64,000 nucleotides of DNA from an uncultured Planctomycetia bacterium. Lineage in GTDB: Bacteria > Omnitrophota > Gorgyraeia > Tantalellales > Tantalellaceae. A program made the translations under genes and the position numbers. This document shows, piece by piece, positions 1-64,000 of this stretch. Under the pieces are notes generated by a model. That model ran no database searches. It was given only the letters and a program-made list of their open reading frames with translations, and was not told the origin of the DNA. Numbering within the stretch: the stretch's first letter is position 1; each line of letters opens with the position of its first letter. Location: the NCBI GenBank assembly GCA_964421015.1, contig CAYQUS010000002.1, positions 8,538 to 72,537 of the forward strand, read 5' to 3'.

Positions 1-357
1 TTCCTCTTCGGTACCCTGATCGTAACTTATCGTGACGGTATCCCCTATGACTAGATCCTTGATATTGTTCTTGTGCTCTACGGTAACATCACCGTCTATC
101 GGAAGCAAAACTTCGTATTCGGCGTGCTTTTCTTCATCCCTGGCGTATACTACGGCGATATACTTATCGTCCATATGACTTATCTCTCCCGTTACTTCCC
201 CTGTCCCGGTCCATGTAACTGCTGCTTTTTCGCCGGTTTTTGCTTTGGTCTTTTCCTCTTTATCATCTTTCGCGGCAAAAGCATAAAAACTAAGGATCAG
301 GGCGGCCGCAACCATGAGTGCGCCCATCAATATCGTCTTTTTATTCAGCATCGTCAT
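1..357 (-). CDS. hypothetical secreted protein, partial (gene runs off window start)
   Basis: Minus-strand ORF not in the track because it is truncated by the window edge. ATG at ~357 is preceded by an AGGAGG SD. N-terminus MTMLNKKTILMGALMVAAALILSFYAFA is signal-peptide-like. The reading frame is open to position 1. Confidence 0.45.
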   Translation of the reverse strand, partial: MTMLNKKTILMGALMVAAALILSFYAFAAKDDKEEKTKAKTGEKAAVTWTGTGEVTGEISHMDDKYIAVVYARDEEKHAEYEVLLPIDGDVTVEHKNNIKDLVIGDTVTISYDQGTEEE

Positions 358-437
358 AATAGACCTCCTGTTTCCTTAGATTCCGCGTATATGTAGCGAT
401 CTCTTCGGATTTCTTCCGCAGAGATCTTTACTCTTTG

Positions 438-866
438 CTACCTGACCGACGACCCAGCAAAACTGTAATTCACCGTCTTGCCTCTGCCGTTATTGACGGA
501 GAGCATTCCGCTCATCATCCCGTCAGGGACGATGTCTCCTCTCCACGAGGCCATTGCCCCGCCTCCCGCGGCCTGAGTCGTTTCCCAGGTAAAGTTCCCA
601 TTTTCTTCCAGCCTTAAGCTGTAGCTTGTAGGCGCAAATCCCTGGTTCATCATGTTCCTGGAAGACACCTGCCCGGAATAGAAACTTACAACATCGGTCT
701 CGTTTTTGCCGCCGTCCAGGGGTCTCATCTCAACAAGCCATTCTGTCCCCTCAAGTTCGGCTCTTTTCTGAGATAGGATTTCGTCTATATCAATTGTTTC
801 CGCTTTGGCAAAGCTTGGGAGTAACAGGGAGAACACAACAAGCGCACAAAGGACAACCTTTTTCAT
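438..866 (-). CDS. secreted protein, stand-alone copy of the ~100 aa W..E/ASW.G domain family (paralog 1)
   Basis: Track ORF 438..1016. The internal Met at 866 begins a signal peptide, MKKVVLCALVVFSLLLPSFAKA. The C-terminal domain (LEGTEWLVEMRP...MASWRGDIVPDGMMSGMLSV) is homologous to the C-termini of CDS 976..2196 and CDS 3562..4263. Confidence 0.6.
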   Translation of the reverse strand: MKKVVLCALVVFSLLLPSFAKAETIDIDEILSQKRAELEGTEWLVEMRPLDGGKNETDVVSFYSGQVSSRNMMNQGFAPTSYSLRLEENGNFTWETTQAAGGGAMASWRGDIVPDGMMSGMLSVNNGRGKTVNYSFAGSSVR

Positions 867-975
867 GGAGGCACCTCTCGTGTTTTTGGAAGCAGCACTT
901 AAAGAAACGCGGAATTTGTCTTCTCCGCCTATTATATACAATTTATTTTTACAGTAATTATACATGACACTTCCC

Positions 976-2196
976 TCACTGTCTAATTTTCGGCTCAATA
1001 AGTTTTCTCCAGACATCTTTACCGGAATAACTTACGCTTACAAAGGAAAAGTCCCTGTTCTCAAGACCCTTCTGCCTGAGAGTAAGAGTTCCCCTCATTT
1101 CTCCGCTATCGGAAACTTCCCCGTACCAGGAAGCCATATCTTCTCCCCTTTTCATCTTTGCCGTGTACACCACTTCTCCTGTATCGTTAACCAGAAGCGA
1201 ATACTCTACCGGGAAAAATCCCCTAAAAACAAGATTATCCGATGAAAAAACCCCGTCGTAGAACTCTATGGTATCCATCTGCACTTTTCCCCCGGTCACC
1301 GGCACCATCCTTATCTGCCACTCGGAACCCTCAAGCCTTTTCATTATGTTCTGCAGCTGCTCGGGCAGGCTGTATTCCACAAAAGCGGGGTTTTTGGGAG
1401 CCTCTTCTCTTGTTCCGGGAGAGAAGATCCTGAAAACCGCATAAACCAGGATCAACCCGGCCACAAAAACAGCTATTTTTACCGGATTTTTCCGTTTCCC
1501 GGGCGCTTTTGGGTCTTTTTCTTCATCCCTCGGAGCCCCGGAAACCTCTTCCATTTCCTTTTTGACCATGTCTTCAAAACCTTTGGATCCGAGCATTCCC
1601 CTTTTCTGTAGCCTCTTGTGCAGGTTCAGGTTCCCGGCAGAGAGCAGTTCTCCGGCAGCCTGTGTGTAACCTTTTCCCGCCAGCAGGTTTTCCACCTCTT
1701 CTTTTTCCTTCTGCATGAGCCCATTGGAGAAATCTAGCCCCCCGGAATACATGGTACAGCTTGTGTAGGGGTATTCCGTGGGACTTGTGACAATCTTGAT
1801 TCTTTTAGGGTTCTGATGGGTATAAACTATCGCGGGGAAAAGATACCCCTCCTTTTCAACAAGGGCGGATCTGTATCTCTGCTTGAAAAGATGCCCTGTC
1901 CTTGAGTGAACACGATTGAAATATTTGGTGTACGATGAGTTTATGTCTCTCATTACTTCCGAAATGGCGGGTGTAGTTTCTTTTTCCTGTCCCGGAAGTT
2001 CAACCAAAAGGTGGAAATGATCCGGAAGCAGCGCATACGCGTACATCCGGAATTTGTACTGCTCTTTGTATTTCGCAAGAATACCCATAAAACTCCTGTG
2101 ATCCTCTTCCGTCACAAATATTCGTCCCCGCTGATTACCCTCGCAGGTTACGTAGTACAGAGCCCCTTCGATCTGTACACGCGGAAGTCTTGGCAT
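976..2196 (-). CDS. IS200/IS605-like Y1 (HuH) transposase, RAYT-like domain, fused to a TM helix and an extracytoplasmic W..E/ASW.G domain (paralog 2)
   Basis: Track ORF 976..2286. I place the start at Met31 (2196, MPRLPRVQIEG...) because an AAGGAAA SD lies 6 nt upstream and a terminator U-tract abuts the 2286 ATG. The N-terminal domain carries the HuH motif (YALLPDHFHLLV), then ...GHLFKQRYRSALVEKEGYLFPAIVYTHQNP, typical of PF01797 RAYT-like proteins. A single TM segment (KIAVFVAGLILVYAVFRIF) precedes a C-terminal domain homologous to the two neighbouring secreted proteins. Confidence 0.6.
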   Translation of the reverse strand: MPRLPRVQIEGALYYVTCEGNQRGRIFVTEEDHRSFMGILAKYKEQYKFRMYAYALLPDHFHLLVELPGQEKETTPAISEVMRDINSSYTKYFNRVHSRTGHLFKQRYRSALVEKEGYLFPAIVYTHQNPKRIKIVTSPTEYPYTSCTMYSGGLDFSNGLMQKEKEEVENLLAGKGYTQAAGELLSAGNLNLHKRLQKRGMLGSKGFEDMVKKEMEEVSGAPRDEEKDPKAPGKRKNPVKIAVFVAGLILVYAVFRIFSPGTREEAPKNPAFVEYSLPEQLQNIMKRLEGSEWQIRMVPVTGGKVQMDTIEFYDGVFSSDNLVFRGFFPVEYSLLVNDTGEVVYTAKMKRGEDMASWYGEVSDSGEMRGTLTLRQKGLENRDFSFVSVSYSGKDVWRKLIEPKIRQ

Positions 2197-2286
2197 CTTA
2201 GTTTCCTTTTCGTTAAATTTCTGCCTTTTTTTGCCATTAATGCCTGGCACTTTTCTTTGGTGCCTGGCACTTTTTGCTTTGGACAT

Positions 2287-2315
2287 AAAAAAAACCCAGG
2301 CTACTTACTCCTGGG
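2287..2315 (-). terminator. Rho-independent terminator (hairpin CCCAGG-loop-CCTGGG followed by a U8 tract on the minus strand)
   Basis: Plus strand reads aaaaaaaa cccagg ctacttactc cctggg. On the minus strand this is a GC stem followed by TTTTTTTT, immediately before the transposase-fusion gene. Confidence 0.5.
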
Positions 2316-2635
2316 CTTAATAAAAATCATCGAGTCCTTCGGTAACCTGCCGATCCTTTACTCTATTTCAAGGACGCACGGTTTTGCGCACCCGCCAATG
2401 CGGGATTGCCTTTTTCGGAACTTCGCGCAGTATTTTTCTACTTTAAGTATGCCACATAGGGTGGCGCTTTTCAAGTGAACCAAAGTAAAGCTGGCTTTCC
2501 CCAAGCCTATACCCTCCTCTCTTGGCTCTAAAACCCTTAAAAACAAAGAACTTTTAAAAAAATCCATTTTTTTTGAAAAAAATTTAAGGGAATAAAAAAT
2601 TTAAGAAAATTGTGTTCTCACAGATACATAGAAAA

Positions 2636-3170
2636 GCGAAGGTTCAGGTTGAGGTCAAGGTGCCTGGCAGTGAGACTGGTGTTTCATAGATTTGGCTATA
2701 GGTAAACTTAAGTACGCGAGACAGTATTTTTAAAATCCTGTCTCGCGGCCAAATCGATGAAACACCATAGTCGAACTGTCCCCGAGATAGTGAAGCTGCG
2801 GTTTCATGAGCAAAGAGAAATGAAACCGCACAGCTGAACTGCAGCGAAGGGGCACCAACGTGTCTTGGAGTAAAGGAGAAAGTAGTAAGGAGAAAAATAT
2901 CAGATCAAGGTTGAGGTTCAGGTTTAGGTTGAATTTGCCGGCAGATGCCGATGTTCCCGGAAGGGCGTTGGTCGACCGAGCGGGCACGGATCCCGAGGGC
3001 AGTGAGGCTGGTGTTTCATGATGGAATGAAACACCATGGCCGAACTGTCCCGAGGGAGAGCGAGGGAGAGCATCGAGCGAGATTTCCACGCCGGGGAAAT
3101 CGAGCGTCCCTGAAGGGAATATTGGCATCTGCCGGCAGATGCCGATGTTCCCGGAAGGGCGTTGACAGGC
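2636..3170. repeat. mosaic of nested palindromes and direct repeats (BIME-like cluster)
   Basis: Contains the perfect 10-bp stem ggtgtttcat/atgaaacacc (~3010-3040), a second copy split by a 75 nt insert (~2672-2770), and the hairpin tgcggtttcat/atgaaaccgca (~2795-2835). A 33 nt direct repeat, ccggcagatgccgatgttcccggaagggcgttg, occurs at 2938-2970 and again at 3132-3164. Long-arm REP motifs aggttcaggttgaggtcaaggtg occur at 2640 and 2906. Confidence 0.6.
3076..3135. repeat. repeat family B (gatttccacgccggggaaatcgagcgtccctgaagggaat)
   Basis: A near-identical copy occurs in inverse orientation at 12030..12100. Both contain the palindrome tccctgaaggga. The track ORFs over these copies are repeat-derived. 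Confidence 0.55.
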
Positions 3171-3177
3171 CGAGGGT

Positions 3178-3335
3178 ACGCGCAAGACCGCGGAGAGAGT
3201 GTGTTCGAGACTGGAATAATTCGCCGCCCGAAAGGGATAAAAATAAGGACACCCCCCTGAAGAGTCTGCTCCTGAAATATTAAATTAACAGGCGGATTAT
3301 GAAGAGCGCAGAATACACTCTCTTCGCGGAGAGCG
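3178..3335 (+). repeat. conserved ~150 nt element, copy 1, closed by a ~16-18 bp terminal stem; candidate structured RNA or MITE
   Basis: About 93% identical to copy 2 at 4546..4695. The 5' end cgcggagagagtgtg pairs with the 3' end cacactctcttcgcg. Confidence 0.5.
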
Positions 3336-3432
3336 GGTATCAAGATGCAAAATAAAAGCGGGAACACGCATCAAATTTACGCGTCCCCGCTTTTCTCTCA
3401 ACCTCAACCTTCTATTTTCCTCTTGCTCCTTA

Positions 3433-3485
3433 AAACCACATTGGTGACAGGCACTTCAACTCGGGGAAATACACTCCGTGCCAGT
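3433..3485. repeat. REP-like palindromic unit (ggtgacaggcac-loop-gtgccagtcacctcaacc)
   Basis: The same unit recurs at 6398..6450, 6456..6520 and, inverted, at 13281..13338. Confidence 0.6.
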
Positions 3486-3561
3486 CACCTCAACCTTTTT
3501 CTTACTCCTTACTCCTTACTACTTGCTACTTTCTACTTCCCTTCCCCTTCCCTCTTATTCC

Positions 3562-4263
3562 TTACATCCAGCTTCTCTTTGCCTTCTTTTCCGGTTTTTC
3601 AGCCTTGACCGGAACAACTTCAACAGCCTCTTCCTCAATAAGCTCCTCTCCGGAGGGGGTCTCGACAACTTCCTCTACGACCTCTTCCACTACAAGAGCT
3701 TCTCCGGCAGGGGTCTCAACAACCGCGGCCTCTTCTACTACAACTTCTTCCACTACCGCGCCTTTGCCTCTGCTCGCGAAGGTGTAGTTTTTAACTGTGC
3801 CCGCTTTGTCGTTCTTGTGTATGCTTAATACCCCGGTCATCGTTTCACTAAGGACGCCCGTTTCGGGATCTCTTCTCATGTCGCCTCTCCAGAAAGCCTG
3901 CTGGCCGTCTTCTGTGACCTGCATGGTCTCCCATGTAGCGCTGTTCTCTCTCCTTATCCTCAAGGTCAGGTTCGACGCCCCAAAACCCTGCTCCATCAGC
4001 ATCGCCGATTCCACCCTGCCCATATTCGTGAACTTTATAGTGTCGTCCACAACCTCTTTTTTGGCGTTATCCGTGCTTTCTGTTAGGGTTATTTCCCAGA
4101 GCGTGTCATTTATCTGCTTTTTGGCCGCTTCCACCATGAGAGCCCTCTTAACCGCCTCCTCCTCCGTTTCCTGAGCCATTAAGATGCTGGCCGAAAAACA
4201 AAACAAGGCCGAAGCCATTACAACTTTCACTACCTTCATCGCTTCTCTAGAGAACATGTCCAT
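3562..4263 (-). CDS. secreted protein, stand-alone copy of the W..E/ASW.G domain family (paralog 3) with an acidic tandem-repeat C-terminal tail
   Basis: Signal peptide MKVVKVVMASALFCFSASILMA (the start may be Met9 at ~4239). The domain NDTLWEITLTES...AFWRGDMRRDPETGVLSETMTGVLSI is homologous to the other two family members. The C-terminus is a low-complexity VVEEVVEEVVETP(A/S)GE repeat, encoded by a ~60 nt tandem repeat at ~3600-3760. Confidence 0.6.
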   Translation of the reverse strand: MDMFSREAMKVVKVVMASALFCFSASILMAQETEEEAVKRALMVEAAKKQINDTLWEITLTESTDNAKKEVVDDTIKFTNMGRVESAMLMEQGFGASNLTLRIRRENSATWETMQVTEDGQQAFWRGDMRRDPETGVLSETMTGVLSIHKNDKAGTVKNYTFASRGKGAVVEEVVVEEAAVVETPAGEALVVEEVVEEVVETPSGEELIEEEAVEVVPVKAEKPEKKAKRSWM

Positions 4264-4545
4264 ACCCCCTTTTTTATGATAAATCCCTTTTAAAAACCTT
4301 CCCTATTTACCTAAGTTCCTTTATTTTAGGTATTAATTATCCCATATTTTAAACTGTTTTGCAACAATGCCAGGTTATTGCGCTAATACGCTCCACCTTC
4401 CCGCACGATACCCTATCCGCGCCTCACTCAACCTTAACCCTTACTCCTTCCCTCTTTCTTCCTGCTCCACCCATATTCGACATATCCCGCTCGGAAAAAG
4501 TTCCATAAAAACACATTGGTGCCCCCTCAGCACATCGGTCTTGGA

Positions 4546-4695
4546 AAACCGCGGGGAGAGTGTGTCGAGACTGGAATAATTCGCCGCCCGAAAGGGATAA
4601 AATTAAGGACACTCCCCTGAAGAGTCTGCTCCTGAAGTATTACATTAACAGGCGGATTGTGAAGAGCGCAGAATACACTCTCTCCGCGGAAAGCG
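4546..4695 (+). repeat. conserved ~150 nt element, copy 2
   Basis: See copy 1. The terminal stem is cgcggggagagtgtg/cacactctctccgcg. Relative to copy 1 there is an a-to-g change on the 5' arm and a t-to-c change on the 3' arm. This is a compensatory A-U to G-C pair change. Confidence 0.5.
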
Positions 4696-4782
4696 ACCGT
4701 TCTAGATTCTTCGCCTTCGGCTCAGAATGACAATATTTATTCCTTCCGAACTTCCTACTTTACGCCTCTCTACGCTCTCAAT

Positions 4783-6375
4783 CTATTCCGCGACTACCGC
4801 CGCTTCAACTATCAGCACATCTTCCTTGGGCTTGTCGGAACTATCTGTCTCTACGATACTTATAGCATTAACAACGTCCATACCCCATATAACTTTTCCG
4901 AAAACGGTGTGCCTTCCGTAAAGATGTTTGGCCGGAGCTACGGTTATGAAAAACTGGCTTTTATTGGAATCCGGTCCGGAATTCGCCATGGCGAGTACCC
5001 CGGGTTCGTCGAAATTCAGACCTTCCTTTATTTCATCCACAAAAGGGCTCTCCCCCCAGAAAGATTCTCCCCCCGCTCCGGTGCCGCTGGGATCTCCCGC
5101 CTGAACCATAAAATCCTTTATTACTCTATGGAACTTTATGCCGTTATAGTATCCCTTCTCCACAAGACCGATAAAATTCTCGGCGGCCAGAGGCGCCGAT
5201 TCCGGGAAAAGCCTCAGAGCTACGTCCCCTTTAGAGGTTTTAAGGACTATAAGCGACTTTTTCTTCATACTTTCCACCTTTTCCTGCTGTCTCTTTTCCT
5301 CGACATAATCACGGAAACTGGCTCTAGAGAGAAGGTCATCGAAATATTCCTTAACGATTTTCTGTTTTTTGCCTCTTGTGAGCATTTCGCGGTAATATTC
5401 TTTTTTCTGGTCGTCATACTGCGCCATGTCGGCCCGGCGCGTATTAAGAAGCCTGACAACAACGGGGCCGTAATAGTTGTGGGCCGCCATAAAGGTTCCT
5501 GGTTCGCTCTCGACTATAGTGTACGCCTCGTCTTTTGGTATTTTCCACAGGTCGATAAGGGCCTCGAGCGTCATGCTGTTTATCCACGAAGCCCCTTTCT
5601 GCCCCAGGTCTTTCTTCGCCTCATAAGTGTCCCACCAGAGGCGCGGGTTATCACGCACTTTATCCTGAAACTCCCTCGCGGCCTCGTCAGTCGCAAAAAG
5701 TATGTACTCGCTCTCGAAAGAATTGTACTGGTTGAGGAATTTCTGCAGCATCTCGTCTTCCGTGACTACGACCTCGGGATTGGCCTTTATGCTGAGGAAC
5801 TTATTGACCGTAAGAAGGTCCTTTATCCGCCCCTCAAAAACTTCCGCGCTTTCGTTGAAAGTTTTCGGCACCCATTCCTTGTACTCGGCTGAACCGTACT
5901 CCAACCCCTGTTCTTTAACAAGCCTCTTAAGCTCCGTCTCCAGTTCTTCGCGGGTTATCTCTATTCCTATAGCCTTGGCCTCTATCCCGTATATAAGGTT
6001 CTGCCATGCCTCTATTCTTCTGGCATCCTCTCTGAGCTGCTCATTAAGCCCCTCCACTTCTTTTGCCATTCTTGTGAACATCGAAGCAGTTTTATACTGG
6101 TAAAGAAATTCCTGCGGTGTGACCGGGCGGTGAAAAACCTCTCCCACGGCCCCGGGCATCATGGGGCCCGGCGTTACCTTGGCCTCATCTTTAGGTTCGT
6201 CTGATCCCTCCTCGGCGGAACTTGTTTTTTCCTGGGCCTTTGATGCCTCTGCCGATTTTTGTTCGGCGGTAACTTCCTTAGTTTCCTGGGATACCTTAGA
6301 AGCCTCACGGGCGCATCCGTACGGCGCGCATGTTATCATCATTACGGCCAAGAGATATCCTAAAAATTTTTTCAT
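4783..6375 (-). CDS. periplasmic peptidyl-prolyl cis-trans isomerase, cyclophilin type, with an N-terminal SurA/PpiD-like chaperone region
   Basis: The C-terminal ~170 aa is a cyclophilin domain (FHRVIKDFMVQAGDP...GESFWG...QFFIT...HTVFGKV). The N-terminus has a signal or lipoprotein peptide. Confidence 0.8.
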   Translation of the reverse strand: MKKFLGYLLAVMMITCAPYGCAREASKVSQETKEVTAEQKSAEASKAQEKTSSAEEGSDEPKDEAKVTPGPMMPGAVGEVFHRPVTPQEFLYQYKTASMFTRMAKEVEGLNEQLREDARRIEAWQNLIYGIEAKAIGIEITREELETELKRLVKEQGLEYGSAEYKEWVPKTFNESAEVFEGRIKDLLTVNKFLSIKANPEVVVTEDEMLQKFLNQYNSFESEYILFATDEAAREFQDKVRDNPRLWWDTYEAKKDLGQKGASWINSMTLEALIDLWKIPKDEAYTIVESEPGTFMAAHNYYGPVVVRLLNTRRADMAQYDDQKKEYYREMLTRGKKQKIVKEYFDDLLSRASFRDYVEEKRQQEKVESMKKKSLIVLKTSKGDVALRLFPESAPLAAENFIGLVEKGYYNGIKFHRVIKDFMVQAGDPSGTGAGGESFWGESPFVDEIKEGLNFDEPGVLAMANSGPDSNKSQFFITVAPAKHLYGRHTVFGKVIWGMDVVNAISIVETDSSDKPKEDVLIVEAAVVAE

Positions 6376-6397
6376 TTCACCCTCCTAAAGACACATT

Positions 6398-6520
6398 GGT
6401 GACAGGCACTTCAATTCGGGAAATACGATCTGTGCCAGTCACCTAAACCTGCATCGATGACAGGCACTTCAACTCGGGAAATACGATCTGTGCCAGTCAC
6501 CTCGACCTTAACCTGAACCT
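6398..6520. repeat. two tandem REP-like palindromic units
   Basis: gacaggcacttcaaytcgggaaatacgatctgtgccagtcacct occurs twice. The second copy continues into the long arm cacctcgaccttaacctgaacct. Confidence 0.6.
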
Positions 6521-6534
6521 GCGGTCTTGCTACC

Positions 6535-7056
6535 TCATTCCGGAGACTTGATCTCGAACACCACGGGCTCTGCGGCTATGGGCCCTTTGACCGTATCCAG
6601 CCCTATCTCTTCGCCATACATGTTCTCATAAACCGCTTTTACCGTGTACTTTCCGGGTTTTTCTATATCAAAATACCCCTTGAGATTGCGGGGTCTCTCG
6701 GTTTTTGCGCTCTCGCCTTTTTCAAGCTTTTTGAAATTCCCGGTCCTTGGAAGCCCCGGGGTGTATGTGAATTTACAGGGCAGACTCTCCCCTTCCGGGG
6801 ATATAAGCTCGACGGTCACATCCCTGTCCCTGGCCTGGGAATCTTTCCCCATCGCGTAAAAGCGCTGATTGACATAAACAGCTTCCTCTCCATTATTTTC
6901 AAGAACGAAATCTATGTTCACGGCGTCACCCGTGGCATACTCCGCTTTATCAAGTTCTGCGGTGAATCTTACATCAGAGGAGCCGGCGGCCGCGCAGGAA
7001 TAAGTCAAACCCGACGCCGCGACAAGAACGGCAGCCATCATTCTGAATTTTGCCAT
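6535..7056 (-). CDS. hypothetical secreted protein or lipoprotein
   Basis: Signal peptide MAKFRMMAAVLVAASGLTYSC. No family recognised. Confidence 0.5.
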   Translation of the reverse strand: MAKFRMMAAVLVAASGLTYSCAAAGSSDVRFTAELDKAEYATGDAVNIDFVLENNGEEAVYVNQRFYAMGKDSQARDRDVTVELISPEGESLPCKFTYTPGLPRTGNFKKLEKGESAKTERPRNLKGYFDIEKPGKYTVKAVYENMYGEEIGLDTVKGPIAAEPVVFEIKSPE

Positions 7057-7107
7057 TTATCTACCTCCCTTTTTTCAGGGTTCCTTACAAAATATTTTTA
7101 CCGGTTT

Positions 7108-8280
7108 TCAGCGCATGGGAGAAGTACCCTCAAAGGCTTCCCATGTGAGGACGTACCTTTTAACCCAGTCGATATCGGGGTCGTCGCCTTTTGAGAGCCT
7201 TAGAAAATCCCTGAAATGCTCCAGGGCTTTCTTACGGTCAACAACGTGTTCCGCGTATATGTAACCAAGGTTAAAATGCGCGTATGGCTCGTCTGGAGCC
7301 ACTTCCAGGGCCTTTTCGAACTCCACGGCCGCCCTCTTATACTCTTTGTTCTTGGTGTAGAACACTCCCAGGTTATAATGCGTTTTTGCCGTCTGCTTTA
7401 TGAGTTTCGCGTTCTCTTTGGCCAGTTCCGAGAACTTCTTGGGCAGGTCCCTCATTTCCCTCTCCATTTCCCGGTTGGTCTTGACGGCATGTTCGTATTT
7501 TTTCTTGTACCCGGTTATCTCGTGGGAAAGTTTATTTTTATCGGTTTCTATCTTCTCTTTTTCTTTAGCTGTCTTTTCTAAAAGCCCCTGCAGTTTTTTC
7601 ACTTCACCCTCGAGAGCTCTTTTCTCCTGTTTAAGCTGGGATGTCTCGTTCTTGAGGTCCTTTAAAGCTCCTTCGGAAGTGGCTCTTTCATAAGAATCCA
7701 GCGCCTCATCCCTTTCCCTGGCGATATTAGAAGCCTGTGATTCCAGGTCCCTTATAACTCCCGCCAGAGACTCGTTTTTATCCGTAAGCTCCGCTTTCTC
7801 AGCCTCAAGAGCCTCTATCCTCTGTTGGGCCTCTTCCATAACCTCCAGAACCTCGGTGGCTTTATTTCTCTCGTTCAAAAGTATCTTCACCTGGGCGAGA
7901 ATATTATCCCTGTCTCTGCGCAGCGCCGAGTTCTCGATGCGAAGGTCGTCTATGCCCATAGCCATACCTTCGGGCCCCACCTCGCTTAACTGATCTATCC
8001 TTGCAAGGAGACTTTCTTTTTCTTTCTGCAAAAGGTCGTTCTGTTTTTTAAGAGCCTGGTTTTCCTGGCTGAAGTCCTTCTGCGGTTCGGACTTCTCAGG
8101 ACGGGCTTTTACCTGCTCGAGAAGGCTTTCCCTTTCCTCCACTATCTTCTCGTTCCTCCGCAGAAGGTCCTCGTTCTCCCGTTTAAGCTTGGAGACATCG
8201 TAAAAAACATAAGTCCCTCCTGCCGCCAGGGCGAAAAGCGACGCCGACAAGAAACTTATGATTATGCTTGTAGTTTTCAT
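7108..8280 (-). CDS. membrane-anchored coiled-coil protein with C-terminal TPR repeats
   Basis: N-terminal TM anchor. A long heptad-rich E/K/L region follows. The C-terminus holds TPR-like repeats (YNLGVFYTKNKEYKRAAVEFEKALEVAPDEPYAHFNLGYIY). Confidence 0.6.
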   Translation of the reverse strand: MKTTSIIISFLSASLFALAAGGTYVFYDVSKLKRENEDLLRRNEKIVEERESLLEQVKARPEKSEPQKDFSQENQALKKQNDLLQKEKESLLARIDQLSEVGPEGMAMGIDDLRIENSALRRDRDNILAQVKILLNERNKATEVLEVMEEAQQRIEALEAEKAELTDKNESLAGVIRDLESQASNIARERDEALDSYERATSEGALKDLKNETSQLKQEKRALEGEVKKLQGLLEKTAKEKEKIETDKNKLSHEITGYKKKYEHAVKTNREMEREMRDLPKKFSELAKENAKLIKQTAKTHYNLGVFYTKNKEYKRAAVEFEKALEVAPDEPYAHFNLGYIYAEHVVDRKKALEHFRDFLRLSKGDDPDIDWVKRYVLTWEAFEGTSPMR

Positions 8281-8304
8281 TTTTGCCTTCGGGTATTACC
8301 CGCC

Positions 8305-10119
8305 TCACATATACGGCTTTATCCTTACTTCGGGCTCGCTTACGGCGCCTGTAACTTCTTCCGGCTCCTTAGCGGCATCCGCCAAAGACCCGCCATCACC
8401 GTCTTTTTTGCTTCTTATGGGAGCGTAATCTTCATAGTCCTTCCCTATCTTATCGAACTCCCTTTCGTTGCCTGTATCCAGAGTGTCGTCATACGCCACA
8501 TGAGGAGTCATCATGACAAGTAGTTCGGTCCTTTCCGTCTTGTCGCCGCCTTCCTTAAAAAGGAAACCCAGAACCGGTATTTTGCTGAGATATGGGATGC
8601 CTTCCGAGTCCGAGCTCTTCTCTTCTTTTCTAAGCCCGCCTATTATCACGGTATGCCCGTCTTTCACCATTACCGTAGTTTCCGCCATTGATGTGTCGAT
8701 TATGGGTATCTTGTTATTGGTCGGAGTTATAAGATACGAGACAACACTCGAGATCTCGGGCTTTATCCTCATTGTGATGTAGCCTTCCTCGTTAATGGTA
8801 GGCGTCACCGCTATCTGTATCCCGACATCGACGAACTGCACATCTTCGGCGATGGTGCTTGTCGCCTGTCCGGTAGTGGTGGTGGTCGTTACATACGCCT
8901 GGCGTTCACCCACGTGTATCTTGGCCTCGTGATTATTCACTACCGAAAGCTTGGGATTGGAAAGTATCTGTGTTCTCCCGAGCGTCTGGAGATATTTTAC
9001 CAGAACATCATAGTCCCTTTTCCCGGTAACTGAACCGATATGCATGGTGCCTGGCGAGATCTTTCCTGCCGTGGGAGGCGTCTGCGGATAAGCTCCTATG
9101 TCCGAAGGCATAAAGCCTTCCCTGAACTGGTTGCGGGAAGCCCATGTCCCGGTCCAGTCCGCCACGGCGGTTGCCCCTTTCATCACGCTGAAGGGTACGG
9201 ACCCGAAATACATCATGCCGAACTGCGACCCTATATCAACGAGCCCTTCCCACTCTATTCCCTGGGTCATCTGATCGGAAAGTTTGACCTTTATTATCTT
9301 GACGTCTATAAGAACCCTTTTCGTTTTCTGGTCGAGTGCTTTTATCAGAGTCTCTATTTCGGCCATCCTCTCGGGAAGAGCCTGAATTATGACCTGGTTG
9401 GACCTTTCGTCAGCTCTTATGGAACCTACCTTTTTGGCGTCAAGCTGTTCCTTGAGTTGCTCCGTAACCTCTGTGGCGTTGGCGTATTCCAGGTTAAAGA
9501 CCTTCACCGTATTCCTCTGCTCGAGCGACGCCATGGCCTTTTCCATCTCCTTTATCGTTTCCGGAGTGTCCATAACTACCGCGGTCCCGGAATCCGGCTC
9601 CACCAGCACCCTTCCTATTTCGCTTTTAAGGGTATCCAGAAGAGAAAACACCTGCTCCGGGATGGCGTATTGTATCCGGAACATCTTGACTTCCCTGATA
9701 TCGTCGAACCTTTTACCGAAAAGAGCGCGGTACTCGGCCTCGGTCATTATGTTGTATATCTCGCCGGGCTTTGAATACGCCAAGCCGTTGGACCTCAGCA
9801 TGACGTCGAATATGTCCTTTACCGGAACGTTCTCCACCCTCAAGGAAACTCGCCCCGTAACGTTCTTGGTCATTACAAGGTTCATGCTCGCTCTCTGCGA
9901 GAGATACTGAAGAGCGTCTACCACCTCTATGTTCCTCAGGTCAAGCGATATCCTCGCGTCCATTCCGCCGGCAAGAGGCTCAAGATTGTTGACAGACTCC
10001 TCGGTTATGCCCGACGGTGTCTGGGTAGAAAGGGTCTCCTCTCCCGTAAGGCCCTGCCCCCCCACGGAAAGCGCGACAGAAAAAAGAAACACGAATAAAA
10101 ATAGTCCTGTCCTCTTCAC
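8305..10119 (-). CDS. secretin (GspD/PilQ/MshL family outer-membrane channel)
   Basis: Signal peptide. N0/N1-like domains (ISLDLRNIEVVDALQYL...). C-terminal secretin domain (RQAYVTTTTTTGQ..., PIIDTSMAETTVMVKDGHTVIIGGL..., IPYLSKIPVLGFLFK). Confidence 0.85.
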   Translation of the reverse strand: MKRTGLFLFVFLFSVALSVGGQGLTGEETLSTQTPSGITEESVNNLEPLAGGMDARISLDLRNIEVVDALQYLSQRASMNLVMTKNVTGRVSLRVENVPVKDIFDVMLRSNGLAYSKPGEIYNIMTEAEYRALFGKRFDDIREVKMFRIQYAIPEQVFSLLDTLKSEIGRVLVEPDSGTAVVMDTPETIKEMEKAMASLEQRNTVKVFNLEYANATEVTEQLKEQLDAKKVGSIRADERSNQVIIQALPERMAEIETLIKALDQKTKRVLIDVKIIKVKLSDQMTQGIEWEGLVDIGSQFGMMYFGSVPFSVMKGATAVADWTGTWASRNQFREGFMPSDIGAYPQTPPTAGKISPGTMHIGSVTGKRDYDVLVKYLQTLGRTQILSNPKLSVVNNHEAKIHVGERQAYVTTTTTTGQATSTIAEDVQFVDVGIQIAVTPTINEEGYITMRIKPEISSVVSYLITPTNNKIPIIDTSMAETTVMVKDGHTVIIGGLRKEEKSSDSEGIPYLSKIPVLGFLFKEGGDKTERTELLVMMTPHVAYDDTLDTGNEREFDKIGKDYEDYAPIRSKKDGDGGSLADAAKEPEEVTGAVSEPEVRIKPYM

Positions 10120-10820
10120 TTAAGCTCCACGGTGTCTTCCCCGTACCGCAATACCACCCTGTCTTTCAGTATCTGCTCGACCTTTACCTCTCCTATCATC
10201 TGTCCTTCTCTTACGAAAAAAGTCCTGAACGCTTTTGAGTCCTCTATCAGCGCGTCGGGCTTTTCCGACCAGGATATGCCTACAAGCCTGAGGTCCTGCG
10301 TCATCTCGGTTATGGCCGGTACCGGGCTGTATCTGGTCTCCCTTTCCACCGGAACCTCGGGTTCGGGTTCCGGGGCCTTGTATCCCATGCGGAAAATGTT
10401 CCGTTCCGCGGTCTTTTTCAGATAGTATTCCTCTCCTTTGTCGTCCGAAAAAGGTTTTGCGGAGAAATCAAACCCGCTTTTCTCGTACCGCCTGGCCTCC
10501 AGATCCTCCATCCTGTCCGAATAGTTCAAAAGATAAGAAAAATCTGCGATAGCGTAAGAGGCCGCCAGAAGCGCCCCGAAAAAAAGAAACCTGTTTATCA
10601 GGTTCTTTTCCGCGAGCCGCTTAAGCCCCGCGGGGCTGAAAACCTTCTTAAGGTTCCCCGTTAAAAAAAAAAACCTTTCCCTCAGGACGGCCGCCGAAAA
10701 AAGCGGCGACGAGCCCCTCCGGACCGCTCTAGCCCTCATTTTTAACTCATTCGGCCCTTCCGGGTTCTCTATAAGGCTTAACAGCTGTTTTTCTGAGGTA
10801 ATAGGCTTTCTCTGTACCAT
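10116..10820 (-). CDS. bitopic membrane protein, possible GspC/PilP-like secretin partner
   Basis: Single TM segment (FLFFGALLAASYAIADFSYLL) and a periplasmic beta-rich C-terminus. Position between the ExeA-like ATPase gene and the secretin gene. Its end overlaps the secretin start by 4 nt. The start may be Met28 (~10739). Confidence 0.45.
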   Translation of the reverse strand: MVQRKPITSEKQLLSLIENPEGPNELKMRARAVRRGSSPLFSAAVLRERFFFLTGNLKKVFSPAGLKRLAEKNLINRFLFFGALLAASYAIADFSYLLNYSDRMEDLEARRYEKSGFDFSAKPFSDDKGEEYYLKKTAERNIFRMGYKAPEPEPEVPVERETRYSPVPAITEMTQDLRLVGISWSEKPDALIEDSKAFRTFFVREGQMIGEVKVEQILKDRVVLRYGEDTVELK

Positions 10821-11656
10821 CCCGATTGTTTCTCCTCGTCTATAAGTTCGCGTATCAGCTCGGCATCCACCGCCATCTTGCTTGTCAGTATCAGCCTCTT
10901 AAGGGCCTTGTGGCAAAGCATTATTATCCTGCGGGGATATCCCTTTGAGTATTGATGTATCTCCCTTACCGCCTCCTCCAGAAATATGCGCATGCTCGAG
11001 GTATACCCTCCCTGCCTTACCCGGAACTCTATTATCTCCCGCGTTTCCTCGAGGTCAAGCGGGTTAAGAGTGTATTTGAAACTTATTCTGTCCAGGAAAT
11101 TCGGTATATCGACTATTTTAGCGTGCAGTTCGAGCTGCCCCATCAGCACTATCTGCAAAAGCTTGAACTTATTTGTCTCGAAATTCAGGAAGACCCTCAG
11201 GACCTCGAGCGAACTTTCGCTGAGTTTCTGAGCCTCGTCTATTATCAGCGTCACCGTTTTGTTTTCCGTAACCCCTTTTTTAAAAAGGAACTTCTCGAGG
11301 GATTCCCTCATATCCATTACCGTGGGCTCTGCGCCCGCGGGCCAGGTTTCGCATTCTATGTCCAGATTCCTCAAAAGCGATCTCAGGAAGGACTTCTCGT
11401 CTTCGAAAGAAGGATCGAGTATAAAGTGAAAAATAAAATCCTCGCGCATTTTAAGTTCCTGGATAAGTTTCCGGGAAAGGGTTGTTTTTCCCGTCCCCAC
11501 ATCGCCCAGGATCACCGAAAGCCCTCTTTTAAGCCTCAGGTCTATGAGCACATTATTGAGCGCGGCCTCGTGTTCCTTTGAAAGATAAAAGAACTCCGGG
11601 TCGGGACTTGTCGAAAAAGGCTCTTTTTCAAAACCCAGTATCTTGTAGTAGCTCAT
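10778..11656 (-). CDS. ExeA/GspA/MshM-like AAA ATPase
   Basis: Walker A motif GDVGTGKTT in an ExeA-like context (SYYKILGFEKEPFSTSPDPEFFYLSKEHEAALNNV...). Confidence 0.8.
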   Translation of the reverse strand: MSYYKILGFEKEPFSTSPDPEFFYLSKEHEAALNNVLIDLRLKRGLSVILGDVGTGKTTLSRKLIQELKMREDFIFHFILDPSFEDEKSFLRSLLRNLDIECETWPAGAEPTVMDMRESLEKFLFKKGVTENKTVTLIIDEAQKLSESSLEVLRVFLNFETNKFKLLQIVLMGQLELHAKIVDIPNFLDRISFKYTLNPLDLEETREIIEFRVRQGGYTSSMRIFLEEAVREIHQYSKGYPRRIIMLCHKALKRLILTSKMAVDAELIRELIDEEKQSGWYRESLLPQKNSC

Positions 11657-11880
11657 ACCCCGTCCAGTTTTTTTCTTATAAGGCTAAGGGGATATCCTTC
11701 CTTTATCATGCCCAGTATACGCTCTATCCTGGCTATAACCGTCTGCTCGTCATACACGCGTTTATTACCCGACCTGGAAAGGACGGGCAGCAAACCTATC
11801 ATTGTGTAATAATTCACCGTATGGTACGGCAGATTGAATTTTTTCGATATCTCTTTAGCGTTCAATGTCTTAGGATTCAT
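11653..11880 (-). CDS. MerR-family HTH DNA-binding protein (small)
   Basis: 75 aa with a helix-turn-helix (ISKKFNLPYHTVNYYTMIGLLP). Its stop overlaps the ExeA-like gene start by 4 nt. Confidence 0.6.
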   Translation of the reverse strand: MNPKTLNAKEISKKFNLPYHTVNYYTMIGLLPVLSRSGNKRVYDEQTVIARIERILGMIKEGYPLSLIRKKLDGV

Positions 11881-12029
11881 GAAATCTCTTCCGAGTAAAT
11901 GAAGTATGTACTTTAACTCTGATATTTACAGCAAGTATACTGACTTTTTACTCGCTGTCAAGCATCAGGTAAAAAATTGATCACTCCATTGTGCCGTCAT
12001 ATGTTCCGAAGTGTGTTTTAAGAGCGGCT

Positions 12030-12100
12030 GGCATTCCATCATTTCCTTCAGGGACGCTCGATTTGCCCAGCGTGGAAATCTTCACTCGGTGCTCTCCCTC
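12030..12100. repeat. repeat family B copy, inverse orientation
   Basis: The reverse complement matches 3076..3135 (gatttccacgc.gggcaaatcgagcgtccctgaagg.aat). Confidence 0.55.
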
Positions 12101-12169
12101 GCTTTATCACGCGGCTGGCGTACGCCTTGACTCCGAGCTTCGGGGCATGGTACACTTCCGTGAAAGGCG

Positions 12170-12730
12170 GTGTTCATGGCTATTTTAGAAGACCTTGTAG
12201 CGTCCGGCAGATTTTTACACTCCCATTCTCTTGTTATCGGGTCGGGCGGGAATATAAGCGCTCGCGAAAGCGGTGACATTTATATTAAAAAAAGAGGAGT
12301 CGATATGTCTTCGGCCGCTGAAAAGGACTATCTCAAGCTCGAGCTTTCGGGAACGTCCGTAACACCTGCGGGCAGGGAACTGAGTTCCGAGACACCACTT
12401 CATATTTCAATTTACAAGTCCCGAGCGGACATCTTCGCCGTAGCTCATACCCACTCCCCTTACGCTATCGCCTTTGCCGAAAAGTTCTCCGTCCTTGAAA
12501 GCCCGTCATACGAATTTGACTGCATGATAGGCAAGAGCTCTCTAGTACTGCCATATATACTGCCGGGAAGCCCTCAACTGGCCGAAGCCGTCGCGGGGAC
12601 TTTTTCTTCGGGGCATAACGCTGTCCTTTTAAGGCGTCATGGCGTGGTCTCTTCGGGGAAGGACATTTTTGAGGCATGCCTCAGGGCTCTCGCTGTTGAA
12701 AGAGCGGCCATGGTCCTTCTTTTGTCCTGA
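12170..12730 (+). CDS. class II aldolase/adducin family protein
   Basis: Motifs GSGGNISAR...FAVAHTHSPYAIAFA are typical of L-fuculose-phosphate aldolase-like or methylthioribulose-phosphate dehydratase-like proteins. Confidence 0.7.
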   Translation: MFMAILEDLVASGRFLHSHSLVIGSGGNISARESGDIYIKKRGVDMSSAAEKDYLKLELSGTSVTPAGRELSSETPLHISIYKSRADIFAVAHTHSPYAIAFAEKFSVLESPSYEFDCMIGKSSLVLPYILPGSPQLAEAVAGTFSSGHNAVLLRRHGVVSSGKDIFEACLRALAVERAAMVLLLS

Positions 12731-12829
12731 CAAGCCGGCATTAAACCCCTGATTGACTTAGCCATTCACGGTTGTTATAATGTGTGGGGTTTTATCCGGG
12801 ATTTTACAGAAAAACCGGCAATCAGGACC

Positions 12830-12906
12830 GGGAAGTAGCGCAGCCTGGCTAGCGCACCTGCTTTGGGAGCAGGGAGTCGTGGGTTCGAATCCCACCTTCC
12901 CGACCA
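12830..12906 (+). tRNA. tRNA-Pro (anticodon TGG)
   Basis: Cloverleaf folded by hand. Anticodon loop cttTGGga. CCA encoded. Confidence 0.8.
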
Positions 12907-12969
12907 GTTTTTATTTATCCGCCAAGTTACTCGAGTTTTTTGCTTGTTTTTTTGTTTGCTTGCGTTTCA

Positions 12970-13053
12970 GCGGGCGTGGCGGAATTGGCAGACGCGCTAG
13001 CCTTAGGAGCTAGTGGTTTTACCGTGGGGGTTCGAGTCCCTTCGCCCGCACCA
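12970..13053 (+). tRNA. tRNA-Leu (anticodon TAG), long variable arm
   Basis: Acceptor stem gcgggcg/cgcccgc. Anticodon loop ctTAGga. CCA encoded. Confidence 0.8.
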
Positions 13054-13155
13054 TTTTTTGCCCGGGCTCTTTTCCGGGTTGAAATGCGCTGTGTTTTATG
13101 TTTTACTGTTTTTGTTTTTAGGGTTTTTGGGTAAGATCGTGTTCTTTAAAAAGTT

Positions 13156-13232
13156 GCGCCCGTAGCTCACTTGGATAGAGCATCTGCCTTCTAAGCAGAG
13201 GGTAGCAGGTTCGAATCCTGCCGGGCGCGCCA
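13156..13232 (+). tRNA. tRNA-Arg (anticodon TCT)
   Basis: Acceptor stem gcgcccg/cgggcgc. Anticodon loop ctTCTaa. CCA encoded. Confidence 0.8.
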
Positions 13233-13280
13233 TGATCTGAATTTCGCTATCGCGAAATTCACCCGAAGGACCGATTGTTC

Positions 13281-13338
13281 GAGGTCGAGGTGACTGGCAA
13301 CACCATCGCTTTTTAATTGTAAGGTGGTGCCTGTCACC
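13281..13338. repeat. REP-like palindromic unit, inverted copy, between tRNA-Arg and tRNA-His
   Basis: gaggtcgaggtgactggca-loop-ggtggtgcctgtcacc. Confidence 0.55.
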
Positions 13339-13369
13339 AAAGTGTCTGTATCTGTAGATGTACATCGGT

Positions 13370-13446
13370 GGTGGGCGTAGCTCAGCTGGTAGAGCGCCTG
13401 ACTGTGGCTCAGGTTGCCGCGGGTTCAAATCCCGTCGCTCACCCCA
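13370..13446 (+). tRNA. tRNA-His (anticodon GTG) with an encoded G-1
   Basis: Anticodon loop ctGTGgc. An extra 5' G pairs with the discriminator C. CCA encoded. Confidence 0.75.
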
Positions 13447-13514
13447 TTTTTTTAAACTCGGATCAAGCCGGCCATCAGCGGAAGCTGTCTTCTTTAATGA
13501 GTGAGGTATAGATC

Positions 13515-14294
13515 ATGGGGTTCTTTTCGGTCGTAAGCCTTTGGAAGCTTTTTGCCGGCACCGTGCTCATATCGGTCTTGTTCTATGAGATAGGCTTTAA
13601 GTTCGGGAAATTCAGATGTTCTGTTTCCCGCGATACAAAAGACGCTCACATCGGCACTATGATAGGCTCGACATTCGGACTTCTGGCCTTTCTTCTGGCC
13701 TTTACTTTCGGCATAGCATCGTCCCATTTTGACGCGAGAAAAACAGCTTTCCTCGAAGACACCAATTCCATAAGATCGGTCTACCTCAAATCCAGGCTGC
13801 TGCCTGAACCAGCAAGAACAAAGATCAAAGAACTTTTGAAAGATTACATCGATATACGCCTCAGGATGGCCCATACAACTTCCCCAAAAGAGCTCCGGGA
13901 GCTGCTTTCCGATTCCGAAAAGATCCACGACCAGTTATGGTCCGAAGCGGTGTCGGCGGAAATAAATGCCACAGGGGCCAGCTCTTCCTGGCTTTTCACC
14001 GACAAATTAGATGAGATGATCGCCAAGCATTTTACACGTATCGCGGTCGCCTTAAGACCCCGCATTCCGGGCACTATCTGGATAGTTCTCTACGTTGTCG
14101 CGTTGCTGAGCATGTCGGCGGCCGGTTACCAGTCCGGCCTTAGCGGCGCGCGCGGCTCTTTTGTTTTCCTGATATCCTGTGTGGCGTTTTCTCTTATTCT
14201 TGTTCTGATCGCGGATCTCGACCGGCCTAAACAGGGTTTATTCAAGGTCAATCAGCAGCAGCTAGCTGATCTCAGGAACAGGATCGCATCTTGA
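13515..14294 (+). CDS. hypothetical integral membrane protein (N- and C-terminal TM segments, DUF-type)
   Basis: 259 aa with hydrophobic helices at both ends and a soluble central region. No confident family assignment. Confidence 0.55.
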   Translation: MGFFSVVSLWKLFAGTVLISVLFYEIGFKFGKFRCSVSRDTKDAHIGTMIGSTFGLLAFLLAFTFGIASSHFDARKTAFLEDTNSIRSVYLKSRLLPEPARTKIKELLKDYIDIRLRMAHTTSPKELRELLSDSEKIHDQLWSEAVSAEINATGASSSWLFTDKLDEMIAKHFTRIAVALRPRIPGTIWIVLYVVALLSMSAAGYQSGLSGARGSFVFLISCVAFSLILVLIADLDRPKQGLFKVNQQQLADLRNRIAS

Positions 14295-14398
14295 CCGCAG
14301 CGATAGTTTTTTCTTTCACCGATCAATACAAAAGTGCGGGGGTTTAAGGTATACTTGGTAATGGCTGTTTGGCCCGTAAGAACGTTCCGCCTTTTACA

Positions 14399-14433
14399 TT
14401 TGTCGCCATAGCTCCGGCCGGTGGTATAATATG
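14399..14433 (+). promoter_or_regulatory. putative sigma70-type promoter with an extended -10 (TGgTATAAT)
   Basis: ttgtcg-N19-tggtataat lies about 20 nt upstream of the 14451 ATG. Confidence 0.3.
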
Positions 14434-14450
14434 CAAAAAAGGATGTTATC

Positions 14451-14714
14451 ATGAATATCAGGAAAGCCTCGTGTTTTATCGTTATTCTGGCTTTAGCGTT
14501 TATGATCCAGGGTCCCATCGCTCTGGCCGCGGATCCTTTTGAACTGACGATCCAGTTATTCTACGAACACGGGGAAGATAAGAACATATATTACGAGTCC
14601 ATAAATCCGGTTATAGAGATCGGGGGCGGCCCTGTACGCCCTTTCAAAGTGGTTTTAAAAAATACTTCCTCGAGCCCCCGGCAAAACCAAGGAATTCGAG
14701 ATAATCCTGACTGA
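14451..14714 (+). CDS. small secreted protein, possibly frameshifted (continues in another frame to ~14841)
   Basis: Signal peptide MNIRKASCFIVILALAFMIQGPIALA. After the C5/A6 homopolymers at ~14660-14680 the +1 frame continues as ...KTKEFEIILTEREWNNAFKLIKQGSSKVRARASYKNGSKMIYSDYYTLVLKT. Confidence 0.4.
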   Translation: MNIRKASCFIVILALAFMIQGPIALAADPFELTIQLFYEHGEDKNIYYESINPVIEIGGGPVRPFKVVLKNTSSSPRQNQGIRDNPD

Positions 14715-14977
14715 ACGAGAATGGAACAACGCCTTCAAGCTTATCAAACAAGGCTCCTCGAAAGTGCGCGCGCGAGCCTCCTACAAAAACGGCTCCAAAA
14801 TGATATATTCGGATTATTATACTCTTGTCCTTAAAACATAATCTCTCGCCGGACAAACCTATCCTTTCTCTTGCCTTTTGTTAGGTTATAAAAAAGCTAA
14901 AATGCCACCTATTGCTTTCCTTCCGCCTTTGAGGTAGACTAATTAGATATTTAGGACAAAAAAAAGGTTGTTATCGC

Positions 14978-17900
14978 ATGACTGTACATTTCCTCTGCCG
15001 ATCAGCGCGCGCAAGTTTTAACCGCTTGAAAAAAGCTGTTTCACTATCATTGGCTTTTTGCCTGCTTTGTCCCGGCCTTTCTCTGGGGAAAGACCAATAT
15101 CCCGTTCCAAGCTCAGATCGCGCTGTCCATGATACCGCAAACTTGTCCGCGGCAAACACTATAGAAATTCCTTACGGACTCGGTTTTATAACCGACAGAT
15201 GGGACGGCGGAGCTGATCCCTCGGGATATACAGTGATCCACATACAGGATGCTCACTGTAATTACGACGCGCAAAAGGCTGTAGCCGGAATAATATCGTA
15301 CCTAAGCAAGCGTTACGGCGCATATGTCGTTAATCTGGAGGGAGGCGAGGGTCCTTATGATACGTCCCTTTTCTCTCACCTTGGTTCCGGAGACCTCGCT
15401 CAAAAAGCCGCCGACATCTTGCTTGAAAAGGGGCTTTTGAACGGCGCCGAGTACGCCGCTGTGTCAGAAGGCGGAGTTTTCCTCTGGGGGATCGAAGACC
15501 CCTTTCTTTACTCAAAAAACCTTTCGGCGTACAGGGAATCGGTTTCGGCAAAAGAAGAATCCGGCAGACTGCTTAGCGTGTTAAATGACGAGGTTTCCAA
15601 AGCCCAAAAAAGTGTTTTTTCGGAAAAACTTCTTGAGATCGAAAAATTCAAGGTCGGTTATCGCTCGGGGACCCTGGAACTAAAGGACTATTTCACCTAT
15701 CTCTGGTCTTTAGCCGAAGTTTCCGGCATAGACGTGTCTCTGTATCCCCTTTCTCAAAAAATGGCCGGAATACTGGAAAAGGAACGCGGTATAGATTTCG
15801 AAAAAGCCGGAACGGAGAGAACAATGCTTGTGGAGCTTCTTGGAGAACATCTCCCCGGGGAAGATGTTCTATCCATAGCCCAGGCGGCTGAAAATTTTCG
15901 TCTCGGGAAGATCTCCGAAGCGTCTTTCCATGGATATCTTTACGCCAGGTCAGCCATACTGGGAGAGAGATTTGAAGATTTCCGGGAACTCTCAAAATAC
16001 ATCTCTTATTCCGCGGACCACGGCGCTATCGACGACACATTTCTCACGGAAGAACTCCCGTCCCTTGAAAACTCTATTCTGGACCTTTTCGCGAGCACGC
16101 CTGAGGAGAAAGAACTTTTATTCTTTGCGCGGCTTCTTGAAACAGCGGGCAGAATACTTTCTTTTACCGTAACCGAAAAAGATTTCAATTTTTACAGAAC
16201 CCACTCTTCCCGCTTACAGGACCTGGGCAGTTTTGTGGAAAACTTTATTCCCTGCGGCTCCACGTCAGAGGGGGCTGGAAGCGCGGCCCGCGATCTTTCC
16301 GGGTACACGGCAAAAGCGGCCTTGTTCTATGAATACTCCTTACTTCGCGACGAAGCCTTTCTTGGGAATATGATATCGTCCCCCCTGTCACGGACGGCCG
16401 TTCTTGTTACCGGAGGGTTCCACACAAAAAACCTTGCCCGCGTCTTCCGGGAAAAAGGTATAGCATACGTAACGGTAATGCCTTCTTTCAGGAACGCGGA
16501 GGGATACGCCTCTCCGTATTTCAGCGTTCTGGAAGGCAGCAACGGCTTTTTCCCCATATCCGCAGCTCCCGGAGCCTATTCGCTGCAGGTGCCGAGCGCT
16601 CTGGCGCCGATAAAAGATGCCCTGACAGAGGCTGATCTGGAAGAATACGAAGTCAACGCCTATGTAACCGGGGAAATAGCGCGCGGAAAAAAACTGATAA
16701 TATCCATGGACGGCGGTAAGACCTTGGAAATAGGCTCGGGAACAACTGAACGTCTCTCGCTGGACGAACTTCTTCACAGGGTCCACGAGGTGTACATAGA
16801 CCGCATAATGGCCCGGGGCGATTTTACGGAAGTTTCGGACGAAGACCGCGACGACGCCTGCGGCATCGCCCTTGAGGTCACACAAGACCATTCTATCCAA
16901 CGCCAGATAATAGATCTTCACCGCGGCGAAAATGCCGAAGGCAAGAAGCTGCACATGCAGTTCTCCTCGGGGCTCGGCAGAACCAAAATACTGGAACACT
17001 CAGGAGGCATGGGAGTATCCATAAGCTCCGGGCTTTACACAATAGAAGAAGTGCGCCGGGCTCTGGTGCATGGTATTATCTCGGGATTCCTTGACGACCA
17101 CCGCATGGCGGACCTTATAACCGAAGCTCTTCTTAAAGACGACATTTCCCTCGCCTCTCGGATGTTTTCCTCGGCCATGAAAGGCAAACCGGCTATAGCC
17201 GTGTGGGAGAGATCCGACCTTGTCCGTCGGTCCGGAAAACGAGACTATGCCGACAGGCTCAGCGATCTTCAGGCTCTTATGAGTTCCCACAGCCTTATTC
17301 GCACGGAAAAAGGCACCTGGTATGAGTCTCAGGGACTCCGCTTTTACCGGGGCCTGTGGCAGAAAAACCATCAGATAGCCCAGGGCATAAAAGTCCACAT
17401 AGACGCTACTGACGACACGGGGAAAATAGATATCGATCTTCTTTCCGGCGCGGTGTCGCTTCTTGAAAAATGGGGGTTCCCTTTCAAAATATCCGAACCT
17501 TTCGGCCAAAAGCTGGTCCGGACACACGAAGACTCCTCTTCTTACGACCAGGAAGGCAAGACGGTTGTGATCTGGCTTGTCGACATCGAGGGGGCCCCAT
17601 TGAAGGATTGGAACAAGATAGAAGATTTCCTATCTTCGCTGGAGTCATATCTGTCAAAAAGCCCGAAAACAAAAACACATTTTTCGCATGACGGCACAAC
17701 CAACGATCAGCTTTACGGCGACTCCGGGAGGCTTGGATACCGTTTCGGGTCTTACAACTCCGGGGTTGTCATAGTGCCCTCAGAAAAAGGCCTGGAGCAG
17801 ATACGCCCGGACGACCATCACAAACACGACAGCGAACTTATCCGACATACCGGCCTCTACGGCAGCGTTCCCGAGGAACCTTTCGAGGTGCAAGCCGCTA

Positions 17901-20900
17901 AAAAAATGTCGCTCACTCCCGTTAAAAAAGAAACAAATGTAGTGGCCTTTTTAAACAGGATAATAAGACTGGCCGGACAGAAAACGACCATAACGGACAA
18001 CACTAATTTCCGCACCGCCATAAGAGGACGCTCGGACCAGATCTTCGGGATAAAGCTCGAAAGCGACTCCAAGAAAGACGATATTCCCTTACACGGAAAC
18101 TGGCTTGCGGGAATGAACTTCTCGCGGCTGGAAACCTACGATCCCGAAAGCCCATCGGACTGGGTCATAAAGTTCGGTCAGTTCGCCGATGGAACTTCGG
18201 CAATAGCAAGCTGGCTCAAAGAGTGGAAAATAAACTCTCTCGGCATGAAGGAGCTGTGCGCCCATGACCCTGTCAGTTTCCTCTCTTCTATAGGTCACGA
18301 GGACCAGGCCAAAAAACTGGAAAAGGCCTGGCTCGAGGGAGACCATGGAACAGTGAACAATATCATCAATACGTTTTTCTGCGTAAAGGATAAAGGCCTT
18401 TTTACGGCAGCCCCCATGGTGAAAGGCGGGTTCACCCTCAATAAGATCCTGCATGTTCTCTATCCCGAGATCCACGCCGGGCCGGATGTTAAGACCCCGG
18501 AAGAAGCCGAACGTTTTCAGGCGGAATGCGCCGAGATAAAGCGCCAGCTTGACGCGCTGTTCGCCCGAAAAACACCCGACCAGAGAAAAGAAATACTTTC
18601 GTCCTGGGCTCAGAGAATACATTCCATAGCCGGCAAACTTCACCGGAACGGCATAGTCCACCGGGACCTTAAACCCGATAACATCCTTATAAACATAGAA
18701 AAACAGGACATACGGATAATAGATTTTGAGACCGCGATATTCACCGAAAAAAGAGGAGAAAATATAATCATCCCGGAAGTAAAAAAAGCCGCGACTCCCG
18801 GATACGCGCATTTTTATCAGTTCAATGAGGACATCTACACGGCACTTAGAAGCGTCGGGGAAAAAGCGCTCTGGGCATACCTGAAAGCTCAGGACGTATT
18901 CGCCCTCGAAGTCATATCGGACGAGCTGGTCAACGGAGACACTCCTTTTGACGCGGCGGAATGGGAGACTTTTTCGTCTAAAGGGATGGCCCATCGGATG
19001 ATAAAGAACGGGCATGACCTTATCCTGGCCAGGAACATGGTAGACCTAGCCAGAGCGCATCAGACAGGTAATTATGAAAAACTGCTCGCCCAAAAAAGAA
19101 AAGAATACCAGTCTTTTTCCACCGGACCGCTTCTGGGAGCATACGAGGAAGCCTCCCGCCTTAAATATGACCTTCAGGCCCTTAGAAAAAAAGTGGAACT
19201 CTCCAATTCGCTGAAAAATCAGGCCGAGGAAAAAGAATACTCTTCCTGGGACGCTCTTGAGACTTTGCGGGAGGAGCTTTCCGCCGTAAGCGCGAGGGAA
19301 AAGTTCCTTTCCGAGAAGATAAACCAGCTTGAAATACGCAAAAGGTCTGGCTCCGATCTTTCTTCTTTGCGCGCGGAATTTTCCGAGATCAGGCATAAAA
19401 GAAGTGTTATCGCCTCGAGGGCTCAGGCCGCCGAGGAAAAATACTTCGCGTCTAAAGAAGAGGCCGATGCCGCCCGGAAAAACTCGCAGGCCGCCCGGCT
19501 GGAGTACGATGTTCTTGCCGGGAAATATGCTTCCTCCCAGTCTTTGCTGAGCCAGATGGAGAGGAGAAAGAACAACCTGGAACGCTTTCTTTCTCTGGTA
19601 GAATGGCTGTCGGAAGAAAAACCCGAAATGACCTCTCCTCTCTTGCCCGACGGGAACATCTCTCTTCTCGGCGGGGGGATCTCGTGGGTAGGCGGGGATA
19701 ATTTTACGGGGGGAACGCCGATGGTTAGTTCTCAGGACCTTGACCCTGTGTTCATCGGCGCGGAAAAAACGCTGTCCCTTTTAAGCAAAAGGGATGACGG
19801 GCTCCCTGAACTTCCCGTCGGCATCAGCTCTGAAGGAAAAGTTTTCCAGACTCTGGATTTTATTGACCTTGAGGGAAAACGGATAAACATAAGGCCGCTT
19901 AACGGATCTGTCCTGGCTTCGATTTCGGAAGACGGCAAAACCGCGGCCGTGAACTGGAACCTCATAAACGTCTTGCTCGCCCTTGCCGAGACCCCGGATT
20001 CCCCTGAAAAGATAACGGGAATGAAAAAGATCCTTTCAGACGCTCTTCTCCCCGCCGATATAGGAGAAAAGATCTATTCCGATTTTTCGAAAGTTTCGGG
20101 TCTTTCCTCAGCCGAAAAATACATGATAGCCGGCCGCGTTCTTCTTCATGAGATAACGGAAGCTTACCTCATACAATCCCAGCTGGAAGACGCTCAAGGT
20201 GCGGCTGAAAACCCCGTCGACAGGTCCAGGGCGCATTTCTCGGCCATGGTCGCGGAACTTTACGCGGGAAATACTTTAAAAATAAGGTCTGTCCTGGGGC
20301 CCATCCTGGCTTCGCGCGACCTTAACGAGGCCCGCGGGGTGATCTCATCGCGCGTATCCTCCGGGAAAAAGGATTTTCCGGCCGCGTCCCGGGAAGATTT
20401 TAAAGAAACTGCCGAAAAAATTTCCGGGAAATGTTATCAGGACCTCTTTTTCGGGAAAAACTCTTACATCTTCGTTTTGGGAGCCGAGCCATCCGTCTCT
20501 GAGGGTACTCTTCAGGAGGCTATGTCTCTAGGGCCATCAGTTTCTTCGTCCGCCGGCGCGGCGCGAAGTTTCGCGGCAAAGCAGAATTTCGGAAAGGTCT
20601 CCATATCCCATCATACCGGTAAAGACCAGGCGCTATCCGCCCTTGTTTCCATGGCCTCTCTCCCGGCCGGAAAAAACCGCGTGCATTGCTCTATAAGCCG
20701 GACCCTGCTTTCGGAGATGGACGCTGATCCCTCCGTACTCGCGGCGATTAACGCCTCTTCCGGAGCTAAAACATATTCCTCTGTTTCGGGATTTCTCTCT
20801 TCTTCCGCCATAACCGACATCATAGACGACAGGATTGAGCCGCACGGCGGAGACACGGCCAAAGTACTGCCCATGCCTTACAATGAGGCTTCTCTCCATG

Positions 20901-21199
20901 GCATAGCCCGTCTTAACCTTTCGCATCTGCTTTCCGAATTCCGCGACGAGGACCTTGACGCCGCGAACCCCGATTTCATGAGGGCGGTGAACATGGTGGC
21001 GCTTACAGTCGCCCTCATGTCCGGGAGAAATGACGTGGATTCCATAGCTTTTTCCCTTCTCTCTCTGGCCGGGAATAATCCCAGGGAATTCTTTGTGAGC
21101 GGGAACCTCAGCATTTTCCTCCCGCCCGCGGTTCCGAGGAATCACGAAGAAATACGGGAGGATTATCTTTCAAAGGCAGCTTTGCTCCGATATCTGTAA
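14978..21199 (+). CDS. giant (2073 aa) predicted secreted multidomain protein with an embedded eukaryotic-like Ser/Thr protein kinase domain and coiled-coil regions
   Basis: One uninterrupted 6.2 kb ORF. Signal-peptide-like N-terminus. Kinase catalytic loop HRDLKPDNIL (~18655-18690), then IIDFETAIF (DFG-like, reads DFE), ATPGYAHF (resembles the APE motif) and DVFALEVISDELVNGDTPF (subdomain IX-like). Long heptad and charged coiled-coil stretches lie downstream. Confidence 0.75.
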   Translation: MTVHFLCRSARASFNRLKKAVSLSLAFCLLCPGLSLGKDQYPVPSSDRAVHDTANLSAANTIEIPYGLGFITDRWDGGADPSGYTVIHIQDAHCNYDAQKAVAGIISYLSKRYGAYVVNLEGGEGPYDTSLFSHLGSGDLAQKAADILLEKGLLNGAEYAAVSEGGVFLWGIEDPFLYSKNLSAYRESVSAKEESGRLLSVLNDEVSKAQKSVFSEKLLEIEKFKVGYRSGTLELKDYFTYLWSLAEVSGIDVSLYPLSQKMAGILEKERGIDFEKAGTERTMLVELLGEHLPGEDVLSIAQAAENFRLGKISEASFHGYLYARSAILGERFEDFRELSKYISYSADHGAIDDTFLTEELPSLENSILDLFASTPEEKELLFFARLLETAGRILSFTVTEKDFNFYRTHSSRLQDLGSFVENFIPCGSTSEGAGSAARDLSGYTAKAALFYEYSLLRDEAFLGNMISSPLSRTAVLVTGGFHTKNLARVFREKGIAYVTVMPSFRNAEGYASPYFSVLEGSNGFFPISAAPGAYSLQVPSALAPIKDALTEADLEEYEVNAYVTGEIARGKKLIISMDGGKTLEIGSGTTERLSLDELLHRVHEVYIDRIMARGDFTEVSDEDRDDACGIALEVTQDHSIQRQIIDLHRGENAEGKKLHMQFSSGLGRTKILEHSGGMGVSISSGLYTIEEVRRALVHGIISGFLDDHRMADLITEALLKDDISLASRMFSSAMKGKPAIAVWERSDLVRRSGKRDYADRLSDLQALMSSHSLIRTEKGTWYESQGLRFYRGLWQKNHQIAQGIKVHIDATDDTGKIDIDLLSGAVSLLEKWGFPFKISEPFGQKLVRTHEDSSSYDQEGKTVVIWLVDIEGAPLKDWNKIEDFLSSLESYLSKSPKTKTHFSHDGTTNDQLYGDSGRLGYRFGSYNSGVVIVPSEKGLEQIRPDDHHKHDSELIRHTGLYGSVPEEPFEVQAAKKMSLTPVKKETNVVAFLNRIIRLAGQKTTITDNTNFRTAIRGRSDQIFGIKLESDSKKDDIPLHGNWLAGMNFSRLETYDPESPSDWVIKFGQFADGTSAIASWLKEWKINSLGMKELCAHDPVSFLSSIGHEDQAKKLEKAWLEGDHGTVNNIINTFFCVKDKGLFTAAPMVKGGFTLNKILHVLYPEIHAGPDVKTPEEAERFQAECAEIKRQLDALFARKTPDQRKEILSSWAQRIHSIAGKLHRNGIVHRDLKPDNILINIEKQDIRIIDFETAIFTEKRGENIIIPEVKKAATPGYAHFYQFNEDIYTALRSVGEKALWAYLKAQDVFALEVISDELVNGDTPFDAAEWETFSSKGMAHRMIKNGHDLILARNMVDLARAHQTGNYEKLLAQKRKEYQSFSTGPLLGAYEEASRLKYDLQALRKKVELSNSLKNQAEEKEYSSWDALETLREELSAVSAREKFLSEKINQLEIRKRSGSDLSSLRAEFSEIRHKRSVIASRAQAAEEKYFASKEEADAARKNSQAARLEYDVLAGKYASSQSLLSQMERRKNNLERFLSLVEWLSEEKPEMTSPLLPDGNISLLGGGISWVGGDNFTGGTPMVSSQDLDPVFIGAEKTLSLLSKRDDGLPELPVGISSEGKVFQTLDFIDLEGKRINIRPLNGSVLASISEDGKTAAVNWNLINVLLALAETPDSPEKITGMKKILSDALLPADIGEKIYSDFSKVSGLSSAEKYMIAGRVLLHEITEAYLIQSQLEDAQGAAENPVDRSRAHFSAMVAELYAGNTLKIRSVLGPILASRDLNEARGVISSRVSSGKKDFPAASREDFKETAEKISGKCYQDLFFGKNSYIFVLGAEPSVSEGTLQEAMSLGPSVSSSAGAARSFAAKQNFGKVSISHHTGKDQALSALVSMASLPAGKNRVHCSISRTLLSEMDADPSVLAAINASSGAKTYSSVSGFLSSSAITDIIDDRIEPHGGDTAKVLPMPYNEASLHGIARLNLSHLLSEFRDEDLDAANPDFMRAVNMVALTVALMSGRNDVDSIAFSLLSLAGNNPREFFVSGNLSIFLPPAVPRNHEEIREDYLSKAALLRYL

Positions 21200-21213
21200 A
21201 ACCGTCTGGATCC

Positions 21214-21813
21214 TTATTTAAGATACTTTTTAATGGCGGGTTTCATTTTCTTCAGAGCCTGGGCTCGGTGGCTTATTTTATTTTTTTCTTCAGCTTCCAT
21301 CTCCGCGAAAGTCTTGTTCTTGCCGCGGGGCAGAAAAAGCGGATCATAACCGAACCCGTTGTCCCCTCTTGGCTGCTCAAGTATGGCTCCCTCGACAACA
21401 CCTTCGAAACTTTCCAGAAGATGTCCGTCGGAAGCCAGCGCCAAGTGGCATACAAACCTGGCCGAGCGGTTCTTCTCCGGGATAAGGCTTAGGAGTTTAA
21501 GGACTTTCTCATTATTCTCTTCGTCGGTGGCCTTTGATCTGGCGAACCTGGCCGATCTCACGCCGGGCTTCCCTCCCAGCGCCTCTACCTCAAGGCCGGA
21601 ATCGTCAGCCAGAACAAGTCCGTCGAAAAACCTGGAAAGAGTGAGGGCCTTTTTCACCGCGTTCTGCCTGAAAGTCCTGCCGTCCTCGACCACCACCGGG
21701 ACTTCTATCTTCAGATCGTCCAATATCATGACCTTCACCGTCTTCGACCCGCCGAGTATGGTTTTAAGCTCATCTCTTTTTTTCCTGTTATGCGTGGCTA
21801 AAAGAAGTTTCAT
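21214..21813 (-). CDS. rdgB: non-canonical purine NTP pyrophosphatase (RdgB/HAM1)
   Basis: HAM1-family motifs ([17 protein letters not shown]...). Overlaps rph by 4 nt, the classic rph-rdgB arrangement. Confidence 0.85.
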
Positions 21814-22538
21814 ATGACCCCCGCTGATTTAAGAGCTTCTTTCTGTTTTTCCACTATTTTCATTATTCCCTTTTTCGCCAGGTCAAGCATTTCATCCAGA
21901 TCTTCTTTTCCGAACGGCTCTTTTTCCGCCGTTCCCTGCACCTCGACGAATTTCCCGCCATCGGTCATCACCACGTTCATATCTACTTCGGCGGCTGAAT
22001 CCTCCTCATACGTAAGATCCAGAAAAGGGGTTCCCCCTACCATTCCGGCGCTCACCGCGGCGATAAAACTGTTGATGGGTATTTCTTTCAGCGCATTATC
22101 TTTTTTAAGCCGCCCCAACGCCAGGTAAAGAGCTATAAAACTGCCGTTTATGCTGGCGCATCTGGTTCCGCCGTCCGCCTGGATCACGTCGCAGTCCATC
22201 CATATCGTCCTTTCTCCCAGCGCTTCCATGTTTACCACCCCGCGCATGGACCTTCCTATGAGACGCTGTATCTCATGAGTCCGCCCGCCTTGCTTTCCTT
22301 TTGAGGATTCTCTCTGCACTCTTTTCTGACAGGACCTTGGAAGCATGGAGTATTCAGAGGTTATCCAGCCCGTTCCTTTTCCCCGCAGAAAAAGCGGCAC
22401 CCCTTCCTCCACGCTGGCGGTGCATACCACTTTTGTTTTCCCCGCTTCAAAAAGGCAGGACCCTTCCGCGTAATCTATATAGTCCGTTGTGATGTTTATC
22501 TTTCTCATGCCGTTAGGCATTCTTCCGTCCTGTCTCAT
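21810..22538 (-). CDS. rph: ribonuclease PH
   Basis: RNase PH fold motifs ([24 protein letters not shown]..., [11 protein letters not shown]). Confidence 0.9.
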
Positions 22539-22539
22539 A

Positions 22540-23106
22540 TTATGAACTCCCTCTTTTGCGATCTTTTTTGCCCGATACGATAGAATATATGTCTTTTCCG
22601 CGAGAGTCTATTCCCACTATTAGAGGGAAGTCCTTCACCTCGAGCCTGTATACCGCTTCGGGACCGAGATCTTTAAAAGCCACTACCCGTGAACTTTTGA
22701 CTTTTTCCGAAAGGTAGGCTCCCGCCCCGGCCGGAGCCAAAAAATAGACAGCGCCGGCTTTTTTTACGGCGGCCCTCACATTTTCGGACCTCCTCCCCTT
22801 TCCTATAAGCCCCTTTGCCCCCAGACCAAGAACATCAGGAGTGAACCCGTCCATCCGGCTTGACGTTGTAGGCCCGCAGGAACCTATTACGCGTTTTCCT
22901 CTGGGCGTGGGCCCGGCGTAGAACAACACATTGCCCCTAAGCGTGAAAGGAGGTTTTTTGCCGCTTTTTATCCCTTCTGACAACCTGAGATGAGCCTGAT
23001 CCCTGGCGGTATACACCGTTCCCGAAAGAAATACCATTTCCCCGGCCTTGAGAGACCGGATCTCTTTTTCCGATAATGGCGCAAAGATCCTTTTCATATT
23101 TTTCAA
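22540..23106 (-). CDS. class I fumarate hydratase beta subunit (Fe-S hydro-lyase, tartrate/fumarate family)
   Basis: [14 protein letters not shown]...FYAGPTP...[12 protein letters not shown] is typical of the FumB C-terminal domain or TtdB. Confidence 0.8.
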
Positions 23107-23109
23107 AAC

Positions 23110-23958
23110 CTATATCACCCCTGAGGCTGACCGCAGTGAATGACAGGAGAGCGCCACCGATACCGGAAGGCCGGCTATGTGAGTGGGCCCTGTTTCCACA
23201 TTTACGGCCAGAGCCGTTGTCCTGCCTCCGAGACCCATTACCCCTATCCCGAGAGCGTTCACCTTTTTGAGTATTTTTTTCTCAAGCGCGCTTGTCCTTG
23301 CCGTAGCGCGCCTCCCGGAAACAGGGCCAAGCAGAGCTTTCTTGGCCATTAAAGCGCATGAATCCATTGTCCCGCCTATCCCTACTCCCAGCACATAAGG
23401 AGGACAGGCATCCGGTCCGGCCAAGGCCACGGTCTTTACGCAAAAATCCACTATCGCGTCTTCTCCTGCCGTGGGGTTCAGCATGGTTATTCTTCCCTTA
23501 TTCTCGCTTCCGAAACCTTTCGGCATTACCGTTATCTTTATCTCCCGGCCCTTCACTATGTCCACATGCTTAACGGCCGGAGAGTTGGTATTCTTGTATT
23601 TCCTCGTGATCGGGTCTGTAACCAGCGATTTCCTGAAGTTGTATTCCGTGTACGCTTTTTCCACTCCGCTGTCGATAGCCCCGGAAAAACTTCCTCCGAC
23701 TATCTTTACATCCTGCCCCAATTCAATAAAGACAGCGGCGAGGCCCGTATCCTGGCATAGCGGCAGTTTCTCTTTTTCCGCTATACCGGCATTCTCGATG
23801 AGGATCTTTATCATGCTCCTTGAAACAGGGGAAGTCTCGACGCGGAGAGCCGTCTTAAGAGCTTTCAGGATGTCGGGACGCATCACGACATTAGCCTTGT
23901 AACACAGCTCTTTGACCTTTTTCTCTATGTCCAGGATGTGGACCCGCCGGGTCGTCAT
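23110..23958 (-). CDS. class I fumarate hydratase alpha subunit (Fe-S hydro-lyase)
   Basis: Track ORF 23110..24045. The start is set at Met30 (MTTRRVHIL), which gives an ATGA overlap with the murI stop. Motifs CQDTGLAAVF...GVGIGGTMD. Confidence 0.75.
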   Translation of the reverse strand: MTTRRVHILDIEKKVKELCYKANVVMRPDILKALKTALRVETSPVSRSMIKILIENAGIAEKEKLPLCQDTGLAAVFIELGQDVKIVGGSFSGAIDSGVEKAYTEYNFRKSLVTDPITRKYKNTNSPAVKHVDIVKGREIKITVMPKGFGSENKGRITMLNPTAGEDAIVDFCVKTVALAGPDACPPYVLGVGIGGTMDSCALMAKKALLGPVSGRRATARTSALEKKILKKVNALGIGVMGLGGRTTALAVNVETGPTHIAGLPVSVALSCHSLRSASGVI

Positions 23959-24770
23959 AGAACCGCCTTTTTTACATCCACGTTCTCTTTGAGGAACATT
24001 CCTGATATTTTCTTGAATTTTTCGGGAGCGTCGCTGACGTAACACCTCATTTTTCCCTTTCTTCCGCGTCTTTCGGCCGAAAGGCCGTTTGATCGAAGGA
24101 CCATTTTAAGTTCCTCCGCCACGGCGCGGGATGAATCCACAAGACTTACGCCCTTCATTACGGAAGATATGACCTTCTTCAGCATGGGATAATGGGTACA
24201 TCCGAGGATCAGGGTATCAATTCCTCTTTTTCTAAGAGAAAACAGATATTTTTCGGCTATTTTCTCTGTTATTTCCCCGGAAATCATCCTGTTTTCTACA
24301 AGGGGCACAAAAAGAGGGCAGCTTTCCGAGAACAGCCTGAAATCACCCTTCTGTGTTTTTTCAAGCTCTCTGTCGTAGGCCCCGCTTGCCACGGTAGCCT
24401 CTGTGCCTATAACCCCTATTCTGCGGTTCTTAGATATGCCGACGGCCTTTCTTATGCCGGGGCCTATAACCCCGACTACGGGCATATCGTAATTTTTCTG
24501 AAGGAAAGCTCTGCTGAAACTCGACGCCGTATTGCAGGCAATAACAACCGCTTTGACCTTTTTACCCGCCAAAAAGTCCACTATTTCTTTCGAGAACCTG
24601 TTTATGGTATCCCTGGATTTGTTCCCGTACGGTACACGGGCCGTATCCCCGAAGTATATTATGTCCTCCATGGGAAGCATTTCCCGTATGCTTCTCGCCA
24701 CGGTAAGCCCCCCTACCCCGGAGTCAAAAACCCCTATAGGTCTGTTGTTTGGCCTCTCCATGAGCCACAT
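23955..24770 (-). CDS. murI: glutamate racemase
   Basis: GVFDSGVGGLTV...ACNTAS...LGCTHYP. Confidence 0.9.
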   Translation of the reverse strand: MWLMERPNNRPIGVFDSGVGGLTVARSIREMLPMEDIIYFGDTARVPYGNKSRDTINRFSKEIVDFLAGKKVKAVVIACNTASSFSRAFLQKNYDMPVVGVIGPGIRKAVGISKNRRIGVIGTEATVASGAYDRELEKTQKGDFRLFSESCPLFVPLVENRMISGEITEKIAEKYLFSLRKRGIDTLILGCTHYPMLKKVISSVMKGVSLVDSSRAVAEELKMVLRSNGLSAERRGRKGKMRCYVSDAPEKFKKISGMFLKENVDVKKAVL

Positions 24771-24821
24771 TATAACGGATATGTCCTTCGAGGTAAAGAA
24801 TTTACGTCCTCCTGCAGACAG

Positions 24822-24867
24822 AAAAACACCCCGAAACCTCTATTTCACGGGGTTACGGGGTGTTTTT
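24822..24867. terminator. bidirectional Rho-independent terminator (aaaaacacccc-loop-ggggtgttttt)
   Basis: Perfect 11-bp inverted repeat, flanked by A-runs on one side and T-runs on the other, between convergent or adjacent genes. Confidence 0.5.
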
Positions 24868-24883
24868 TCTTTAAATGCTCTTA

Positions 24884-25216
24884 TTACTTAGTTCCCTGAA
24901 CTGTCTTACCGGTGTTGACTGTGGCGTCATAAACCGTCTTGCCGCTCTTTTCTATCGGATCGGTCACTACGTTACGAGCCTTGCCTTTTCCTTTGAACCA
25001 TCTGCCTATCGCCTGGAAAGGACTTACAGCAACTTCGCCTGTGCCCTTTACCGCTTCGCCGACCGTATTCACTGAACCCTTGACCACATTCTCGGAATAC
25101 TGTGTCGTCTTCTTCGCGGCATCCATTGCCGGGCCCGTAGCTTCCTCAGCCATGACCTGACCGACGAACGCAAACACCATAACCATAACCACCATTACAG
25201 AAACAAGCTTCCTCAT
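24884..25216 (-). CDS. small secreted protein, hypothetical
   Basis: Signal peptide MRKLVSVMVVMVMVFAFVGQVMA. Lys/Gly/Thr-rich. Confidence 0.5.
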   Translation of the reverse strand: MRKLVSVMVVMVMVFAFVGQVMAEEATGPAMDAAKKTTQYSENVVKGSVNTVGEAVKGTGEVAVSPFQAIGRWFKGKGKARNVVTDPIEKSGKTVYDATVNTGKTVQGTK

Positions 25217-25302
25217 CTTATTCCCCCTTTTTTGAGAACCGCTATGAGGGAATTATACATTAATCCCCTCAGCTTCGCAAGATTATTTAGGCGCGTAAGA
25301 GC

Positions 25303-25497
25303 CTATTTCCTCACTATTTCCCTCAAAACTTCCACCATTTTCACATGCGACCCCTCGTCCCTCATGAGCCACTCCAGAACCGTCCTTACGGCGCCGTCCT
25401 CCACTCTGTCAAGACACCGGGCATATACGTCCCTCATGTCGCGTTCCACTTTTTCTATCTGGTCGATATACTCAAGGTAATCTTCTTTAGTAAGCAT
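25303..25497 (-). CDS. small acidic protein (64 aa), downstream member of duplicated two-gene cassette A
   Basis: MLTKEDYLEYIDQIE... is a paralog of the 63 aa ORF at 30764..30955. Its start overlaps the upstream 83 aa gene by 11 nt in a conserved configuration. Confidence 0.55.
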   Translation of the reverse strand: MLTKEDYLEYIDQIEKVERDMRDVYARCLDRVEDGAVRTVLEWLMRDEGSHVKMVEVLREIVRK

Positions 25498-25738
25498 CCC
25501 TGTCTCCGGTTTTAACGTCCCTTACAAGCCCCATGACCGCGGCCTTATGCCTTTCCGATTCGGAAAGAAGCACTTTGAGTATTTTCTTTACTTTTTCGGC
25601 GTCAGAAGTCCCCATCCCGGTCCAGAATACCGCTGTTTCAAGATGCCTGGCATAGATAGATATGGAACTTTCTTCCGCTATAAGGGCCTTTTCCAGTATT
25701 GTCAGCAGTTCCTTCTTGCTTATCATTTTATTCCTCAT
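25487..25738 (-). CDS. small helical protein (83 aa), upstream member of cassette A
   Basis: Paralog of the 79 aa ORF at 30945..31184 (shared pattern L..LEKA....R.L..HL...AV...G...EK..K.L......H.AA...). Confidence 0.55.
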   Translation of the reverse strand: MRNKMISKKELLTILEKALIAEESSISIYARHLETAVFWTGMGTSDAEKVKKILKVLLSESERHKAAVMGLVRDVKTGDRDAY

Positions 25739-26678
25739 CCTTGAAATAACCGCTTTTCAGGCTTTTCCCGAAACTTGCGGCGCCTTCCGTGCCCGGCTTA
25801 AAACTCCAGTCAACTTCCTTGTCTACGTTAAAAAGGATAAAACCTTTTACTTTTTTCCAGGACCTGATATTTTTCATGGCCTCGCGTATCCAAACGGCTT
25901 TATTTCCTCCCTGTCCCGAAGAGCCGAACTCGCTTATTATGACCGGCTTGCCGAATTCTTTCACGGCTCTCGTGTAGGCGGGGAGAAATATCTCCCTGAA
26001 ACTACGCCATCTGCTCCATTCGCGCGTATTCCCCCAATTATAACCGTCTATACCTACATAATCAACGTACCCGTCTCCGGGATAGTATTCCGCGAAATCA
26101 TTCCACGGTTCATCCGGGACATTTTCCCAGTTAAAGGAAAAGACCCATTTCACATTGGCGGCTCCCTCAGCGCTGAAAACATCCTTAACATGCCTGTACA
26201 TCTTCTTGTAGTTTTCGCTTCCTATAATGCTTCCGGACCAGGGATACCAGTCCCCGTTCATTTCATGAGCGAAACGTATAAGTATTTCGCGGTCGAACCC
26301 TGAGATCCGGGAAGCGAAGTTTCGTATATACTCATCGTACTCGCCTGCCAGAAGTTTCTCCGGGTCCACTCCCTCGGAATGGTTTTTCCATGGCTCCCAC
26401 GTTATAACAGGACGGCAGCCGTTCGCCAGTATGTCCCTTATCGTGTTATCTGGAGGGAACCTTTCCCAATCGGTAAAAACAAGAACATAGTATGGCTTTT
26501 TCCCGTAGGCTTTCTCGAAGGCTTTGATGTCCGCGTTCCCGGGATGATCCGTCAGAAAAGCCCCCGTGAAACATCCTCTGTGCTCTGACCAGATACTTGA
26601 CCTGGTAACGATGTACACCGAGACCCCGGCTATGATCAGAGTGAAAAATATCGCTAGTGCCTTATGCCCCGGGTTCAT
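25728..26678 (-). CDS. glycoside hydrolase, GH26-like (mannanase-type fold), membrane-anchored
   Basis: Motif RFAHEMNGDWYPWSG plus WEPW and FGSSGQ-type catalytic-region motifs. N-terminal TM anchor. Confidence 0.6.
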   Translation of the reverse strand: MNPGHKALAIFFTLIIAGVSVYIVTRSSIWSEHRGCFTGAFLTDHPGNADIKAFEKAYGKKPYYVLVFTDWERFPPDNTIRDILANGCRPVITWEPWKNHSEGVDPEKLLAGEYDEYIRNFASRISGFDREILIRFAHEMNGDWYPWSGSIIGSENYKKMYRHVKDVFSAEGAANVKWVFSFNWENVPDEPWNDFAEYYPGDGYVDYVGIDGYNWGNTREWSRWRSFREIFLPAYTRAVKEFGKPVIISEFGSSGQGGNKAVWIREAMKNIRSWKKVKGFILFNVDKEVDWSFKPGTEGAASFGKSLKSGYFKDEE

Positions 26679-27045
26679 TGTTCTCCGGGATGAATTCTCT
26701 TATTTTCGCCAATAATTCCGCATATTGGAAAGGCTTAAGGATAAAACCATCGTGGGAACATCCCTCAAAATCCTTTTTCCTTATGCCGGCGCTTGCCGTA
26801 AGAAGGATTATGGGGATATTTCTGAAATTTTGGTCGCCTTTAAGCTCTCCGCATACCTCAAACCCGTCCTTCCCGGGGAGCCTCAGGTCCAGCAGTATAA
26901 TATCGGGCCTTTGTTTCTTGGCCATTTCAACGCCTTCCTCGCCGTCGTCCGCCGTAAAAACCTCGTAACCGGCTTTTTCGAGTATGAACTTTACGGATTT
27001 AAGTATATCCGGCTCGTCGTCCACGATAAGTATTCTTTTAGGCAC
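26662..27045 (-). CDS. response regulator, receiver domain only (CheY-like)
   Basis: ILIVDDEPDILKS...DIILLDLRLPGKDGFEV...PIILLTA. Confidence 0.85.
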   Translation of the reverse strand: MPKRILIVDDEPDILKSVKFILEKAGYEVFTADDGEEGVEMAKKQRPDIILLDLRLPGKDGFEVCGELKGDQNFRNIPIILLTASAGIRKKDFEGCSHDGFILKPFQYAELLAKIREFIPENNEPGA

Positions 27046-30000
27046 GACCCGACCCCCTTCTTTCTTGAATGGGAATCACAAAGGAAAAACGCGACCATTT
27101 GCCGTATTCCGATTCCGCCCAGATCCTCCCGCCGTGGTAGGAAACCAGTTTTTTGCATATGGCAAGCCCCAGCCCTGTTCCGCCGGTTTTCCTGTCCTTG
27201 CCCTTGTCGAGCTGAACATATTCGTCAAAAAGCCTTGAAAGGTCCTCCTCTCTTATTCCGGCGCCAGTGTCTTCCACGGAAACCATGACCACATTTTCTT
27301 CTGTTTTAGCCTTGGTGAATATCGTAACCCCGCCTTTTTCGGTGAACTTAAAGGCGTTACTGAGAAGATTAACAAGCACCCTTGTTATAGCGTCGCTATC
27401 GAAAACAACTTGCGGAACATCTTCCCCGAGAGAAAGCGAAAACTCCAGACCTCTTTTTTCGGCTTCCGCGAGCATATCCCTGTACGTGCTCTCTACAAGT
27501 TTGTTTATATCGCCTTTTTCCATCACGAATTTTTCCTTGCCGGATTTAAGCCTCTGAAAATCCAGGACGTCGTTTATAAGCCTTCCAAGCCTGTCCACAT
27601 TTCGCGTGACGGTCTCGAGGAAATCTTTCTGCTCTTTGTTGATATCCCCGGCTATACCGTCAAGCACTATGGAAACTCCCGCTTTTATTGTAGTAAGGGG
27701 GGTCCTCAGCTCGTGGGAAACAGTAGATGTGAATTCTGTCTGCATATCCATGGCTTTCTCAAGCTCCGCCTCGGCTCTTTTCTGAAGGCTCAGGTCCACT
27801 ATTACTCCGTCCAGCCATACCGCTTTTCCTTCGTCGTCAAAAATACACTTGCCTTTATCTTTTACCCATACCATTTTCCCGTCACAACAGCGCAGCCTGT
27901 ACTCCACGTCATAAGCGCGCCTTGCGGCTACGGCTTCTCCTATCTCCTTATTGACACTTTCTCTGTCCTCTTCCTCTATAATGGAAGAAAAGGACCTTAC
28001 CCGGTTCATTATGAAATCCGTCACCGGGTACCCCGTAAGTCTCTGTATCTCATCGCTTATGAAATACATGGTCCAATCGGCGTCTTTTGCGCATCTATAG
28101 ACTATGCCGGGCATGTTCTCTACCAGGGTCCTGTACTTCTCCTCGCTTTCCCCTATTGCCCTCTGTGCCTTTTTAAGCTCGGAGATATCCGCGAAAGTCT
28201 CGAGAATGACCCTTTCTCCGCTTATCTCTATTTCTCTCACGTTCTTTATTATAGGAAGCTCTTCTCCGTCTGTTCTAAGAAGAGCGCTTTCAAAATTGAC
28301 CATTTCTCCGCCGGACCCCTCTGACGGGCAGGAACATGAACCATCAGCCTTGAAAAACCTTCCGCAATCGCTGCCCTCGGCGTCAAGCCTGGAAGAACCG
28401 CTCATTTTAAGGGCCATCTCGTTCATCCAAAGGATGGTCTTTTTGCTGTTCAGGATGGCTACGCCGAAAGGCGCTCTTTCAAGTATCTCTCTCACCTCAT
28501 CGTGAGCCTTCTGAAGTTCTGCCTCGAACCTTTTCCTTTCGGTGATATCTTCCTTGACCGCTACGAAATGTGTTACCTTGCCGTCAATGCCGCGTATGGC
28601 CGATATAGAAGCGCTTTCCCAGTAAAACTCTCCGTTCTTTTTTTTGTTGTAAAACTCGCCCCGCCACTCGCCTCCTGCCGAAATCGTGTCCCATAGGTTT
28701 TTATATACAAGGGCCGACTGCGCTCCGGACTTCAGTATTCTCGGGTTTTTGCCGAGACACTCTTCCCTTGTGTAGCCGGTGATCTCGGAGAATTTAGGAT
28801 TAACGTATTCTATTCTCCCGGAGGTATCGGTTATTACCACGCATGCGGGACTTTGTTCCACCGCCGCCGATAAATAACGCAGACGCCGCTCCCTTTGGTT
28901 CCTTTCGGTTACATCCCAAAAAACAAGTATAGCTCCGATCATTTTCTGATTCCTTATATTCCTTATCGGAGACGCGCTGCATTCTATCGCGAGTGTTTTT
29001 CCTTTCATCCCGGCAAAGACCATGTCCCCGGACAATTTCACGGTATTACCGGAGGCGATCGCCGCAAGAACGGGATTATCCAGCTTTTTCCCGGTAACTC
29101 TTTCCTTTATGGCAAAAATGTCATCTATTCGGCCTTCCGTTGACTCGGCGGACTCCCACCCTATCATTTCGCGGGCCACCCGGTTTATGGTCGCTATCCT
29201 TCCTTTTACATCCGTAAGAACTACTCCTTCCGCTATGCTCTCAAGGGCGGCGGAAAACCATTCCCGGCTTGTAGTGGTGCCCTGGAGTTCCATGGTCATT
29301 TTGTCGAAAGCCCTAGAAAGCTCGCCGACCTCATCGTTTGTCGTTATGTTTATCCTGTGCTTCAGGTCTCCCGCTCCTATTACCTCGGCTCCCTTCCTGA
29401 GAGCGGCCAGTGACGATGTTATTCTCCTTGAAACGATATTGCCGACCACAAAAAAAAGCATCACAGACAAAACAAATATCGCCCCGAGCCATAGTATGGT
29501 TTTTCTGGCTTCCTCATACGCCTCTTCCTCGTCCACCTTGGCGACAAGGGCCAGATTGGCCGTTCTGGCGTATCCCGTAGCCGCTATTACCTTTCTTCCC
29601 CTGTAATCCTCTACCCCGAACATCACTCTTATTTTCCCGGAGAGAGCCTCACGGGTAGAAACGGGAATGCTCCCTTCCTGTCCTCTCCATATGGCTTCTT
29701 CTTCAAAACGTCTCTTTATGGGCAAATTTATCTTCCCGGAACTGTCGCGGAAGACCACCAGTACTTCCCCCGTTTTCCCTCTACCGGCTATGCCGGTGAT
29801 AATATCGGTGAGAACTCCTGTTTTGAGCACCATGACGCCTACTCCCGTAACTCCGCCCGACGTCAAAAGGGGCCCGGACACAAAGATCTTATACTCCCCG
29901 TTCTCTTGGAAAAAGTGGATAGTCTCTTCTCTGGAGAAAAATCCTTCCCTTGAAATATCCTTCCCGATAAAATCTTCATCGGTAGAGACCATTACCCTTC

Positions 30001-30358
30001 CTGAAACATCCGCCAGCATTATCCTCTCTATATCCGCCGCCGCGTCTTCCGCTGTTTCCATCATTTTCTGTATACCTTCGAGATATTCCGCTTTACCGCT
30101 TTCAATGTATCCATCCCAAAACTCCCTAAGCCTTATCCTCCCGAGTATGAGCCTCAGCCCCATCATGCTTTTACCAAGGTAAGTTTCTATGTGATCGGCG
30201 GTGGAATCCGCCATGACCTCAAGCCGGCTCACCTCACGTTCCAGGACAGCCGCGTAAAAAAAACTTCCTATCACGGCGAAAACGAGCAGAAGAACGGAAA
30301 CGAATACCGCCAAGAAAGTTAAGCTTATCTTCGTCCCTATCCTTAGCCCCTTTTTCAT
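27038..30358 (-). CDS. sensor histidine kinase with periplasmic sensor domain, HAMP, multiple PAS/PAC domains, HisKA and HATPase_c
   Basis: TM-sensor-TM-HAMP region. Several PAS blocks (SPACVVITDTSGRIEYVNPKFSEITGY..., PGIVYRCAKDADWTMYFISDEIQRLTGY...). H-box VSHELRTPL. N/G boxes (LLSNAFKFT, GGTGLGLAICK). Confidence 0.9.
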   Translation of the reverse strand: MKKGLRIGTKISLTFLAVFVSVLLLVFAVIGSFFYAAVLEREVSRLEVMADSTADHIETYLGKSMMGLRLILGRIRLREFWDGYIESGKAEYLEGIQKMMETAEDAAADIERIMLADVSGRVMVSTDEDFIGKDISREGFFSREETIHFFQENGEYKIFVSGPLLTSGGVTGVGVMVLKTGVLTDIITGIAGRGKTGEVLVVFRDSSGKINLPIKRRFEEEAIWRGQEGSIPVSTREALSGKIRVMFGVEDYRGRKVIAATGYARTANLALVAKVDEEEAYEEARKTILWLGAIFVLSVMLFFVVGNIVSRRITSSLAALRKGAEVIGAGDLKHRINITTNDEVGELSRAFDKMTMELQGTTTSREWFSAALESIAEGVVLTDVKGRIATINRVAREMIGWESAESTEGRIDDIFAIKERVTGKKLDNPVLAAIASGNTVKLSGDMVFAGMKGKTLAIECSASPIRNIRNQKMIGAILVFWDVTERNQRERRLRYLSAAVEQSPACVVITDTSGRIEYVNPKFSEITGYTREECLGKNPRILKSGAQSALVYKNLWDTISAGGEWRGEFYNKKKNGEFYWESASISAIRGIDGKVTHFVAVKEDITERKRFEAELQKAHDEVREILERAPFGVAILNSKKTILWMNEMALKMSGSSRLDAEGSDCGRFFKADGSCSCPSEGSGGEMVNFESALLRTDGEELPIIKNVREIEISGERVILETFADISELKKAQRAIGESEEKYRTLVENMPGIVYRCAKDADWTMYFISDEIQRLTGYPVTDFIMNRVRSFSSIIEEEDRESVNKEIGEAVAARRAYDVEYRLRCCDGKMVWVKDKGKCIFDDEGKAVWLDGVIVDLSLQKRAEAELEKAMDMQTEFTSTVSHELRTPLTTIKAGVSIVLDGIAGDINKEQKDFLETVTRNVDRLGRLINDVLDFQRLKSGKEKFVMEKGDINKLVESTYRDMLAEAEKRGLEFSLSLGEDVPQVVFDSDAITRVLVNLLSNAFKFTEKGGVTIFTKAKTEENVVMVSVEDTGAGIREEDLSRLFDEYVQLDKGKDRKTGGTGLGLAICKKLVSYHGGRIWAESEYGKWSRFSFVIPIQERRGSGRA

Positions 30359-30359
30359 C

Positions 30360-30740
30360 CTAGCCCCTCTTTTGGGTAACGGTTTCTATCTTGTTTATAA
30401 GAAGCCCCAGGTCGAATGGTTTTATGAAATACGCGTCGGCGCCGGTTTCGAAAGCTTTTTCCCTGTCTTTCTGGCGGTCCAGCGCCGAAAGGACTATTAT
30501 GGGGATATCTTTGTATCTCTCGTCGAATTTAAGCATCCGGCAGACCTCGAACCCGCTGATCTTCGGCATCATGAGGTCCAGTATGATAACGTCGGGCGGG
30601 GATTTTTTCACTATATCCATCGTCTCTTCTCCGTCTCTCGCCTGCATGACGCTGTACCCCGCTACCTCAAGGCGCATAGAGAGTATTTTCCTGATATCGT
30701 CATTGTCCTCGCTTAAAAGAACTTTTATATTCCCGCTCAT
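30360..30740 (-). CDS. response regulator, receiver domain only
   Basis: KVLLSEDNDDIRK...DVIILDLMMPKISGFEV...PIIVLSA...ADAYFIKPF. Confidence 0.85.
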   Translation of the reverse strand: MSGNIKVLLSEDNDDIRKILSMRLEVAGYSVMQARDGEETMDIVKKSPPDVIILDLMMPKISGFEVCRMLKFDERYKDIPIIVLSALDRQKDREKAFETGADAYFIKPFDLGLLINKIETVTQKRG

Positions 30741-30763
30741 TCGTTACCGTCCTTCGTTTGACG

Positions 30764-30955
30764 TCAGACGAACTTTTCTTTTTGAGATCTTATGTACCTG
30801 TACGAATCCATGCTTTCGGACGCCAGGGGTTCTATTTTGCTTTTTATGGAGCTGTCAGAAAGTTCATTGAGTAGGTCCGTGTACACCACTACCGCTTCCC
30901 TTATGAGATCTTCTATTTCGTTCATGTACTCCGCGTAATCCTCTTTAGTAAACAT
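30764..30955 (-). CDS. small acidic protein (63 aa), cassette B paralog of 25303..25497
   Basis: MFTKEDYAEYMNEIE... The 11-nt overlap with the upstream gene is the same as in cassette A. Confidence 0.55.
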   Translation of the reverse strand: MFTKEDYAEYMNEIEDLIREAVVVYTDLLNELSDSSIKSKIEPLASESMDSYRYIRSQKEKFV

Positions 30956-31184
30956 TAGTTTCCCCGTTTTTTATCTCTTCCATTATGGACTCCAGCGCCG
31001 CGAAATGTTTGGTATGCGTCACCGCCATCTCCTGGAACTTCTCCAGCATCTTCTCCTTTTGCTCTCCCCCGAGAGAGCCGTGCGTCACGGCGGAGGCTAT
31101 ATGCCTGTTGAGGTGGAGAACCAGCCTCTTCTGTATTTCCATGGCCTTTTCCACGCCTTCTATGAGCTTCTTTTTCCCTATCAC
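30945..31184 (-). CDS. small helical protein (79 aa), cassette B paralog of 25487..25738
   Basis: See cassette A. Confidence 0.55.
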   Translation of the reverse strand: MIGKKKLIEGVEKAMEIQKRLVLHLNRHIASAVTHGSLGGEQKEKMLEKFQEMAVTHTKHFAALESIMEEIKNGETNVY

Positions 31185-33013
31185 CTTAACATCTCCTTTT
31201 CCAGGGTTTCCCTGTCTGACTGAGTTATGGTTATAACTCCTATCCTCGCGGGGTATCCGCTCTTTTCTTTTTTTGCGCAGATCTCCACCACGCTCCCGTC
31301 GAATATTATGGTTTTCCCGTTTTTTTGCTCAAGCCTGCACATTATCACGGTCCCCGGCTCGGCCTTCTCTTTTAATCTCCCCTCAAAACAGACCTGCCAT
31401 GTCTGGGGAGAGAGCTTAACGAGTTCCGGCCTGGAATCTACCGTCCTGTAAGCGAATATTACATTCTTTCTCAGCTTTTTGCAAACACCTTCCTCGATAC
31501 CCTTACGGTTAAAATAGAATACGGAAGAAAGAACAAAACAGTGATATGCCGCCCAGAAACAGTTCACTATTATCGCGGGTTCCCTTTCATACAGAAACCT
31601 GTTGAAACCCCAGACCATTGAGATATAACTTATCGCCAGCATCCCAAGCTGCGGCCATAGCCTTACGTAGGGTATCACCGCCCCTTTTGTTTTTTCGGTT
31701 ATCCCGAAGGTCGTTTTTATCCCGAAAAGCGAGCTGACGGCGGCTCTCACGTATACAGTGAACGTTATGCTCCCGAGAAGCTGGCCGGTAAAGAGGTCCT
31801 TCACTGTATAGTGCCTGTCCCCGAGAACGGTGTAGAATACCGTCATGGTAAGCATTATGTACGGCAGGAACGTGAGAAGGTATATGTCAGGATTAATGAA
31901 GAACGACGGCACTCTAAAAAGAAGGTAAAGCGCGGGGAATATCATAAGGATAAAAAAGGCGAAACCTACCAGATAGTACGACCCCGACAGAAAATATTCC
32001 CACCACTGGCGGAGTTTCAGCGAAAAAGGATCCGAGACCATCCCGAGAAGCACTCTTTTCAATACCGCTATCGTCCCGTTAGCCCACCTGTACTGCTGTT
32101 TAAGGTAACCTGTAAGGTTTTCCGGGGCCATACCGAAGGCGTAAGTGTGGTTGTAATACAGAGATCTCCATTTTCTTTTGTGGAGCTTGAGCGACGTGGC
32201 GAAATCCTCGGTCACCGTGGATTCATCCAGCCCTCCCACATCCATAAGAGCCTCTCTCCTGAAAATTATGTTGGTGCCGCAGCAGAACATGGCTTCCTGG
32301 GAACTTTTGCCCTCGCAGATATACTCATAAAAAACAGCCTGCTGGAAAGCCGCCGCCTTGGCCACCCGGCTTTCCTCGGTGTTAGTATAGAACTGGGGTG
32401 TCTGAACAAAGGCCAGCCTGTCATCCTCCTCCATTATGGAAACCACCCTGTTGAGGAACTCCGGAAGGGGGCACTGGTCCGCGTCGAAGACCGCGACATA
32501 TTTGTGGTCTATTGTCCCGAGAAAATCGTTTATTATGCCGGCCTTGGCTCCGTGCCTTTTTTCTCTCCTGAAAAGCCTTACGCCCAGCGCCGACGTTATT
32601 TCATCCGCTTCTTTCTTGTATTTTTCGTCGGAACTGTCGTCGAGAAAGAACACTTCCTTGTTGGTGTAATTAAGATTCACAAGGCTTATTAAGGTGTCTT
32701 CCAGAACCTCTTTGGGTTCATGTCTCGCGGCCACTATCACGGCTACCGTGGGTTCATGCTCGACTTTAACATGCGCCGTCTTATCCGCTCTCTCCTGTAG
32801 TTTCTTGGTATTGTACGCTCTGGCCACGTTCATCACATATCCTATCCCGTGGAGAATTATGAAAAATTCCCCGAAAAGCAGGAACATCGAGGCTATCTTA
32901 TCGGCGCCGGAATAGTTGGCATACCCGAAAAAAACGGACCTGACTACGACATAGACAATGATCGCCATCACCGACATAAGGACCAGAGAATCAATGAGAG
33001 TTCTTTTTTTCAC
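31181..33013 (-). CDS. GT2-family processive polysaccharide synthase (cellulose-synthase-like), multi-TM, possible C-terminal PilZ-like region
   Basis: Motifs DDSSDE, VFDADQ, TEDFATS and QQYRWANG (QxxRW), with flanking TM helices. The C-terminal ~120 aa is soluble. Confidence 0.75.
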   Translation of the reverse strand: MKKRTLIDSLVLMSVMAIIVYVVVRSVFFGYANYSGADKIASMFLLFGEFFIILHGIGYVMNVARAYNTKKLQERADKTAHVKVEHEPTVAVIVAARHEPKEVLEDTLISLVNLNYTNKEVFFLDDSSDEKYKKEADEITSALGVRLFRREKRHGAKAGIINDFLGTIDHKYVAVFDADQCPLPEFLNRVVSIMEEDDRLAFVQTPQFYTNTEESRVAKAAAFQQAVFYEYICEGKSSQEAMFCCGTNIIFRREALMDVGGLDESTVTEDFATSLKLHKRKWRSLYYNHTYAFGMAPENLTGYLKQQYRWANGTIAVLKRVLLGMVSDPFSLKLRQWWEYFLSGSYYLVGFAFFILMIFPALYLLFRVPSFFINPDIYLLTFLPYIMLTMTVFYTVLGDRHYTVKDLFTGQLLGSITFTVYVRAAVSSLFGIKTTFGITEKTKGAVIPYVRLWPQLGMLAISYISMVWGFNRFLYEREPAIIVNCFWAAYHCFVLSSVFYFNRKGIEEGVCKKLRKNVIFAYRTVDSRPELVKLSPQTWQVCFEGRLKEKAEPGTVIMCRLEQKNGKTIIFDGSVVEICAKKEKSGYPARIGVITITQSDRETLEKEMLR

Positions 33014-33049
33014 GAAAATCCCTGTTTTTTACCGACATAACGTTCGCTT

Positions 33050-35074
33050 TTAAAAGTAATACTTTATTCCTGCCACGAACTCGCTTTCCTCATAAACCCC
33101 CGCGCTTGAACCCATGAACCCGCCTCGCACGTTCAGATTGAACCTTTTTGTGATATCCCACCCCGCTTCCCATGAGAACTTGTTGCCGGCTATGTACTGG
33201 GAATCCACGATGAGCTCATATTTGACGTCGTAGTATATGTCGTTGGCCCCGAAAAATCTCTCTTCCTTATTAAGATAGTGCCTCCAGTTGACAAGGAAGG
33301 TGTTGGACGAGAACCCTTTCGGGGAAAAATACTCCCCCACCTTGTTCTTGAACTCCCTGTAGGAGTATCTGTACCCCGCGGTCAGAAGTCTCGGCTCAAA
33401 GGATAACCTGTAAAGAACATCGACCGAAGGCTCATTGAGGACATTCCCGTCGGAATAGGCCGCCGCCGTGTAATCCGCTCCGGCTCTCAAACGGTTTGTG
33501 ATATCGAAATAAACGCTGTTCCGGAACCTGTTACGGGTAAAGTTCCTTCGTATGACCTCGCTGTTATTCTCAAGCTTCTCCCTGTCATAGGTAAAAAGAA
33601 ATTCTCCCAAGTCGAATATCCTGCGGGAAAAACTTGCGCCGAATAAATGCGTAAATTCATCGATGCCTCCGGCATATCCCATAACTCCGTAATATCCCGA
33701 AGCTCTCCAGTCCGGGCCATTGAGCCAGGTAAACTTGAATCTTCCCTCGTTCTCGGTAGTATCCCGGAAATCCCGATACTGCCTTCCCCTGAGAGCGTAT
33801 TCAACATCCATGAAAAACCTGCCGGACAGGGGGAACCTCACTCCGCTGAGAAGCTCATGTATCCTCATATCCATGTCCCTTCCCGCAGAATCTCCTTCGA
33901 AATACCTGTACCTCGCCGATGAAAGCGGATGTTTTGAGATGAGAAGGGCCTTTTCTTTTCCTTCCTTCGCCCTGAAGTGCGCAGGGTTTTTCTCCAAAAT
34001 CCCTTCGTATTCGCTCAGCGCGTCGTCCCACATTGATTGGTACGCGTAGATCTGGCTGAGGTCGAACATGGCTTCCGTGTTTTCCGGCTCAAGTTTTATA
34101 AGCTCTGAATAGAGTTTTATGGCTTTTTTGACCCTTCCCGACCAGTACGCCTTTTTAGCCCCGCCTTCGAGCCTGGCCGCAGAGCTTTCGCTTTTTGCTG
34201 CCAGGGACTCGTACTCTTTTTCAGCCTCAGAATATCTTCTGTCCCATCCCATAACTCTCGCCTTCTGCCTGTGGACCTTTTCGTCGTATTTTGCGGACAG
34301 GATCTCGTCGTATAGATTAAGGGCTTTTTCGTACTGTTTGTCCCAACTGAGAACATCGGCCAGTTTTATCTTAACTTCGTCGTTTGGTTTATCCTTAAGG
34401 ATCTCGCCGTAAAGCTTCTCGGCTTCCGCGAACCTCCGGCTGTAGGCATATGTATCGGCCAAAAGGGCCTTAGCCTCAATGTTATCTTTGTCCCCTGCCA
34501 GGATACTTTTAAGGACCTCTTCGGCTAGGGCTGGCTTACCTGAATACAAGAACGCTTTTGCCTTAAGCATCCCCGCCCTCGGCTCTTTCGCCGAGCCCGA
34601 CTCTTCTATAAAGCGCAGGGCTTCGTCATATTCCCCCTTCCAGATAAGTATCTCGGCGAACCTCAAAAGAACATCTTCGTTTTTATCTCCCGAAGAAACA
34701 AGCTTCTTGTATTCTTCTTTCGCGCTGTCTATATCGCCTCTCCAGACATATACCTCCGCCAGATCTTTCATCGCTTCCCTGTTTGAAGGGTCGATCTTAA
34801 GTATTTCCCGGTATTCCGTTACGGCCTCGCCGTACCTTTTCTCCCAGCTCAAAAGTTTAGCCAGCGACATCCTCGCCTTGATATCGTCCGGCTTGTCTTT
34901 TACTATCAGGGAATAAGCTGCGATTGCCTTTTCGTTCTGTCCGCTGGCAAGATACGTTTCCGCGAGAAGAGCGGAAATCTTGTCTTTGTCGGCCGAAAGA
35001 GCATTCTTCCCGGAGAGAAAGAATAGGGATGCGCACAAAAGAGAAAAAACAACCCTGGCGAGATTATTTTTCAT
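33050..35074 (-). CDS. TPR-repeat protein with a C-terminal outer-membrane beta-barrel (BcsC/PgaA-like polysaccharide export porin)
   Basis: Signal peptide. More than 8 TPR units in the N-terminal 400 aa. The C-terminal 270 aa has alternating aromatic beta-strands and ends in a terminal F (…GIKYYF). Confidence 0.65.
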   Translation of the reverse strand: MKNNLARVVFSLLCASLFFLSGKNALSADKDKISALLAETYLASGQNEKAIAAYSLIVKDKPDDIKARMSLAKLLSWEKRYGEAVTEYREILKIDPSNREAMKDLAEVYVWRGDIDSAKEEYKKLVSSGDKNEDVLLRFAEILIWKGEYDEALRFIEESGSAKEPRAGMLKAKAFLYSGKPALAEEVLKSILAGDKDNIEAKALLADTYAYSRRFAEAEKLYGEILKDKPNDEVKIKLADVLSWDKQYEKALNLYDEILSAKYDEKVHRQKARVMGWDRRYSEAEKEYESLAAKSESSAARLEGGAKKAYWSGRVKKAIKLYSELIKLEPENTEAMFDLSQIYAYQSMWDDALSEYEGILEKNPAHFRAKEGKEKALLISKHPLSSARYRYFEGDSAGRDMDMRIHELLSGVRFPLSGRFFMDVEYALRGRQYRDFRDTTENEGRFKFTWLNGPDWRASGYYGVMGYAGGIDEFTHLFGASFSRRIFDLGEFLFTYDREKLENNSEVIRRNFTRNRFRNSVYFDITNRLRAGADYTAAAYSDGNVLNEPSVDVLYRLSFEPRLLTAGYRYSYREFKNKVGEYFSPKGFSSNTFLVNWRHYLNKEERFFGANDIYYDVKYELIVDSQYIAGNKFSWEAGWDITKRFNLNVRGGFMGSSAGVYEESEFVAGIKYYF

Positions 35075-35684
35075 TGCTCTCCTTCAGCATTCTTTCAAGA
35101 ACACTCGACGCTTCAAGGCTGTTCCCCGAGTAGTAGAGCGCTTTGCCCATCATAAAAAGAGCATCCATGTCCCGGGGGTCCCTTTCAAGTATAGGCCCCA
35201 GCATATTCTCCGCCTTGTCGTATTTACCGCTCCAGAGATAAAGTTCGGCAAGCTTCTTTTTAACCGTTATATTTCCGGTTTCCAGCAGTTTTTCCCTTAA
35301 TATCGCTACCGCCTCGTCATATTGCCTGTTCCATGAATAGGCATCCGCGAGAGCGCATGGTATTTTTTTATCATCGGGAAAATCCGCTTCGGCCTTTAAA
35401 AGAAAAGGTATGGCTTCTCCGGGTCTTCCTGTCCAGAGATAGGAGTATCCCAGTTCAAGCTCGGCTTCTTTGTTCCCGGGGGAAAGTTCCAGGCTTTTTT
35501 CAAGGAACGGGGCCGCCTGCAGGTATTTCCCTGAAAGAAAAAGCCGGTGTCCCTGATAAAAATTAATGCTGGGTTTTTGTGTGGAGTGGTATAGCAGGGA
35601 AATAACGAACGCCGCCGCGGCAAGGGCTAATACAGCTATGACCCTTCTCATTTCAATGGCTCCTGGTTGTTTTTTTACCCGCAA
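35064..35684 (-). CDS. TPR-repeat protein, membrane-anchored
   Basis: TM anchor followed by TPR units (LELGYSYLWTGRPGEAIPFLLKA...). Confidence 0.6.
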   Translation of the reverse strand: MRVKKQPGAIEMRRVIAVLALAAAAFVISLLYHSTQKPSINFYQGHRLFLSGKYLQAAPFLEKSLELSPGNKEAELELGYSYLWTGRPGEAIPFLLKAEADFPDDKKIPCALADAYSWNRQYDEAVAILREKLLETGNITVKKKLAELYLWSGKYDKAENMLGPILERDPRDMDALFMMGKALYYSGNSLEASSVLERMLKESNEK

Positions 35685-36081
35685 ATGGCCGCGTTTTTCT
35701 CTTTTTGCCGAACCTTAAAGCCGTGTACCCGTCTATTTCCGCCACAGACCTGAAAACATGCCTGTGCCCGAATTCATTTGAGATCCCCTCACAGTCGTCT
35801 GCCGGATGGTCCCGGCATATAAGAGGCCTGTCTTCGTATATGGCGCATTCGCCACGCCTCGTAAGAAAAGAGCAGTCGCTGAAAACCTGCAGGAACCATT
35901 TGCGCTTATCCACGAACACAACCACTTTTTTGTGCGCGAGGTACCACCTTATTTCGTCGAAATCCTCCAGGGTCCTCGGCGTATCTATCTCTAAAGCGAA
36001 ATAACGGCAGCATTTTGCCCCGCATCTCTCGCAGTCCGCCTGTTTCTTTTTAGAAAGATCTCTCTTGCCCCTGCCGGCCAT
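35653..36081 (-). CDS. YkgJ-family cysteine-cluster (zinc/iron-chelating) protein
   Basis: CERCGAKCCRYF...C.IY..RP..CR is the characteristic YkgJ/UPF0153 Cys motif. Confidence 0.65.
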   Translation of the reverse strand: MAGRGKRDLSKKKQADCERCGAKCCRYFALEIDTPRTLEDFDEIRWYLAHKKVVVFVDKRKWFLQVFSDCSFLTRRGECAIYEDRPLICRDHPADDCEGISNEFGHRHVFRSVAEIDGYTALRFGKKRKTRPFAGKKTTRSH

Positions 36082-36082
36082 A

Positions 36083-38026
36083 TCAATGCCCTTTCTCCGT
36101 CGGCCTTACCTTCTGGGCGTTCATCTCTTTCTGTTTACCGTCTATCCTTTTTCCCCTGGAAAGATAGTTCGTATGCAAAAGCTTGTGGCTCAAAGCCCCG
36201 CACGGCCCTTCGGTGAAAAATTCCTCGTATATTTTTTTCACTATCGGATTGTCATGTGATTTCCTGTATTCAAGCGTCTTATCCTCGGCGTAAATGGCCT
36301 TTGCCCTGGCCTCTCTTATGGCCGGCGTAGTGGGAACGGGCTGGCCGCCTCCTCCTATGCATCCTCCGGGGCAGGCCATGATCTCTATGAAGTGGTAATC
36401 CTTGAGCTCACCGGCGGAAAGCATTTCGAGTATTTTTTTGGCGTTAGCTGTTCCGTGCCCTACCATTACCTTGAGTACGACCCCTTCCAGGAATTTCCAC
36501 TCCGGAAGGGCCCTTTTTATCGGGAGCTCCGCCTTTCTTATGCCTTCCATTCCCCTCAGGGGCTCTATGCAAAGATCCTTGAACGGCACGGGTTCACCGG
36601 TAACTATCTCGTACGCTGTCCTTATGGCGGCTTCCATTACGCCTCCCGTGGCCCCGAAAATAAGGGCGGCCCCGGAACCTATCCCCAAGGGGTCGTCGAA
36701 CTCCGACTCCGGCAGATTCGGCAGGTCCAGCCCGGCTTCCTTTATCATCTTGGCCAGCTCCCTTGTTGTAAGCGCATAGTCCACGTCCTTGTAGCCGGAA
36801 CTTTCCATTTCGGGGCGCTCACACTCGAATTTTTTAGCCGTGCACGGCATAAGGGAAATACTTACCAGTTTGGACGGATCTATATTGTTCCGTTTAGTAT
36901 ACCATGTTTTTACAACCGCCCCGAACATCTGCTGCGGGCTTTTAGCCGTGGAGACATGGGCGAGTTTTTCGGGATAAAAATGTTCTATGAACTTTACCCA
37001 TCCTGGAGAACAGGAAGTCATAAGCGGCAGGGCCACGGAAGCGTCCTTTTCAACTATCGCTTTTTTGAGGCGGAGCAAAAGTTCCGTCCCCTCTTCCATT
37101 ATGGTAAGGTCAGCGGTAAAGTTGGTGTCGAAAACCTTATCGAATCCCATCCTCTTTAGAGCGGTATTAAGTTTTTTCGTAACGCATGTTCCGGGCGGAA
37201 GCCCGAACTCCTCGCCTATTGCGGCCCTTGGAGAAGGAGCTGTCTGTATTACAACGTGCTTCCCGGGATCGTCTATCGCTTCCCAGACCACGTCGGTATC
37301 GTCGTTCTCTCTAAGAGCCCCGGTGGGGCATCTGTTGATGCACTGCCCGCAATTTATACACACAACATCCGACATGGGCTCGTCCCTGAAGGTGGTTATT
37401 TTTGTCTTCGCTCCCCTGTACGACGCCTCCAGCACTCCCACTTCCTGAAGATCTATGCAGCTTCTCACGCACCTCTTACACAATATGCACTTATCCATGT
37501 CCCTGACCACAGAATAGCTGGACTCGTCCACCTTATATCTTGGTTTTTCTATGTGCCCGAACTTGTATTCCGTAACTCCGTATTCTTCGGCAAGATCCTG
37601 CAGCTCGCAGTTGCCGTTCTTCTTGCACGAGTAACATTCCCCGTAATGGTTTCTCAAAAGGAGCTGTATTATGTTCCTTCTCGCCCTGCGGACCCTCGGT
37701 GAAGAGGTTTTTACAACAGTGGTGTCGAAGAGCGGGTAGGAACATGCGGCCTGAAGGGTGCGCTGCCCCTCGACTTCCACTACGCAAACCCTGCATACCC
37801 CGGCCAGGCACAGATCCTCATGATGGCACAAAGTCGGTATCCGCACGCCGGCCAGCCTAGCCCCTTCAAGTATGGTTGTTCCCATCGGGACCCTGACGTT
37901 CTCGTCGTCGACAGTAAGCTTTACGGTGCCGCCAAGTGAAGCCGCGTTAATATCCTCGACCTTGCGTGTTCTCTGGCTCACAGGAGCTCTTGACGTGTCC
38001 GAGCTGAACGGTTTTTTTTCTTCCAT
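36083..38026 (-). CDS. [FeFe]-hydrogenase catalytic subunit (HydA-type) with N-terminal 2Fe-2S and 4Fe-4S ferredoxin domains
   Basis: Track ORF runs to 38200. I set the start at Met59 (MEEKKP...), 20 nt after the upstream stop. H-cluster motifs L2 (MPCTAKKFE) and L3 (EIMACPGGCIGGGGQP). L1 reads TSCSPGW in place of the canonical TSCCPxW; I re-read the DNA and it is tcc tgt tct. Confidence 0.85.
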   Translation of the reverse strand: MEEKKPFSSDTSRAPVSQRTRKVEDINAASLGGTVKLTVDDENVRVPMGTTILEGARLAGVRIPTLCHHEDLCLAGVCRVCVVEVEGQRTLQAACSYPLFDTTVVKTSSPRVRRARRNIIQLLLRNHYGECYSCKKNGNCELQDLAEEYGVTEYKFGHIEKPRYKVDESSYSVVRDMDKCILCKRCVRSCIDLQEVGVLEASYRGAKTKITTFRDEPMSDVVCINCGQCINRCPTGALRENDDTDVVWEAIDDPGKHVVIQTAPSPRAAIGEEFGLPPGTCVTKKLNTALKRMGFDKVFDTNFTADLTIMEEGTELLLRLKKAIVEKDASVALPLMTSCSPGWVKFIEHFYPEKLAHVSTAKSPQQMFGAVVKTWYTKRNNIDPSKLVSISLMPCTAKKFECERPEMESSGYKDVDYALTTRELAKMIKEAGLDLPNLPESEFDDPLGIGSGAALIFGATGGVMEAAIRTAYEIVTGEPVPFKDLCIEPLRGMEGIRKAELPIKRALPEWKFLEGVVLKVMVGHGTANAKKILEMLSAGELKDYHFIEIMACPGGCIGGGGQPVPTTPAIREARAKAIYAEDKTLEYRKSHDNPIVKKIYEEFFTEGPCGALSHKLLHTNYLSRGKRIDGKQKEMNAQKVRPTEKGH

Positions 38027-38045
38027 AAGGTTCTCCCTTTTCGTT

Positions 38046-39710
38046 TCAGCTGAAATTTTTGAGTATGGAAAGGAACGCGTTAGCGCTTGTCTGCCCGAGC
38101 CCGCACTTCGAGGCAAGCTGCATTGTCTCCGCGAGAGAGTAAAGATCGTTCCTGTCTTTTTCGGAAAGCTTACCCTCTCTGGCCTTATCCCAGAAATCAA
38201 GAAGCACCGGGATCCCCTCTCTGCACGGAGTGCATTGCCCGCATGACTCTTCCTCGAAAAATTTAAGGAAATTACGGGCCATATCCATCATGTTACGCCC
38301 TTTACCGAATATTATGACCGCCCCCCCGGTGGGTATATCCTCGAAAGATATGTTCCGAGAGAACTCTTTTTGGCCTACGCATATGCCGGAAGCTCCTCCT
38401 ATCTGAACAGCCTGCGTATCCGATGCTTCGGCCATTTCCAGTATGTCTTTTATCGCGGTTCCGAAAGGGATCTCGTAAACTCCGGGTTTACGGCAGTCTC
38501 CGGAAACGCTTATAAGTTTGGTTCCAGAGGATTTTTCTGTTCCGTGTTCCCTGAACCAGTCGGACCCTTTGGATATTATGTGCACCGCCGCCAGGCATGT
38601 CTCTACGTTATTGACGACTGTCGGGTCCCCCATATACCCTGTATTCACCGGAAAAGGCGGCCTGTTCCTGGGTTCTCCCCGGTTACCTTCAAGCGATTCT
38701 ATGAGCGCCGTCTCCTCTCCGCATACATAGGCTCCGCTTCCCAGCCTTATTTCTATGTCAAAATCAAAACCCCTCCCGAATATATCCTTGCCCAACGCCC
38801 TGTCTTTCCGCATTTCCGCGAGAGTGGACTCTAGATAACCCAGGAAAGAAGCGTACTCACCTCTCATATAGAGCACGCCCTTTTTAGCCCCTATGGCGAA
38901 GGCGGCTATAGTCATCCCTTCAAAAACAGTCCTTGCGTATTCGCTTAAAAGGACCCTGTCCTTGAATGTTCCCGGTTCCCCTTCATCGGCATTACAGACA
39001 ACATATTTGTTTTCGGCTTGCGCGGCCGCCGCCAGATTCCATTTAACCCCTGTCGGGAAACCGGCGCCGCCTCTTCCTTTTATGCCGGAGGATCTTATCT
39101 CTTCCAGAACAGCGACCCTTCCCATATCGAGTGCCTTTTTGAGGGCTTCGTGGGGTCGGGTCTCTGAAAGAAGAACGTCCTTTCTCTTCACGGAAGACCC
39201 GGGTTCATACTCTCCAGTGAGCGCGCTCTTGCCTTTTCTGCATTCTTCCGCGATAGCCCTGACTTTCTCCGCTGTCAGATTCCCCACAAGACGTGTTCCC
39301 ACCATTGCGGCGGGAGCGCTGTCACACATGCCTATGCAACTCGAGTATTCAAGCGAAAAAAGTCCGTCAGGGGACACCTCCCCTTCTTTTACGGAGAGTT
39401 CCTTTTCAAAGGCTCTCATTATCTCCCTGCTCCCGGAGCATTCACAACTGGGGCATGTGGACACTCTTATGTGGTTTTTTCCCTGTTTTTTTGTCTTAAG
39501 GAAGGAATAGAACGTGACCACCGAATAGACTTCCACGGGATGTATACCGAACTTATCGGCAAGGTCCTGCATGTCAGGGTCCGATATAAACCCTTTTTCT
39601 TCCTGTATTTTCTGCAGGGCGGGAAGGAGCCCGGAACGGCTCTCGTCGCAGACAAGGGCCTCTTTCCCTCCATCAAGGACCCTTTTGTGGACAGAACAGT
39701 TTTTAGCCAT
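38046..39710 (-). CDS. NuoE-NuoF fusion (HydC-HydB-like flavoprotein subunit: 2Fe-2S thioredoxin-like domain plus NADH-binding FMN/4Fe-4S 51 kDa domain)
   Basis: N-terminus is NuoE-like (…CPSCECSG…CIGMCDSAP). The C-terminus is NuoF-like (GRGGAGFPTGVKW, YVCGEETALIESLEG, ESCGQCTPCREG). Confidence 0.85.
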   Translation of the reverse strand: MAKNCSVHKRVLDGGKEALVCDESRSGLLPALQKIQEEKGFISDPDMQDLADKFGIHPVEVYSVVTFYSFLKTKKQGKNHIRVSTCPSCECSGSREIMRAFEKELSVKEGEVSPDGLFSLEYSSCIGMCDSAPAAMVGTRLVGNLTAEKVRAIAEECRKGKSALTGEYEPGSSVKRKDVLLSETRPHEALKKALDMGRVAVLEEIRSSGIKGRGGAGFPTGVKWNLAAAAQAENKYVVCNADEGEPGTFKDRVLLSEYARTVFEGMTIAAFAIGAKKGVLYMRGEYASFLGYLESTLAEMRKDRALGKDIFGRGFDFDIEIRLGSGAYVCGEETALIESLEGNRGEPRNRPPFPVNTGYMGDPTVVNNVETCLAAVHIISKGSDWFREHGTEKSSGTKLISVSGDCRKPGVYEIPFGTAIKDILEMAEASDTQAVQIGGASGICVGQKEFSRNISFEDIPTGGAVIIFGKGRNMMDMARNFLKFFEEESCGQCTPCREGIPVLLDFWDKAREGKLSEKDRNDLYSLAETMQLASKCGLGQTSANAFLSILKNFS

Positions 39711-39736
39711 AGATAGCCCCCTCGCTTTTGGCGCGG

Positions 39737-40108
39737 TTATCTGTTCAGGATCTTGTCTATTTTGTCGAGAAATATCTCCGGAGATACCGGCTTTTCGATA
39801 AATTCGTCACAGGGGAGAACTGAATCGCACTTTCCGTAGGTATATCCTGTTACCTTGCCGACCCCGCTCAGCATTACTATGGGTGTCTTTATTCCTTGTT
39901 TTCTCAGTTTATTGGCCAGCGCTATTCCGTCGTCGGGGCTTGCCATCATTATGTCCAGCAGGATGAGGTCGGGTTTCTCTGTTTTTATTTTCTTTTCACC
40001 TTCTTCCGGATCGTTAGCGGTAACTACCGTATGTCCTTTTCTTAAAAGAATCGACGTAGCGGCTTCTAAAAAATCCTGATCATCGTCTACCATCAGTATC
40101 TTTGCCAT
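39737..40108 (-). CDS. response regulator, receiver domain only
   Basis: KILMVDDDQDFLE...DLILLDIMM... It lies immediately upstream of the hydrogenase genes on the same strand. Confidence 0.8.
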   Translation of the reverse strand: MAKILMVDDDQDFLEAATSILLRKGHTVVTANDPEEGEKKIKTEKPDLILLDIMMASPDDGIALANKLRKQGIKTPIVMLSGVGKVTGYTYGKCDSVLPCDEFIEKPVSPEIFLDKIDKILNR

Positions 40109-40364
40109 AACCCTCCCCCTTTTCCCGGCCGTTCAGGAATTCCGCTTCGCGGGGTCTGGTAACACGCCCCTTCGCGAGGGGAATGCGCATGATCTTAAAA
40201 GTCACCGGGCAAGACATTCCCGCACGCTCAAGAACATATTATATATCACGATCTGCTCATGTCAACCCGCCCCTTAGCCCGCCTCTTTATCTATTGCCTT
40301 ACTTCGGGTTTCATTATATAATCGTCGTGTCCTTAAAAACCCCAAATTCCGGGAGAGAAAACAA

Positions 40365-40553
40365 ATGCCTCTTAAAAGATCTAAAAAACTCACCTGCTGC
40401 GAAAAATGCCAGAACTACTGGACATGTGAGACAAAGTGGTATCGCGGCGAGCACAACAAGACCAACGTCTGCTGCTCGCTGTGTTCTTTCTACACAGACT
40501 GCTGGGAACCTCTTCTCCCCGGGTCTAAATGCGGGCGATCTAAACGGGCTTAG
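40365..40553 (+). CDS. small cysteine-rich protein (62 aa, 10 Cys), hypothetical
   Basis: GGGAGAG SD about 8 nt upstream and a TATAAT box ~45 nt upstream. Cysteines arranged as CC..C....C / CC..C....C. It is the only plus-strand ORF in a minus-strand neighbourhood. Confidence 0.35.
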   Translation: MPLKRSKKLTCCEKCQNYWTCETKWYRGEHNKTNVCCSLCSFYTDCWEPLLPGSKCGRSKRA

Positions 40554-41821
40554 TCGGTTTGCCGTTCCTGTCTTCTCCTGACCATAAAGATCCCAATGAT
40601 AGCCGACGCGGAAAACATTATCCCCCCCCAGAACAGGATATCGAATGTCGAGAAAACTCTGGCAGCCAGAGCAGATATACCCATAAAAAGTATGAACCCC
40701 AGGTGCATTATGGATTCCATAGAGCTAAAAACCCTTCCTCTTGCCTCATCCGGAACGGATATATGCGCGATGTAGTTCGCGCAGCTGGCTATCGGCCCGG
40801 CGAAAAATCCCGTTAAAAAAAGAGCCAGCCACCTGAGCGCATGCTCACCCGTGAACATTTCGTTGGCCGCGAAAAAACTTAACGATATCCCGGTCAAGGC
40901 AGAAGCGGCAAGCATAGACTTTACTTTATTGAACCTTCCCCAGAATTTACCGTATACCAAAGCTCCGAAAAGAAGCCCTACTCCGCAAAAAGCTCCCATT
41001 ACGCCCAGCTCTCTGGTGCTCCCCTTCATTATCTCCTGAACAAATACGATGAGAACGCAAAAGATGAAACCCGCCCCCGACATGACAAAAAAAAGCGCAA
41101 GGGACATTTCTCTCATTTTCCCGGGCTTTGTCATGAACGAAAGTCCCTCTATCATCTCTTTAAAGAGGTTTTTCCTGACAACGGCCTTTATTAACTCGCT
41201 CGTGACAGGCGAAGAAAAAGTACGCGACTTCTCGCCCGGGAGAGCCCTCATCGCGATGGTGAATATCAGCGCGGCTGAGATAAAATACGTAAGCCCGTCT
41301 ATATAAAATCCCCAGGAATACCCGAGCCATTTGACAAGGAACCCGGATACCACAAAACCCAGCGCCGAAGCTATAACGCGGGTCGTACTGGTAAGCGCGT
41401 TAGCCTCTAGAAGATCCTCTTCGGGGACAACACACGGTATTATCGCCATTTTGGAAGGAAGAAAGAACCTGGTGCCGGAGAATATCAGGAAAATAAGGAC
41501 ATACACAGCCGGCATAAAGCCCCGTAAGACAAAAAAGGGGATCATCGCCGCCATTACTCCCCTGGAAACATCAGCTATGATCATTATTTTTTTACGGCTC
41601 CACCTGTCGGCCAAAGCCCCGGCTACGGGTCCCACGATAAAAACCGGTATTACCGTAAAAAAAACCAGCTTGGCCATGGCGCTTACCGATCCCGGGGCTT
41701 TGGAATACACCAGAGCCACAAGCGCCATCTGATTGAGCCTGTCGCCGAATTCAGAGATTATCTGGCTTGACCATAAGGTGAAAAAACCGCGTCTGAAAAG
41801 TGTCTTTCGCAGGTTGCTCAT
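40550..41821 (-). CDS. MFS transporter
   Basis: 12-TM profile. Track ORF runs to 41881 and would overlap tRNA-Thr, so I set the start at Met21 (MSNLRK...). Confidence 0.8.
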   Translation of the reverse strand: MSNLRKTLFRRGFFTLWSSQIISEFGDRLNQMALVALVYSKAPGSVSAMAKLVFFTVIPVFIVGPVAGALADRWSRKKIMIIADVSRGVMAAMIPFFVLRGFMPAVYVLIFLIFSGTRFFLPSKMAIIPCVVPEEDLLEANALTSTTRVIASALGFVVSGFLVKWLGYSWGFYIDGLTYFISAALIFTIAMRALPGEKSRTFSSPVTSELIKAVVRKNLFKEMIEGLSFMTKPGKMREMSLALFFVMSGAGFIFCVLIVFVQEIMKGSTRELGVMGAFCGVGLLFGALVYGKFWGRFNKVKSMLAASALTGISLSFFAANEMFTGEHALRWLALFLTGFFAGPIASCANYIAHISVPDEARGRVFSSMESIMHLGFILFMGISALAARVFSTFDILFWGGIMFSASAIIGIFMVRRRQERQTD

Positions 41822-41843
41822 AAAGAAAGGGATAAAAAAGAAT

Positions 41844-41919
41844 GGAGCCCGCAAGTGGACTCGAACCACCGACCTAAGCATTACGAATGCTTTGCTCTAC
41901 CAGCTGAGCTACGCGGGCC
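41844..41919 (-). tRNA. tRNA-Thr (anticodon CGT)
   Basis: Hand-folded cloverleaf. Anticodon loop ttCGTaa. CCA encoded. Confidence 0.75.
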
Positions 41920-41945
41920 CCGGCATCAAAAGACCGTCCGAGATC

Positions 41946-42278
41946 TTACTTGGTCTGATCCTTGAATCCTGAAGTAGATTCCAGTATAGGCCTGTATCCG
42001 TTGGGCCAGGGTATCAGAAAGGTGCCTACCTCGACTATACCCGTGGCTCCTTTTACAATGAACCTTGAGACTCCCTCAAGGAACCCGTGGGAAGTCCCGG
42101 CAAGAAGACCTGTCCCTGTTCTGTTTTCCTTAACCGAATAAAGCATCTCCCCGGGAGACGAAAGAATGTTCCACAAGCCGGTGTTAAGTTTTTCTATAGG
42201 ACCCGGCTCGGATCCCGCGAACGCGCATGCCCCGGACATAACGGAAAAAACCACGGCTAGAACTACGAGCTTTTTCAT
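41946..42278 (-). CDS. small secreted protein, hypothetical
   Basis: Signal peptide MKKLVVLAVVFSVMSGACAFA. Confidence 0.5.
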   Translation of the reverse strand: MKKLVVLAVVFSVMSGACAFAGSEPGPIEKLNTGLWNILSSPGEMLYSVKENRTGTGLLAGTSHGFLEGVSRFIVKGATGIVEVGTFLIPWPNGYRPILESTSGFKDQTK

Positions 42279-42380
42279 TTTCCCTCCCTTGTTCCGTGCC
42301 CACTAAAACTAAAGAAGAATAACGACATAGATTTTATACGTTCGCGCTTTTTTTAGCAAGATTTTCCTGTTGCCAGGACC

Positions 42381-42659
42381 TCATACGGAAGCCCCCACGG
42401 CCCTGGACTCGGTAGACTCGAACTCTGCCGTATCTCCGGGTCCGGCGGAAGGAAGAAGAAACTTCACAAGCTCCCCCAAAACATCTTTTTCCGTGACAAA
42501 GTCGCCGAAAGAACTCATATTGCTGCCGCTCTGCTCGAAACAGTCTATCTTAGGACCTGTCGGCGTGATCGGTCTTTCGGGAAAGGCCGGAATGATCGTG
42601 CCCGCTTGCTCGGGGAAATGGACCAGGACGAAAAGCGCCAGAAAAAGGGATCTTTTCAT
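42381..42659 (-). CDS. small secreted protein, hypothetical
   Basis: Signal peptide MKRSLFLALFVLVHFPEQAG. Confidence 0.4.
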   Translation of the reverse strand: MKRSLFLALFVLVHFPEQAGTIIPAFPERPITPTGPKIDCFEQSGSNMSSFGDFVTEKDVLGELVKFLLPSAGPGDTAEFESTESRAVGASV

Positions 42660-42786
42660 GTTTTCCTCCTTGCGGCAAAATCCGAACTTTATCCGGATCC
42701 GCTGCTTTCCTCATTATACATAGCCGGGCCGGAATATGGAAGAGCTTTCAGGTGGGAAGAAAGCGATTTATTGAAGTGGTGCCGCG

Positions 42787-42862
<76 letters not shown>

Positions 42863-42930
42863 GAGATTATAACATAGACCTAAATTATGGCAAGGGGAAA
42901 TTCCGGCAGGTTTTTAATGCGCTTGAGCTC

Positions 42931-43329
42931 TCAGAAAGACCTTCTCTTCTGGTATTCTATAGAGGCTACCCTGAAATCTATCTCTCTCTCTCGTCCCTTA
43001 TCGGACTTCCGGATCTGTTCTATATCTTCGAGTTCCGTTTCCAGCTGTTCCCTGAAATCTCCGGGAAGATCCGTGAAGATCGCGCCTATCCTGTTGGTTT
43101 TTTCGGCTATTTCCCGGGCATACCTTACGATCGCCCCGATAGTGAACATCCTTTTTTTAAGGAACACCTTAAGACAGAAAGCCTCATCTTTCTTAAGGGC
43201 CTGCGTGGTTTTAAAGGCCGCCCCGCCCGCGCTTATGTCCTCAAGACTTACTATCTTCCCTCCGGACCTGGCGCAAGCTTCCGCGGCGTACGCCGCCTGG
43301 TATCTGGTGGATGTTCTTCGTTCCTTCAT
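42931..43329 (-). CDS. PilZ-domain protein (c-di-GMP binding)
   Basis: ERRTSTR (RxxxR-type) and DISAGGAAF (DxSxGG) motifs. Confidence 0.7.
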   Translation of the reverse strand: MKERRTSTRYQAAYAAEACARSGGKIVSLEDISAGGAAFKTTQALKKDEAFCLKVFLKKRMFTIGAIVRYAREIAEKTNRIGAIFTDLPGDFREQLETELEDIEQIRKSDKGREREIDFRVASIEYQKRRSF

Positions 43330-43398
43330 GACTCATTTATTTTATCACAGTTTAGGGTTTTCAGGAAGTAAGATTTTAAAAAGTAAGTTTCGTAGCGC

Positions 43399-44355
43399 CT
43401 ATTTCAGGAGTTTCGAGGCTTCACGGAGGAATTTTTCCATCTCTTCAGGGGAATTCTTTATAACACATCCCGCCACGTCGGAATGTCCTCCGCCTCCATA
43501 TTCTTTGGCCAGAGTCCCTACATTTATGTCCTTCCTGGACCTTAAGCTCACCCTTAACTTATTACGGGATTTTTCCCGGAAAAAAACCGTGATCTCGACT
43601 CCCTGTATGGCTCTTATCTCGTCGGGAATAACGTCGACGTCTCTGTCTTTTCCCCCGGTTAGCTTAAAATCCTTTCTTCTCACTACTGTCCATGCGAGTT
43701 TCCCGCCGCGTCGAAAACGGCATCTTGACAGACAAAGCCCCCCGAGAATAACGGCATTCTTATTTTTTTTCCAAAAAACATCCTCGACAAGACCGTTAAA
43801 ATCCAGCCCTGTCCTGATAAGGTCCGAGGATATCTGAAAAGTTTCGGCTCGCACGGAAGGAAGCCTGAAAGAGCTTGTCTCAACTATTATGGAAGTAAGT
43901 ATACTGCGGGCCATAGAACGGTCGATCTTCACTTTAAGTTCCCCGAGAAGAATATAGACCATCTCCCCTACCGCCGCCGCGTCCGGGGAGATGAACGCCA
44001 TATCTTCATAGGGCTCTCTTATGATGTGATGGTCTATGGCGAGTATCTCCCGGGACCTTTCTCTTATTTCCCTGAACCCGGGTCCGATCATTTCCGAGGA
44101 ATTACAATCAACCGTCACCGCCAGATCCACATCCGAATCAAGCTCTCTTCTGGTTTTCGCGGCTCCGGCAAGTCCGGCGTACCGCGCGGGTATGCCGTCG
44201 TAGCTTACTCTTACGCATTTCTTGCCCATCTTCTCAAGCGCGAGAGCCAGGGACAGCATAGAACCTACCGTGTCCCCGTCCGGGTTTATATGGCAGATCA
44301 CCGCTGTTTTTTTTGCGCGGTTTATGGCTTTTGCCGCTGCGGAAAGCCCTTCCAT
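43399..44355 (-). CDS. nrnA: DHH/DHHA1 phosphoesterase (NrnA-like oligoribonuclease/pAp phosphatase)
   Basis: Track ORF runs to 44550. The start is set at Met66 (MEGLSAAAK...), after the upstream gene stop. Motifs HINPDGDTVGS, DHH, GGGH. Confidence 0.75.
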   Translation of the reverse strand: MEGLSAAAKAINRAKKTAVICHINPDGDTVGSMLSLALALEKMGKKCVRVSYDGIPARYAGLAGAAKTRRELDSDVDLAVTVDCNSSEMIGPGFREIRERSREILAIDHHIIREPYEDMAFISPDAAAVGEMVYILLGELKVKIDRSMARSILTSIIVETSSFRLPSVRAETFQISSDLIRTGLDFNGLVEDVFWKKNKNAVILGGLCLSRCRFRRGGKLAWTVVRRKDFKLTGGKDRDVDVIPDEIRAIQGVEITVFFREKSRNKLRVSLRSRKDINVGTLAKEYGGGGHSDVAGCVIKNSPEEMEKFLREASKLLK

Positions 44356-44360
44356 GCGCC

Positions 44361-44594
44361 TTACATTTCCTTGAAGACTTCCTGCATGAGAGGGATAACG
44401 GCTTCGGCTTCTTCTCTCGTGAGCCTGCCGAGCTTGGCGAATCTGTATTCCCCGTCCATGTTCCTGTTTTCCCTGGATATCTGCATTTTTTTCTGGCCGT
44501 TGTTGTAAGAATATATGCTCACCGTTATACGGTCGGGGCCGTTTTCCCATACTTTTTTAGCTAAACACGCGTCAAGACTGCTGTCATAAGGCAT
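44361..44594 (-). CDS. hypothetical small protein (77 aa)
   Basis: Compact ORF in an operon position between pyk and nrnA. Confidence 0.4.
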   Translation of the reverse strand: MPYDSSLDACLAKKVWENGPDRITVSIYSYNNGQKKMQISRENRNMDGEYRFAKLGRLTREEAEAVIPLMQEVFKEM

Positions 44595-44612
44595 ATTTTC
44601 CTCCTTTTGCCG

Positions 44613-45677
44613 TTACTTTTGTGTTTTTATTTCGTTTTCGTAAGTTTCTGTGAATTTGATTATTTTATCCATCATCGTTACGGCTTCCACCGGGAACGCT
44701 CCGGCGGCCGTTTCTCCCGAAAGCATCACAAAATCCGTTCCGTCAAGAATGGCGTTGGCGACATCTGTTACCTCGGCCCTGGTCGGCCTTGAGTGTTCCG
44801 TCATATGCTCAAGCATCTGCGTGGCTGTTATTACTGGCTTGCCGGCAATATTGCATTTTCTTATTATCATTTTCTGTATCACCGGGACGGTATACATCGG
44901 AACGGCTATTCCCATGTCCCCTCTTGCTATCATGATCCCGTCCGATACTTTTATGATGGAATCTATGTTATTTATGGCCTCCCTGGACTCTATTTTAGCT
45001 ATTACCCCGCAACAGGGTAGCCTGTCAGATACGACGGACTTTATCTTTTCCACATCCCGGGCTGTCCTTACAAAGGACTGCGCCACGTAATCAAACTTAT
45101 GTTTTATGCCGAACTCAAGGTCCCTGATATCTTTTTCGGTTACGCCCGAAAAAGGTATCTTGACCCCGGGCATGTTGACTCCCTTTCGTTCCTTGAGAAT
45201 GCCTCCTTCTACAACTACCGCATCCAGCTGCTTGGCGGAAGACCTAAGCACTTTAAGGATTATGTTTCCGTCATCTATGTACACTATGGTCCCGGAAGTT
45301 ATCTTTCGAAAGTCTCCGCGGTAGTCCATGGGTATTACAAGCGGGTCTTTCTGGTCCTCCCCGGAAACTATGCGCACTTTAGCGTGTTTCTTAAGCGCCT
45401 TGACTCCCTTGCCGCTAAACCGCGAGATCCTTATTCTGTAGCCCTCCAGGTCCTGGAGCAGCTTGACGTTCCTTCGGTATTTTCTGTTTATCTCCCTGAC
45501 CAGCCTTATTTTCCCCAGATGCTCGGCATGCGTTCCGTGAGAAAAGTTTATCCTCGCCATGTCGAGCCCCGCTGAAACCATTTTCCTGAGAACTGCGTAA
45601 GTCTCGCTGGAAGGACCCAGTGTCGCTATTATCCTGGTCCTTGCTCTTCGGTTTATTTCTCTTTTTTTTATTTTCAT
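44613..45677 (-). CDS. pyk: pyruvate kinase (short form, ~354 aa, no C-terminal allosteric domain)
   Basis: [12 protein letters not shown]...MARINFSHG, then the MDKG-equivalent region. The start is set at MKIKK (45677). Confidence 0.85.
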
Positions 45678-45807
45678 AAGCTTACGCTCTGGCCGGAATG
45701 GCCGCATTTTTTATCGCGCTTTTTATCCGGGGGAAATTCCCTCTGTCAGGCTAGATTATATACCATCACCCTTAAAACACAAAACATCCGCGAACAAAAA
45801 CTTTCTT

Positions 45808-46896
45808 TCAAAGCCCCAGGCTCTTTTCCGCTTCCCGGACGACTTCTTCGATCAGCTCCTTCACGGGAACTATCTTCTTTATCTCCGAAACCCTCGACCC
45901 GGCGAAAACAAGAGCGTTATCCATGTCTCCTTCCGCGGCGTTTATGAGGGCCTTGGCTATACAGAACTGGACCTCGTTCGGGTCGCAAGTCCTTAGGCAC
46001 CTGTAAGCGCATCTTATGGGTTTTCTCTCCCCCTTAAGCACGTCATCTATGAATTTTGTCCTGAGAACTTTAGCCGGCATCCCTACCGGGCTTTGTATGA
46101 AAACTATGGAGCTTGCGTCCGAATTCACATAAAGGTCCTTATACGCCTGGGCCACCGAACACTCCAGGGTCGCCACGAACCTTGTCCCCATCTGCACGCC
46201 GGAAGCTCCCATGGCCATGAATCTGGCCATATCCCGTCCGTCAAAAATACCCCCCGCCGCCATTACCGGTATCTTCTTCTTTTTTACTTTCTCATATTCC
46301 CCCACGGCTTTTAAGACCTCCGTGAAGTTATCTTCAAGTTTTCTCAGCCTTCCGGCTTTCAGGTCCTCTATGGTGTGTCCTCCGATATGCCCGCCCGATA
46401 GGGGCCCTTCCACTATGACCGCGTCCGGAAGAACGTTGTACCTTCTTTTCCAAGTCCTGGCTACCACTTCCAGCCCCCTGGCCGAAGAGATAAGGGGGAT
46501 GAGCTTGATCTGTGAACCTTCCGTATACTCGGGAAGCCTTAATGGCAGACCGGCCCCGGAAATTATATAGTCGGCTTTTTCCTCGACCGTAGTCCGCACA
46601 ATGTCTTCGTAATTACTGAGAGCTACCATCACGTTCACGCCTATAACCCCGGATGACATCTTTCGGGCAAGCCTTATCTCTTTACGCAGATGTTCGCGGC
46701 AGGACTTGGGCACATCGGCCCTGTTCTCTTCGGTATCGGGAGCCAAACCGACGCTGGCTATGGTCCCGGCCGCCCCGCAATCGGCTACCGCCGCGGCCAG
46801 GCTGGAAGTGGAAACTCTTACCCCCATGCCCCCCTGTATTATCGGGACCTTTATTACAAGCTCCCCCATATCTATCGGTCTAAGTTTTGTGTCCAC
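45808..46896 (-). CDS. nitronate monooxygenase family flavin oxidoreductase (FabK-like enoyl-ACP reductase II candidate)
   Basis: PIIQGGMGV..., GGHIGG and AAGGI motifs of the NMO/2-nitropropane dioxygenase TIM-barrel family. Confidence 0.75.
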   Translation of the reverse strand: MDTKLRPIDMGELVIKVPIIQGGMGVRVSTSSLAAAVADCGAAGTIASVGLAPDTEENRADVPKSCREHLRKEIRLARKMSSGVIGVNVMVALSNYEDIVRTTVEEKADYIISGAGLPLRLPEYTEGSQIKLIPLISSARGLEVVARTWKRRYNVLPDAVIVEGPLSGGHIGGHTIEDLKAGRLRKLEDNFTEVLKAVGEYEKVKKKKIPVMAAGGIFDGRDMARFMAMGASGVQMGTRFVATLECSVAQAYKDLYVNSDASSIVFIQSPVGMPAKVLRTKFIDDVLKGERKPIRCAYRCLRTCDPNEVQFCIAKALINAAEGDMDNALVFAGSRVSEIKKIVPVKELIEEVVREAEKSLGL

Positions 46897-46926
46897 CCTA
46901 TGTCCTTTTATGCCGTAAATATCCGG

Positions 46927-48162
46927 TCATCGTCGTATTCTTCTTCTCATTCCTTCGTGAACTTTTCGCTTCCCGGGGCGGAAAGCTCTTCTTCCGGCGC
47001 CTCTTCCCGGAGAAGCCGTTATGAACTTCTCGTCGGGGAGTTCTGGATGCCTCAATATCGGGATGGGAGTCTTTATGAGCTTCTCGATATTCCTTACGTC
47101 GTTTCCCTGTTCGGGTGTCGCGAAAGATATTGCTCTCCCCTCCTGCCCCGCCCTTCCGGTCCTTCCTATCCTGTGAACGTAATTTTCCGTGTCATCGGGA
47201 AGGTCATGGTTTATAACAAGCTCTATTCCGGAAACGTCTATTCCCCTTGAAGCTATGTCCGTAGCCACCAGTATCCGGTACCTTCCGTTCTTGAATCCTT
47301 CCAAAGCTTCTTTTCTCTGTCCCAGGGTCCTGTCGGAATGGATCTCGGCTGCCCGGTGCCCCATGTTCCTGATCATGGATGTTATTTTTCTTGCCCCGAT
47401 CTTGGTCCTGGAAAAAATAAGCACGGAACCCTTGTATTGATCGAGTATTTTTCCAAGGATACGTTTCTTGTCCTCTTTCTTGACTATGAAAAGTTCCTGC
47501 GCGACCTTTTCCGCAGCCGTTCCGGAAGGCGCGACCTCTATATGTACCGGGAGCTTCATCTCCGTGGCCGCGATCTTTAGAACATCCTCCGGTATGGTCG
47601 CGGAAAAAAGCATGGTCTGTCTGTCCTTCGGAATAAGCCCCAGGATCCTTTTTATGTCCGGGAGAAAACCCATATCAAGCATCCTGTCGGCCTCGTCTAT
47701 GACAAGTATCTCTATATCCGAAAGCCGGAGGGTTTTTTGCGTAACATGGTCCATTAGCCTGCCGGGAGTAGCGATTATCACCCTGGGCCTTCTTTTAAGA
47801 TCGGCTATTTGCCTGGTCATCGAGGCTCCGCCTATTATAACGACCGTTTTTACCCCAAAAGCGGGAGAGAGCTTCCTGAAAGTCTCGTCCACCTGTACAG
47901 CCAGCTCCCTGGTAGGGACGAGAACAAGGCACCTTCCCTTTTTCTGCAAAAGTCCCTGCAGGCTCGGTATGGCGAAAGCCAGGGTCTTTCCCGTCCCCGT
48001 CTGAGCGACACCTATAACATCCGTTCCTTCTATAGCCGCCGGTATGGCCTTTTTTTGTATCGGAGTGGGTACTTTGAACTTCATCCGGTCAAGAAGGTCC
48101 AGTATTTTAGGGGCTATCCCCAAATGGTAAAAAGACGCGCCTGTGTCTGTTAGTCCTGTCAT
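46927..48162 (-). CDS. DEAD-box ATP-dependent RNA helicase
   Basis: Q-motif. AQTGTGKT (motif I). PTRELA. DEAD. SAT. HRIGRTGRAG. Confidence 0.9.
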   Translation of the reverse strand: MTGLTDTGASFYHLGIAPKILDLLDRMKFKVPTPIQKKAIPAAIEGTDVIGVAQTGTGKTLAFAIPSLQGLLQKKGRCLVLVPTRELAVQVDETFRKLSPAFGVKTVVIIGGASMTRQIADLKRRPRVIIATPGRLMDHVTQKTLRLSDIEILVIDEADRMLDMGFLPDIKRILGLIPKDRQTMLFSATIPEDVLKIAATEMKLPVHIEVAPSGTAAEKVAQELFIVKKEDKKRILGKILDQYKGSVLIFSRTKIGARKITSMIRNMGHRAAEIHSDRTLGQRKEALEGFKNGRYRILVATDIASRGIDVSGIELVINHDLPDDTENYVHRIGRTGRAGQEGRAISFATPEQGNDVRNIEKLIKTPIPILRHPELPDEKFITASPGRGAGRRAFRPGKRKVHEGMRRRIRR

Positions 48163-48201
48163 ATTTCCCTTTTTCTCCTGCCCGCCTCTTGCGGGACCTT
48201 T

Positions 48202-48828
48202 TTATTTTAAAGCTCTCATCGCTGACGCGAATACCACGGCCGAAAAACCCACAAGTAATACTCCCGAGATCCTGTTGAAAACTCTCAGCGCCGAGAAACG
48301 GAACCTCGGCCTTAATATATCCACTATTCCGCTTAAAACGAACCAGCAGAGGGCGGATCCGGCGATAACGCCTCCGACTATGGCGGTGGAATGACTGACC
48401 CCCGTTCCGCTTTGACCTAATCCCAAAGCGGCGAAAACAGCCCCGAAAACCACTACAGTCACGGGATTCGTGGCAGTTATGGCTGCCGCGGAGACATAAT
48501 TTTCCGCCAGACTTCCGGCTTCCCTCTTTTCTTCCGGAGCCGCGGGCTTGGTTAAAAGAAGCCTGCTTCCTATAAGCGCCAGAAAAAAGCTTCCTGCAAG
48601 AGAAAACCAAACGCTGTTCGCTGACATGAAAGAAGTTATAACGCTTATCCCGTACGCGGCCACAGCCGCGTAAAAACCGTCTCCGGTGACGGCTCCCATT
48701 CCCGAAACAAAACCGGCAAGCCTGCCCCGGGTAAGAGTGCGGTTAACACAAAGCACCCCTACCGGCCCTACCGGAGCGGCTATAAGAACACCTATAATAA
48801 GCCCTTTTAAAAAAAATACGTATTCCAT
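48202..48828 (-). CDS. LysE/RhtB-family amino-acid exporter
   Basis: Six-TM LysE-type profile. Start set at Met13 (MEYVFF). Confidence 0.7.
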   Translation of the reverse strand: MEYVFFLKGLIIGVLIAAPVGPVGVLCVNRTLTRGRLAGFVSGMGAVTGDGFYAAVAAYGISVITSFMSANSVWFSLAGSFFLALIGSRLLLTKPAAPEEKREAGSLAENYVSAAAITATNPVTVVVFGAVFAALGLGQSGTGVSHSTAIVGGVIAGSALCWFVLSGIVDILRPRFRFSALRVFNRISGVLLVGFSAVVFASAMRALK

Positions 48829-48962
48829 GTCCGCACGCCGGATAAAAAACCCTCCTGCCGGCAAAAAGATCGGGTAACGGGGGATTTACCTCGAAAAGTC
48901 CTCTACAAACTACCACTTAATCCAACGGGGGTCAATGTTTTTCGGCTTTATACACCGGTGTC

Positions 48963-49505
48963 TCAAATGAGGGATACAGCCACGCTGAGGGCGGTAGAAA
49001 TAAGCTGGGCGGCCACGCGCCAGGCCTGGCGCGTGTTCTCTCTTTTTTCCAGTTCATTGACCAGGCTCTGCATCCCCACAAGATAAATTATCTTTTTGGC
49101 GTTTTGCTCTTCCGAGATCTCCTTAAGGCCCTGGAAAGCGGTGAACCTGCCGCGAAGCTCGTTATATACGCTCAAGAGGTCCTCCTCGGACCATATCTTA
49201 AGATCTATCTTTTCGAATTTTATTTTCTCGAAAACCCCGGAGGCTTTGATGTATTCTGTTCTTCTCTTTTCTAAAAGCTCCATCTGGACCTGCAGCGTAA
49301 GCGCCTTTGCCGTTTCCTCCGGGCCGGGTTCGACCGGGACGTTGTACGTCATGACCACGGCCTTAAGAGCGGCCTCATCGTCAAGGCTTTTAAAATCCCT
49401 GTACTCTTTGCCCTCGAGCCTGTATGTATGCGGGAACTTCGTGGTCGCGCAGCCGGAGAGAAAAAACAAAAAAACCACGGCTAGCGTGAGAACGGGCAGT
49501 TTCAT
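48963..49505 (-). CDS. lipoprotein, hypothetical
   Basis: MKLPVLTLAVVFLFFLSGC lipobox. Start set at Met14. Confidence 0.5.
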   Translation of the reverse strand: MKLPVLTLAVVFLFFLSGCATTKFPHTYRLEGKEYRDFKSLDDEAALKAVVMTYNVPVEPGPEETAKALTLQVQMELLEKRRTEYIKASGVFEKIKFEKIDLKIWSEEDLLSVYNELRGRFTAFQGLKEISEEQNAKKIIYLVGMQSLVNELEKRENTRQAWRVAAQLISTALSVAVSLI

Positions 49506-49540
49506 GGTCGGCTTTTTCTTCGGGTAAAAATTATGTTTTC

Positions 49541-49705
49541 TCACTTTTTAAGAAGCGCGGCTATTCCCATTCCCAGAACGCCGAAAGCAAGGCATGAGAC
49601 AGCCGGAGATCTCATTATGGGGCATCCGCCGGAAAGACACGCCCCGGATAAAGACAATCCCAGTCCAAGCAGCGCCCCGGCAAGTCCGCCTAAGAGTACC
49701 TTCAT
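49541..49705 (-). CDS. small hydrophobic membrane peptide (54 aa), candidate translationally coupled partner of the CDF transporter
   Basis: Not in the track because it is under 60 aa. Sequence MKVLLGGLAGALLGLGLSLSGACLSGGCPIMRSPAVSCLAFGVLGMGIAALLKK. Its ATG overlaps the CDF stop as ATGA. Confidence 0.35.
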   Translation of the reverse strand: MKVLLGGLAGALLGLGLSLSGACLSGGCPIMRSPAVSCLAFGVLGMGIAALLKK

Positions 49706-50640
49706 GCCGAGTGCCTCCCTGAGGAGGCCATGGGATTGAAGAAAACAACTACATCACAGTTCGGCAGATGCTCTCCGACCTCCTTTTCGAACTCAACGGC
49801 AAGTTCCCACATCCTCTCTGCCGTAAGGTCCGGCAGCACATCAAACCTGACATCGACAAAAAACCTTTCACCGGCCTTTCTTATCCTCACCCGGTGCCTC
49901 CCGAGCCCGCCGGGACTGTATTTTTCGACCGTCCTTTTTATCCTGTCCCTGACATCTTTGCTCGGCGACGCGTCCAATAGATCGCCGGAGCTTTTAAAAA
50001 GAGCCGCCAAAGGCTCTTTTACAAGATACCCCGCCAGGATTATGGTCATAACAGGGTCCAGGTAATGCGTGTATTTTGTTTGCCCGGCGGCCGTAAGAAC
50101 AATCCCCAGAGTGAACCCCAGGAATAAGCCGAACTCAAGAACCGCCTCGGTGAACCAGTGTACGCTGGCCATTCTTAAAAGGCCCGACCCGGTGATCTCA
50201 GCTTCGCGCCTCATATGCAAAAAAACCGCCGTTCCGGTAAAACCGGCAAGAGCCGTCGCGGCGGCCGGAACCCAGTAATTTTTTATGTCTTCGGGGTGGA
50301 TTATGTCCTGTACGGCGAACTTTATTCCCATGACACATGTCGCCACTATAAGAAAACCTTGTCCGGCGACGGTAAAGGGTTCGTATTTATGGTATCCGAA
50401 ATTAAAAAACTCGTCCGGGGGGCGGTGTATCTTGCCTATGGCGTGGAACATGAGAAGTCCCGTCAGCACCATTATGAGGCTTGTCGCAGCGTCTACCATC
50501 ATCGTTATGGAATCCACCGCCAGGCCCGCGGCGGCCGTTATGATCATGATGAAACCCGCCGCACCGACGGAGATCTTGGAAGCCCTGTCCTGCCTTATTC
50601 TGCGAGCCTCTCCCGTTACTGCCATCGCCCCAGAGATCAT
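49702..50640 (-). CDS. cation diffusion facilitator (CDF) family metal efflux transporter
   Basis: Six TM helices plus a C-terminal cytoplasmic domain, with a CzcD-like profile (…SLIMVLTGL…HYLDPVM…). Confidence 0.85.
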   Translation of the reverse strand: MISGAMAVTGEARRIRQDRASKISVGAAGFIMIITAAAGLAVDSITMMVDAATSLIMVLTGLLMFHAIGKIHRPPDEFFNFGYHKYEPFTVAGQGFLIVATCVMGIKFAVQDIIHPEDIKNYWVPAAATALAGFTGTAVFLHMRREAEITGSGLLRMASVHWFTEAVLEFGLFLGFTLGIVLTAAGQTKYTHYLDPVMTIILAGYLVKEPLAALFKSSGDLLDASPSKDVRDRIKRTVEKYSPGGLGRHRVRIRKAGERFFVDVRFDVLPDLTAERMWELAVEFEKEVGEHLPNCDVVVFFNPMASSGRHSA

Positions 50641-50653
50641 TTTCCCTCCACCG

Positions 50654-51220
50654 TCAGATCCTGTCCAGAAGCTGTTTTTTCTTGGACGAGAACTCTTCCT
50701 CAGATATGATCCCTCTATTCCTGAGGGCCTGAACCCTTTCTATCTTCTCGTATATGTCTATCGCTGTTTCCTCTTTTATTTCCGTTCTTTCTTTTTCCCG
50801 GATGGATGTTTTCTCCTCAAAAGCGCGGTCTTCCTCTTTTCTCCTGTCCTTTTCCGGCGCATTTTCCGGGCTTGCCTTTTTGCTTTTTCTTCCCACGCCC
50901 CCCAGGATCTTTGTCAGCATAAAAGTCACTACCGCCGTGATGACGACCGCCAGTACCAGATGCGCCCTGGGAACATTCCCGGTCATATCGAATTTGTCTT
51001 TCTCTCCGGAAGAAGCGGCGGTTTGCGGTTCGGCCTTAACAGCCTTCTGCGTATACGCCGGAGCCGCCCCGAGCCCCATATCTCTCCTTACGCTTGCCCT
51101 TATGTCTGCCTGGAGATCCTCTAAACTTCTTGATTGCGCCCGGGCAGTGCCGTAAATACCCCCGACAGGGAGAGCGACTGCCGCCAACAGAAAAATAACA
51201 TAGTATACCCTTTTAGCCAT
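50654..51220 (-). CDS. membrane protein with a C-terminal SHOCT domain
   Basis: The C-terminus EKIERVQALRNRGIISEEEFSSKKKQLL is a SHOCT motif. Confidence 0.6.
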   Translation of the reverse strand: MAKRVYYVIFLLAAVALPVGGIYGTARAQSRSLEDLQADIRASVRRDMGLGAAPAYTQKAVKAEPQTAASSGEKDKFDMTGNVPRAHLVLAVVITAVVTFMLTKILGGVGRKSKKASPENAPEKDRRKEEDRAFEEKTSIREKERTEIKEETAIDIYEKIERVQALRNRGIISEEEFSSKKKQLLDRI

Positions 51221-51223
51221 GCG

Positions 51224-51553
51224 CTACCCTCCCTTCATAAAGACCATTTTCACTGTTATCCTTTCCCCGTCCTGCCAGGGCCACAGCATTATCATCATGG
51301 CCCCGGAATCGTTCCTTCTTACGTACAGCGTCTGCGTTTTTTCTATCCCGCCGTATTCCTCCGTTATCATCACCTGTTCCGCCGTGGCTTTGCTGCCGGA
51401 GGGCTTTACCGCGGCTCCCATGACTTCACGGAAAATATTTTCCCACAGGTTAAGGTCCCTGGAGTATATCACCATTTCGTGATACTCGGGCTCTTCAGTC
51501 CTTGTCTCATGGACCTCAAGACCCAAAGCTCTTTCCAGTATCTCTTTTATCAT
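51224..51553 (-). CDS. hypothetical protein
   Basis: 109 aa, no family recognised. Confidence 0.45.
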   Translation of the reverse strand: MIKEILERALGLEVHETRTEEPEYHEMVIYSRDLNLWENIFREVMGAAVKPSGSKATAEQVMITEEYGGIEKTQTLYVRRNDSGAMMIMLWPWQDGERITVKMVFMKGG

Positions 51554-51569
51554 GACAGCCTGTTTCCTT

Positions 51570-52139
51570 TCAGGGTCTCAGGTTGGATCTTTTCCCTTTT
51601 CTGAAGATGTCCCGATTAAGCATCTTTTTCCCGCGCTCATACATCATGTCGTAGCTTTTTTCCTCGGGCATGCCTTTTCTTTTAAGAGTGACCAGCGTTT
51701 CCTTATCAAGAAGGACCTGTCCTGACGCGGCGTCGCATATCTGATAATCTATTATCTTTCGCGCGTAATTTTTCCCGGATCTGGTGGCTAGGTCCATAGC
51801 CAGGGCTCCCGCGCCGTATATGTCCGTTACTGGAGCTTTCTCCATCCATACATATTCTTTTACCTCTCCCTTGAACACTATATCGGCGTTCTCCTTAAGT
51901 TCCACTACCTCGAACTTGGGAGATATTCTCGAGGCGAAAACGCTCTTCACCACATCTGTTGACCTTTCCTCGCTGATCTTCGGGTTACCTGTAGCGTTCA
52001 CCATTCTCTCGACGTGCACCTTGACTATGTCCCGGGAAGAGAGAACATCCTCCCACTTCTTATATTCCCTGGCCTCGGACAGGCATGAAAAAGCCAGCAA
52101 CGCGCACACAGCTATCAAGAACATCTTTGTCGGTCTCAT
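51570..52139 (-). CDS. secreted hypothetical protein
   Basis: Signal peptide MRPTKMFLIAVCALLAFSCLSEA. Confidence 0.5.
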   Translation of the reverse strand: MRPTKMFLIAVCALLAFSCLSEAREYKKWEDVLSSRDIVKVHVERMVNATGNPKISEERSTDVVKSVFASRISPKFEVVELKENADIVFKGEVKEYVWMEKAPVTDIYGAGALAMDLATRSGKNYARKIIDYQICDAASGQVLLDKETLVTLKRKGMPEEKSYDMMYERGKKMLNRDIFRKGKRSNLRP

Positions 52140-52774
52140 TTTTCCCCCTCTTTTGTTTTTTCGTCGGATCTCTCATCCCATTCCTCGCCGTCTTTTGTAA
52201 AAAGATAAGGCTCTATTATTACCTTAAGGTCCTCCCAGAATTTTATCCTCTTTTCCGAGGCGGGTTCGGAGCGTGCCGGGAACTCAAGGAACGGAACTTC
52301 TATACCAGATGTTTTCATCTCTTCCGAAATGATCTCCGCCATTATTCCCTTAAGAGCCGGCCCTTCCCCCGCGTCTTCTTCCGCCGGATTCGGGGATTCC
52401 GTCCTGAATTTATTCACCTTGTGCTTGCCCCACTTGACGGCGCATGTCGGGCTGTTCTCAAGCCCTATGAAACACGTCAGGGTATATCCGTTCTTAAGGA
52501 ACTCCCTGACCATGAGCATCGGCACTTTTAAAAGTTCCTTGCAGTGGCTCCTGAAGAACACGCTGTCGTACTGCTGCCTGCCCTGCGGGTTGCGCATAAG
52601 CCCCATTGCGGTGGTCTCGGGGCACGGATACTGTATGACCCCGACCCTCCTATCCATAAGATATGTCATAAGCTCGCTGGATAAGCGGAAATTCTGCCCG
52701 AGCATATGCACCCGGCAATAAGGGTTCACCAGGCACTGCGCTATAAGTATTATTTTCCGTTCTTTTTTGCCCAT
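52136..52774 (-). CDS. hypothetical protein (DUF523-like N-terminus)
   Basis: KIILIAQCLVNPYCRV... Overlaps its neighbour by 4 nt. Confidence 0.45.
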   Translation of the reverse strand: MGKKERKIILIAQCLVNPYCRVHMLGQNFRLSSELMTYLMDRRVGVIQYPCPETTAMGLMRNPQGRQQYDSVFFRSHCKELLKVPMLMVREFLKNGYTLTCFIGLENSPTCAVKWGKHKVNKFRTESPNPAEEDAGEGPALKGIMAEIISEEMKTSGIEVPFLEFPARSEPASEKRIKFWEDLKVIIEPYLFTKDGEEWDERSDEKTKEGEK

Positions 52775-52792
52775 ACCGTCTCTCTCGTATAA

Positions 52793-53335
52793 CTAGAACA
52801 GGAATATGGCCGCCGCCACCACGGTCGTATAGTCGCCTTCGGAACCTATTACGGCGGTCTGGGTTATGTTCGTTGTCTTAACTATCTTGTCGCTCAGCTG
52901 GTATATGGCCCTGTTCTCGTCCCAGGATTTCTGTTCGTCGAATTCAAGCCCCAGCGTCGAGGCCAGCATCGCCGCGGCTATGTCCTCGGCGAAATCCCCC
53001 GCTGTTTTTTCGTTCTGGCCGTATGAGTGATGCTCGCTCAGATACCCGTAAGCGTTGGGGTCGGCCGGGACCGCGCACCCCACGCTTGCCGCTACGAGAC
53101 GATGCGCCTCGTTCGAGGAACACCTGGCCATTACGGTGAAAGTCACCATCCCGGGGGAAAGTTCCTTAATGCCTTCGTTCTTGGATATTACCTGGCAGGA
53201 TGGCGGCAGTATGCTGGAAACGGAAACGAGGTTGCATTTTTCTATACCGGCGTCCCTGAGCGCAAGTTCGAAACTCCTGAGTTCGGCTTTCTGGGTTCCG
53301 ACCCCTTTTGTGAAAAAAACTTTTCTGGGAACCAT
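52793..53335 (-). CDS. pdaD: pyruvoyl-dependent arginine decarboxylase
   Basis: [13 protein letters not shown]...VSVSSILP (Ser-Ser self-cleavage site). Start set at Met8. Confidence 0.8.
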
Positions 53336-53450
53336 CTGTTTTGTGTGAAGGAACATTCCGGCACCTCCCGTTGTTTTTCAAAAGAACTTGTCTCGTCTAT
53401 TGTACACTCTCGGCGCTAATGTGTAAACGCATGCCTTCCCGCGGGATATT

Positions 53451-53849
53451 TCACTCCGCTATTTTCCTGACCGTGACAGCGGGCAGGACCCTTGGTCTTT
53501 TTTTAAAATAGAACGCCACAGCCGCGTATGCCGCCGCCATGGCAGACACAGCCCCGAAAAAACTCAGGACGGGCGATGCCCATACCTTGTAAAAGATCGA
53601 TAGAAATAACAGAAAAACGGCCAGAGGCGCGGCGTAGATCAAAAAGTATATCCTCATCATCGAAGAATTGCTGACCTCTATATCAAGGAGGTCCCCCGGG
53701 GAAACCCCTCCCGCCTCCTCAATGTTTATCTTGAAAGTTTTTGTTCTCGAAGCGGAACAGGAACAGCATTTAGAACATTTTTCGTCGGGAATGGTCCGTA
53801 CAAGCGCTTCCTTGCCTTCGATGCTGATCACGATTGTTTTTTCTTTCAC
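53451..53849 (-). CDS. RseC/MucC-family protein (SoxR-reducing-system component-like)
   Basis: N-terminal Cys cluster (CSKCCSCS) followed by two C-terminal TM helices. Confidence 0.55.
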   Translation of the reverse strand: MKEKTIVISIEGKEALVRTIPDEKCSKCCSCSASRTKTFKINIEEAGGVSPGDLLDIEVSNSSMMRIYFLIYAAPLAVFLLFLSIFYKVWASPVLSFFGAVSAMAAAYAAVAFYFKKRPRVLPAVTVRKIAE

Positions 53850-55162
53850 CGCTGTTTTCCTTTTCCCCGCAGAAAATCCATTCTTTCTTTTATTTTTTTC
53901 TCGAACCCTTCGTCGGAGGGAGTGTAATATTCTCTTTTCTCGCTCATGTACTCCTGGTCCACGTAATGCCCTTCATATTCATGCGCGTACTTATACCCCA
54001 CTCCCCTTCCCAGGGCCTCCGCTCCCTTGTACCCCGAGGATTTCAGATGGTCCGGGACCTCCTGTGTTCTCCGGTTCTTGACGTCATCCATGGCCTTTTC
54101 TATGGCTTCGTAAGCGGAATTGCTTTTAGGGGCGCACGCTACATATATCGTGGCCTGGGCCAGCGGTATTCTCGCCTCCGGCAGGCCTATGAATTCGGCC
54201 GCCTGCAAAGCCGAATTGGCTATAACAAGCGCCTGCGGATCGGCGTTCCCCACATCTTCGGAAGCGCAGATGACAAGCCTTCTGGCCACGAACCTTGGAT
54301 CCTCTCCGGCGGTTATCATTTTAGCCAGCCAGTAAAGCGCCGCGTCCGGGTCAGAACCTCGCATGCTCTTTATGTAGGCGCTGGCGGCGTCATAATGCCC
54401 GTCGCCGGTTTTGTCGTAAACTATGCTTTTTTTCTGGATAGAGTCTTCCGCCGCCTCCAGCGTGACATTCACCGTACCGTCTGGACCGGCCTCTGTCGTA
54501 AGAACGGCGATCTCAAGAGCTCCGAGGGCCTTACGCGCGTCCCCGTCGGACGTTCTGGCGATATGTTCCAGGGCTTTTTCGTCAACCGAGGTCTTTATCC
54601 TTCCGAAACCCCTTTCCTCGTCCTTAAGGGCTTTTTTCAAAAGACCGATTATTCCCTCGTCAGTGAGTTTTTTGAACTCAAATACCTGGCTCCTTGAAAG
54701 AAGCGCCGAATTCACATAAAAAAAGGGGTTCTCCGTGGTCGTGCCTATGAGTATTATGCCGCCTCGCTCTATCTCGGGCAAAAGAACGTCCTGCTGGGAT
54801 TTACTGAACCTGTGTATCTCGTCAAGGAGAAGTATGGTTTTTCTGCCGCTAAGGTTTTTTTTGCTCCAGGCGGCCTCTATGACGGATCTGATCTCCGCTA
54901 CATTGCTGGAAACGGCGTTCTTTCTTACAAAATCCGCTCCGGTCTTTCTTGAAATGACCTCGGCAAGAGCTGTTTTCCCGACCCCGGGGGGACCGTAAAA
55001 GATAACCGAGGCCACCCTGTCCGACTCTATGGCCCTTTTTAAAAGTTTTCCCTCGCCCAGGATATGTTCCTGGCAGGCTATATCATCAAGCTCCCGGGGA
55101 CACATCCTCGCGGCCAGGGGCAAGCGTGTTTTATTTTCTGGAAGGCTCTCGAAAAGATCCAT
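53846..55162 (-). CDS. rarA: replication-associated recombination protein A (MgsA/RarA AAA+ ATPase)
   Basis: GPPGVGKTALA, LLLDEIHRF and RarA C-terminal motifs. Confidence 0.9.
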   Translation of the reverse strand: MDLFESLPENKTRLPLAARMCPRELDDIACQEHILGEGKLLKRAIESDRVASVIFYGPPGVGKTALAEVISRKTGADFVRKNAVSSNVAEIRSVIEAAWSKKNLSGRKTILLLDEIHRFSKSQQDVLLPEIERGGIILIGTTTENPFFYVNSALLSRSQVFEFKKLTDEGIIGLLKKALKDEERGFGRIKTSVDEKALEHIARTSDGDARKALGALEIAVLTTEAGPDGTVNVTLEAAEDSIQKKSIVYDKTGDGHYDAASAYIKSMRGSDPDAALYWLAKMITAGEDPRFVARRLVICASEDVGNADPQALVIANSALQAAEFIGLPEARIPLAQATIYVACAPKSNSAYEAIEKAMDDVKNRRTQEVPDHLKSSGYKGAEALGRGVGYKYAHEYEGHYVDQEYMSEKREYYTPSDEGFEKKIKERMDFLRGKGKQR

Positions 55163-55211
55163 TTTTGATCTCGGCTATAGGTCTTTCGGGTTAAAAACGC
55201 GCCGCCGCGCG

Positions 55212-55241
55212 AAAAACAGGGGCCGGAACGAGTCCGGCCCC
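55212..55241 (-). terminator. Rho-independent terminator downstream of pheT
   Basis: On the minus strand: ggggccgga-ctcgt-tccggcccc followed by tgttttt. Confidence 0.55.
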
Positions 55242-55450
55242 CGGACCATCGTGCCGTCCGCAAGAAAGAGAATTTTAGACCTGGTAATCCAGGTGGGTGC
55301 CCTCCCGCATGCCTCGAAAGGCGAGCGAAGTTAGGCTCCCGGGTCGTAAGTGTTGGTCAAATTCTCTGTTCCAGGTCACGCGCACAACAGAGCATTAATG
55401 ACTGTGTTATCTATCTTCCGGACAAAATACCGTCCCGGATAGACCGTTCT

Positions 55451-57487
55451 TTACCTAAAACTTACGGCAAGTTTTACGGAAAGTTCGCTTTTTACCGCCG
55501 AATGGGCCGCCTCTACTTCCTGGTCGGTAAGCGTCCTGTCGGCAACCCCGTAAGTTATCCTGAAACTCACGCTTTTCTTCCCGTCCGGGATCTGTTTGCC
55601 CTCGTACATATCAGTTATTTCAACTTCTCTGGCAAGCCCTTTCGCGCTTTCCGTTATAACTTCCTTTATGTCCGCGGCCCTGGTCTTTTTTTCGCACAAT
55701 ACGGAAACATCCCTTGAAGAGAAGGGGAACCTGGGCACGGGAGAATAGGCTCCTTTTAAAACGGCTTTGCCTAGAAATTCCGTAAGCTCTATTTCCGCGA
55801 CGAACACTCTCTGGTTTATTCCGTAAACGCCGAGTTTCTCCGCGGCGACTTCGCCGATAAATCCTGTTTGTGTCCCTTGGGCAAGAATGGCGGCCGCGTT
55901 GGTAAATCCGTCAGTTTCTCTGGGCTCAAAACAAATGCCGACCCTGAGATGTTCCGCCAGGTTCTCGATAACTCCCTTAAGCCTGTATATGTCGGCTTTT
56001 CTCTCTCCTTCCGCCCAGCTCCTGGAAGCAAGCCCTGTCATTCCCACGCAAAGCACCGGTTTTTCCGCAAAACCCGTACCGTCCTGGTTTCTTGTGTATC
56101 TCTTGCCGGATTCGAACAGCATAAGGTCCCGGTTGCCTCTATTGAGGTTCCACACCATTGCCTTCATCATGCCGTCAACAAGATGCGGTGTAAGCATCTC
56201 CTGTTCCGCGGATAGGGGATTTTTTATTCTGACCTCGTTCTTTACAAGCTCCGGGAAATTATAAGCCGCTTTCTGGCTTATCATACTGTAGGTCATTATC
56301 TCATTAAGCCCCATCGCCGCAAGAAGCCTTTTGACCTTTTCCAAAGCCATCCTGTCCCGGGTTTTTCTCTCTCTCCACGGCGCCGGCACCGGTACCGTCT
56401 CGGATATACGATGGTAACCGTATATCCTGGCTATCTCTTCTATAATGTCTATCTCCCTGGAAACGTCTTCTCTGAAACTCGGCACCTTCACTTTCATTTT
56501 GCCGCCCGACAGAACGGACACTCCCATTCCAAGGCTTTCAAGTATCCTCTTAGCCGTCTCTCCGTCAAGCGGAAGGCCGAGTACTGCGGCGGCCCTCGCC
56601 GTGTCGATTTCTATTTCTTTTTCGTCTCCGCCGTAAGACCCAGAATCATAGATCTCTCCAGGGATCCCTCCCGCGTGCTCAAGTATAAGACCTGCCGCCC
56701 TCGCGGAAGCCTTTATGACCCATCCCTTGTCCACTCCTCTTTCGAAACGGTAGCTGGAATCCGTCGAGATCCCGAGGGCTCTGGAAGTCCTGCGGACAGA
56801 AACGGGATCGAAATAGGCGCTTTCGAGAAGGATATTTCTGGTGTTCCCGGTCACCTCGGTATCTTTCCCTCCCATGACCCCCGCTACGGCGATGGGTCTT
56901 TCCGCGTCGGCAATGACCAGCATATTTTCCGCCAGCTCTCTTTCTTCCCCGTCGATCGTGACGATCTTTTCGCCTTTACGGGCCGTCCTTACTTCTACTC
57001 TTGCGCCTTTTATCTTGTCGAGATCAAAAGCGTGGAGAGGCTGTCCCGTCTCCATGAGACAGAAATTGGTTATATCGACCACGTTGTTTACTTTCCTCAT
57101 CCCCAAGGCCTCTAATCTGTCGGATATTTTACCGGCAATATCCTTCACATTCACTCCCTCGATTATCCTGGCGGTATATCTCGGGCAAAGTTCCGGAGCC
57201 TTTATATCGCACCTTACCGAAAGCCTCGCTTTTCCCTCTTTCGGAAGATCTTTCGGGAAGGGTATCGAGATTTTAGCTCCGGCAACAGCCGCCGCTTCCC
57301 GCGCGAGGCCTATCATGTTAAGGCAGTCGGGACGGTTTGACGTTATCTCTAGCTCCATTACCGTATCGCCTTTCACCTTAGAGCATGAGCCGACCTCGGA
57401 TCCGCTCATGGTAAGTTTCTCGGCAAGAGCTTCCGGCCCCTCTTTTATATCCGCGTAGTCCTTTATCCAGTTATAACTGAGTTTCAT
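55451..57487 (-). CDS. pheT: phenylalanine--tRNA ligase beta subunit (short form, lacks the N-terminal tRNA-binding domain)
   Basis: B3/B4, B5 and FDX-ACB domains are recognisable. It follows pheS directly. Confidence 0.85.
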   Translation of the reverse strand: MKLSYNWIKDYADIKEGPEALAEKLTMSGSEVGSCSKVKGDTVMELEITSNRPDCLNMIGLAREAAAVAGAKISIPFPKDLPKEGKARLSVRCDIKAPELCPRYTARIIEGVNVKDIAGKISDRLEALGMRKVNNVVDITNFCLMETGQPLHAFDLDKIKGARVEVRTARKGEKIVTIDGEERELAENMLVIADAERPIAVAGVMGGKDTEVTGNTRNILLESAYFDPVSVRRTSRALGISTDSSYRFERGVDKGWVIKASARAAGLILEHAGGIPGEIYDSGSYGGDEKEIEIDTARAAAVLGLPLDGETAKRILESLGMGVSVLSGGKMKVKVPSFREDVSREIDIIEEIARIYGYHRISETVPVPAPWRERKTRDRMALEKVKRLLAAMGLNEIMTYSMISQKAAYNFPELVKNEVRIKNPLSAEQEMLTPHLVDGMMKAMVWNLNRGNRDLMLFESGKRYTRNQDGTGFAEKPVLCVGMTGLASRSWAEGERKADIYRLKGVIENLAEHLRVGICFEPRETDGFTNAAAILAQGTQTGFIGEVAAEKLGVYGINQRVFVAEIELTEFLGKAVLKGAYSPVPRFPFSSRDVSVLCEKKTRAADIKEVITESAKGLAREVEITDMYEGKQIPDGKKSVSFRITYGVADRTLTDQEVEAAHSAVKSELSVKLAVSFR

Positions 57488-57496
57488 CTTATCCGC

Positions 57497-58516
57497 CTAA
57501 ATGAACTGCCTTAAGAACCTGATATCATTGTCGTAAAAAAACCTTATGTCTTCCACTCCGTAAAGAAGCATCGCTATTCTCTCCACTCCCATCCCGAAAG
57601 CAAAACCTGTATATTCTTTTTCGCCGTACCCTACCGCCTCGAAAACCTTCGGGTCCACCATCCCGGACCCCAGTATTTCCAGCCACCCGCTGTTCTTGCA
57701 TACCCTGCACCCTCTTCCGCCGCATATTATGCAGGTTATATCCACCTCGGCGCTTGGTTCCGTGAACGGGAAAAAATGAGGCCTTAATCGCGTTTTGGTC
57801 GATTCTCCGAACATGGCCCTGCAAAACCCTCCGAGTACCCCCTTAAGGTCAGAGAACCTGATATCTTTATCCACCATAAGCCCCTCCACCTGGTGGAACA
57901 TAAAACAATGCGAGGCGTCCACCGCGTCCGGCCTGTAAACCCTGCCCGGCATTATGACCTGCAGCGGCGGCTTTTCTTTCTGCATTACGTGTATCTGTAC
58001 GTTTGAAGTATGGCTTCTGAGAAGCGTCTCCCCTTCTATATAAAACGTGTCGAACGCGTCCCTTGAGGGGTGATCGAGCGGGATATTAAGCGCCTCAAAA
58101 TTATAGAATTCCGTCTCTATCTCCGGACCTTCCGCTATGGAAAACCCCATGGAGATAAAAATATCGTTTATTCTGTCCATGACCTGCGTAAGGGGGTGCA
58201 GGGCTCCCGGAGAAAGGGCCGATCCGGGCATGGTTATATCTAGACCTCCATCCTCGTCCCGACCGGCTCCGGCTAGTTCTTTTTTTCTTTCTTCCAGCCG
58301 CGAGGTTATTTTTCCCCGGAGCTCGTTCGCCGCCTTGCCCGCCTCTTTTTTCTCTTCCGGGGCAAGTTCCGCCAGAGACCTTAGAACACCGGTAAGATCG
58401 GCTTTCCTTCCGAGAAATCTGACCTTGAGGTTTTCAAGCCCGTTTTCGTCCCGGCAAGAAGCGAGATCTTTATCGAAAAGTTCCTCTATTTCTTTTATCC
58501 TCTTTAAAATGCTCAT
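57497..58516 (-). CDS. pheS: phenylalanine--tRNA ligase alpha subunit
   Basis: Class II aaRS motifs (FRLEGLMVDKD, GFAFGMGVERIAML). Confidence 0.9.
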   Translation of the reverse strand: MSILKRIKEIEELFDKDLASCRDENGLENLKVRFLGRKADLTGVLRSLAELAPEEKKEAGKAANELRGKITSRLEERKKELAGAGRDEDGGLDITMPGSALSPGALHPLTQVMDRINDIFISMGFSIAEGPEIETEFYNFEALNIPLDHPSRDAFDTFYIEGETLLRSHTSNVQIHVMQKEKPPLQVIMPGRVYRPDAVDASHCFMFHQVEGLMVDKDIRFSDLKGVLGGFCRAMFGESTKTRLRPHFFPFTEPSAEVDITCIICGGRGCRVCKNSGWLEILGSGMVDPKVFEAVGYGEKEYTGFAFGMGVERIAMLLYGVEDIRFFYDNDIRFLRQFI

Positions 58517-58517
58517 T

Positions 58518-59231
58518 CTACCTTTCCGCCTCTGCGGACTTGAACATATCTCTCAAAGTTTCGATCTTTTCGTTGGAACCAAGAAGCACCAGTATGTCCC
58601 TTTTGCTGACTATATCGTCCGCCTGCGGGTTCACGTTTATATTCTCTTCGGGAATGGGCGCGCCTTGGGCCGTCTCTTCTCCCTTTCTTTTAACAGCTAT
58701 GACATTGACTCCGAAGGTCGCCCTTATATCGAGATCTCTCAGGCTTTTCCCTATGAACTCCCTGGGAGGGACGAACTCTATTATGCTGGCCCCTCCGGCC
58801 AGCCCTATCCGGTCGAGCACGGTCTCTGAAAGCGACACCAGCGTCTCGGCCACGCGCTCTCCCGTGTCCTTTTCCGGCAGAATGACCTTCGTCGCCCCGA
58901 CTTTCTCAAGGACCTTCTTGTGGGCTTTACTCGTCGCCTTGCATATTACTACCGGTATCCCCAGTTCTTTGAGGAGCAGGGTTATCAATATGCTCGATTC
59001 CATGTCGGTCCCTACCCCGCATATCGCCACATCCACGTTATGCAGCCCCACGGACCTGGCGGCTTTTTCGTCAACGGCATCAAGGCATACCGCCTTGGTA
59101 ACATTGTCCATTATGTCATGCACGAGTTCCTCGTTCTTGTCTATTGCCAGCACCTGCTGCCCTTTTTCCGCCAGTGTAAGCGCGACGCTGGAACCGAACC
59201 TGCCAAGACCTATAACCGCGTACTGTTTCAT
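58518..59231 (-). CDS. trkA: Trk/Ktr potassium uptake NAD-binding regulatory subunit
   Basis: Rossmann GLGRFG motif plus a C-terminal RCK/TrkA_C domain. Confidence 0.8.
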   Translation of the reverse strand: MKQYAVIGLGRFGSSVALTLAEKGQQVLAIDKNEELVHDIMDNVTKAVCLDAVDEKAARSVGLHNVDVAICGVGTDMESSILITLLLKELGIPVVICKATSKAHKKVLEKVGATKVILPEKDTGERVAETLVSLSETVLDRIGLAGGASIIEFVPPREFIGKSLRDLDIRATFGVNVIAVKRKGEETAQGAPIPEENINVNPQADDIVSKRDILVLLGSNEKIETLRDMFKSAEAER

Positions 59232-59247
59232 CTTGCCCTCCCGAAGG

Positions 59248-60594
59248 TCACCCGACCATTATGTTCTCTTCCGGATAAAAATATCTCTCGGACTTATCTT
59301 TGAAAGCCACCGCCAGCGCCAGTGTAAGCGGCCCTATCCTGCCGGCGAACATTGTAGCGATAATACAGAGTTTTCCGCCCCAGCTCAGGCTCGAGGTGAT
59401 CCCCGTGGAAAGCCCTACGGTCCCGAAAGCGGAAACCACCTCAAAAAAAACATTCATGAAGTTCCCCCCTACCGCGGGGTTATTCCTCTCAAGAAAGGCC
59501 AGCAAAGTCGTGGCCGCGAACACCCACGCAAGGGCGAGAAATATTATCACCGTGGCTTCTCTTACTATCTGAGAGGTAATGGATCTTCCCAAAAGAGACG
59601 TCTTTTTCCTGTCCTTAAGTATGCAGTACACGCTCGCCGCTATTACCGCCAGAGTGCACGTCTTTATCCCACCCCCGGTAGAACCGGGAGAAGCGCCCAC
59701 GAACATAAGGAACATAATGACCATCTGTGTCGGCATTGACATGCTTGAAACAGGAAGAGTGTTGAACCCGGCCGTTCTTGCCGCCACCGAATGGAACGCC
59801 GAGGCCATAAGCCCCTCTCCCGTTCCCAGATTTTTAAGCGTATTGCCTTTTTCAAGAAAGAAGATAAGCAAGGCGCCCGCCGCTATCAGTATCGCCGAAG
59901 TGGTTATGGCTATTTTGGATTGAAGGCTGAGCCGGCGCGCCGGATGTTTTTTCACAAAAAGCCCGGCTATCTCCATAAGCACGACAAACCCCAGTCCCCC
60001 CAGCACTATGAGGCTCATCATGGTAAAGTTCACGACCGGGTCGGCCCTGTAACCCGTCAGCGAATCCTTAAAAAGCGAAAACCCTGCGTTGCAGAACCCT
60101 GAAACGGAATGGAACAACGCCTGGCGCAAGCTTTCCCCTGCCGTCCACGATGAAACAGCTTTCCATCTGAAAAATAGGGCCGCGGTCCCGGCCGCCTCAA
60201 TGGCTATAGTAAGCCCGAGGATGTAGTACAGCAGCCTCTCAAGGCCGTATACGCTGTTGCGGTCCATGGACCCTTTTATGGTGTCGGTCTCGCTGAAGCC
60301 TATTTTGCGTCCCATGAGCACGGCGAAAAACGTGGAGAATGTCATTATCCCAAGTCCTCCGGCCTGAAAAAGGAGAAGTATCACCCATTCTCCCAAACCC
60401 GAGAACGTTCCGCCCGTATCGACAACGGTCAGCCCGGTAACGCATATAGCGCTGGTTGATGTGAACAGGCTGTCGATAAGGGGAAGTCTGGATCCGCTGG
60501 CTGAAGCCGCCGGCAGGGAAAGAACCACCGCCCCGATGAGGATGAACAAAAGAAAACTCCCAGCAAATATCCGCGGTGGTTTCAGTTTAAGCAT
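59248..60594 (-). CDS. trkH: TrkH/KtrB-family potassium transporter
   Basis: Multi-TM protein with repeated selectivity-filter-like G-rich segments. Adjacent to trkA. Confidence 0.8.
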   Translation of the reverse strand: MLKLKPPRIFAGSFLLFILIGAVVLSLPAASASGSRLPLIDSLFTSTSAICVTGLTVVDTGGTFSGLGEWVILLLFQAGGLGIMTFSTFFAVLMGRKIGFSETDTIKGSMDRNSVYGLERLLYYILGLTIAIEAAGTAALFFRWKAVSSWTAGESLRQALFHSVSGFCNAGFSLFKDSLTGYRADPVVNFTMMSLIVLGGLGFVVLMEIAGLFVKKHPARRLSLQSKIAITTSAILIAAGALLIFFLEKGNTLKNLGTGEGLMASAFHSVAARTAGFNTLPVSSMSMPTQMVIMFLMFVGASPGSTGGGIKTCTLAVIAASVYCILKDRKKTSLLGRSITSQIVREATVIIFLALAWVFAATTLLAFLERNNPAVGGNFMNVFFEVVSAFGTVGLSTGITSSLSWGGKLCIIATMFAGRIGPLTLALAVAFKDKSERYFYPEENIMVG

Positions 60595-60603
60595 AATTGA
60601 GTC

Positions 60604-60951
60604 TTACGCTTTTACCTTGTCCAAAAGCTCCCTGAATGCCTTGGGGTCGTTAGCGGCAAGATCCGCCAGCATTTTTCTGTTAAGGGTGATCTCCGCCTTT
60701 TTCAATCCGTTCATGAACTTGCTGTAAGAGGTCCCGGCAGCCTTGCACGCGGCCGTTATCCTCGTTATCCACAGCGCCCGGAAATCTCCCTTTTTATCTT
60801 TTCTGCCTATGTAGTTGGCTATAAGGCTTTTTCTGACAGCCTCTTTCGCCGTTTTCAGCAGCTTCGATCTTGTCCCTACCTGCCCTTTAACCGTTCTGAA
60901 GATCTTTTTTTTCCGCCTTAGAGAACTCGCGGCGTGTTTTACTTTGGTCAT
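60604..60951 (-). CDS. rplT: 50S ribosomal protein L20
   Basis: Canonical L20 sequence. Confidence 0.95.
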   Translation of the reverse strand: MTKVKHAASSLRRKKKIFRTVKGQVGTRSKLLKTAKEAVRKSLIANYIGRKDKKGDFRALWITRITAACKAAGTSYSKFMNGLKKAEITLNRKMLADLAANDPKAFRELLDKVKA

Positions 60952-60996
60952 TTCTTCTCCTTATTCTTTGTCTCTTCTATTTTTACAATCAGCTTT

Positions 60997-61194
60997 TTAG
61001 CCGTACGGCAGAAGTTTTTTCATCTTCTTCTCGAAGGTCTTGTCTACCGTTGTAGCGGCCCTGAGTCGCCTTTTTCTTTTTCTGCTCTTTTTGGTGAGAA
61101 TGTGCCTGCCCCCCTCTCTCATCCTTTTTACTTTTCCCTTCTTCGTCAGTCTGAGCCTTTTTTTCGCGCCTTTATTTGTCTTTAGTTTCGGCAT
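60997..61194 (-). CDS. rpmI: 50S ribosomal protein L35
   Basis: MPKLKTNKGAKKR... Confidence 0.95.
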   Translation of the reverse strand: MPKLKTNKGAKKRLRLTKKGKVKRMREGGRHILTKKSRKRKRRLRAATTVDKTFEKKMKKLLPYG

Positions 61195-61226
61195 TGTTTT
61201 CCCCTTCTTATTTTGTTTTTCTTTCC

Positions 61227-61793
61227 TTATCCCTGGGCTTCGCCTTTAGGGACTATGGTCATTGTCATCGTCTTTCCTAAGGTCTGCGGGGAACCATCCA
61301 TCTCCCCGAGAGCAGATACGTCCGATGCTATCTTATCTAAAAGCGCCTTCCCCAGGTCCTTGTGCGCGTTCTCTCTTCCCCTGAACCTTAGAGACACCCT
61401 TACCTTATCTTTCGCCCCCAGAAACTCCTTTATATGCTTTAGTTTGACCTGATAGTCATGGTCTTCTATCTGGGGCTTAAATCTTACTTCCTTAAGATGC
61501 GTAACATGCTGTTTTTTCTTTGCCAGTTTCTGTCTTTTTTTCTGCTCATACTTGTACTTGCTGTAATCCATTATCCTGCATACCGGAGGATCGACATTCG
61601 GCGCTACCTCGACAAGATCAAGCCCTCTGTCCTGAGCTTTTAATATGCCTTCGGAAACGCTCACAACCCCCAGCTGGTTGCCCTCATCATCGACCAGTCT
61701 TATTTTAGGAGCTCTTATCTGCTGGTTTATCCTGGTCGTGTCCTGTACCCTGGCGAATTTCTTACCGTAGCTTTTGTTGTCGAATGCGCTAAT
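61227..61793 (-). CDS. infC: translation initiation factor IF-3, AUU start codon
   Basis: The track ORF begins at an internal GTG. Extending the frame upstream gives …KKFARVQDTTRINQQIRAPKIRLVDDEGNQLGV… An in-frame ATT codon lies 7 nt after a GGAGGGG SD, the classic infC arrangement. Confidence 0.8.
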   Translation of the reverse strand: MSAFDNKSYGKKFARVQDTTRINQQIRAPKIRLVDDEGNQLGVVSVSEGILKAQDRGLDLVEVAPNVDPPVCRIMDYSKYKYEQKKRQKLAKKKQHVTHLKEVRFKPQIEDHDYQVKLKHIKEFLGAKDKVRVSLRFRGRENAHKDLGKALLDKIASDVSALGEMDGSPQTLGKTMTMTIVPKGEAQG

Positions 61794-61854
61794 AGTTCCC
61801 CTCCTGGTTTATTTTTATCGACATCACCATTTCAGCTCCCCTAAAAGAGCTGTT

Positions 61855-63636
61855 CTATGCCTTTGCCTTCGTGCTTACTTCCTTGGACAAATTCTCGGCC
61901 AGCTGTTCCACCGTTACCGTCCCCAGATTCCCGTCTTTCCGGCTTCGGAGAGAAACACTCGCCGTTTCCATCTCCCTTGAACCCACGACCGCCATATACG
62001 GCACTTTTTCCATTTCGGCATCGCGTATCTTTCTCTGCATCTTCTCGTCGCGTTCGTCGGTCCTTACCCTGAGCCCCACCGCCTTAAGCGCGGCTTCGAC
62101 CTCTCTTGCGTATTCGTTGTGCGCCGCGGCTATTGGTATTATCCTGACCTGGTCGGGCGCCAGCCACAGGGGAAAATCCCCTCCGTAATGTTCTATGAGG
62201 GCCCCCATGAAACGTTCGAGGCTTCCCAGGATGACCCTGTGCAGCATCACGGGCCGCCTCTCCGAACCGTCGCGGTCGGTATATTTAAGATCAAATCTCT
62301 CGGGCAAAGCGAAATCGCATTGTATAGTAGCGCATTGCCAGGACCTTCCTATTGCATCCTTAAGCTTTATGTCTATTTTGGGGCCGTAGAAAGCTCCGTC
62401 GCCCTCGTTTATATCGTATCTGATCCCTTTTGTCTTTAGAGCGTTCTCAAGGGCTCTGGTGGCTTCTTCCCATGCCTCGCCGGTGCCTATATGTTTTTCG
62501 GGCATAGTGCTGAGCTCCACTTCTATCTCTTTGAACCCGAAAACTTCCAGCGTCTCGTTAACGAACTCTATTACCTTGAGGACCTCTTCTTCCACCTGTT
62601 CTCTAAGACAGAATATGTGGGCGTCGTCCTGGGTGAAACCCCTCACTCTTAAAAGCCCGTGAAGAACCCCTGACTTTTCATGTCTGTAAACGTTCCCAAG
62701 CTCGAAATATCTTATGGGCAGGTCCCTGTAACTTCTCATCTTCGAGGAGTAAACTATTATGTGCCCGGGGCAGTTCATCGGCTTAACGGCGTATTCCTGT
62801 TTCTCGCTTTCAAAGATGTACATGTTGTCTTTATAATAATCGTAGTGCCCCGACCTCATCCATATATCGCTTTTCAGTATCTGCGGGCTTGTTATGAGCT
62901 CGTAGCCTTTCTCTATGTGCCTGGCTGTTATGTAATCGGATATTATCCTTCTAAGCATCGCTCCTTTAGGATGGTATATTACAAGACCCGCCCCGGCCAT
63001 ATCGTTGAAACTGAAAAGATCCATCTCCTTGCCCAGTTTGCGGTGATCTCGCTTAAGGGCTTCTTCTCTGAGGCGCAAAAAATCCTCGAGCTCCGCTTTT
63101 GTCCTGAACGCGGTAGCGTATATGCGCTGCAGCATGGTATTCTCTTCGCTGCCCTTCCAGTATGCTCCGGCTACCGAAAGCAGTTTAAACTCGCCTACCT
63201 GGGAAGTCCTTTCCACATGAGGCCCCTTGCAAAGATCCTTAAAGTCGCCGTGGCTGTAAACGCTCACCGTCTTCTCGCCGGCCAGGTCCTTGAGTATCTC
63301 CGTCTTATAGATCTCCCCGTCTGCTGAAAAGAGTTTTTCCGCCTCGGCCAAGGACATGTCCCTTCTCTCGAACGGCATATCCATCCCTGCGATCTTTTTC
63401 ATCTCTTCCTCTATCCTGGGGAGGTCTTCAGGGGTTATTACCGCCGCTTCCGCTCCTTTTTTGCCGGAGGGACACAAAGAACATGAAGAAAAATCAAAAT
63501 CGTAATAAAAACCGTCCTCTATGGCGGGGCCCATACCGAGCTTCACTCCCGGATAAAGCCTTTTGACCGCGTCGGCCATAACATGCGCCGCCGAATGCCT
63601 TATTTTCTGAAGATCCTCGTCTTTCTTTCTTGCCAT
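61855..63636 (-). CDS. thrS: threonine--tRNA ligase (short N-terminus)
   Basis: Class II core, editing-domain HxxxH (HSAAHVMA) and anticodon-binding domain. Confidence 0.9.
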   Translation of the reverse strand: MARKKDEDLQKIRHSAAHVMADAVKRLYPGVKLGMGPAIEDGFYYDFDFSSCSLCPSGKKGAEAAVITPEDLPRIEEEMKKIAGMDMPFERRDMSLAEAEKLFSADGEIYKTEILKDLAGEKTVSVYSHGDFKDLCKGPHVERTSQVGEFKLLSVAGAYWKGSEENTMLQRIYATAFRTKAELEDFLRLREEALKRDHRKLGKEMDLFSFNDMAGAGLVIYHPKGAMLRRIISDYITARHIEKGYELITSPQILKSDIWMRSGHYDYYKDNMYIFESEKQEYAVKPMNCPGHIIVYSSKMRSYRDLPIRYFELGNVYRHEKSGVLHGLLRVRGFTQDDAHIFCLREQVEEEVLKVIEFVNETLEVFGFKEIEVELSTMPEKHIGTGEAWEEATRALENALKTKGIRYDINEGDGAFYGPKIDIKLKDAIGRSWQCATIQCDFALPERFDLKYTDRDGSERRPVMLHRVILGSLERFMGALIEHYGGDFPLWLAPDQVRIIPIAAAHNEYAREVEAALKAVGLRVRTDERDEKMQRKIRDAEMEKVPYMAVVGSREMETASVSLRSRKDGNLGTVTVEQLAENLSKEVSTKAKA

Positions 63637-63694
63637 TTTGCCTTTCCTCTGACTTCCCGGGGCCTGACTCCGTCAGGCTCTCTTAAAATAAGTA

Positions 63695-63771
63695 TGGTGG
63701 GCGGTACTGGGATCGAACCGGTGACCTCCACGATGTCAACGTGGCGCTCTAACCATCTGAGCTAACCGCCC
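63695..63771 (-). tRNA. tRNA-Val (anticodon GAC)
   Basis: Acceptor stem gggcggt/accgccc. Anticodon loop ttGACat. CCA encoded. Confidence 0.7.
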
Positions 63772-63861
63772 ACTATATCTATTTTTACCTCATTGTTACA
63801 TTATATACAAAACATTTCATTCAGTATACCGCAATCTGCCCTGCGCCGCTCTGCGCCTGAA

Positions 63862-63948
63862 TGGTGGGCGAGGAGGGACTTGAACCCTCACAAGCTTGCG
63901 CCCGAGGGATTTTAAGTCCCTTGCGTCTGCCGATTCCGCCACTCGCCC
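63862..63948 (-). tRNA. tRNA-Leu (anticodon TAA), long variable arm
   Basis: Acceptor stem gggcgag/ctcgccc. Anticodon loop ctTAAaa. CCA encoded. Confidence 0.7.
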
Positions 63949-64000
63949 ACTGGTCGCTTCCGCATTATTTTCCCTGGACCCCGCAAAGCTGTTACCTATA

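Follow-up and report, generated by a model that had tools for sequence, protein, structure and literature searches.

A predicted exported 2073-residue protein from a large, mainly Omnitrophota family combines a putative RamC_N-type lyase with a DFE-type protein kinase

The window (the whole stretch of DNA analysed, 64,000 nucleotides) contains, at positions 14978-21199 of the plus strand, a complete open reading frame that runs from an ATG start codon through 2073 codons to its stop codon, with no internal stop and no tandem repeats within the gene. The product can be aligned end to end (query residues 4-2073, 41% identity) with its sole ortholog, P0001 (L002), which supports an intact reading frame and a real gene, in line with the single 6.2 kb ORF of the original prediction. 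Upstream of the gene lies a cluster of tRNA genes (Pro(tgg), Leu(tag), Arg(tct) and His(gtg); 12829-13446, plus strand), and between this cluster and the giant gene are a bestrophin-like gene (13515-14294) and an 87-residue ORF bearing a signal peptide (14451-14714). The region 3-10 kb upstream of the giant gene contains a secretin/AAA_22 cluster as well as a gene for a PPIase. The only genome with an orthologous gene is an Omnitrophota MAG, in which tRNA-Pro, tRNA-Leu and tRNA-His again stand immediately upstream; there, the gap between tRNA-His and the gene is just 170 bp, the 87-residue ORF is missing and the secretin neighbourhood is not retained. Ham1, RNase PH, fumarase and racemase genes follow downstream at both loci. 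The proximity of the tRNA genes had been read as an integration hotspot. With the locus conserved on both sides in the MAG of the ortholog, and with GC, GC3 and codon usage of the gene matching those of its flanks, this reading is not supported, and the giant gene is not a recent insertion.

The N-terminus (residues 1-37; 14978-15088, plus strand) has the features of a Sec-type signal peptide, in line with the original prediction: inspection of the sequence reveals a basic n-region and a hydrophobic core that spans 18 residues, and the predicted cleavage site, which follows S-L-G and precedes K, has small residues at -3 and -1. No further membrane segment is predicted, and the protein is probably exported. 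Residues 55-545 (approximately 490 residues; 15140-16612, plus strand) form the head that defines the protein family described below. In its AF2 model (pLDDT 86.3, pTM 0.81), an alpha/beta core is split by an all-helical insertion of approximately 270-290 residues (residues ~175-444, 15500-16309, plus strand; helices at model positions 126-417 according to the AF2 secondary structure). Marginal EF-hand-like profile matches (centrin and calmodulin, E 0.002-0.1) were noted for this insertion.

No Pfam or NCBIfam model attains its curated cut-off on the head, and TIKI proteins were not retrieved by head profile searches against PDB sequences. Sub-threshold Pfam matches to ChaN were found in 12 of 37 family members, together with single matches to TraB and Erythro_esteras, and, among Foldseek matches aligning the head core, those of highest probability are EreC, Bcr135 and HopBA1, all with weak scores (E 0.1-0.8, TM 0.2-0.3). 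The candidate active-site residues are D91-x-H93, E121, R457 and H482; the last three and H93 are invariant across 238 sequences, D91 is found in 234 of the 237 sampled family members, and the spacing of these residues agrees with that in RRSP, Bcr135 and EreC. From these sub-threshold Pfam and weak Foldseek matches, the head appears to be like the TIKI/erythromycin-esterase/ChaN-type hydrolase fold, with the [D/E]-x-H...E...R...H pattern intact, and it may act as a hydrolase, possibly in processing or anchoring. It would share with the TIKI superfamily (RRSP of MARTX, EreC/Bcr135, ChaN, Tiki/TraB/PrgY) the parallel-sheet core, the Glu 28 residues after [D/E]-x-H, and the His 25-29 residues past the Arg, as well as recurring ChaN, TraB and Ere matches, all under curated thresholds. 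It differs from that superfamily in its helical insertion, in having Asp instead of Glu as the first acidic residue, and in being the constant N-terminal part of multi-enzyme proteins that number in the thousands.

Residues 671-765 (16988-17272, plus strand) constitute a short module that is common to P0005 and P0130 (phmmer E 1.7e-6 and 2.3e-7) and for which no PDB sequence relative was found. The segment that follows, residues ~794-960 (17357-17857, plus strand), is a putative phospho-Ser/Thr lyase domain of the RamC_N, or LanKC/LanL, type. The pre-kinase region of the query itself gives no direct match to RamC_N, and the link goes via P0120 and P0024, both of which contain a RamC_N domain without a kinase. 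An HMM built from the pre-kinase regions of the query, P0001 and P0002 matches residues 940-1087 of P0120 (E 2.2e-8), a stretch that corresponds to Pfam RamC_N with an E-value of 2.4e-17; in hhalign, the pre-kinase region aligns with the P0024 RamC_N region with a P-value of 0.004, and P0001 shows a weak RamC_N match of its own (E 0.085). The putative catalytic residues K805, H807, K837, D910 and R922 are the counterparts of K65, H67, K94, D152 and R163 in the ThurKC lyase, the roles of which have been described (PMC10604976). Four of them (H807, K837, D910 and R922) are invariant in all five aligned lyase domains, while K805 is present in four, its equivalent in P0002 being Ile. The domain would have lyase activity, which may be coupled to that of the kinase. 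The presence of a RamC_N-type domain directly before the kinase had been overlooked in the earlier reading.

The kinase domain proper occupies residues ~1058-1340 (18149-18997, plus strand). The Hanks-type core described in the original prediction was located, with the motifs HRDLKPDN (residues 1228-1235), IDFETA (1248-1253), TPGYAHF (1273-1279) and AQDVFAL (1304-1310), and Pfam Pkinase matches residues 1191-1331 with 52.1 bits versus a cut-off of 31.7, spanning only profile positions 85-204 of 263, that is, the C-lobe. The best NCBIfam kinase matches are LanL, MAD6 and LanKC. Among the assigned residues (K1065, E1082, H1228-R-D1230, K1232, N1235, D1249-F-E, H1277 and D1306), the beta3 Lys K1065, the candidate alphaC Glu E1082, the HxDxKPxN motif (residues 1228-1235), the Mg-binding D1249 and the alphaF D1306 are invariant in the query and P0001 as well as in the two kinase copies of P0002, the second of which lacks a lyase. 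Alignment with canonical kinases placed K1065 in register with the VAIK Lys, which had been considered unclear; the Gly-rich loop was not found, and no profile reaches the N-lobe. The residue after DF varies among relatives (DFE, DFG, or DAE in the second P0002 copy), so that only the Asp is constrained at this motif, and DFE is likewise found in ThurKC (D382-F383-E384; PMC10604976), a LanKC kinase of experimentally shown activity. In addition, no other part of this fast-evolving protein is as well conserved as the kinase, which shows 50-60% identity to the ortholog versus 41% overall. The AF2 model of residues 790-1390 is poor (pLDDT 52.8, pTM 0.35), and Foldseek with this low-confidence model returned almost only kinases (E-values 5e-3 to 5e-2), the sole full-length alignments being those to ThurKC (8sam_B, 612 columns) and SalKC (9ugq_B, 590 columns). 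When the lyase-kinase alignment was used as a profile against the PDB, generic kinases were retrieved, not LanKC. Judged by its conserved residues, the kinase looks active, with a DFE motif.

Beyond the kinase, the long coiled-coil segments reported earlier reduce to one coiled-coil-like spacer, residues ~1387-1540 (19136-19597, plus strand), the presence of several such segments not being supported by what is a crude analysis of heptads and composition (heptad bias, 34-39% E/K/R/Q and 2% P/G within the spacer). This spacer is the part least conserved relative to the ortholog (22% identity) and gives weak SMC matches. Residues 1568-1784 (19679-20329, plus strand) are kept in the ortholog, and residues 1700-1781 of this region also match P0116 (phmmer); no PDB sequence relative of the region was found. 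The conserved C-terminal domain (residues ~1790-2073; 20345-21196, plus strand), likewise with no PDB relative found, also stands at the exact C-terminus of P0004, P0153, P0172 and P0204, and its last ~45 residues (21062-21196, plus strand) make up a family tail motif that ends ...LRYL-COOH. Over the whole protein, a fold was proposed for all but about 750 residues.

The head profile matches 10,301 protein clusters at E<=1e-3, mostly from Omnitrophota and always near the protein N-terminus, and in ~105 blastp matches that have the head alone in common with the query, the shared region sits at the N-terminus. A hydrophobic N-terminal stretch, in many cases with A-W-A at its end, is present in 197 of 237 sampled members, and the tail was found by jackhmmer in at least 128 of these 237. 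The layout of the family is a signal peptide, a constant head of ~490 residues, variable enzyme domains and a conserved C-terminal tail, with a cargo that includes kinase, PPDK, PGM, GGDEF, glycosyltransferase, methyltransferase and Lon domains. The TIKI-like head and conserved tail that define this huge family had escaped the earlier reading, and they go unmentioned in the publications checked on Omnitrophota giant proteins.

The explanation that we favour, and consider reasonably probable, is that the query belongs to this exported, modular and mostly Omnitrophota family, which is very large and uncatalogued, and that it has a TIKI-type head, the conserved tail and, as cargo, a RamC_N/LanKC-type lyase with a competent DFE kinase. 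The original prediction had instead raised the possibility of a secreted effector with a catalytically dead pseudokinase as scaffold, for which one can cite DFE in place of DFG, A-H-F in place of the APE motif, the unrecognisable Gly-rich loop and the restriction of the Pfam match to the C-lobe. The invariance of all locatable catalytic residues in the ortholog and both P0002 copies, the variability after DF, the elevated identity of the kinase region and the DFE of active ThurKC all make a pseudokinase unlikely. Similarly improbable, in our estimate, is a genuine RiPP enzyme, i.e. a synthetase of lanthipeptide-like or dehydrated peptides acting on a dedicated precursor of its own organism. 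The order of lyase and kinase, the presence of DFE and the top-ranking kinase matches in NCBIfam do indicate LanL/LanKC, and the 87-residue ORF lies directly upstream; however, this small ORF carries a signal peptide and is missing at the orthologous locus, the neighbours are housekeeping genes, no LanC-like cyclase was detected (Pfam LANC_like has no match at E<=1), and the LanL and LanKC models cover the kinase part only, with 38.7 and 33.8 bits versus cut-offs of 650 and 575. Moreover, the module lies within an exported 2073-residue protein whose relatives carry unrelated cargo.

It is also rather doubtful that the kinase acts by itself, as a regulatory or effector Ser/Thr kinase of the usual kind, with the RamC_N-like domain merely binding a substrate or phosphopeptide. 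The Ile in P0002, the kinase-free RamC_N domains of P0120 and P0024 and the lyase-free second kinase of P0002 would fit such an arrangement, but all five putative lyase residues are kept in both query and ortholog, and the two domains adjoin in LanKC order. A further possibility, to which we give some weight while thinking it on balance improbable, is that the protein is retained by its producer, in the periplasm or envelope, where it would contribute to an enzyme coat on the cell surface, with no delivery into another cell. The signal peptide with no further predicted membrane segment, the secretin/AAA_22 and PPIase genes upstream and the description of Omnitrophota giant proteins as surface-associated in the literature are all in keeping with this, whereas the cargo of the family requires ATP, NTPs or SAM, which are not expected outside the cytoplasm, and the secretin neighbourhood is not conserved at the orthologous locus. 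The favoured explanation itself has points against it: the poor AF2 model of the lyase-kinase region and its weak Foldseek E-values, the missing Gly-rich loop and N-lobe coverage, the indirect link to RamC_N, the Ile in P0002, the generic kinases in the PDB profile search, the sub-threshold matches behind the TIKI assignment, and the want of an obvious ATP source for an exported kinase.

Compared with lanthipeptide synthetases of class III/IV (LanKC, for example ThurKC and SalKC, and LanL), the query has the same N-terminal RamC_N/OspF-like lyase followed by a Ser/Thr kinase and, as in LanKC, DFE at the DF(G/E) motif and the lyase K-x-H, K, D and R residues. It differs from these enzymes in having neither a LanC-like cyclase domain nor an adjacent precursor gene, in its ~100-residue linker and kinase insertions, in scoring far under the cut-offs of their family models, and in the embedding of the pair behind a TIKI-like head in a signal-peptide-bearing protein. 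ThurKC and SpvC have been described as sharing a lyase fold family and a catalytic residue set (PMC10604976), and the query lyase may be likened to the phosphothreonine-lyase effectors OspF, SpvC and HopA1, which irreversibly remove phosphate from Ser/Thr in target proteins; no direct sequence or structure match of the query to these effectors was obtained. They are small and type III-secreted, and the residues that they attack have been phosphorylated by kinases of the host, whereas the query lyase is fused to a kinase of its own. The Omnitrophota giant proteins (Archaeovorins and related) resemble the query in phylum (judged from best matches), signal peptides and the upstream secretin and PPIase gene, and share the cargo repertoire of its family (PPDK, PGM, glycosyltransferases, methyltransferases and GGDEF). 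They are far longer (>10-30 kaa versus 2 kaa), and the query lacks internal membrane helices and, according to Pfam, a SecA_DEAD or C39 domain. In MARTX and other polymorphic multi-effector toxins, constant ends likewise surround a variable string of enzymatic domains, and MARTX includes a TIKI-family domain (RRSP); there, however, the TIKI domain is cargo and not the constant head, and neither RTX repeats nor a cysteine protease domain were detected by Pfam in the query.

Since a putative lyase with its catalytic residues stands just before the kinase and no cyclase was found, the pair resembles the dehydratase half of LanKC/LanL. In the proposed mechanism, the kinase would phosphorylate its substrate, a peptide or a protein, on Ser/Thr residues, and the adjacent lyase would then strip the phosphate by beta-elimination, leaving dehydroalanine or dehydrobutyrine as an irreversible modification. 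Because ATP for the kinase is not expected outside the cytoplasm, action on the proteins of another cell is suggested, and a role as a secreted effector is plausible.

The giant protein is encoded by a single uninterrupted ORF (14978..21199, plus strand; 2073 aa, to which all residue numbers refer), and both its integrity and the signal-peptide-like character of its N-terminus bear out the original prediction. A basic stretch is followed by an 18-residue hydrophobic core and the residues S-L-G|K, which fit cleavage by signal peptidase I rather than a lipobox; in fact, a lipoprotein signal could be ruled out, as there is no lipobox and the residue preceding the Cys residues is Phe or Leu. The protein has no hydrophobic segment other than the signal peptide. 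Local searches divide the remainder into modules, namely aa 671-765 (common to the homologous proteins P0005 and P0130), a pre-kinase domain at aa 794-948 (common to the homolog P0002), the kinase at aa 1058-1340 (common to the ortholog P0001, and present in two copies in P0002), a coiled coil, aa 1568-1784 and a C-terminal domain. Several long coiled coils had been claimed, of which a crude analysis of heptads and composition supports one stretch only (aa ~1387-1540), and the absence of tandem repeats from the gene excludes a repeat-built adhesin. Profile and sequence searches of PDB sequences returned nothing for aa 546-789, aa 1561-1811 or the C-terminal domain, and no PDB sequence relatives for the regions after the kinase, while neither aa 781-1380 nor aa 1561-2073 brought up anything beyond generic kinases in homolog searches. 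In total ca. 750 residues (aa 546-793, aa 1568-1784 and the C-terminal domain) have no fold assignment.

The Hanks-type kinase core that had been read from the sequence is confirmed by its motifs (HRDLKPDN at aa 1228-1235, IDFETA at 1248-1253, TPGYAHF at 1273-1279 and AQDVFAL at 1304-1310) and by a match to Pfam Pkinase (aa 1191-1331; 52.1 bits, above the gathering score of 31.7), which spans profile positions 85-204 of 263 only, corresponding to the C-lobe half. The best kinase matches in NCBIfam are to LanL (4e-10), MAD6 (5.6e-10) and LanKC (1.3e-8), the first and last being models of class IV and class III lanthipeptide synthetases, and kinase matches among PDB sequences are weak (e.g. PDK1, E 4.5e-5). 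Within H1228-R-D-L-K-P-D-N1235 and D1249-F-E, the H, D, K, N and D residues are invariant across all aligned kinases, and the four closest kinase copies share, without exception, K1065 (in WVIK), E1082 (in WLKEW), H1228, D1230, K1232, N1235, D1249, H1277 and D1306. Alignment with canonical kinases places K1065 at the position of the VAIK lysine, in a stretch outside every profile match, and a low-confidence model has K1065 in a strand (aa 1060-1066) and E1082 in a helix (aa 1072-1088). For the catalytic lysine that had seemed unclear there is thus a probable candidate; for the glycine-rich loop there is none, as GxGxxG is absent upstream of K1065, where the relatives vary and pLDDT is below 50.

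The presence of D-F-E where D-F-G is expected had raised the possibility of a pseudokinase scaffold. D-F is followed by E in the query and in P0001, but by G in the first kinase copy of P0002; the second P0002 copy reads D-A-E. A pseudokinase is rejected, however, because the catalytic residues K1065, D1230 and D1249 are all retained and invariant; only the Gly of DFG is changed, as in ThurKC, a class III lanthipeptide synthetase whose kinase is active with D382-F383-E384 (PMC10604976). An AF2 model of aa 790-1390 (9 sequences) is poor (pLDDT 52.8), and as weak support only, Foldseek searches with it gave top matches that are nearly all kinases (probability up to 1.00, E 5e-3 or weaker), with alignments over all 601 residues obtained solely for ThurKC and SalKC, another class III synthetase.

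A profile of the domain directly upstream of the kinase found nothing but a chance-level helicase match. The domain carries the motifs G-I-K-V-H-I-D, F-K-I-S, G-K-T-V-V-I-W and S-G-R-L-G-Y-R-F-G, and an HMM built from the pre-kinase domains of the query, P0001 and P0002 matches aa 940-1087 of the homolog P0120 (E 2.2e-8), of which aa 927-1081 are recognised as the LanKC-type lyase RamC_N by Pfam (E 2.4e-17). At the equivalent place in P0001 the direct RamC_N match is weak (E 0.085), while an hhalign comparison with the RamC_N region of a further homolog, P0024, places the motifs in register (P 0.004). Residues W794, G803, H807, K837, G860, D910, S916, G917, R922, G924 and P934 are invariant in five lyase domains, and K805 is found in four of the five. 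The ThurKC lyase has the catalytic set K65, H67, K94, D152 and R163, equivalent to K104, H106, K136, D201 and R213 of SpvC (PMC10604976), and K805, H807, K837, D910 and R922 of the query follow this set in order and in approximate spacing. The lyase that characterises LanKC and LanL enzymes is therefore recognisable here through a transitive link to RamC_N via P0120 and P0024, and the kinase with its DFE (aa 1249-1251) follows it directly, in the LanKC/LanL order.

A complete lanthipeptide synthetase would share this lyase-kinase order, but such an enzyme is rejected for the lack of both a cyclase and a precursor. Pfam LANC_like gives no match at E<=1, and the LanL and LanKC models cover the kinase part only, scoring 38.7 and 33.8 bits where 650 and 575 would be required. 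There is also no precursor peptide gene, the neighbours being housekeeping genes and the sole small upstream ORF having a signal peptide and being missing at the orthologous locus. As judged from sequence, what the query shares with LanKC/LanL enzymes is their dehydratase half, and it is not a lanthipeptide synthetase.

A homolog search over 5.8 billion proteins identified a single full-length homolog, P0001 (2139 aa, 41% identity, aligned over aa 4-2073), and 106 more proteins of 1200-3600 aa, nearly all of which match the N-terminal quarter only. By blastp, the common part corresponds to query aa ~60-520 and lies at the N-terminus in every match. The Pfam domains found behind this head are diverse, and include protein kinases, PPDK/PEP-utilising, phosphoglucomutase, GGDEF, metallophosphoesterase and methyltransferase domains, as well as macro, glycosyltransferase, SLT, ABC1, M48, Lon/AAA and SNF2 domains. 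The named sources are mostly Candidatus Omnitrophota, with a few Elusimicrobiota, Firestonebacteria or Auribacterota. An exhaustive HMMER search of 1.84 billion cluster representatives with the head profile gave 10,301 proteins at E<=1e-3 (7,329 at E<=1e-30), and among the best 150 matches the head always starts at residue 3-116, in proteins of 537 to 7683 aa. An N-terminal hydrophobic stretch, often ending A-W-A, is present in 197 of 237 sampled members, and 139 of the 237 have no further membrane-like segment. At the other end, the query closes with a domain of ~285 residues that recurs, again precisely at the C-terminus, in P0001 and in four other homologs (P0004, P0153, P0172 and P0204). 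Its last ~45 residues (ending V-L-R-S-L-COOH) are recovered by jackhmmer from the very C-terminal end of 128 of the 237 members; many of the tail-less members are probably truncated at contig ends. From the distribution of head, tail and signal peptide it follows that the family is built of a signal peptide, a TIKI-like head, variable cargo and a conserved tail.

The RamC_N-type lyase behaves as a mobile cargo module in this family, being combined behind the head with two kinase copies (DFG and DAE) in P0002, with a calcineurin-like phosphoesterase in P0120, and with a weak JAB-like match in P0024. Several MAGs have multiple head-family genes (for instance, loci L003 and L009 lie on one contig, and the genes of P0027 and P0040 are adjacent), and one locus (L015, 56-20110 of CAZNEE010000006) contains a tandem pair of giant ORFs, 3217 and 3394 aa long and on the same strand, of which the second has a TIKI-like head and two kinase-like domains. 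Within the 64-kb window the head occurs only once.

The head (aa 55-545) matches no Pfam (2025) or NCBIfam (2026) model at its curated cut-off. In an alignment of 37 head sequences D, H, E, R, G-G-x-H and P are invariant; H93, E121, R457 and H482 are invariant in 238 family sequences, and D91 is found in 234 of 237. The AF2 model of the head is confident (pLDDT 86.3, pTM 0.81) and shows an alpha/beta core (strands at model positions 20-26, 36-42, 68-71, 119-123, 424-430 and 447-453) interrupted by an insertion that is helical throughout (model positions 126-417), with the conserved residues at, or just beyond, the C-terminal ends of strands and R457 in the helix preceding the fifth strand. The order and spacing D91-x-H93, E121 (+28), R457 and H482 (+25) agree with the 2His/2Glu plus Arg motif of the TIKI superfamily, the first acidic residue being Asp, as seen by comparison with RRSP (E3900, H3902, E3930, R4001, H4030) and Bcr135 (H85, E113) (PMC6254334) and with EreC (E47, H50, E78, R261, H289) (PMC7979712). 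Pfam ChaN (PF04187, 'Tiki superfamily') matches 12 of the 37 members below threshold (best E 4.4e-6, about 24 bits versus a gathering score of 27.7), in the R...GGxH half of the head, and the TraB and Erythro_esteras models each match one member, also below gathering score. The query head itself matches none of these three models, and NCBIfam has no model that matches any member. Removal of the insertion leaves ChaN (11 of 25), TraB and Erythro_esteras as the sole coherent theme. Profile searches of PDB sequences with the full or insert-excised head found no TIKI proteins, and the latter found nothing at all. Foldseek against the PDB likewise gave nothing significant (E 0.1-0.8, TM 0.2-0.3), the core-aligning matches of highest probability being HopBA1 (5t09, 0.63), EreC (6xcs, 0.57) and Bcr135 (3b55, 0.47; also 2rad); Bcr135 and HopBA1 are listed in the TIKI superfamily, and the Ere esterases, to which EreC belongs, share the same active site (PMC6254334). 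Taken together, conserved residues and predicted fold make it reasonably likely that the head is a divergent TIKI-type hydrolase, probably an active one. The helical insertion (15500-16309, aa ~175-444) gives many marginal centrin/calmodulin profile matches over ~125 positions (E 0.002-0.1); these may reflect an EF-hand-like pair of helices in which no Ca-binding loops are obvious, or may be due to chance.

The position of the gene behind a tRNA cluster had been taken as a sign of an integration hotspot. The gene of P0001, on the Omnitrophota MAG contig SLID01000045 (loci L001 and L002 being the same sequence), is preceded by tRNA-Pro(tgg), Leu(tag) and His(gtg), as in the window, and both genes are followed by Ham1, RNase PH, fumarase and racemase in the same order (65-77% identity). 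Between the two giant proteins, identity is highest in the kinase region (50-60%) and lowest in the coiled coil (22%). The comparison with the flanks also argues against insertion, as the GC content (0.512), GC3 (0.566) and codon-frequency distance (0.143) of the gene are all typical of genes in the window. Recent tRNA-linked integration is therefore ruled out by native synteny and composition, and the gene is an old, fast-evolving resident of its locus.

Directly upstream lies an 87-aa ORF (14451-14714, plus strand, possibly to ~14841) with a classic signal peptide (...GPIALA|ADP), preceded by a promoter-like site (14403-14430) and a ribosome-binding site; it may run on in a different frame, as would be expected from a frameshift, and it is missing at the orthologous locus, in which tRNA-His and the giant gene are only 170 bp apart. 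An upstream regulatory RNA was dismissed, as Rfam yields tRNAs only. Between 3 and 10 kb upstream (4783-11656, minus strand) are genes for a protein of 530 aa that ends in a cyclophilin PPIase domain, a TPR protein, a secretin (STN, two Secretin_N and Secretin domains), a 234-aa ORF without Pfam match and an AAA_22 (ExeA/GspA-like) ATPase, an arrangement that recalls the secretion-plus-PPIase loci published upstream of Omnitrophota giant genes; this neighbourhood is absent at the orthologous locus. Elsewhere, a 436-aa ORF (976-2286, minus strand) has an IS200-like Y1 transposase domain at aa 51-146 only, its remaining ~290 residues being unannotated, and at 23110-24770 (minus strand) the ORF listed for the fumarase N-terminal subunit, with its GTG at 24045, shares 91 bp with the racemase ORF; its true start probably lies downstream, because the ortholog aligns from aa 32 only.

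The best-supported reading, in which we infer activity, coupling, substrate and destination, is that of an exported protein whose kinase would place phosphate on Ser/Thr of a substrate, and whose adjacent lyase would eliminate it to leave a dehydro-amino acid. The family as a whole presents a paradox, as kinases and most of the other cargo depend on cytoplasmic cofactors, with ATP-, NTP- or SAM-requiring domains (PPDK, phosphoglucomutase, GGDEF, glycosyltransferases, methyltransferases, Lon/AAA and SNF2) behind Sec-type signal peptides, and the same cofactor difficulty is pointed out in preprints on Omnitrophota giant proteins. Delivery into another cell would resolve the difficulty and would fit the proposed predatory or parasitic lifestyle. 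A bolder proposal, which we regard as rather unlikely, is that Omnitrophota and neighbouring phyla have in these proteins, with their TIKI head and RSL tail, a delivery platform not described before, which takes cytoplasm-type enzymes into host or prey cells. The constant hydrolase head would then act as an autoprocessing or docking protease and the constant C-terminal tail as a secretion or assembly signal, with interchangeable enzymes carried between them as in MARTX and polymorphic toxins; the cargo here would be a self-contained 'protein dehydratase', in which kinase and phospho-lyase would convert Ser/Thr of target proteins irreversibly to dehydro-amino acids without host kinases. Compared with Archaeovorin-type giants, which exceed 30,000 aa and have numerous transmembrane helices and SecA_DEAD, the query is of a different kind, with 2073 aa, no additional hydrophobic segment and no SecA match.

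Taken singly, the elements are of known kinds, be it the Hanks kinase, the lyase of RamC_N type, the TIKI fold or the large size of proteins in Omnitrophota. What appears to be new, from the sequence comparisons, is a cyclase-less lyase-kinase pair in an exported protein and a family-wide head/tail architecture, of which the Omnitrophota giant-protein literature examined makes no mention, although it may be described elsewhere; a literature search combining Omnitrophota and Tiki found nothing relevant. For annotation, where a kinase-like domain of a bacterium has DFE, an adjacent RamC_N lyase should be sought before a pseudokinase is called. A LanKC-type pair that lacks a cyclase and lies behind a signal peptide would carry dehydration chemistry of the lanthipeptide style beyond RiPP biosynthesis, and suggests an effector that itself generates the phospho-substrate and then eliminates the phosphate. 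Omnitrophota are uncultured, ultra-small and probably host-dependent, and their large proteins are a recognised puzzle. A catalytic head and a tail common to more than 10,000 protein clusters give a handle on this puzzle, in that the family becomes definable, with members that can be counted in each genome and related to genes for secretion, and in that both ends of the protein offer concrete targets for biochemistry and structure determination.

Follow-up and report, generated by a model that had tools for sequence, protein, structure and literature searches.

Four-helix diiron proteins are thought to stem from the duplication of a helix hairpin, and symerythrin has the internal two-fold sequence symmetry expected from such an event. 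Rubrerythrin-type domains are single chains with a B-C crossover loop, joined in rubrerythrin to a rubredoxin domain, and the Due Ferri designs DF1 and DF2 (PDB 1MFT, 1U7M, 1EC5, 1Y47) are hairpins of ~50 residues that form a dimetal four-helix bundle on dimerising, DF1 being an artificial homodimer built from the natural diiron consensus. To our knowledge, homo-oligomeric encapsulated ferritins are the only natural two-helix members of the ferritin fold described until now. Processive GT2 enzymes are gated by small partners, cytoplasmic or at the membrane, whose genes lie in the synthase operon, such as the PilZ domains of BcsA and Alg44, PgaD, and BcsR/BcsQ/BcsE, and BcsA-type synthases normally respond in this way to a PilZ domain and c-di-GMP. 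Response-regulator phosphatase families share the logic of an acid and an amide placed on a helix (CheZ DxxxQ, CheX/CheC ExxN, Spo0E, HisKA E/DxxN/T). In the encapsulated ferritin EncFtn (EncB/EncC; PF22277, NCBIfam NF058679), the metal site lies across the subunit interface, with ligands Glu32/Tyr39/Glu62/His65, and assembly is metal-dependent (PMC5012862). EncFtn is an annular decamer with a symmetric site, and it carries an encapsulin-targeting tail and is encoded next to an encapsulin gene.

The mini-gene pairs described here are genuine and conserved, and they encode translationally coupled two-helix proteins whose origin lies in the ferritin/rubrerythrin fold; they have so far been neither described nor named. 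Two of them, cassettes A and B, lie in the window (the whole stretch of DNA analysed, 64,000 nucleotides of an Omnitrophota contig), where the minus-strand gene order is TPR, TPR-porin, GT2, B-large, B-small, REC, PAS histidine kinase, REC, GH26, A-large, A-small (Table 1). The initial annotation had described the cassettes as flanking the REC-kinase-REC-GH26 block, and the order is as it claimed. All four small ORFs were verified at the coordinates it gave, on the minus strand, and its sizes of 64, 79, and 63 aa stand. Its 83 aa for A-large, counted from an alternative upstream ATG at 25738 (ORF 25487..25738), does not: translation most likely starts at Met5 (25726) to give 79 aa, because this start aligns with that of B-large (MISKKEL / MIGKKKL), because independent gene callers chose Met5 on near-identical contigs, and because ~75 homologs are 79 aa long. 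The GTG start of B-large overlaps the GT2 stop by 4 nt, and the last ~105 aa of the GT2 form a conserved domain of no recognised type. [FeFe]-hydrogenase genes lie next to the operon, and the host is an anaerobe.

Table 1. Features of the operon and of its two mini-gene cassettes, in window coordinates.
Feature	Position	Strand	Description
Additional TPR protein	35064..35684		
TPR + beta-barrel export porin	33050..35074	(-)	PgaA/BcsC-like
BcsA-like processive GT2 synthase	31181..33013	(-)	610 aa
B-large	30945..31184	(-)	79 aa, GTG start; A-large paralog with metal ligands lost (Q18, H57-x-x-H60)
Cassette B dual-coding overlap	30945..30955	(-)	11 nt, ATGTTTACTAA
B-small	30764..30955	(-)	63 aa; A-small paralog without E/ExxH ligands; conserved YTDLLNE motif, D27 and N30 surface-exposed
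REC1	30360..30740	(-)	Single-domain response regulator
Histidine kinase	27038..30358	(-)	Cache-like, HAMP, four PAS, HisKA, HATPase domains
REC2	26662..27045	(-)	Second single-domain response regulator
GH26 glycoside hydrolase	25728..26678	(-)	Membrane anchor or signal at the N-terminus; immediately precedes cassette A
A-large	25487..25726	(-)	79 aa, helix-loop-helix, EncFtn-like half-ferritin; E18, E19, Y25, H28, D/E56, S57, H60 conserved
Cassette A dual-coding overlap	25487..25497	(-)	11 nt, ATGCTTACTAA; A-large stop and A-small start
A-small	25303..25497	(-)	64 aa, helix-loop-helix; canonical diiron half-site E18, M21, Y25, E48-x-x-H51

A full HMMER scan (E ≤ 1e-3, counted as cluster representatives) yielded 301 representatives with lengths fixed near 79 and 62–67 aa, which form two large and two small subfamilies. 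The cassettes had been called paralogs, and by sequence comparison their paralogy is far above chance: large A and large B share 27% identity over 79 aa (E = 2e-9), small A and small B 39% over 44 aa (E = 2e-10), and profile-profile comparison of A with B gives E = 7e-23 and 9e-13. Large and small subunits are likewise homologous to each other (hhalign 94%, E = 1.6e-7), and all four proteins derive from a single "half-ferritin" hairpin, the unit of which rubrerythrin, bacterioferritin, and EncFtn are built. The ORFs are not spurious, a concern raised at the outset, as a context search found 32 pairs in other genomes. Each of these 32 loci has two separate ORFs of two helices, and single-ORF fusions are rare (2 of the 301 representatives, P0008 and P0005).

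The initial annotation could assign no family, a question that can now be answered. Profile matches place both halves of type A in the ferritin-like superfamily, at the level of Rubrerythrin and EncFtn. The small A profile matches the Due Ferri designs (E = 2e-9, the top PDB match), symerythrin (2e-6), bacterioferritin, TM1526, and EncFtn, with E from 1e-5 to 1e-6 for symerythrin, bacterioferritin, and TM1526. Large A finds its best PDB matches in EncFtn, as in EncC (E = 4e-4), with ligand columns aligned. Rubrerythrin (PF02915), which includes the erythrins and symerythrin, is the best Pfam family for both halves, with 34 of 35 sequences matching in small A and 22 of 62 in large A (E ≤ 0.1, the best near 1e-6), small A aligning with helices C-D including the ExxH motif. 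A match to a well-known family had been named as a result that would refute the initial observation, which applies here in part: what is matched is half of the ferritin fold, and the window proteins stay below the Pfam cut-off (A-small at 19.8 bits against a gathering cut-off of 22.8 bits, A-large without a PF02915 match in the Pfam scan). AlphaFold2 models of two concatenated pairs reached moderate confidence (pLDDT 76 and 73, pTM 0.59 and 0.44), direct fusion forcing the chain topology, and Foldseek returned nothing significant with them.

The ligand columns carry the comparison further. Small A keeps E18, E48, and H51 in 40/40 sequences and Y25 in 36/40, and these four have spacing identical to that of the EncFtn ferroxidase centre. 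In large A (E18...[D/E56]S57xxH60), H60 is present in 75/75 and E18 in 71/75, and the Glu of the ExxH motif is replaced by Ser57 in 68/75 (~91%); three of the four EncFtn ligands are found, once a 9-residue insertion in the loop of the large chain is allowed for. All conserved type A ligand columns lie on the hydrophobic face of their own helix. The six-ligand pattern of Rubrerythrin, with two E...ExxH motifs, is incomplete, the small A motif being invariant and large A carrying the Ser. Type A resembles EncFtn in being a two-helix half-ferritin of similar length with Glu, Tyr, and Glu-x-x-His ligands, but it consists of two chains with an asymmetric site; rubrerythrin-type domains, by contrast, occupy one gene and keep the bridging Glu in both halves. 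We infer that an asymmetric site of carboxylate and histidine metal ligands has persisted in type A where the two subunits meet. To this site the small subunit would contribute Glu18, Tyr25, Glu48, and His51, and the large subunit Glu18, Tyr25, and His60, with Ser57 in place of the bridging Glu and an acid at position 56. With no canonical ExxH Glu on the large A side, the site could hold a single metal, some other ligand, or nothing at all.

Synteny was compared across 32 non-redundant pairs (19 type A and 13 type B), in all of which the large gene precedes the small one in invariant order and strand. Type A directly follows GH26 (10), GH8 (6), or GT2 (1) in 17/19 cases, in an operon with a TPR-porin and a BcsA-like GT2, and this near-obligate operon-end position extends across Omnitrophota and MAGs labelled Elusimicrobiales and Planctomycetes. 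Type B stands directly upstream of an orthologous REC1 in 13/13 cases, next to the REC1 kinase, and it adjoins the receiver even away from synthase genes (L015, L006, L008, L016); in genome CP070797, GT2-GH26-A and B-REC1-HK are 46 kb apart. By this gene-order evidence the pairs have a fixed place in a polysaccharide-export operon of uncultured Omnitrophota, and the view of them as accessories to a block of signalling and exopolysaccharide genes is supported. Departures from the rule are B + GT2 + GH26 operons without an A pair (L004, L007), one large A without a small partner (L027), and one A pair outside any polysaccharide operon (L018). Most type A pairs sit in operons without two-component genes. 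No encapsulin shell gene was found in the window or in ~25 loci, the neighbours being GT2, GH26/GH8, TPR-porin, REC, and HK. A rubredoxin gene lies beside the L029 pair, and AhpF-like, FMN-reductase, and nitroreductase genes occur near L019 and L018.

Some small A proteins are fused to PilZ (P0048, P0094, L017, L018), and it is in these fused relatives alone that a PilZ domain with RxxxR and DxSxxG was found. The GT2 in A-only operons has no C-terminal domain of any kind and no PilZ, and a C-terminal domain is present whenever B is in the operon; in the window, neither the pairs nor the GT2 C-terminus matched PilZ (PF07238), the latter reaching an hhalign probability of 12%. Operon-end position, a PilZ-less GT2, and PilZ on some small A proteins together suggest that type A acts in the cytoplasm as a regulatory subunit for the synthase, placed last in an exopolysaccharide operon of TPR, TPR-porin, BcsA-like GT2, GH26 or GH8, large A, and small A. 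This recalls the small synthase partners described above, to which the pairs have no sequence relation, their fold being ferritin-derived and the window pair having no c-di-GMP motif. We consider it reasonably likely that the pairs are heteromeric four-helix-bundle accessory subunits, type A being a synthase-side metal-site module and type B a regulator-binding paralog, and they are probably, on gene context, small regulatory subunits of the polysaccharide-export operon. If so, type A may assemble or change conformation according to the metal it binds (Fe(II), through which O2 or peroxide would act), much as EncFtn dimerisation is metal-dependent.

The same ligands and homology could instead mark type A as a small two-chain antioxidant or iron enzyme, a rubrerythrin-like peroxidase or EncFtn-like ferroxidase that shields the anaerobic host, is co-transcribed for convenience, and makes no regulatory contact with the synthase. 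An anaerobic host with an adjacent [FeFe]-hydrogenase would suit such an enzyme, as would the redox genes beside L029, L019, and L018, and some members carry the label "rubrerythrin" in IMG. We nevertheless think this unlikely. A rubredoxin domain, an encapsulin, and a targeting peptide are all absent (the C-termini are the dual-coded D/N-A/V-Y/F), the bridging Glu is Ser in most large A sequences, and the operon-end position is near-obligate; PilZ fusions and a ligand-less B paralog tied to a response regulator are also hard to reconcile with a housekeeping enzyme.

If the polar residues only stabilise the bundle, then the pairs might have no more than a structural part in the secretion machine, as assembly or scaffold subunits comparable to the small Bcs/Pga accessories and sensing neither metal, redox state, nor phosphorylation. 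Fixed operon position and coupled stoichiometry would follow naturally, type B does work without metal ligands, and the A pair is missing from some operons (L004, L007). However, buried Glu/His/Tyr residues at EncFtn spacing would not be expected to reach 90–100% conservation in type A on these grounds alone, the PilZ fusions point to signal input, and B remains strictly beside its receiver even where no synthase gene is near. A scaffold role therefore appears to us improbable.

Type B has taken a different path from type A. Both E...ExxH motifs are absent from its profiles, which match neither Rubrerythrin nor any other family, and small B has instead D27 in 39/44 and N30 in 41/44 sequences, on the exposed face of the helix opposite the hydrophobic face. 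By these alignments and helix projections, type B is a duplicate centred on Omnitrophota, in which the buried metal ligands were lost and an exposed Asp27-x-x-Asn30 patch arose on the small subunit. With a gene beside a receiver and an exposed acid-x-x-amide, small B recalls CheZ, CheX/CheC, Spo0E, and HisKA, a resemblance of motif and context with no profile match to CheZ, CheX, Spo0E, or HisKA. Type B may bind REC1, as an adaptor or as an auxiliary phosphatase. In that role it could link the two-component system with the synthase of type B operons, the one that carries the extra C-terminal domain.

The histidines suggest another role for the large subunits, as HPt or Spo0B-like phosphotransfer bundles that would relay between the kinase and the two single-domain receivers via His60 or His28. 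His60 is kept in large B (29/30) as in large A, even though B lost the other ligands, and His28 is also kept, both in the window B-large as well; a kinase and two receivers without output domains occur together in the window operon, and Spo0B is itself a dimer of helical hairpins. Yet there is no Hpt or HisKA profile match and no HxxKG-type motif, His60 lies on the buried face and not on the solvent-exposed one, and two-component genes are absent from most type A operons, which leaves phosphotransfer very unlikely.

The two genes of each pair are joined by an 11-nt overlap, and the conservation claimed for it extends well beyond the window: gATGYTTACTAA is found in both window cassettes and in 29/32 non-redundant pairs from other genomes. 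The large frame reads xAT GYT TAC TAA ([D/N][A/V]Y*) and the small frame ATG YTT ACT AAx (M[L/F]TK); double coding fully explains the nucleotide conservation, and an RNA-level motif is therefore unnecessary. The remaining three loci have two ORFs with another junction (TAATG in two pairs, or a 3-nt gap), and the TAATG pairs indicate that coupling is retained even where the overlap differs. Each small ORF begins at its own ATG (GTG in L015), with a purine-rich, Shine-Dalgarno-like sequence upstream at the junctions inspected; in cassette A, GGAG lies 6 nt upstream of the A-small ATG. A start codon embedded in the end of the upstream gene and conserved across phylum-level divergence fits the translational coupling and fixed stoichiometry that had been proposed from the sequence of the window. 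Proteins of 79 and ~64 aa, each helix-loop-helix, would then be made in fixed ratio by termination-reinitiation and may pack, large with small, to form a single heteromeric four-helix bundle. A heteromer is favoured by the two-gene architecture, and invariant order and strand, the common overlap, the coupling kept with TAATG, and the existence of rare single-ORF fusions are indirect evidence for it.

Because the ORFs are adjacent halves of a known single-chain fold and two representatives are fused, each pair could in principle be one four-helix ferritin-like gene, read by programmed +1 frameshifting or broken by a frameshift (a pseudogene or assembly error). This is highly improbable: the split recurs in 300 clusters and 32 loci from independent assemblies, small ORFs have their own start and Shine-Dalgarno-like sequence, there is no slippery site and tRNA-Tyr on UAC cannot re-pair on ACU, and the TAATG and 3-nt-gap junctions of three loci are incompatible with the same frameshift. 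The toxin-antitoxin or anti-sigma/partner-switch modules that the initial annotation had entertained for small, overlapping, co-translated pairs beside signalling genes have next to no chance of being right, since no toxin, antitoxin, or defence family was matched (Pfam, NCBIfam, PADLOC), neither the four proteins nor the genes next to them show a STAS, HATPase-type anti-sigma kinase, PP2C, NepR/PhyR, or other anti-sigma signature, the two members of a pair share homology with one another and with halves of ferritin, and they keep a fixed, non-mobile position in one operon type.

Returning to the regulatory-subunit reading, in an operon whose synthase has no PilZ, the presence of the pair, sometimes with PilZ on the pair itself, marks it as a concrete candidate to supply the regulatory input that is otherwise missing. 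A more far-reaching synthesis, which we offer tentatively and with considerable doubt, is that the A pair is a natural heterodimeric "Due Ferri" whose interfacial iron senses Fe(II), O2, or peroxide and switches on a PilZ-less cellulose-synthase-like enzyme in strict anaerobes, while the B pair, a descendant of the ferritin fold put to new use, represents a new class of response-regulator phosphatase or adaptor acting through its exposed DxxN. Together they would then be a hitherto unknown non-c-di-GMP control of synthase-dependent exopolysaccharide secretion and a living two-helix stage of ferritin-fold evolution.

The main survey of Omnitrophota makes no mention of a matrix or polysaccharide system, and these operons and their putative sensors bear on the attachment or protection of the ultra-small anaerobic members of this uncultured phylum. 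A hetero-pair made of a canonical and a degenerate half, together with a ligand-less daughter pair, would amount to subfunctionalisation of an ancestral ferritin hairpin. For protein designers, the type A pair may serve as a natural counterpart of the Due Ferri scaffold, being apparently heteromeric where DF1 is a homodimer. In small A, Met21 corresponds in the alignment to position 13 of DF1, the site altered in the L13A and L13G variants, and the residue there gates access to the metals.

The two cassettes of overlapping small genes in this window are paralogous, as the initial annotation had proposed, and their coordinates are borne out (see the table of features). The two large proteins share 27% identity over 79 ungapped residues (E 2e-9), the two small proteins share 39% identity over 44 residues (E 2e-10), and the 11-nt overlap ATGYTTACTAA is found in both cassettes. 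The window comes from a Candidatus Omnitrophota MAG, and NCBI annotation labels all four proteins "hypothetical". The 83-aa reading frame listed for large A exists, but its translation very probably starts at the fifth codon (25726), giving the 79 aa that is the length of almost all large homologs; the Met at this position aligns with the B-large start, has GAGGA upstream, and is also the start picked by gene callers on near-identical contigs. The operon runs in the order TPR, TPR-porin, BcsA-like synthase (GT2), B-large, B-small, REC1, kinase, REC2, GH26, A-large, A-small, with overlaps or very short gaps throughout, so the order previously read between the cassettes (single-domain receiver, PAS-rich histidine kinase, receiver, GH26) also stands, all on one strand. 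After A-small there is an 86-nt gap and then a 110-aa secreted protein. Scanning the operon for promoters and terminators gave counts at the level of shuffled sequence, and operon boundaries were therefore not drawn from these counts.

Features of the polysaccharide and signalling operon in the window
Feature	Window coordinates	Strand	Remarks
TPR protein	35064..35684	minus	
TPR-porin	33050..35074	minus	
BcsA-like GT2	31181..33013	minus	
GT2 C-terminal domain	31181..31500	minus	GT2 residues ~505-610; conserved, also in loci L004-L013 from other genomes or contigs
B-large	30945..31184	minus	79 aa, GTG start
B-small	30764..30955	minus	63 aa
REC1	30360..30740	minus	
Histidine kinase, Cache-HAMP-PAS4	27038..30358	minus	
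REC2	26662..27045	minus	
GH26	25728..26678	minus	
A-large	25487..25738	minus	83 aa as listed
A-small	25303..25497	minus	64 aa

These proteins belong to a much larger family that came to light through an exhaustive HMMER scan, in which a profile built from both pairs, each concatenated, matched 301 of 1.84 billion cluster representatives at E<=1e-3, and not through word-index protein searches, which with such short proteins gave only 2, 12, and 33 matches. In metagenomes, a scan with a narrow alignment of large A found the same organism only. The lengths of the 301 representatives group tightly around 79 aa, matching the first half of the profile, or at 62-67 aa, matching the second, and the representatives sort by sequence into two large and two small subfamilies, type A and type B. 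A third small-subunit subtype (MFTK.DY..YF.AIQ.ADK.M...HIR.DE..H.) follows large A, mostly in GH8-type operons (L025, L026, L028, L029, L030); it keeps Asp/Glu18, Met21, and ExxH, has lost Tyr25, and scores 35-49 bits with the small A model. At one locus (L027, 7001..7449), a large A gene preceded by two giant TPR/transglutaminase proteins has no small A partner, the next ORF being an unrelated DUF1844 protein.

Consensus sequences of the four subfamilies
Subfamily	Consensus
Large A	..AEE.aIPIY.KHL..a.FWtG....L..(D/E)S..HK.....(D/N)(A/V)(Y/F)
Large B	..LIPLLN(K/R)HIS..L.FS.L....(Q/H).KH.E.L..IK....NVY
Small A	ML(T/S)KEDY..YL.QI..vE..M...Y..C...VED.........L..DE..H..mV..L
Small B	MFTK.DY..YF.E.E......L.IYTDLLNEL.D..I.SKL......E.M..F.FI...KEKF

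In all 32 non-redundant pairs examined, which came from the window, from loci in a genome collection, and from contigs located by way of homologs, the large gene lies directly upstream of the small gene on the same strand. The overlap noted for the two window cassettes proves to be general, with 29 of these junctions showing the 11-nt form, 2 a 1-nt TAATG overlap, and 1 a 3-nt gap. The nucleotide identity of the common junction arises because it is double coding: xAT-GYT-TAC-TAA reads as [D/N][A/V]Y-stop and ATG-YTT-ACT-AAx as M[L/F]TK, and the resulting pairings Ala/Leu, Val/Phe, Tyr/Thr, and Phe/Ser agree with the terminal residues of the representatives. The junctions inspected have a purine-rich Shine-Dalgarno-like element 5-9 nt upstream. 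Translational coupling, which had been suggested from the overlap, gains from these counts, and the variant junctions together with the lack of a slippery site argue for termination-reinitiation as its probable mode; the same two features speak against a frameshifted single gene or programmed frameshift, a reading that was rejected. That the large and small proteins are obligate, co-translated partners is firmly supported. Two representatives (P0008 and P0005) are single-ORF fusions of large and small, which lend weak "Rosetta stone" support to their physical association.

The initial annotation could assign no family to the pairs, and this is now only half the case, since type A matches ferritin-like families while type B profiles alone matched no described family in either PDB or Pfam. 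The small A profile matches the de novo designed "Due Ferri" helix-loop-helix dimers (E 2e-9), a designed single-chain diiron protein (E 4e-8), a bacterioferritin (E 1e-6), and symerythrin (E 2e-6), as well as the "ferritin-like diiron-carboxylate protein" TM1526, the encapsulated two-helix half-ferritin EncFtn, EncB, and EncC. When 35 single small A members were compared with Pfam, 34 matched Rubrerythrin, 25 DUF2383, and 12 EncFtn-like; the large A profile matches EncC (E 4e-4) and Pyrococcus EncFtn, and 22/62 large A members match Rubrerythrin. Homology also extends between large A and small A (hhalign 94%, E 1.6e-7), with a 9-residue insertion in the inter-helix loop of the large chain, and profile-profile comparison joins small A to small B (E 9e-13) and large A to large B (E 7e-23). 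This mutual homology of halves and types, taken with the ferritin-like matches of type A, points to a history in which one half-ferritin hairpin became a hetero-pair and then a duplicated hetero-pair, with type B having drifted since then beyond recognizable ferritin sequence space. AF2 gave four long helices at moderate confidence for each directly concatenated pair (pLDDT 76 and pTM 0.59 for A; pLDDT 73 and pTM 0.44 for B), although a forced direct fusion of this kind cannot decide topology or interface, and Foldseek returned nothing significant. It is firmly supported that the four ORFs encode genuine proteins and that these form part of a widespread family, as yet unnamed, with its origin in a half-ferritin hairpin.

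The likeness to EncFtn extends to individual residues. The EncFtn ferroxidase centre is built from Glu32, Tyr39, Glu62, and His65 of each of two chains, and metal binding there stabilizes the dimer (PMC5012862). Small A has E18, Y25, E48, and H51 at identical spacings (7, 30, 33), with E18, E48, and H51 each conserved in 40/40 members and Y25 in 36/40; its M21 (39/40) aligns with position 13 of the designed dimer DF1, which is altered in the L13A and L13G variants. Large A conserves H60 (75/75), H28 (72/75), E18 (71/75), and Y25 (64/75), with Ser57 (68/75) at the position of the bridging Glu and Asp/Glu56 (65/75) just before it. By a helical-face calculation, the conserved type A residues all fall within ~45 degrees of the hydrophobic face and would therefore be buried polar residues, and from these conserved, buried ligand-type residues of both chains we predict an asymmetric site in the type A bundle of three carboxylates, two His, and two Tyr, plus the Ser. 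At position 18, small B carries Ile or Leu and large B carries Gln, Glu, or Lys; small B lacks His, and large B has (Q/H)57-x-x-H60. There is firm support for a modified, predicted interfacial metal site that is kept in type A and absent in type B. Conservation among the polar residues of small B falls instead on T26, D27, and N30, of which D27 and N30 lie ~150 degrees away from the hydrophobic face by the same calculation and are therefore exposed.

The pairs recur in other genomes, where A travels with the synthase and B with the response regulator. Type A directly follows a glycoside hydrolase or synthase in 17/19 cases (GH26 in 10, GH8 in 6, GT2 in 1), the exceptions being one contig edge and one non-polysaccharide context (L018). 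Its commonest operon (TPR, TPR/PgaA-like porin, GT2 of ~505 aa, GH26 or GH8, large A, small A) stops after small A, has no two-component genes inside, and is seen in Omnitrophota MAGs as well as MAGs labelled Elusimicrobiales and Planctomycetes. A REC1 ortholog directly follows type B in 13/13 cases, and upstream of type B lie GT2 (9 cases), a histidine kinase (3), and an 88-aa ORF of no known family (1). The complete Omnitrophota chromosome CP070797 keeps the cassettes 46 kb apart, with GT2-GH26-A by itself (L021) and B-REC1-HK within a receiver/kinase cluster (L015), which links A to the synthase and B to the response regulator. We consider it firmly supported that type A belongs to a synthase-dependent polysaccharide operon and that type B belongs to a REC1/kinase module.

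The synthases differ in length. Where the operon of a GT2 also holds a B pair, the GT2 is always 607-617 aa long and ends in an extra conserved domain of ~105 residues (CKK...F.YK...W..CF...L.E....GT..M.K......iFD..V......GF...lGV.T), which is absent from the 456-513-aa GT2 of A-only operons; this domain has no Pfam PilZ match and reaches only 12% with PilZ in hhalign. Small A is fused to a bona fide PilZ domain (PF07238, E 3e-6 to 4e-12) in P0048, P0094, L017, and L018, with RxxxR and DxSxxG visible in the PilZ part of P0048. We infer for the A pair a role as cytoplasmic regulatory subunit of the PilZ-less BcsA-like synthase, in which iron or an oxidant felt at the predicted interfacial site would change assembly or conformation, by analogy with the metal-dependent dimerization of EncFtn. 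The window encodes an [FeFe]-hydrogenase and the host is described as an anaerobe; if this role is correct, matrix production would be tied to oxygen or iron exposure in a hydrogenase-bearing anaerobe. The B pair may bind REC1 through its exposed DxxN patch, an acid-x-x-amide logic known for CheX, HisKA, and CheZ, and could serve as an adaptor or auxiliary phosphatase linking the kinase to the extra C-terminal domain of the synthase.

Two other roles are plausible, each with the same small chance: a housekeeping antioxidant enzyme and a purely structural scaffold. An HPt-like relay was considered and rejected, as was the earlier suggestion of a toxin-antitoxin or anti-sigma module. Models for large A, large B, and small B are lacking from Pfam, NCBIfam, and PADLOC. 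The fold superfamily and, from EncFtn, the half-ferritin principle are already known. Literature searches on ferritin-like proteins with PilZ and on Omnitrophota polysaccharide operons found nothing, and five features appear to be undescribed: the architecture as a hetero-pair, the asymmetric Glu-to-Ser site, the type B descendant that has lost the ligands, the constant linkage of the pairs to polysaccharide synthase and response-regulator genes, and the PilZ fusions of small A.

Several neighboring features deserve mention. An [FeFe]-hydrogenase adjoins the polysaccharide operon in the window (36083..39710, minus strand, with a NuoF-like flavoprotein beside it), in L004 (1218..4851), and in L017 (13792..15564), and this adjacency across several distant relatives may represent conserved linkage or co-regulation. 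In a single instance, at L029, the A pair is followed at once by a 54-aa rubredoxin gene (6599..6763, minus strand) that runs on the opposite strand; in rubrerythrin, rubredoxin is the domain that serves as redox partner. In a public MAG with identical A and B proteins (HPN72823/4 and HPN72996/7), the locus tags (PKZ41_02380/85 versus PKZ41_03270/75) are ~177 genes apart, as against 5 kb between the cassettes in the window, perhaps because contig order or assembly differs.

Elsewhere in the window, a 436-aa ORF (976..2286, minus strand) is immediately preceded by a c-di-GMP-I riboswitch (2338..2420, minus strand; 43.5 bits, which exceeds the gathering score). The N-terminus of this ORF matches the IS200-like Y1 transposase domain (PF01797, E 1.6e-9), an unusual target for such control. 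The only recognizable segment of a 2073-aa ORF (14978..21199, plus strand) is short and protein-kinase-like (residues 1191-1331), very long ORFs being a known Omnitrophota trait. A 6S RNA (55239..55396, minus strand; 54 bits) lies directly downstream of pheT, and tRNA clusters occupy 12829..13446 and 63695..63948.
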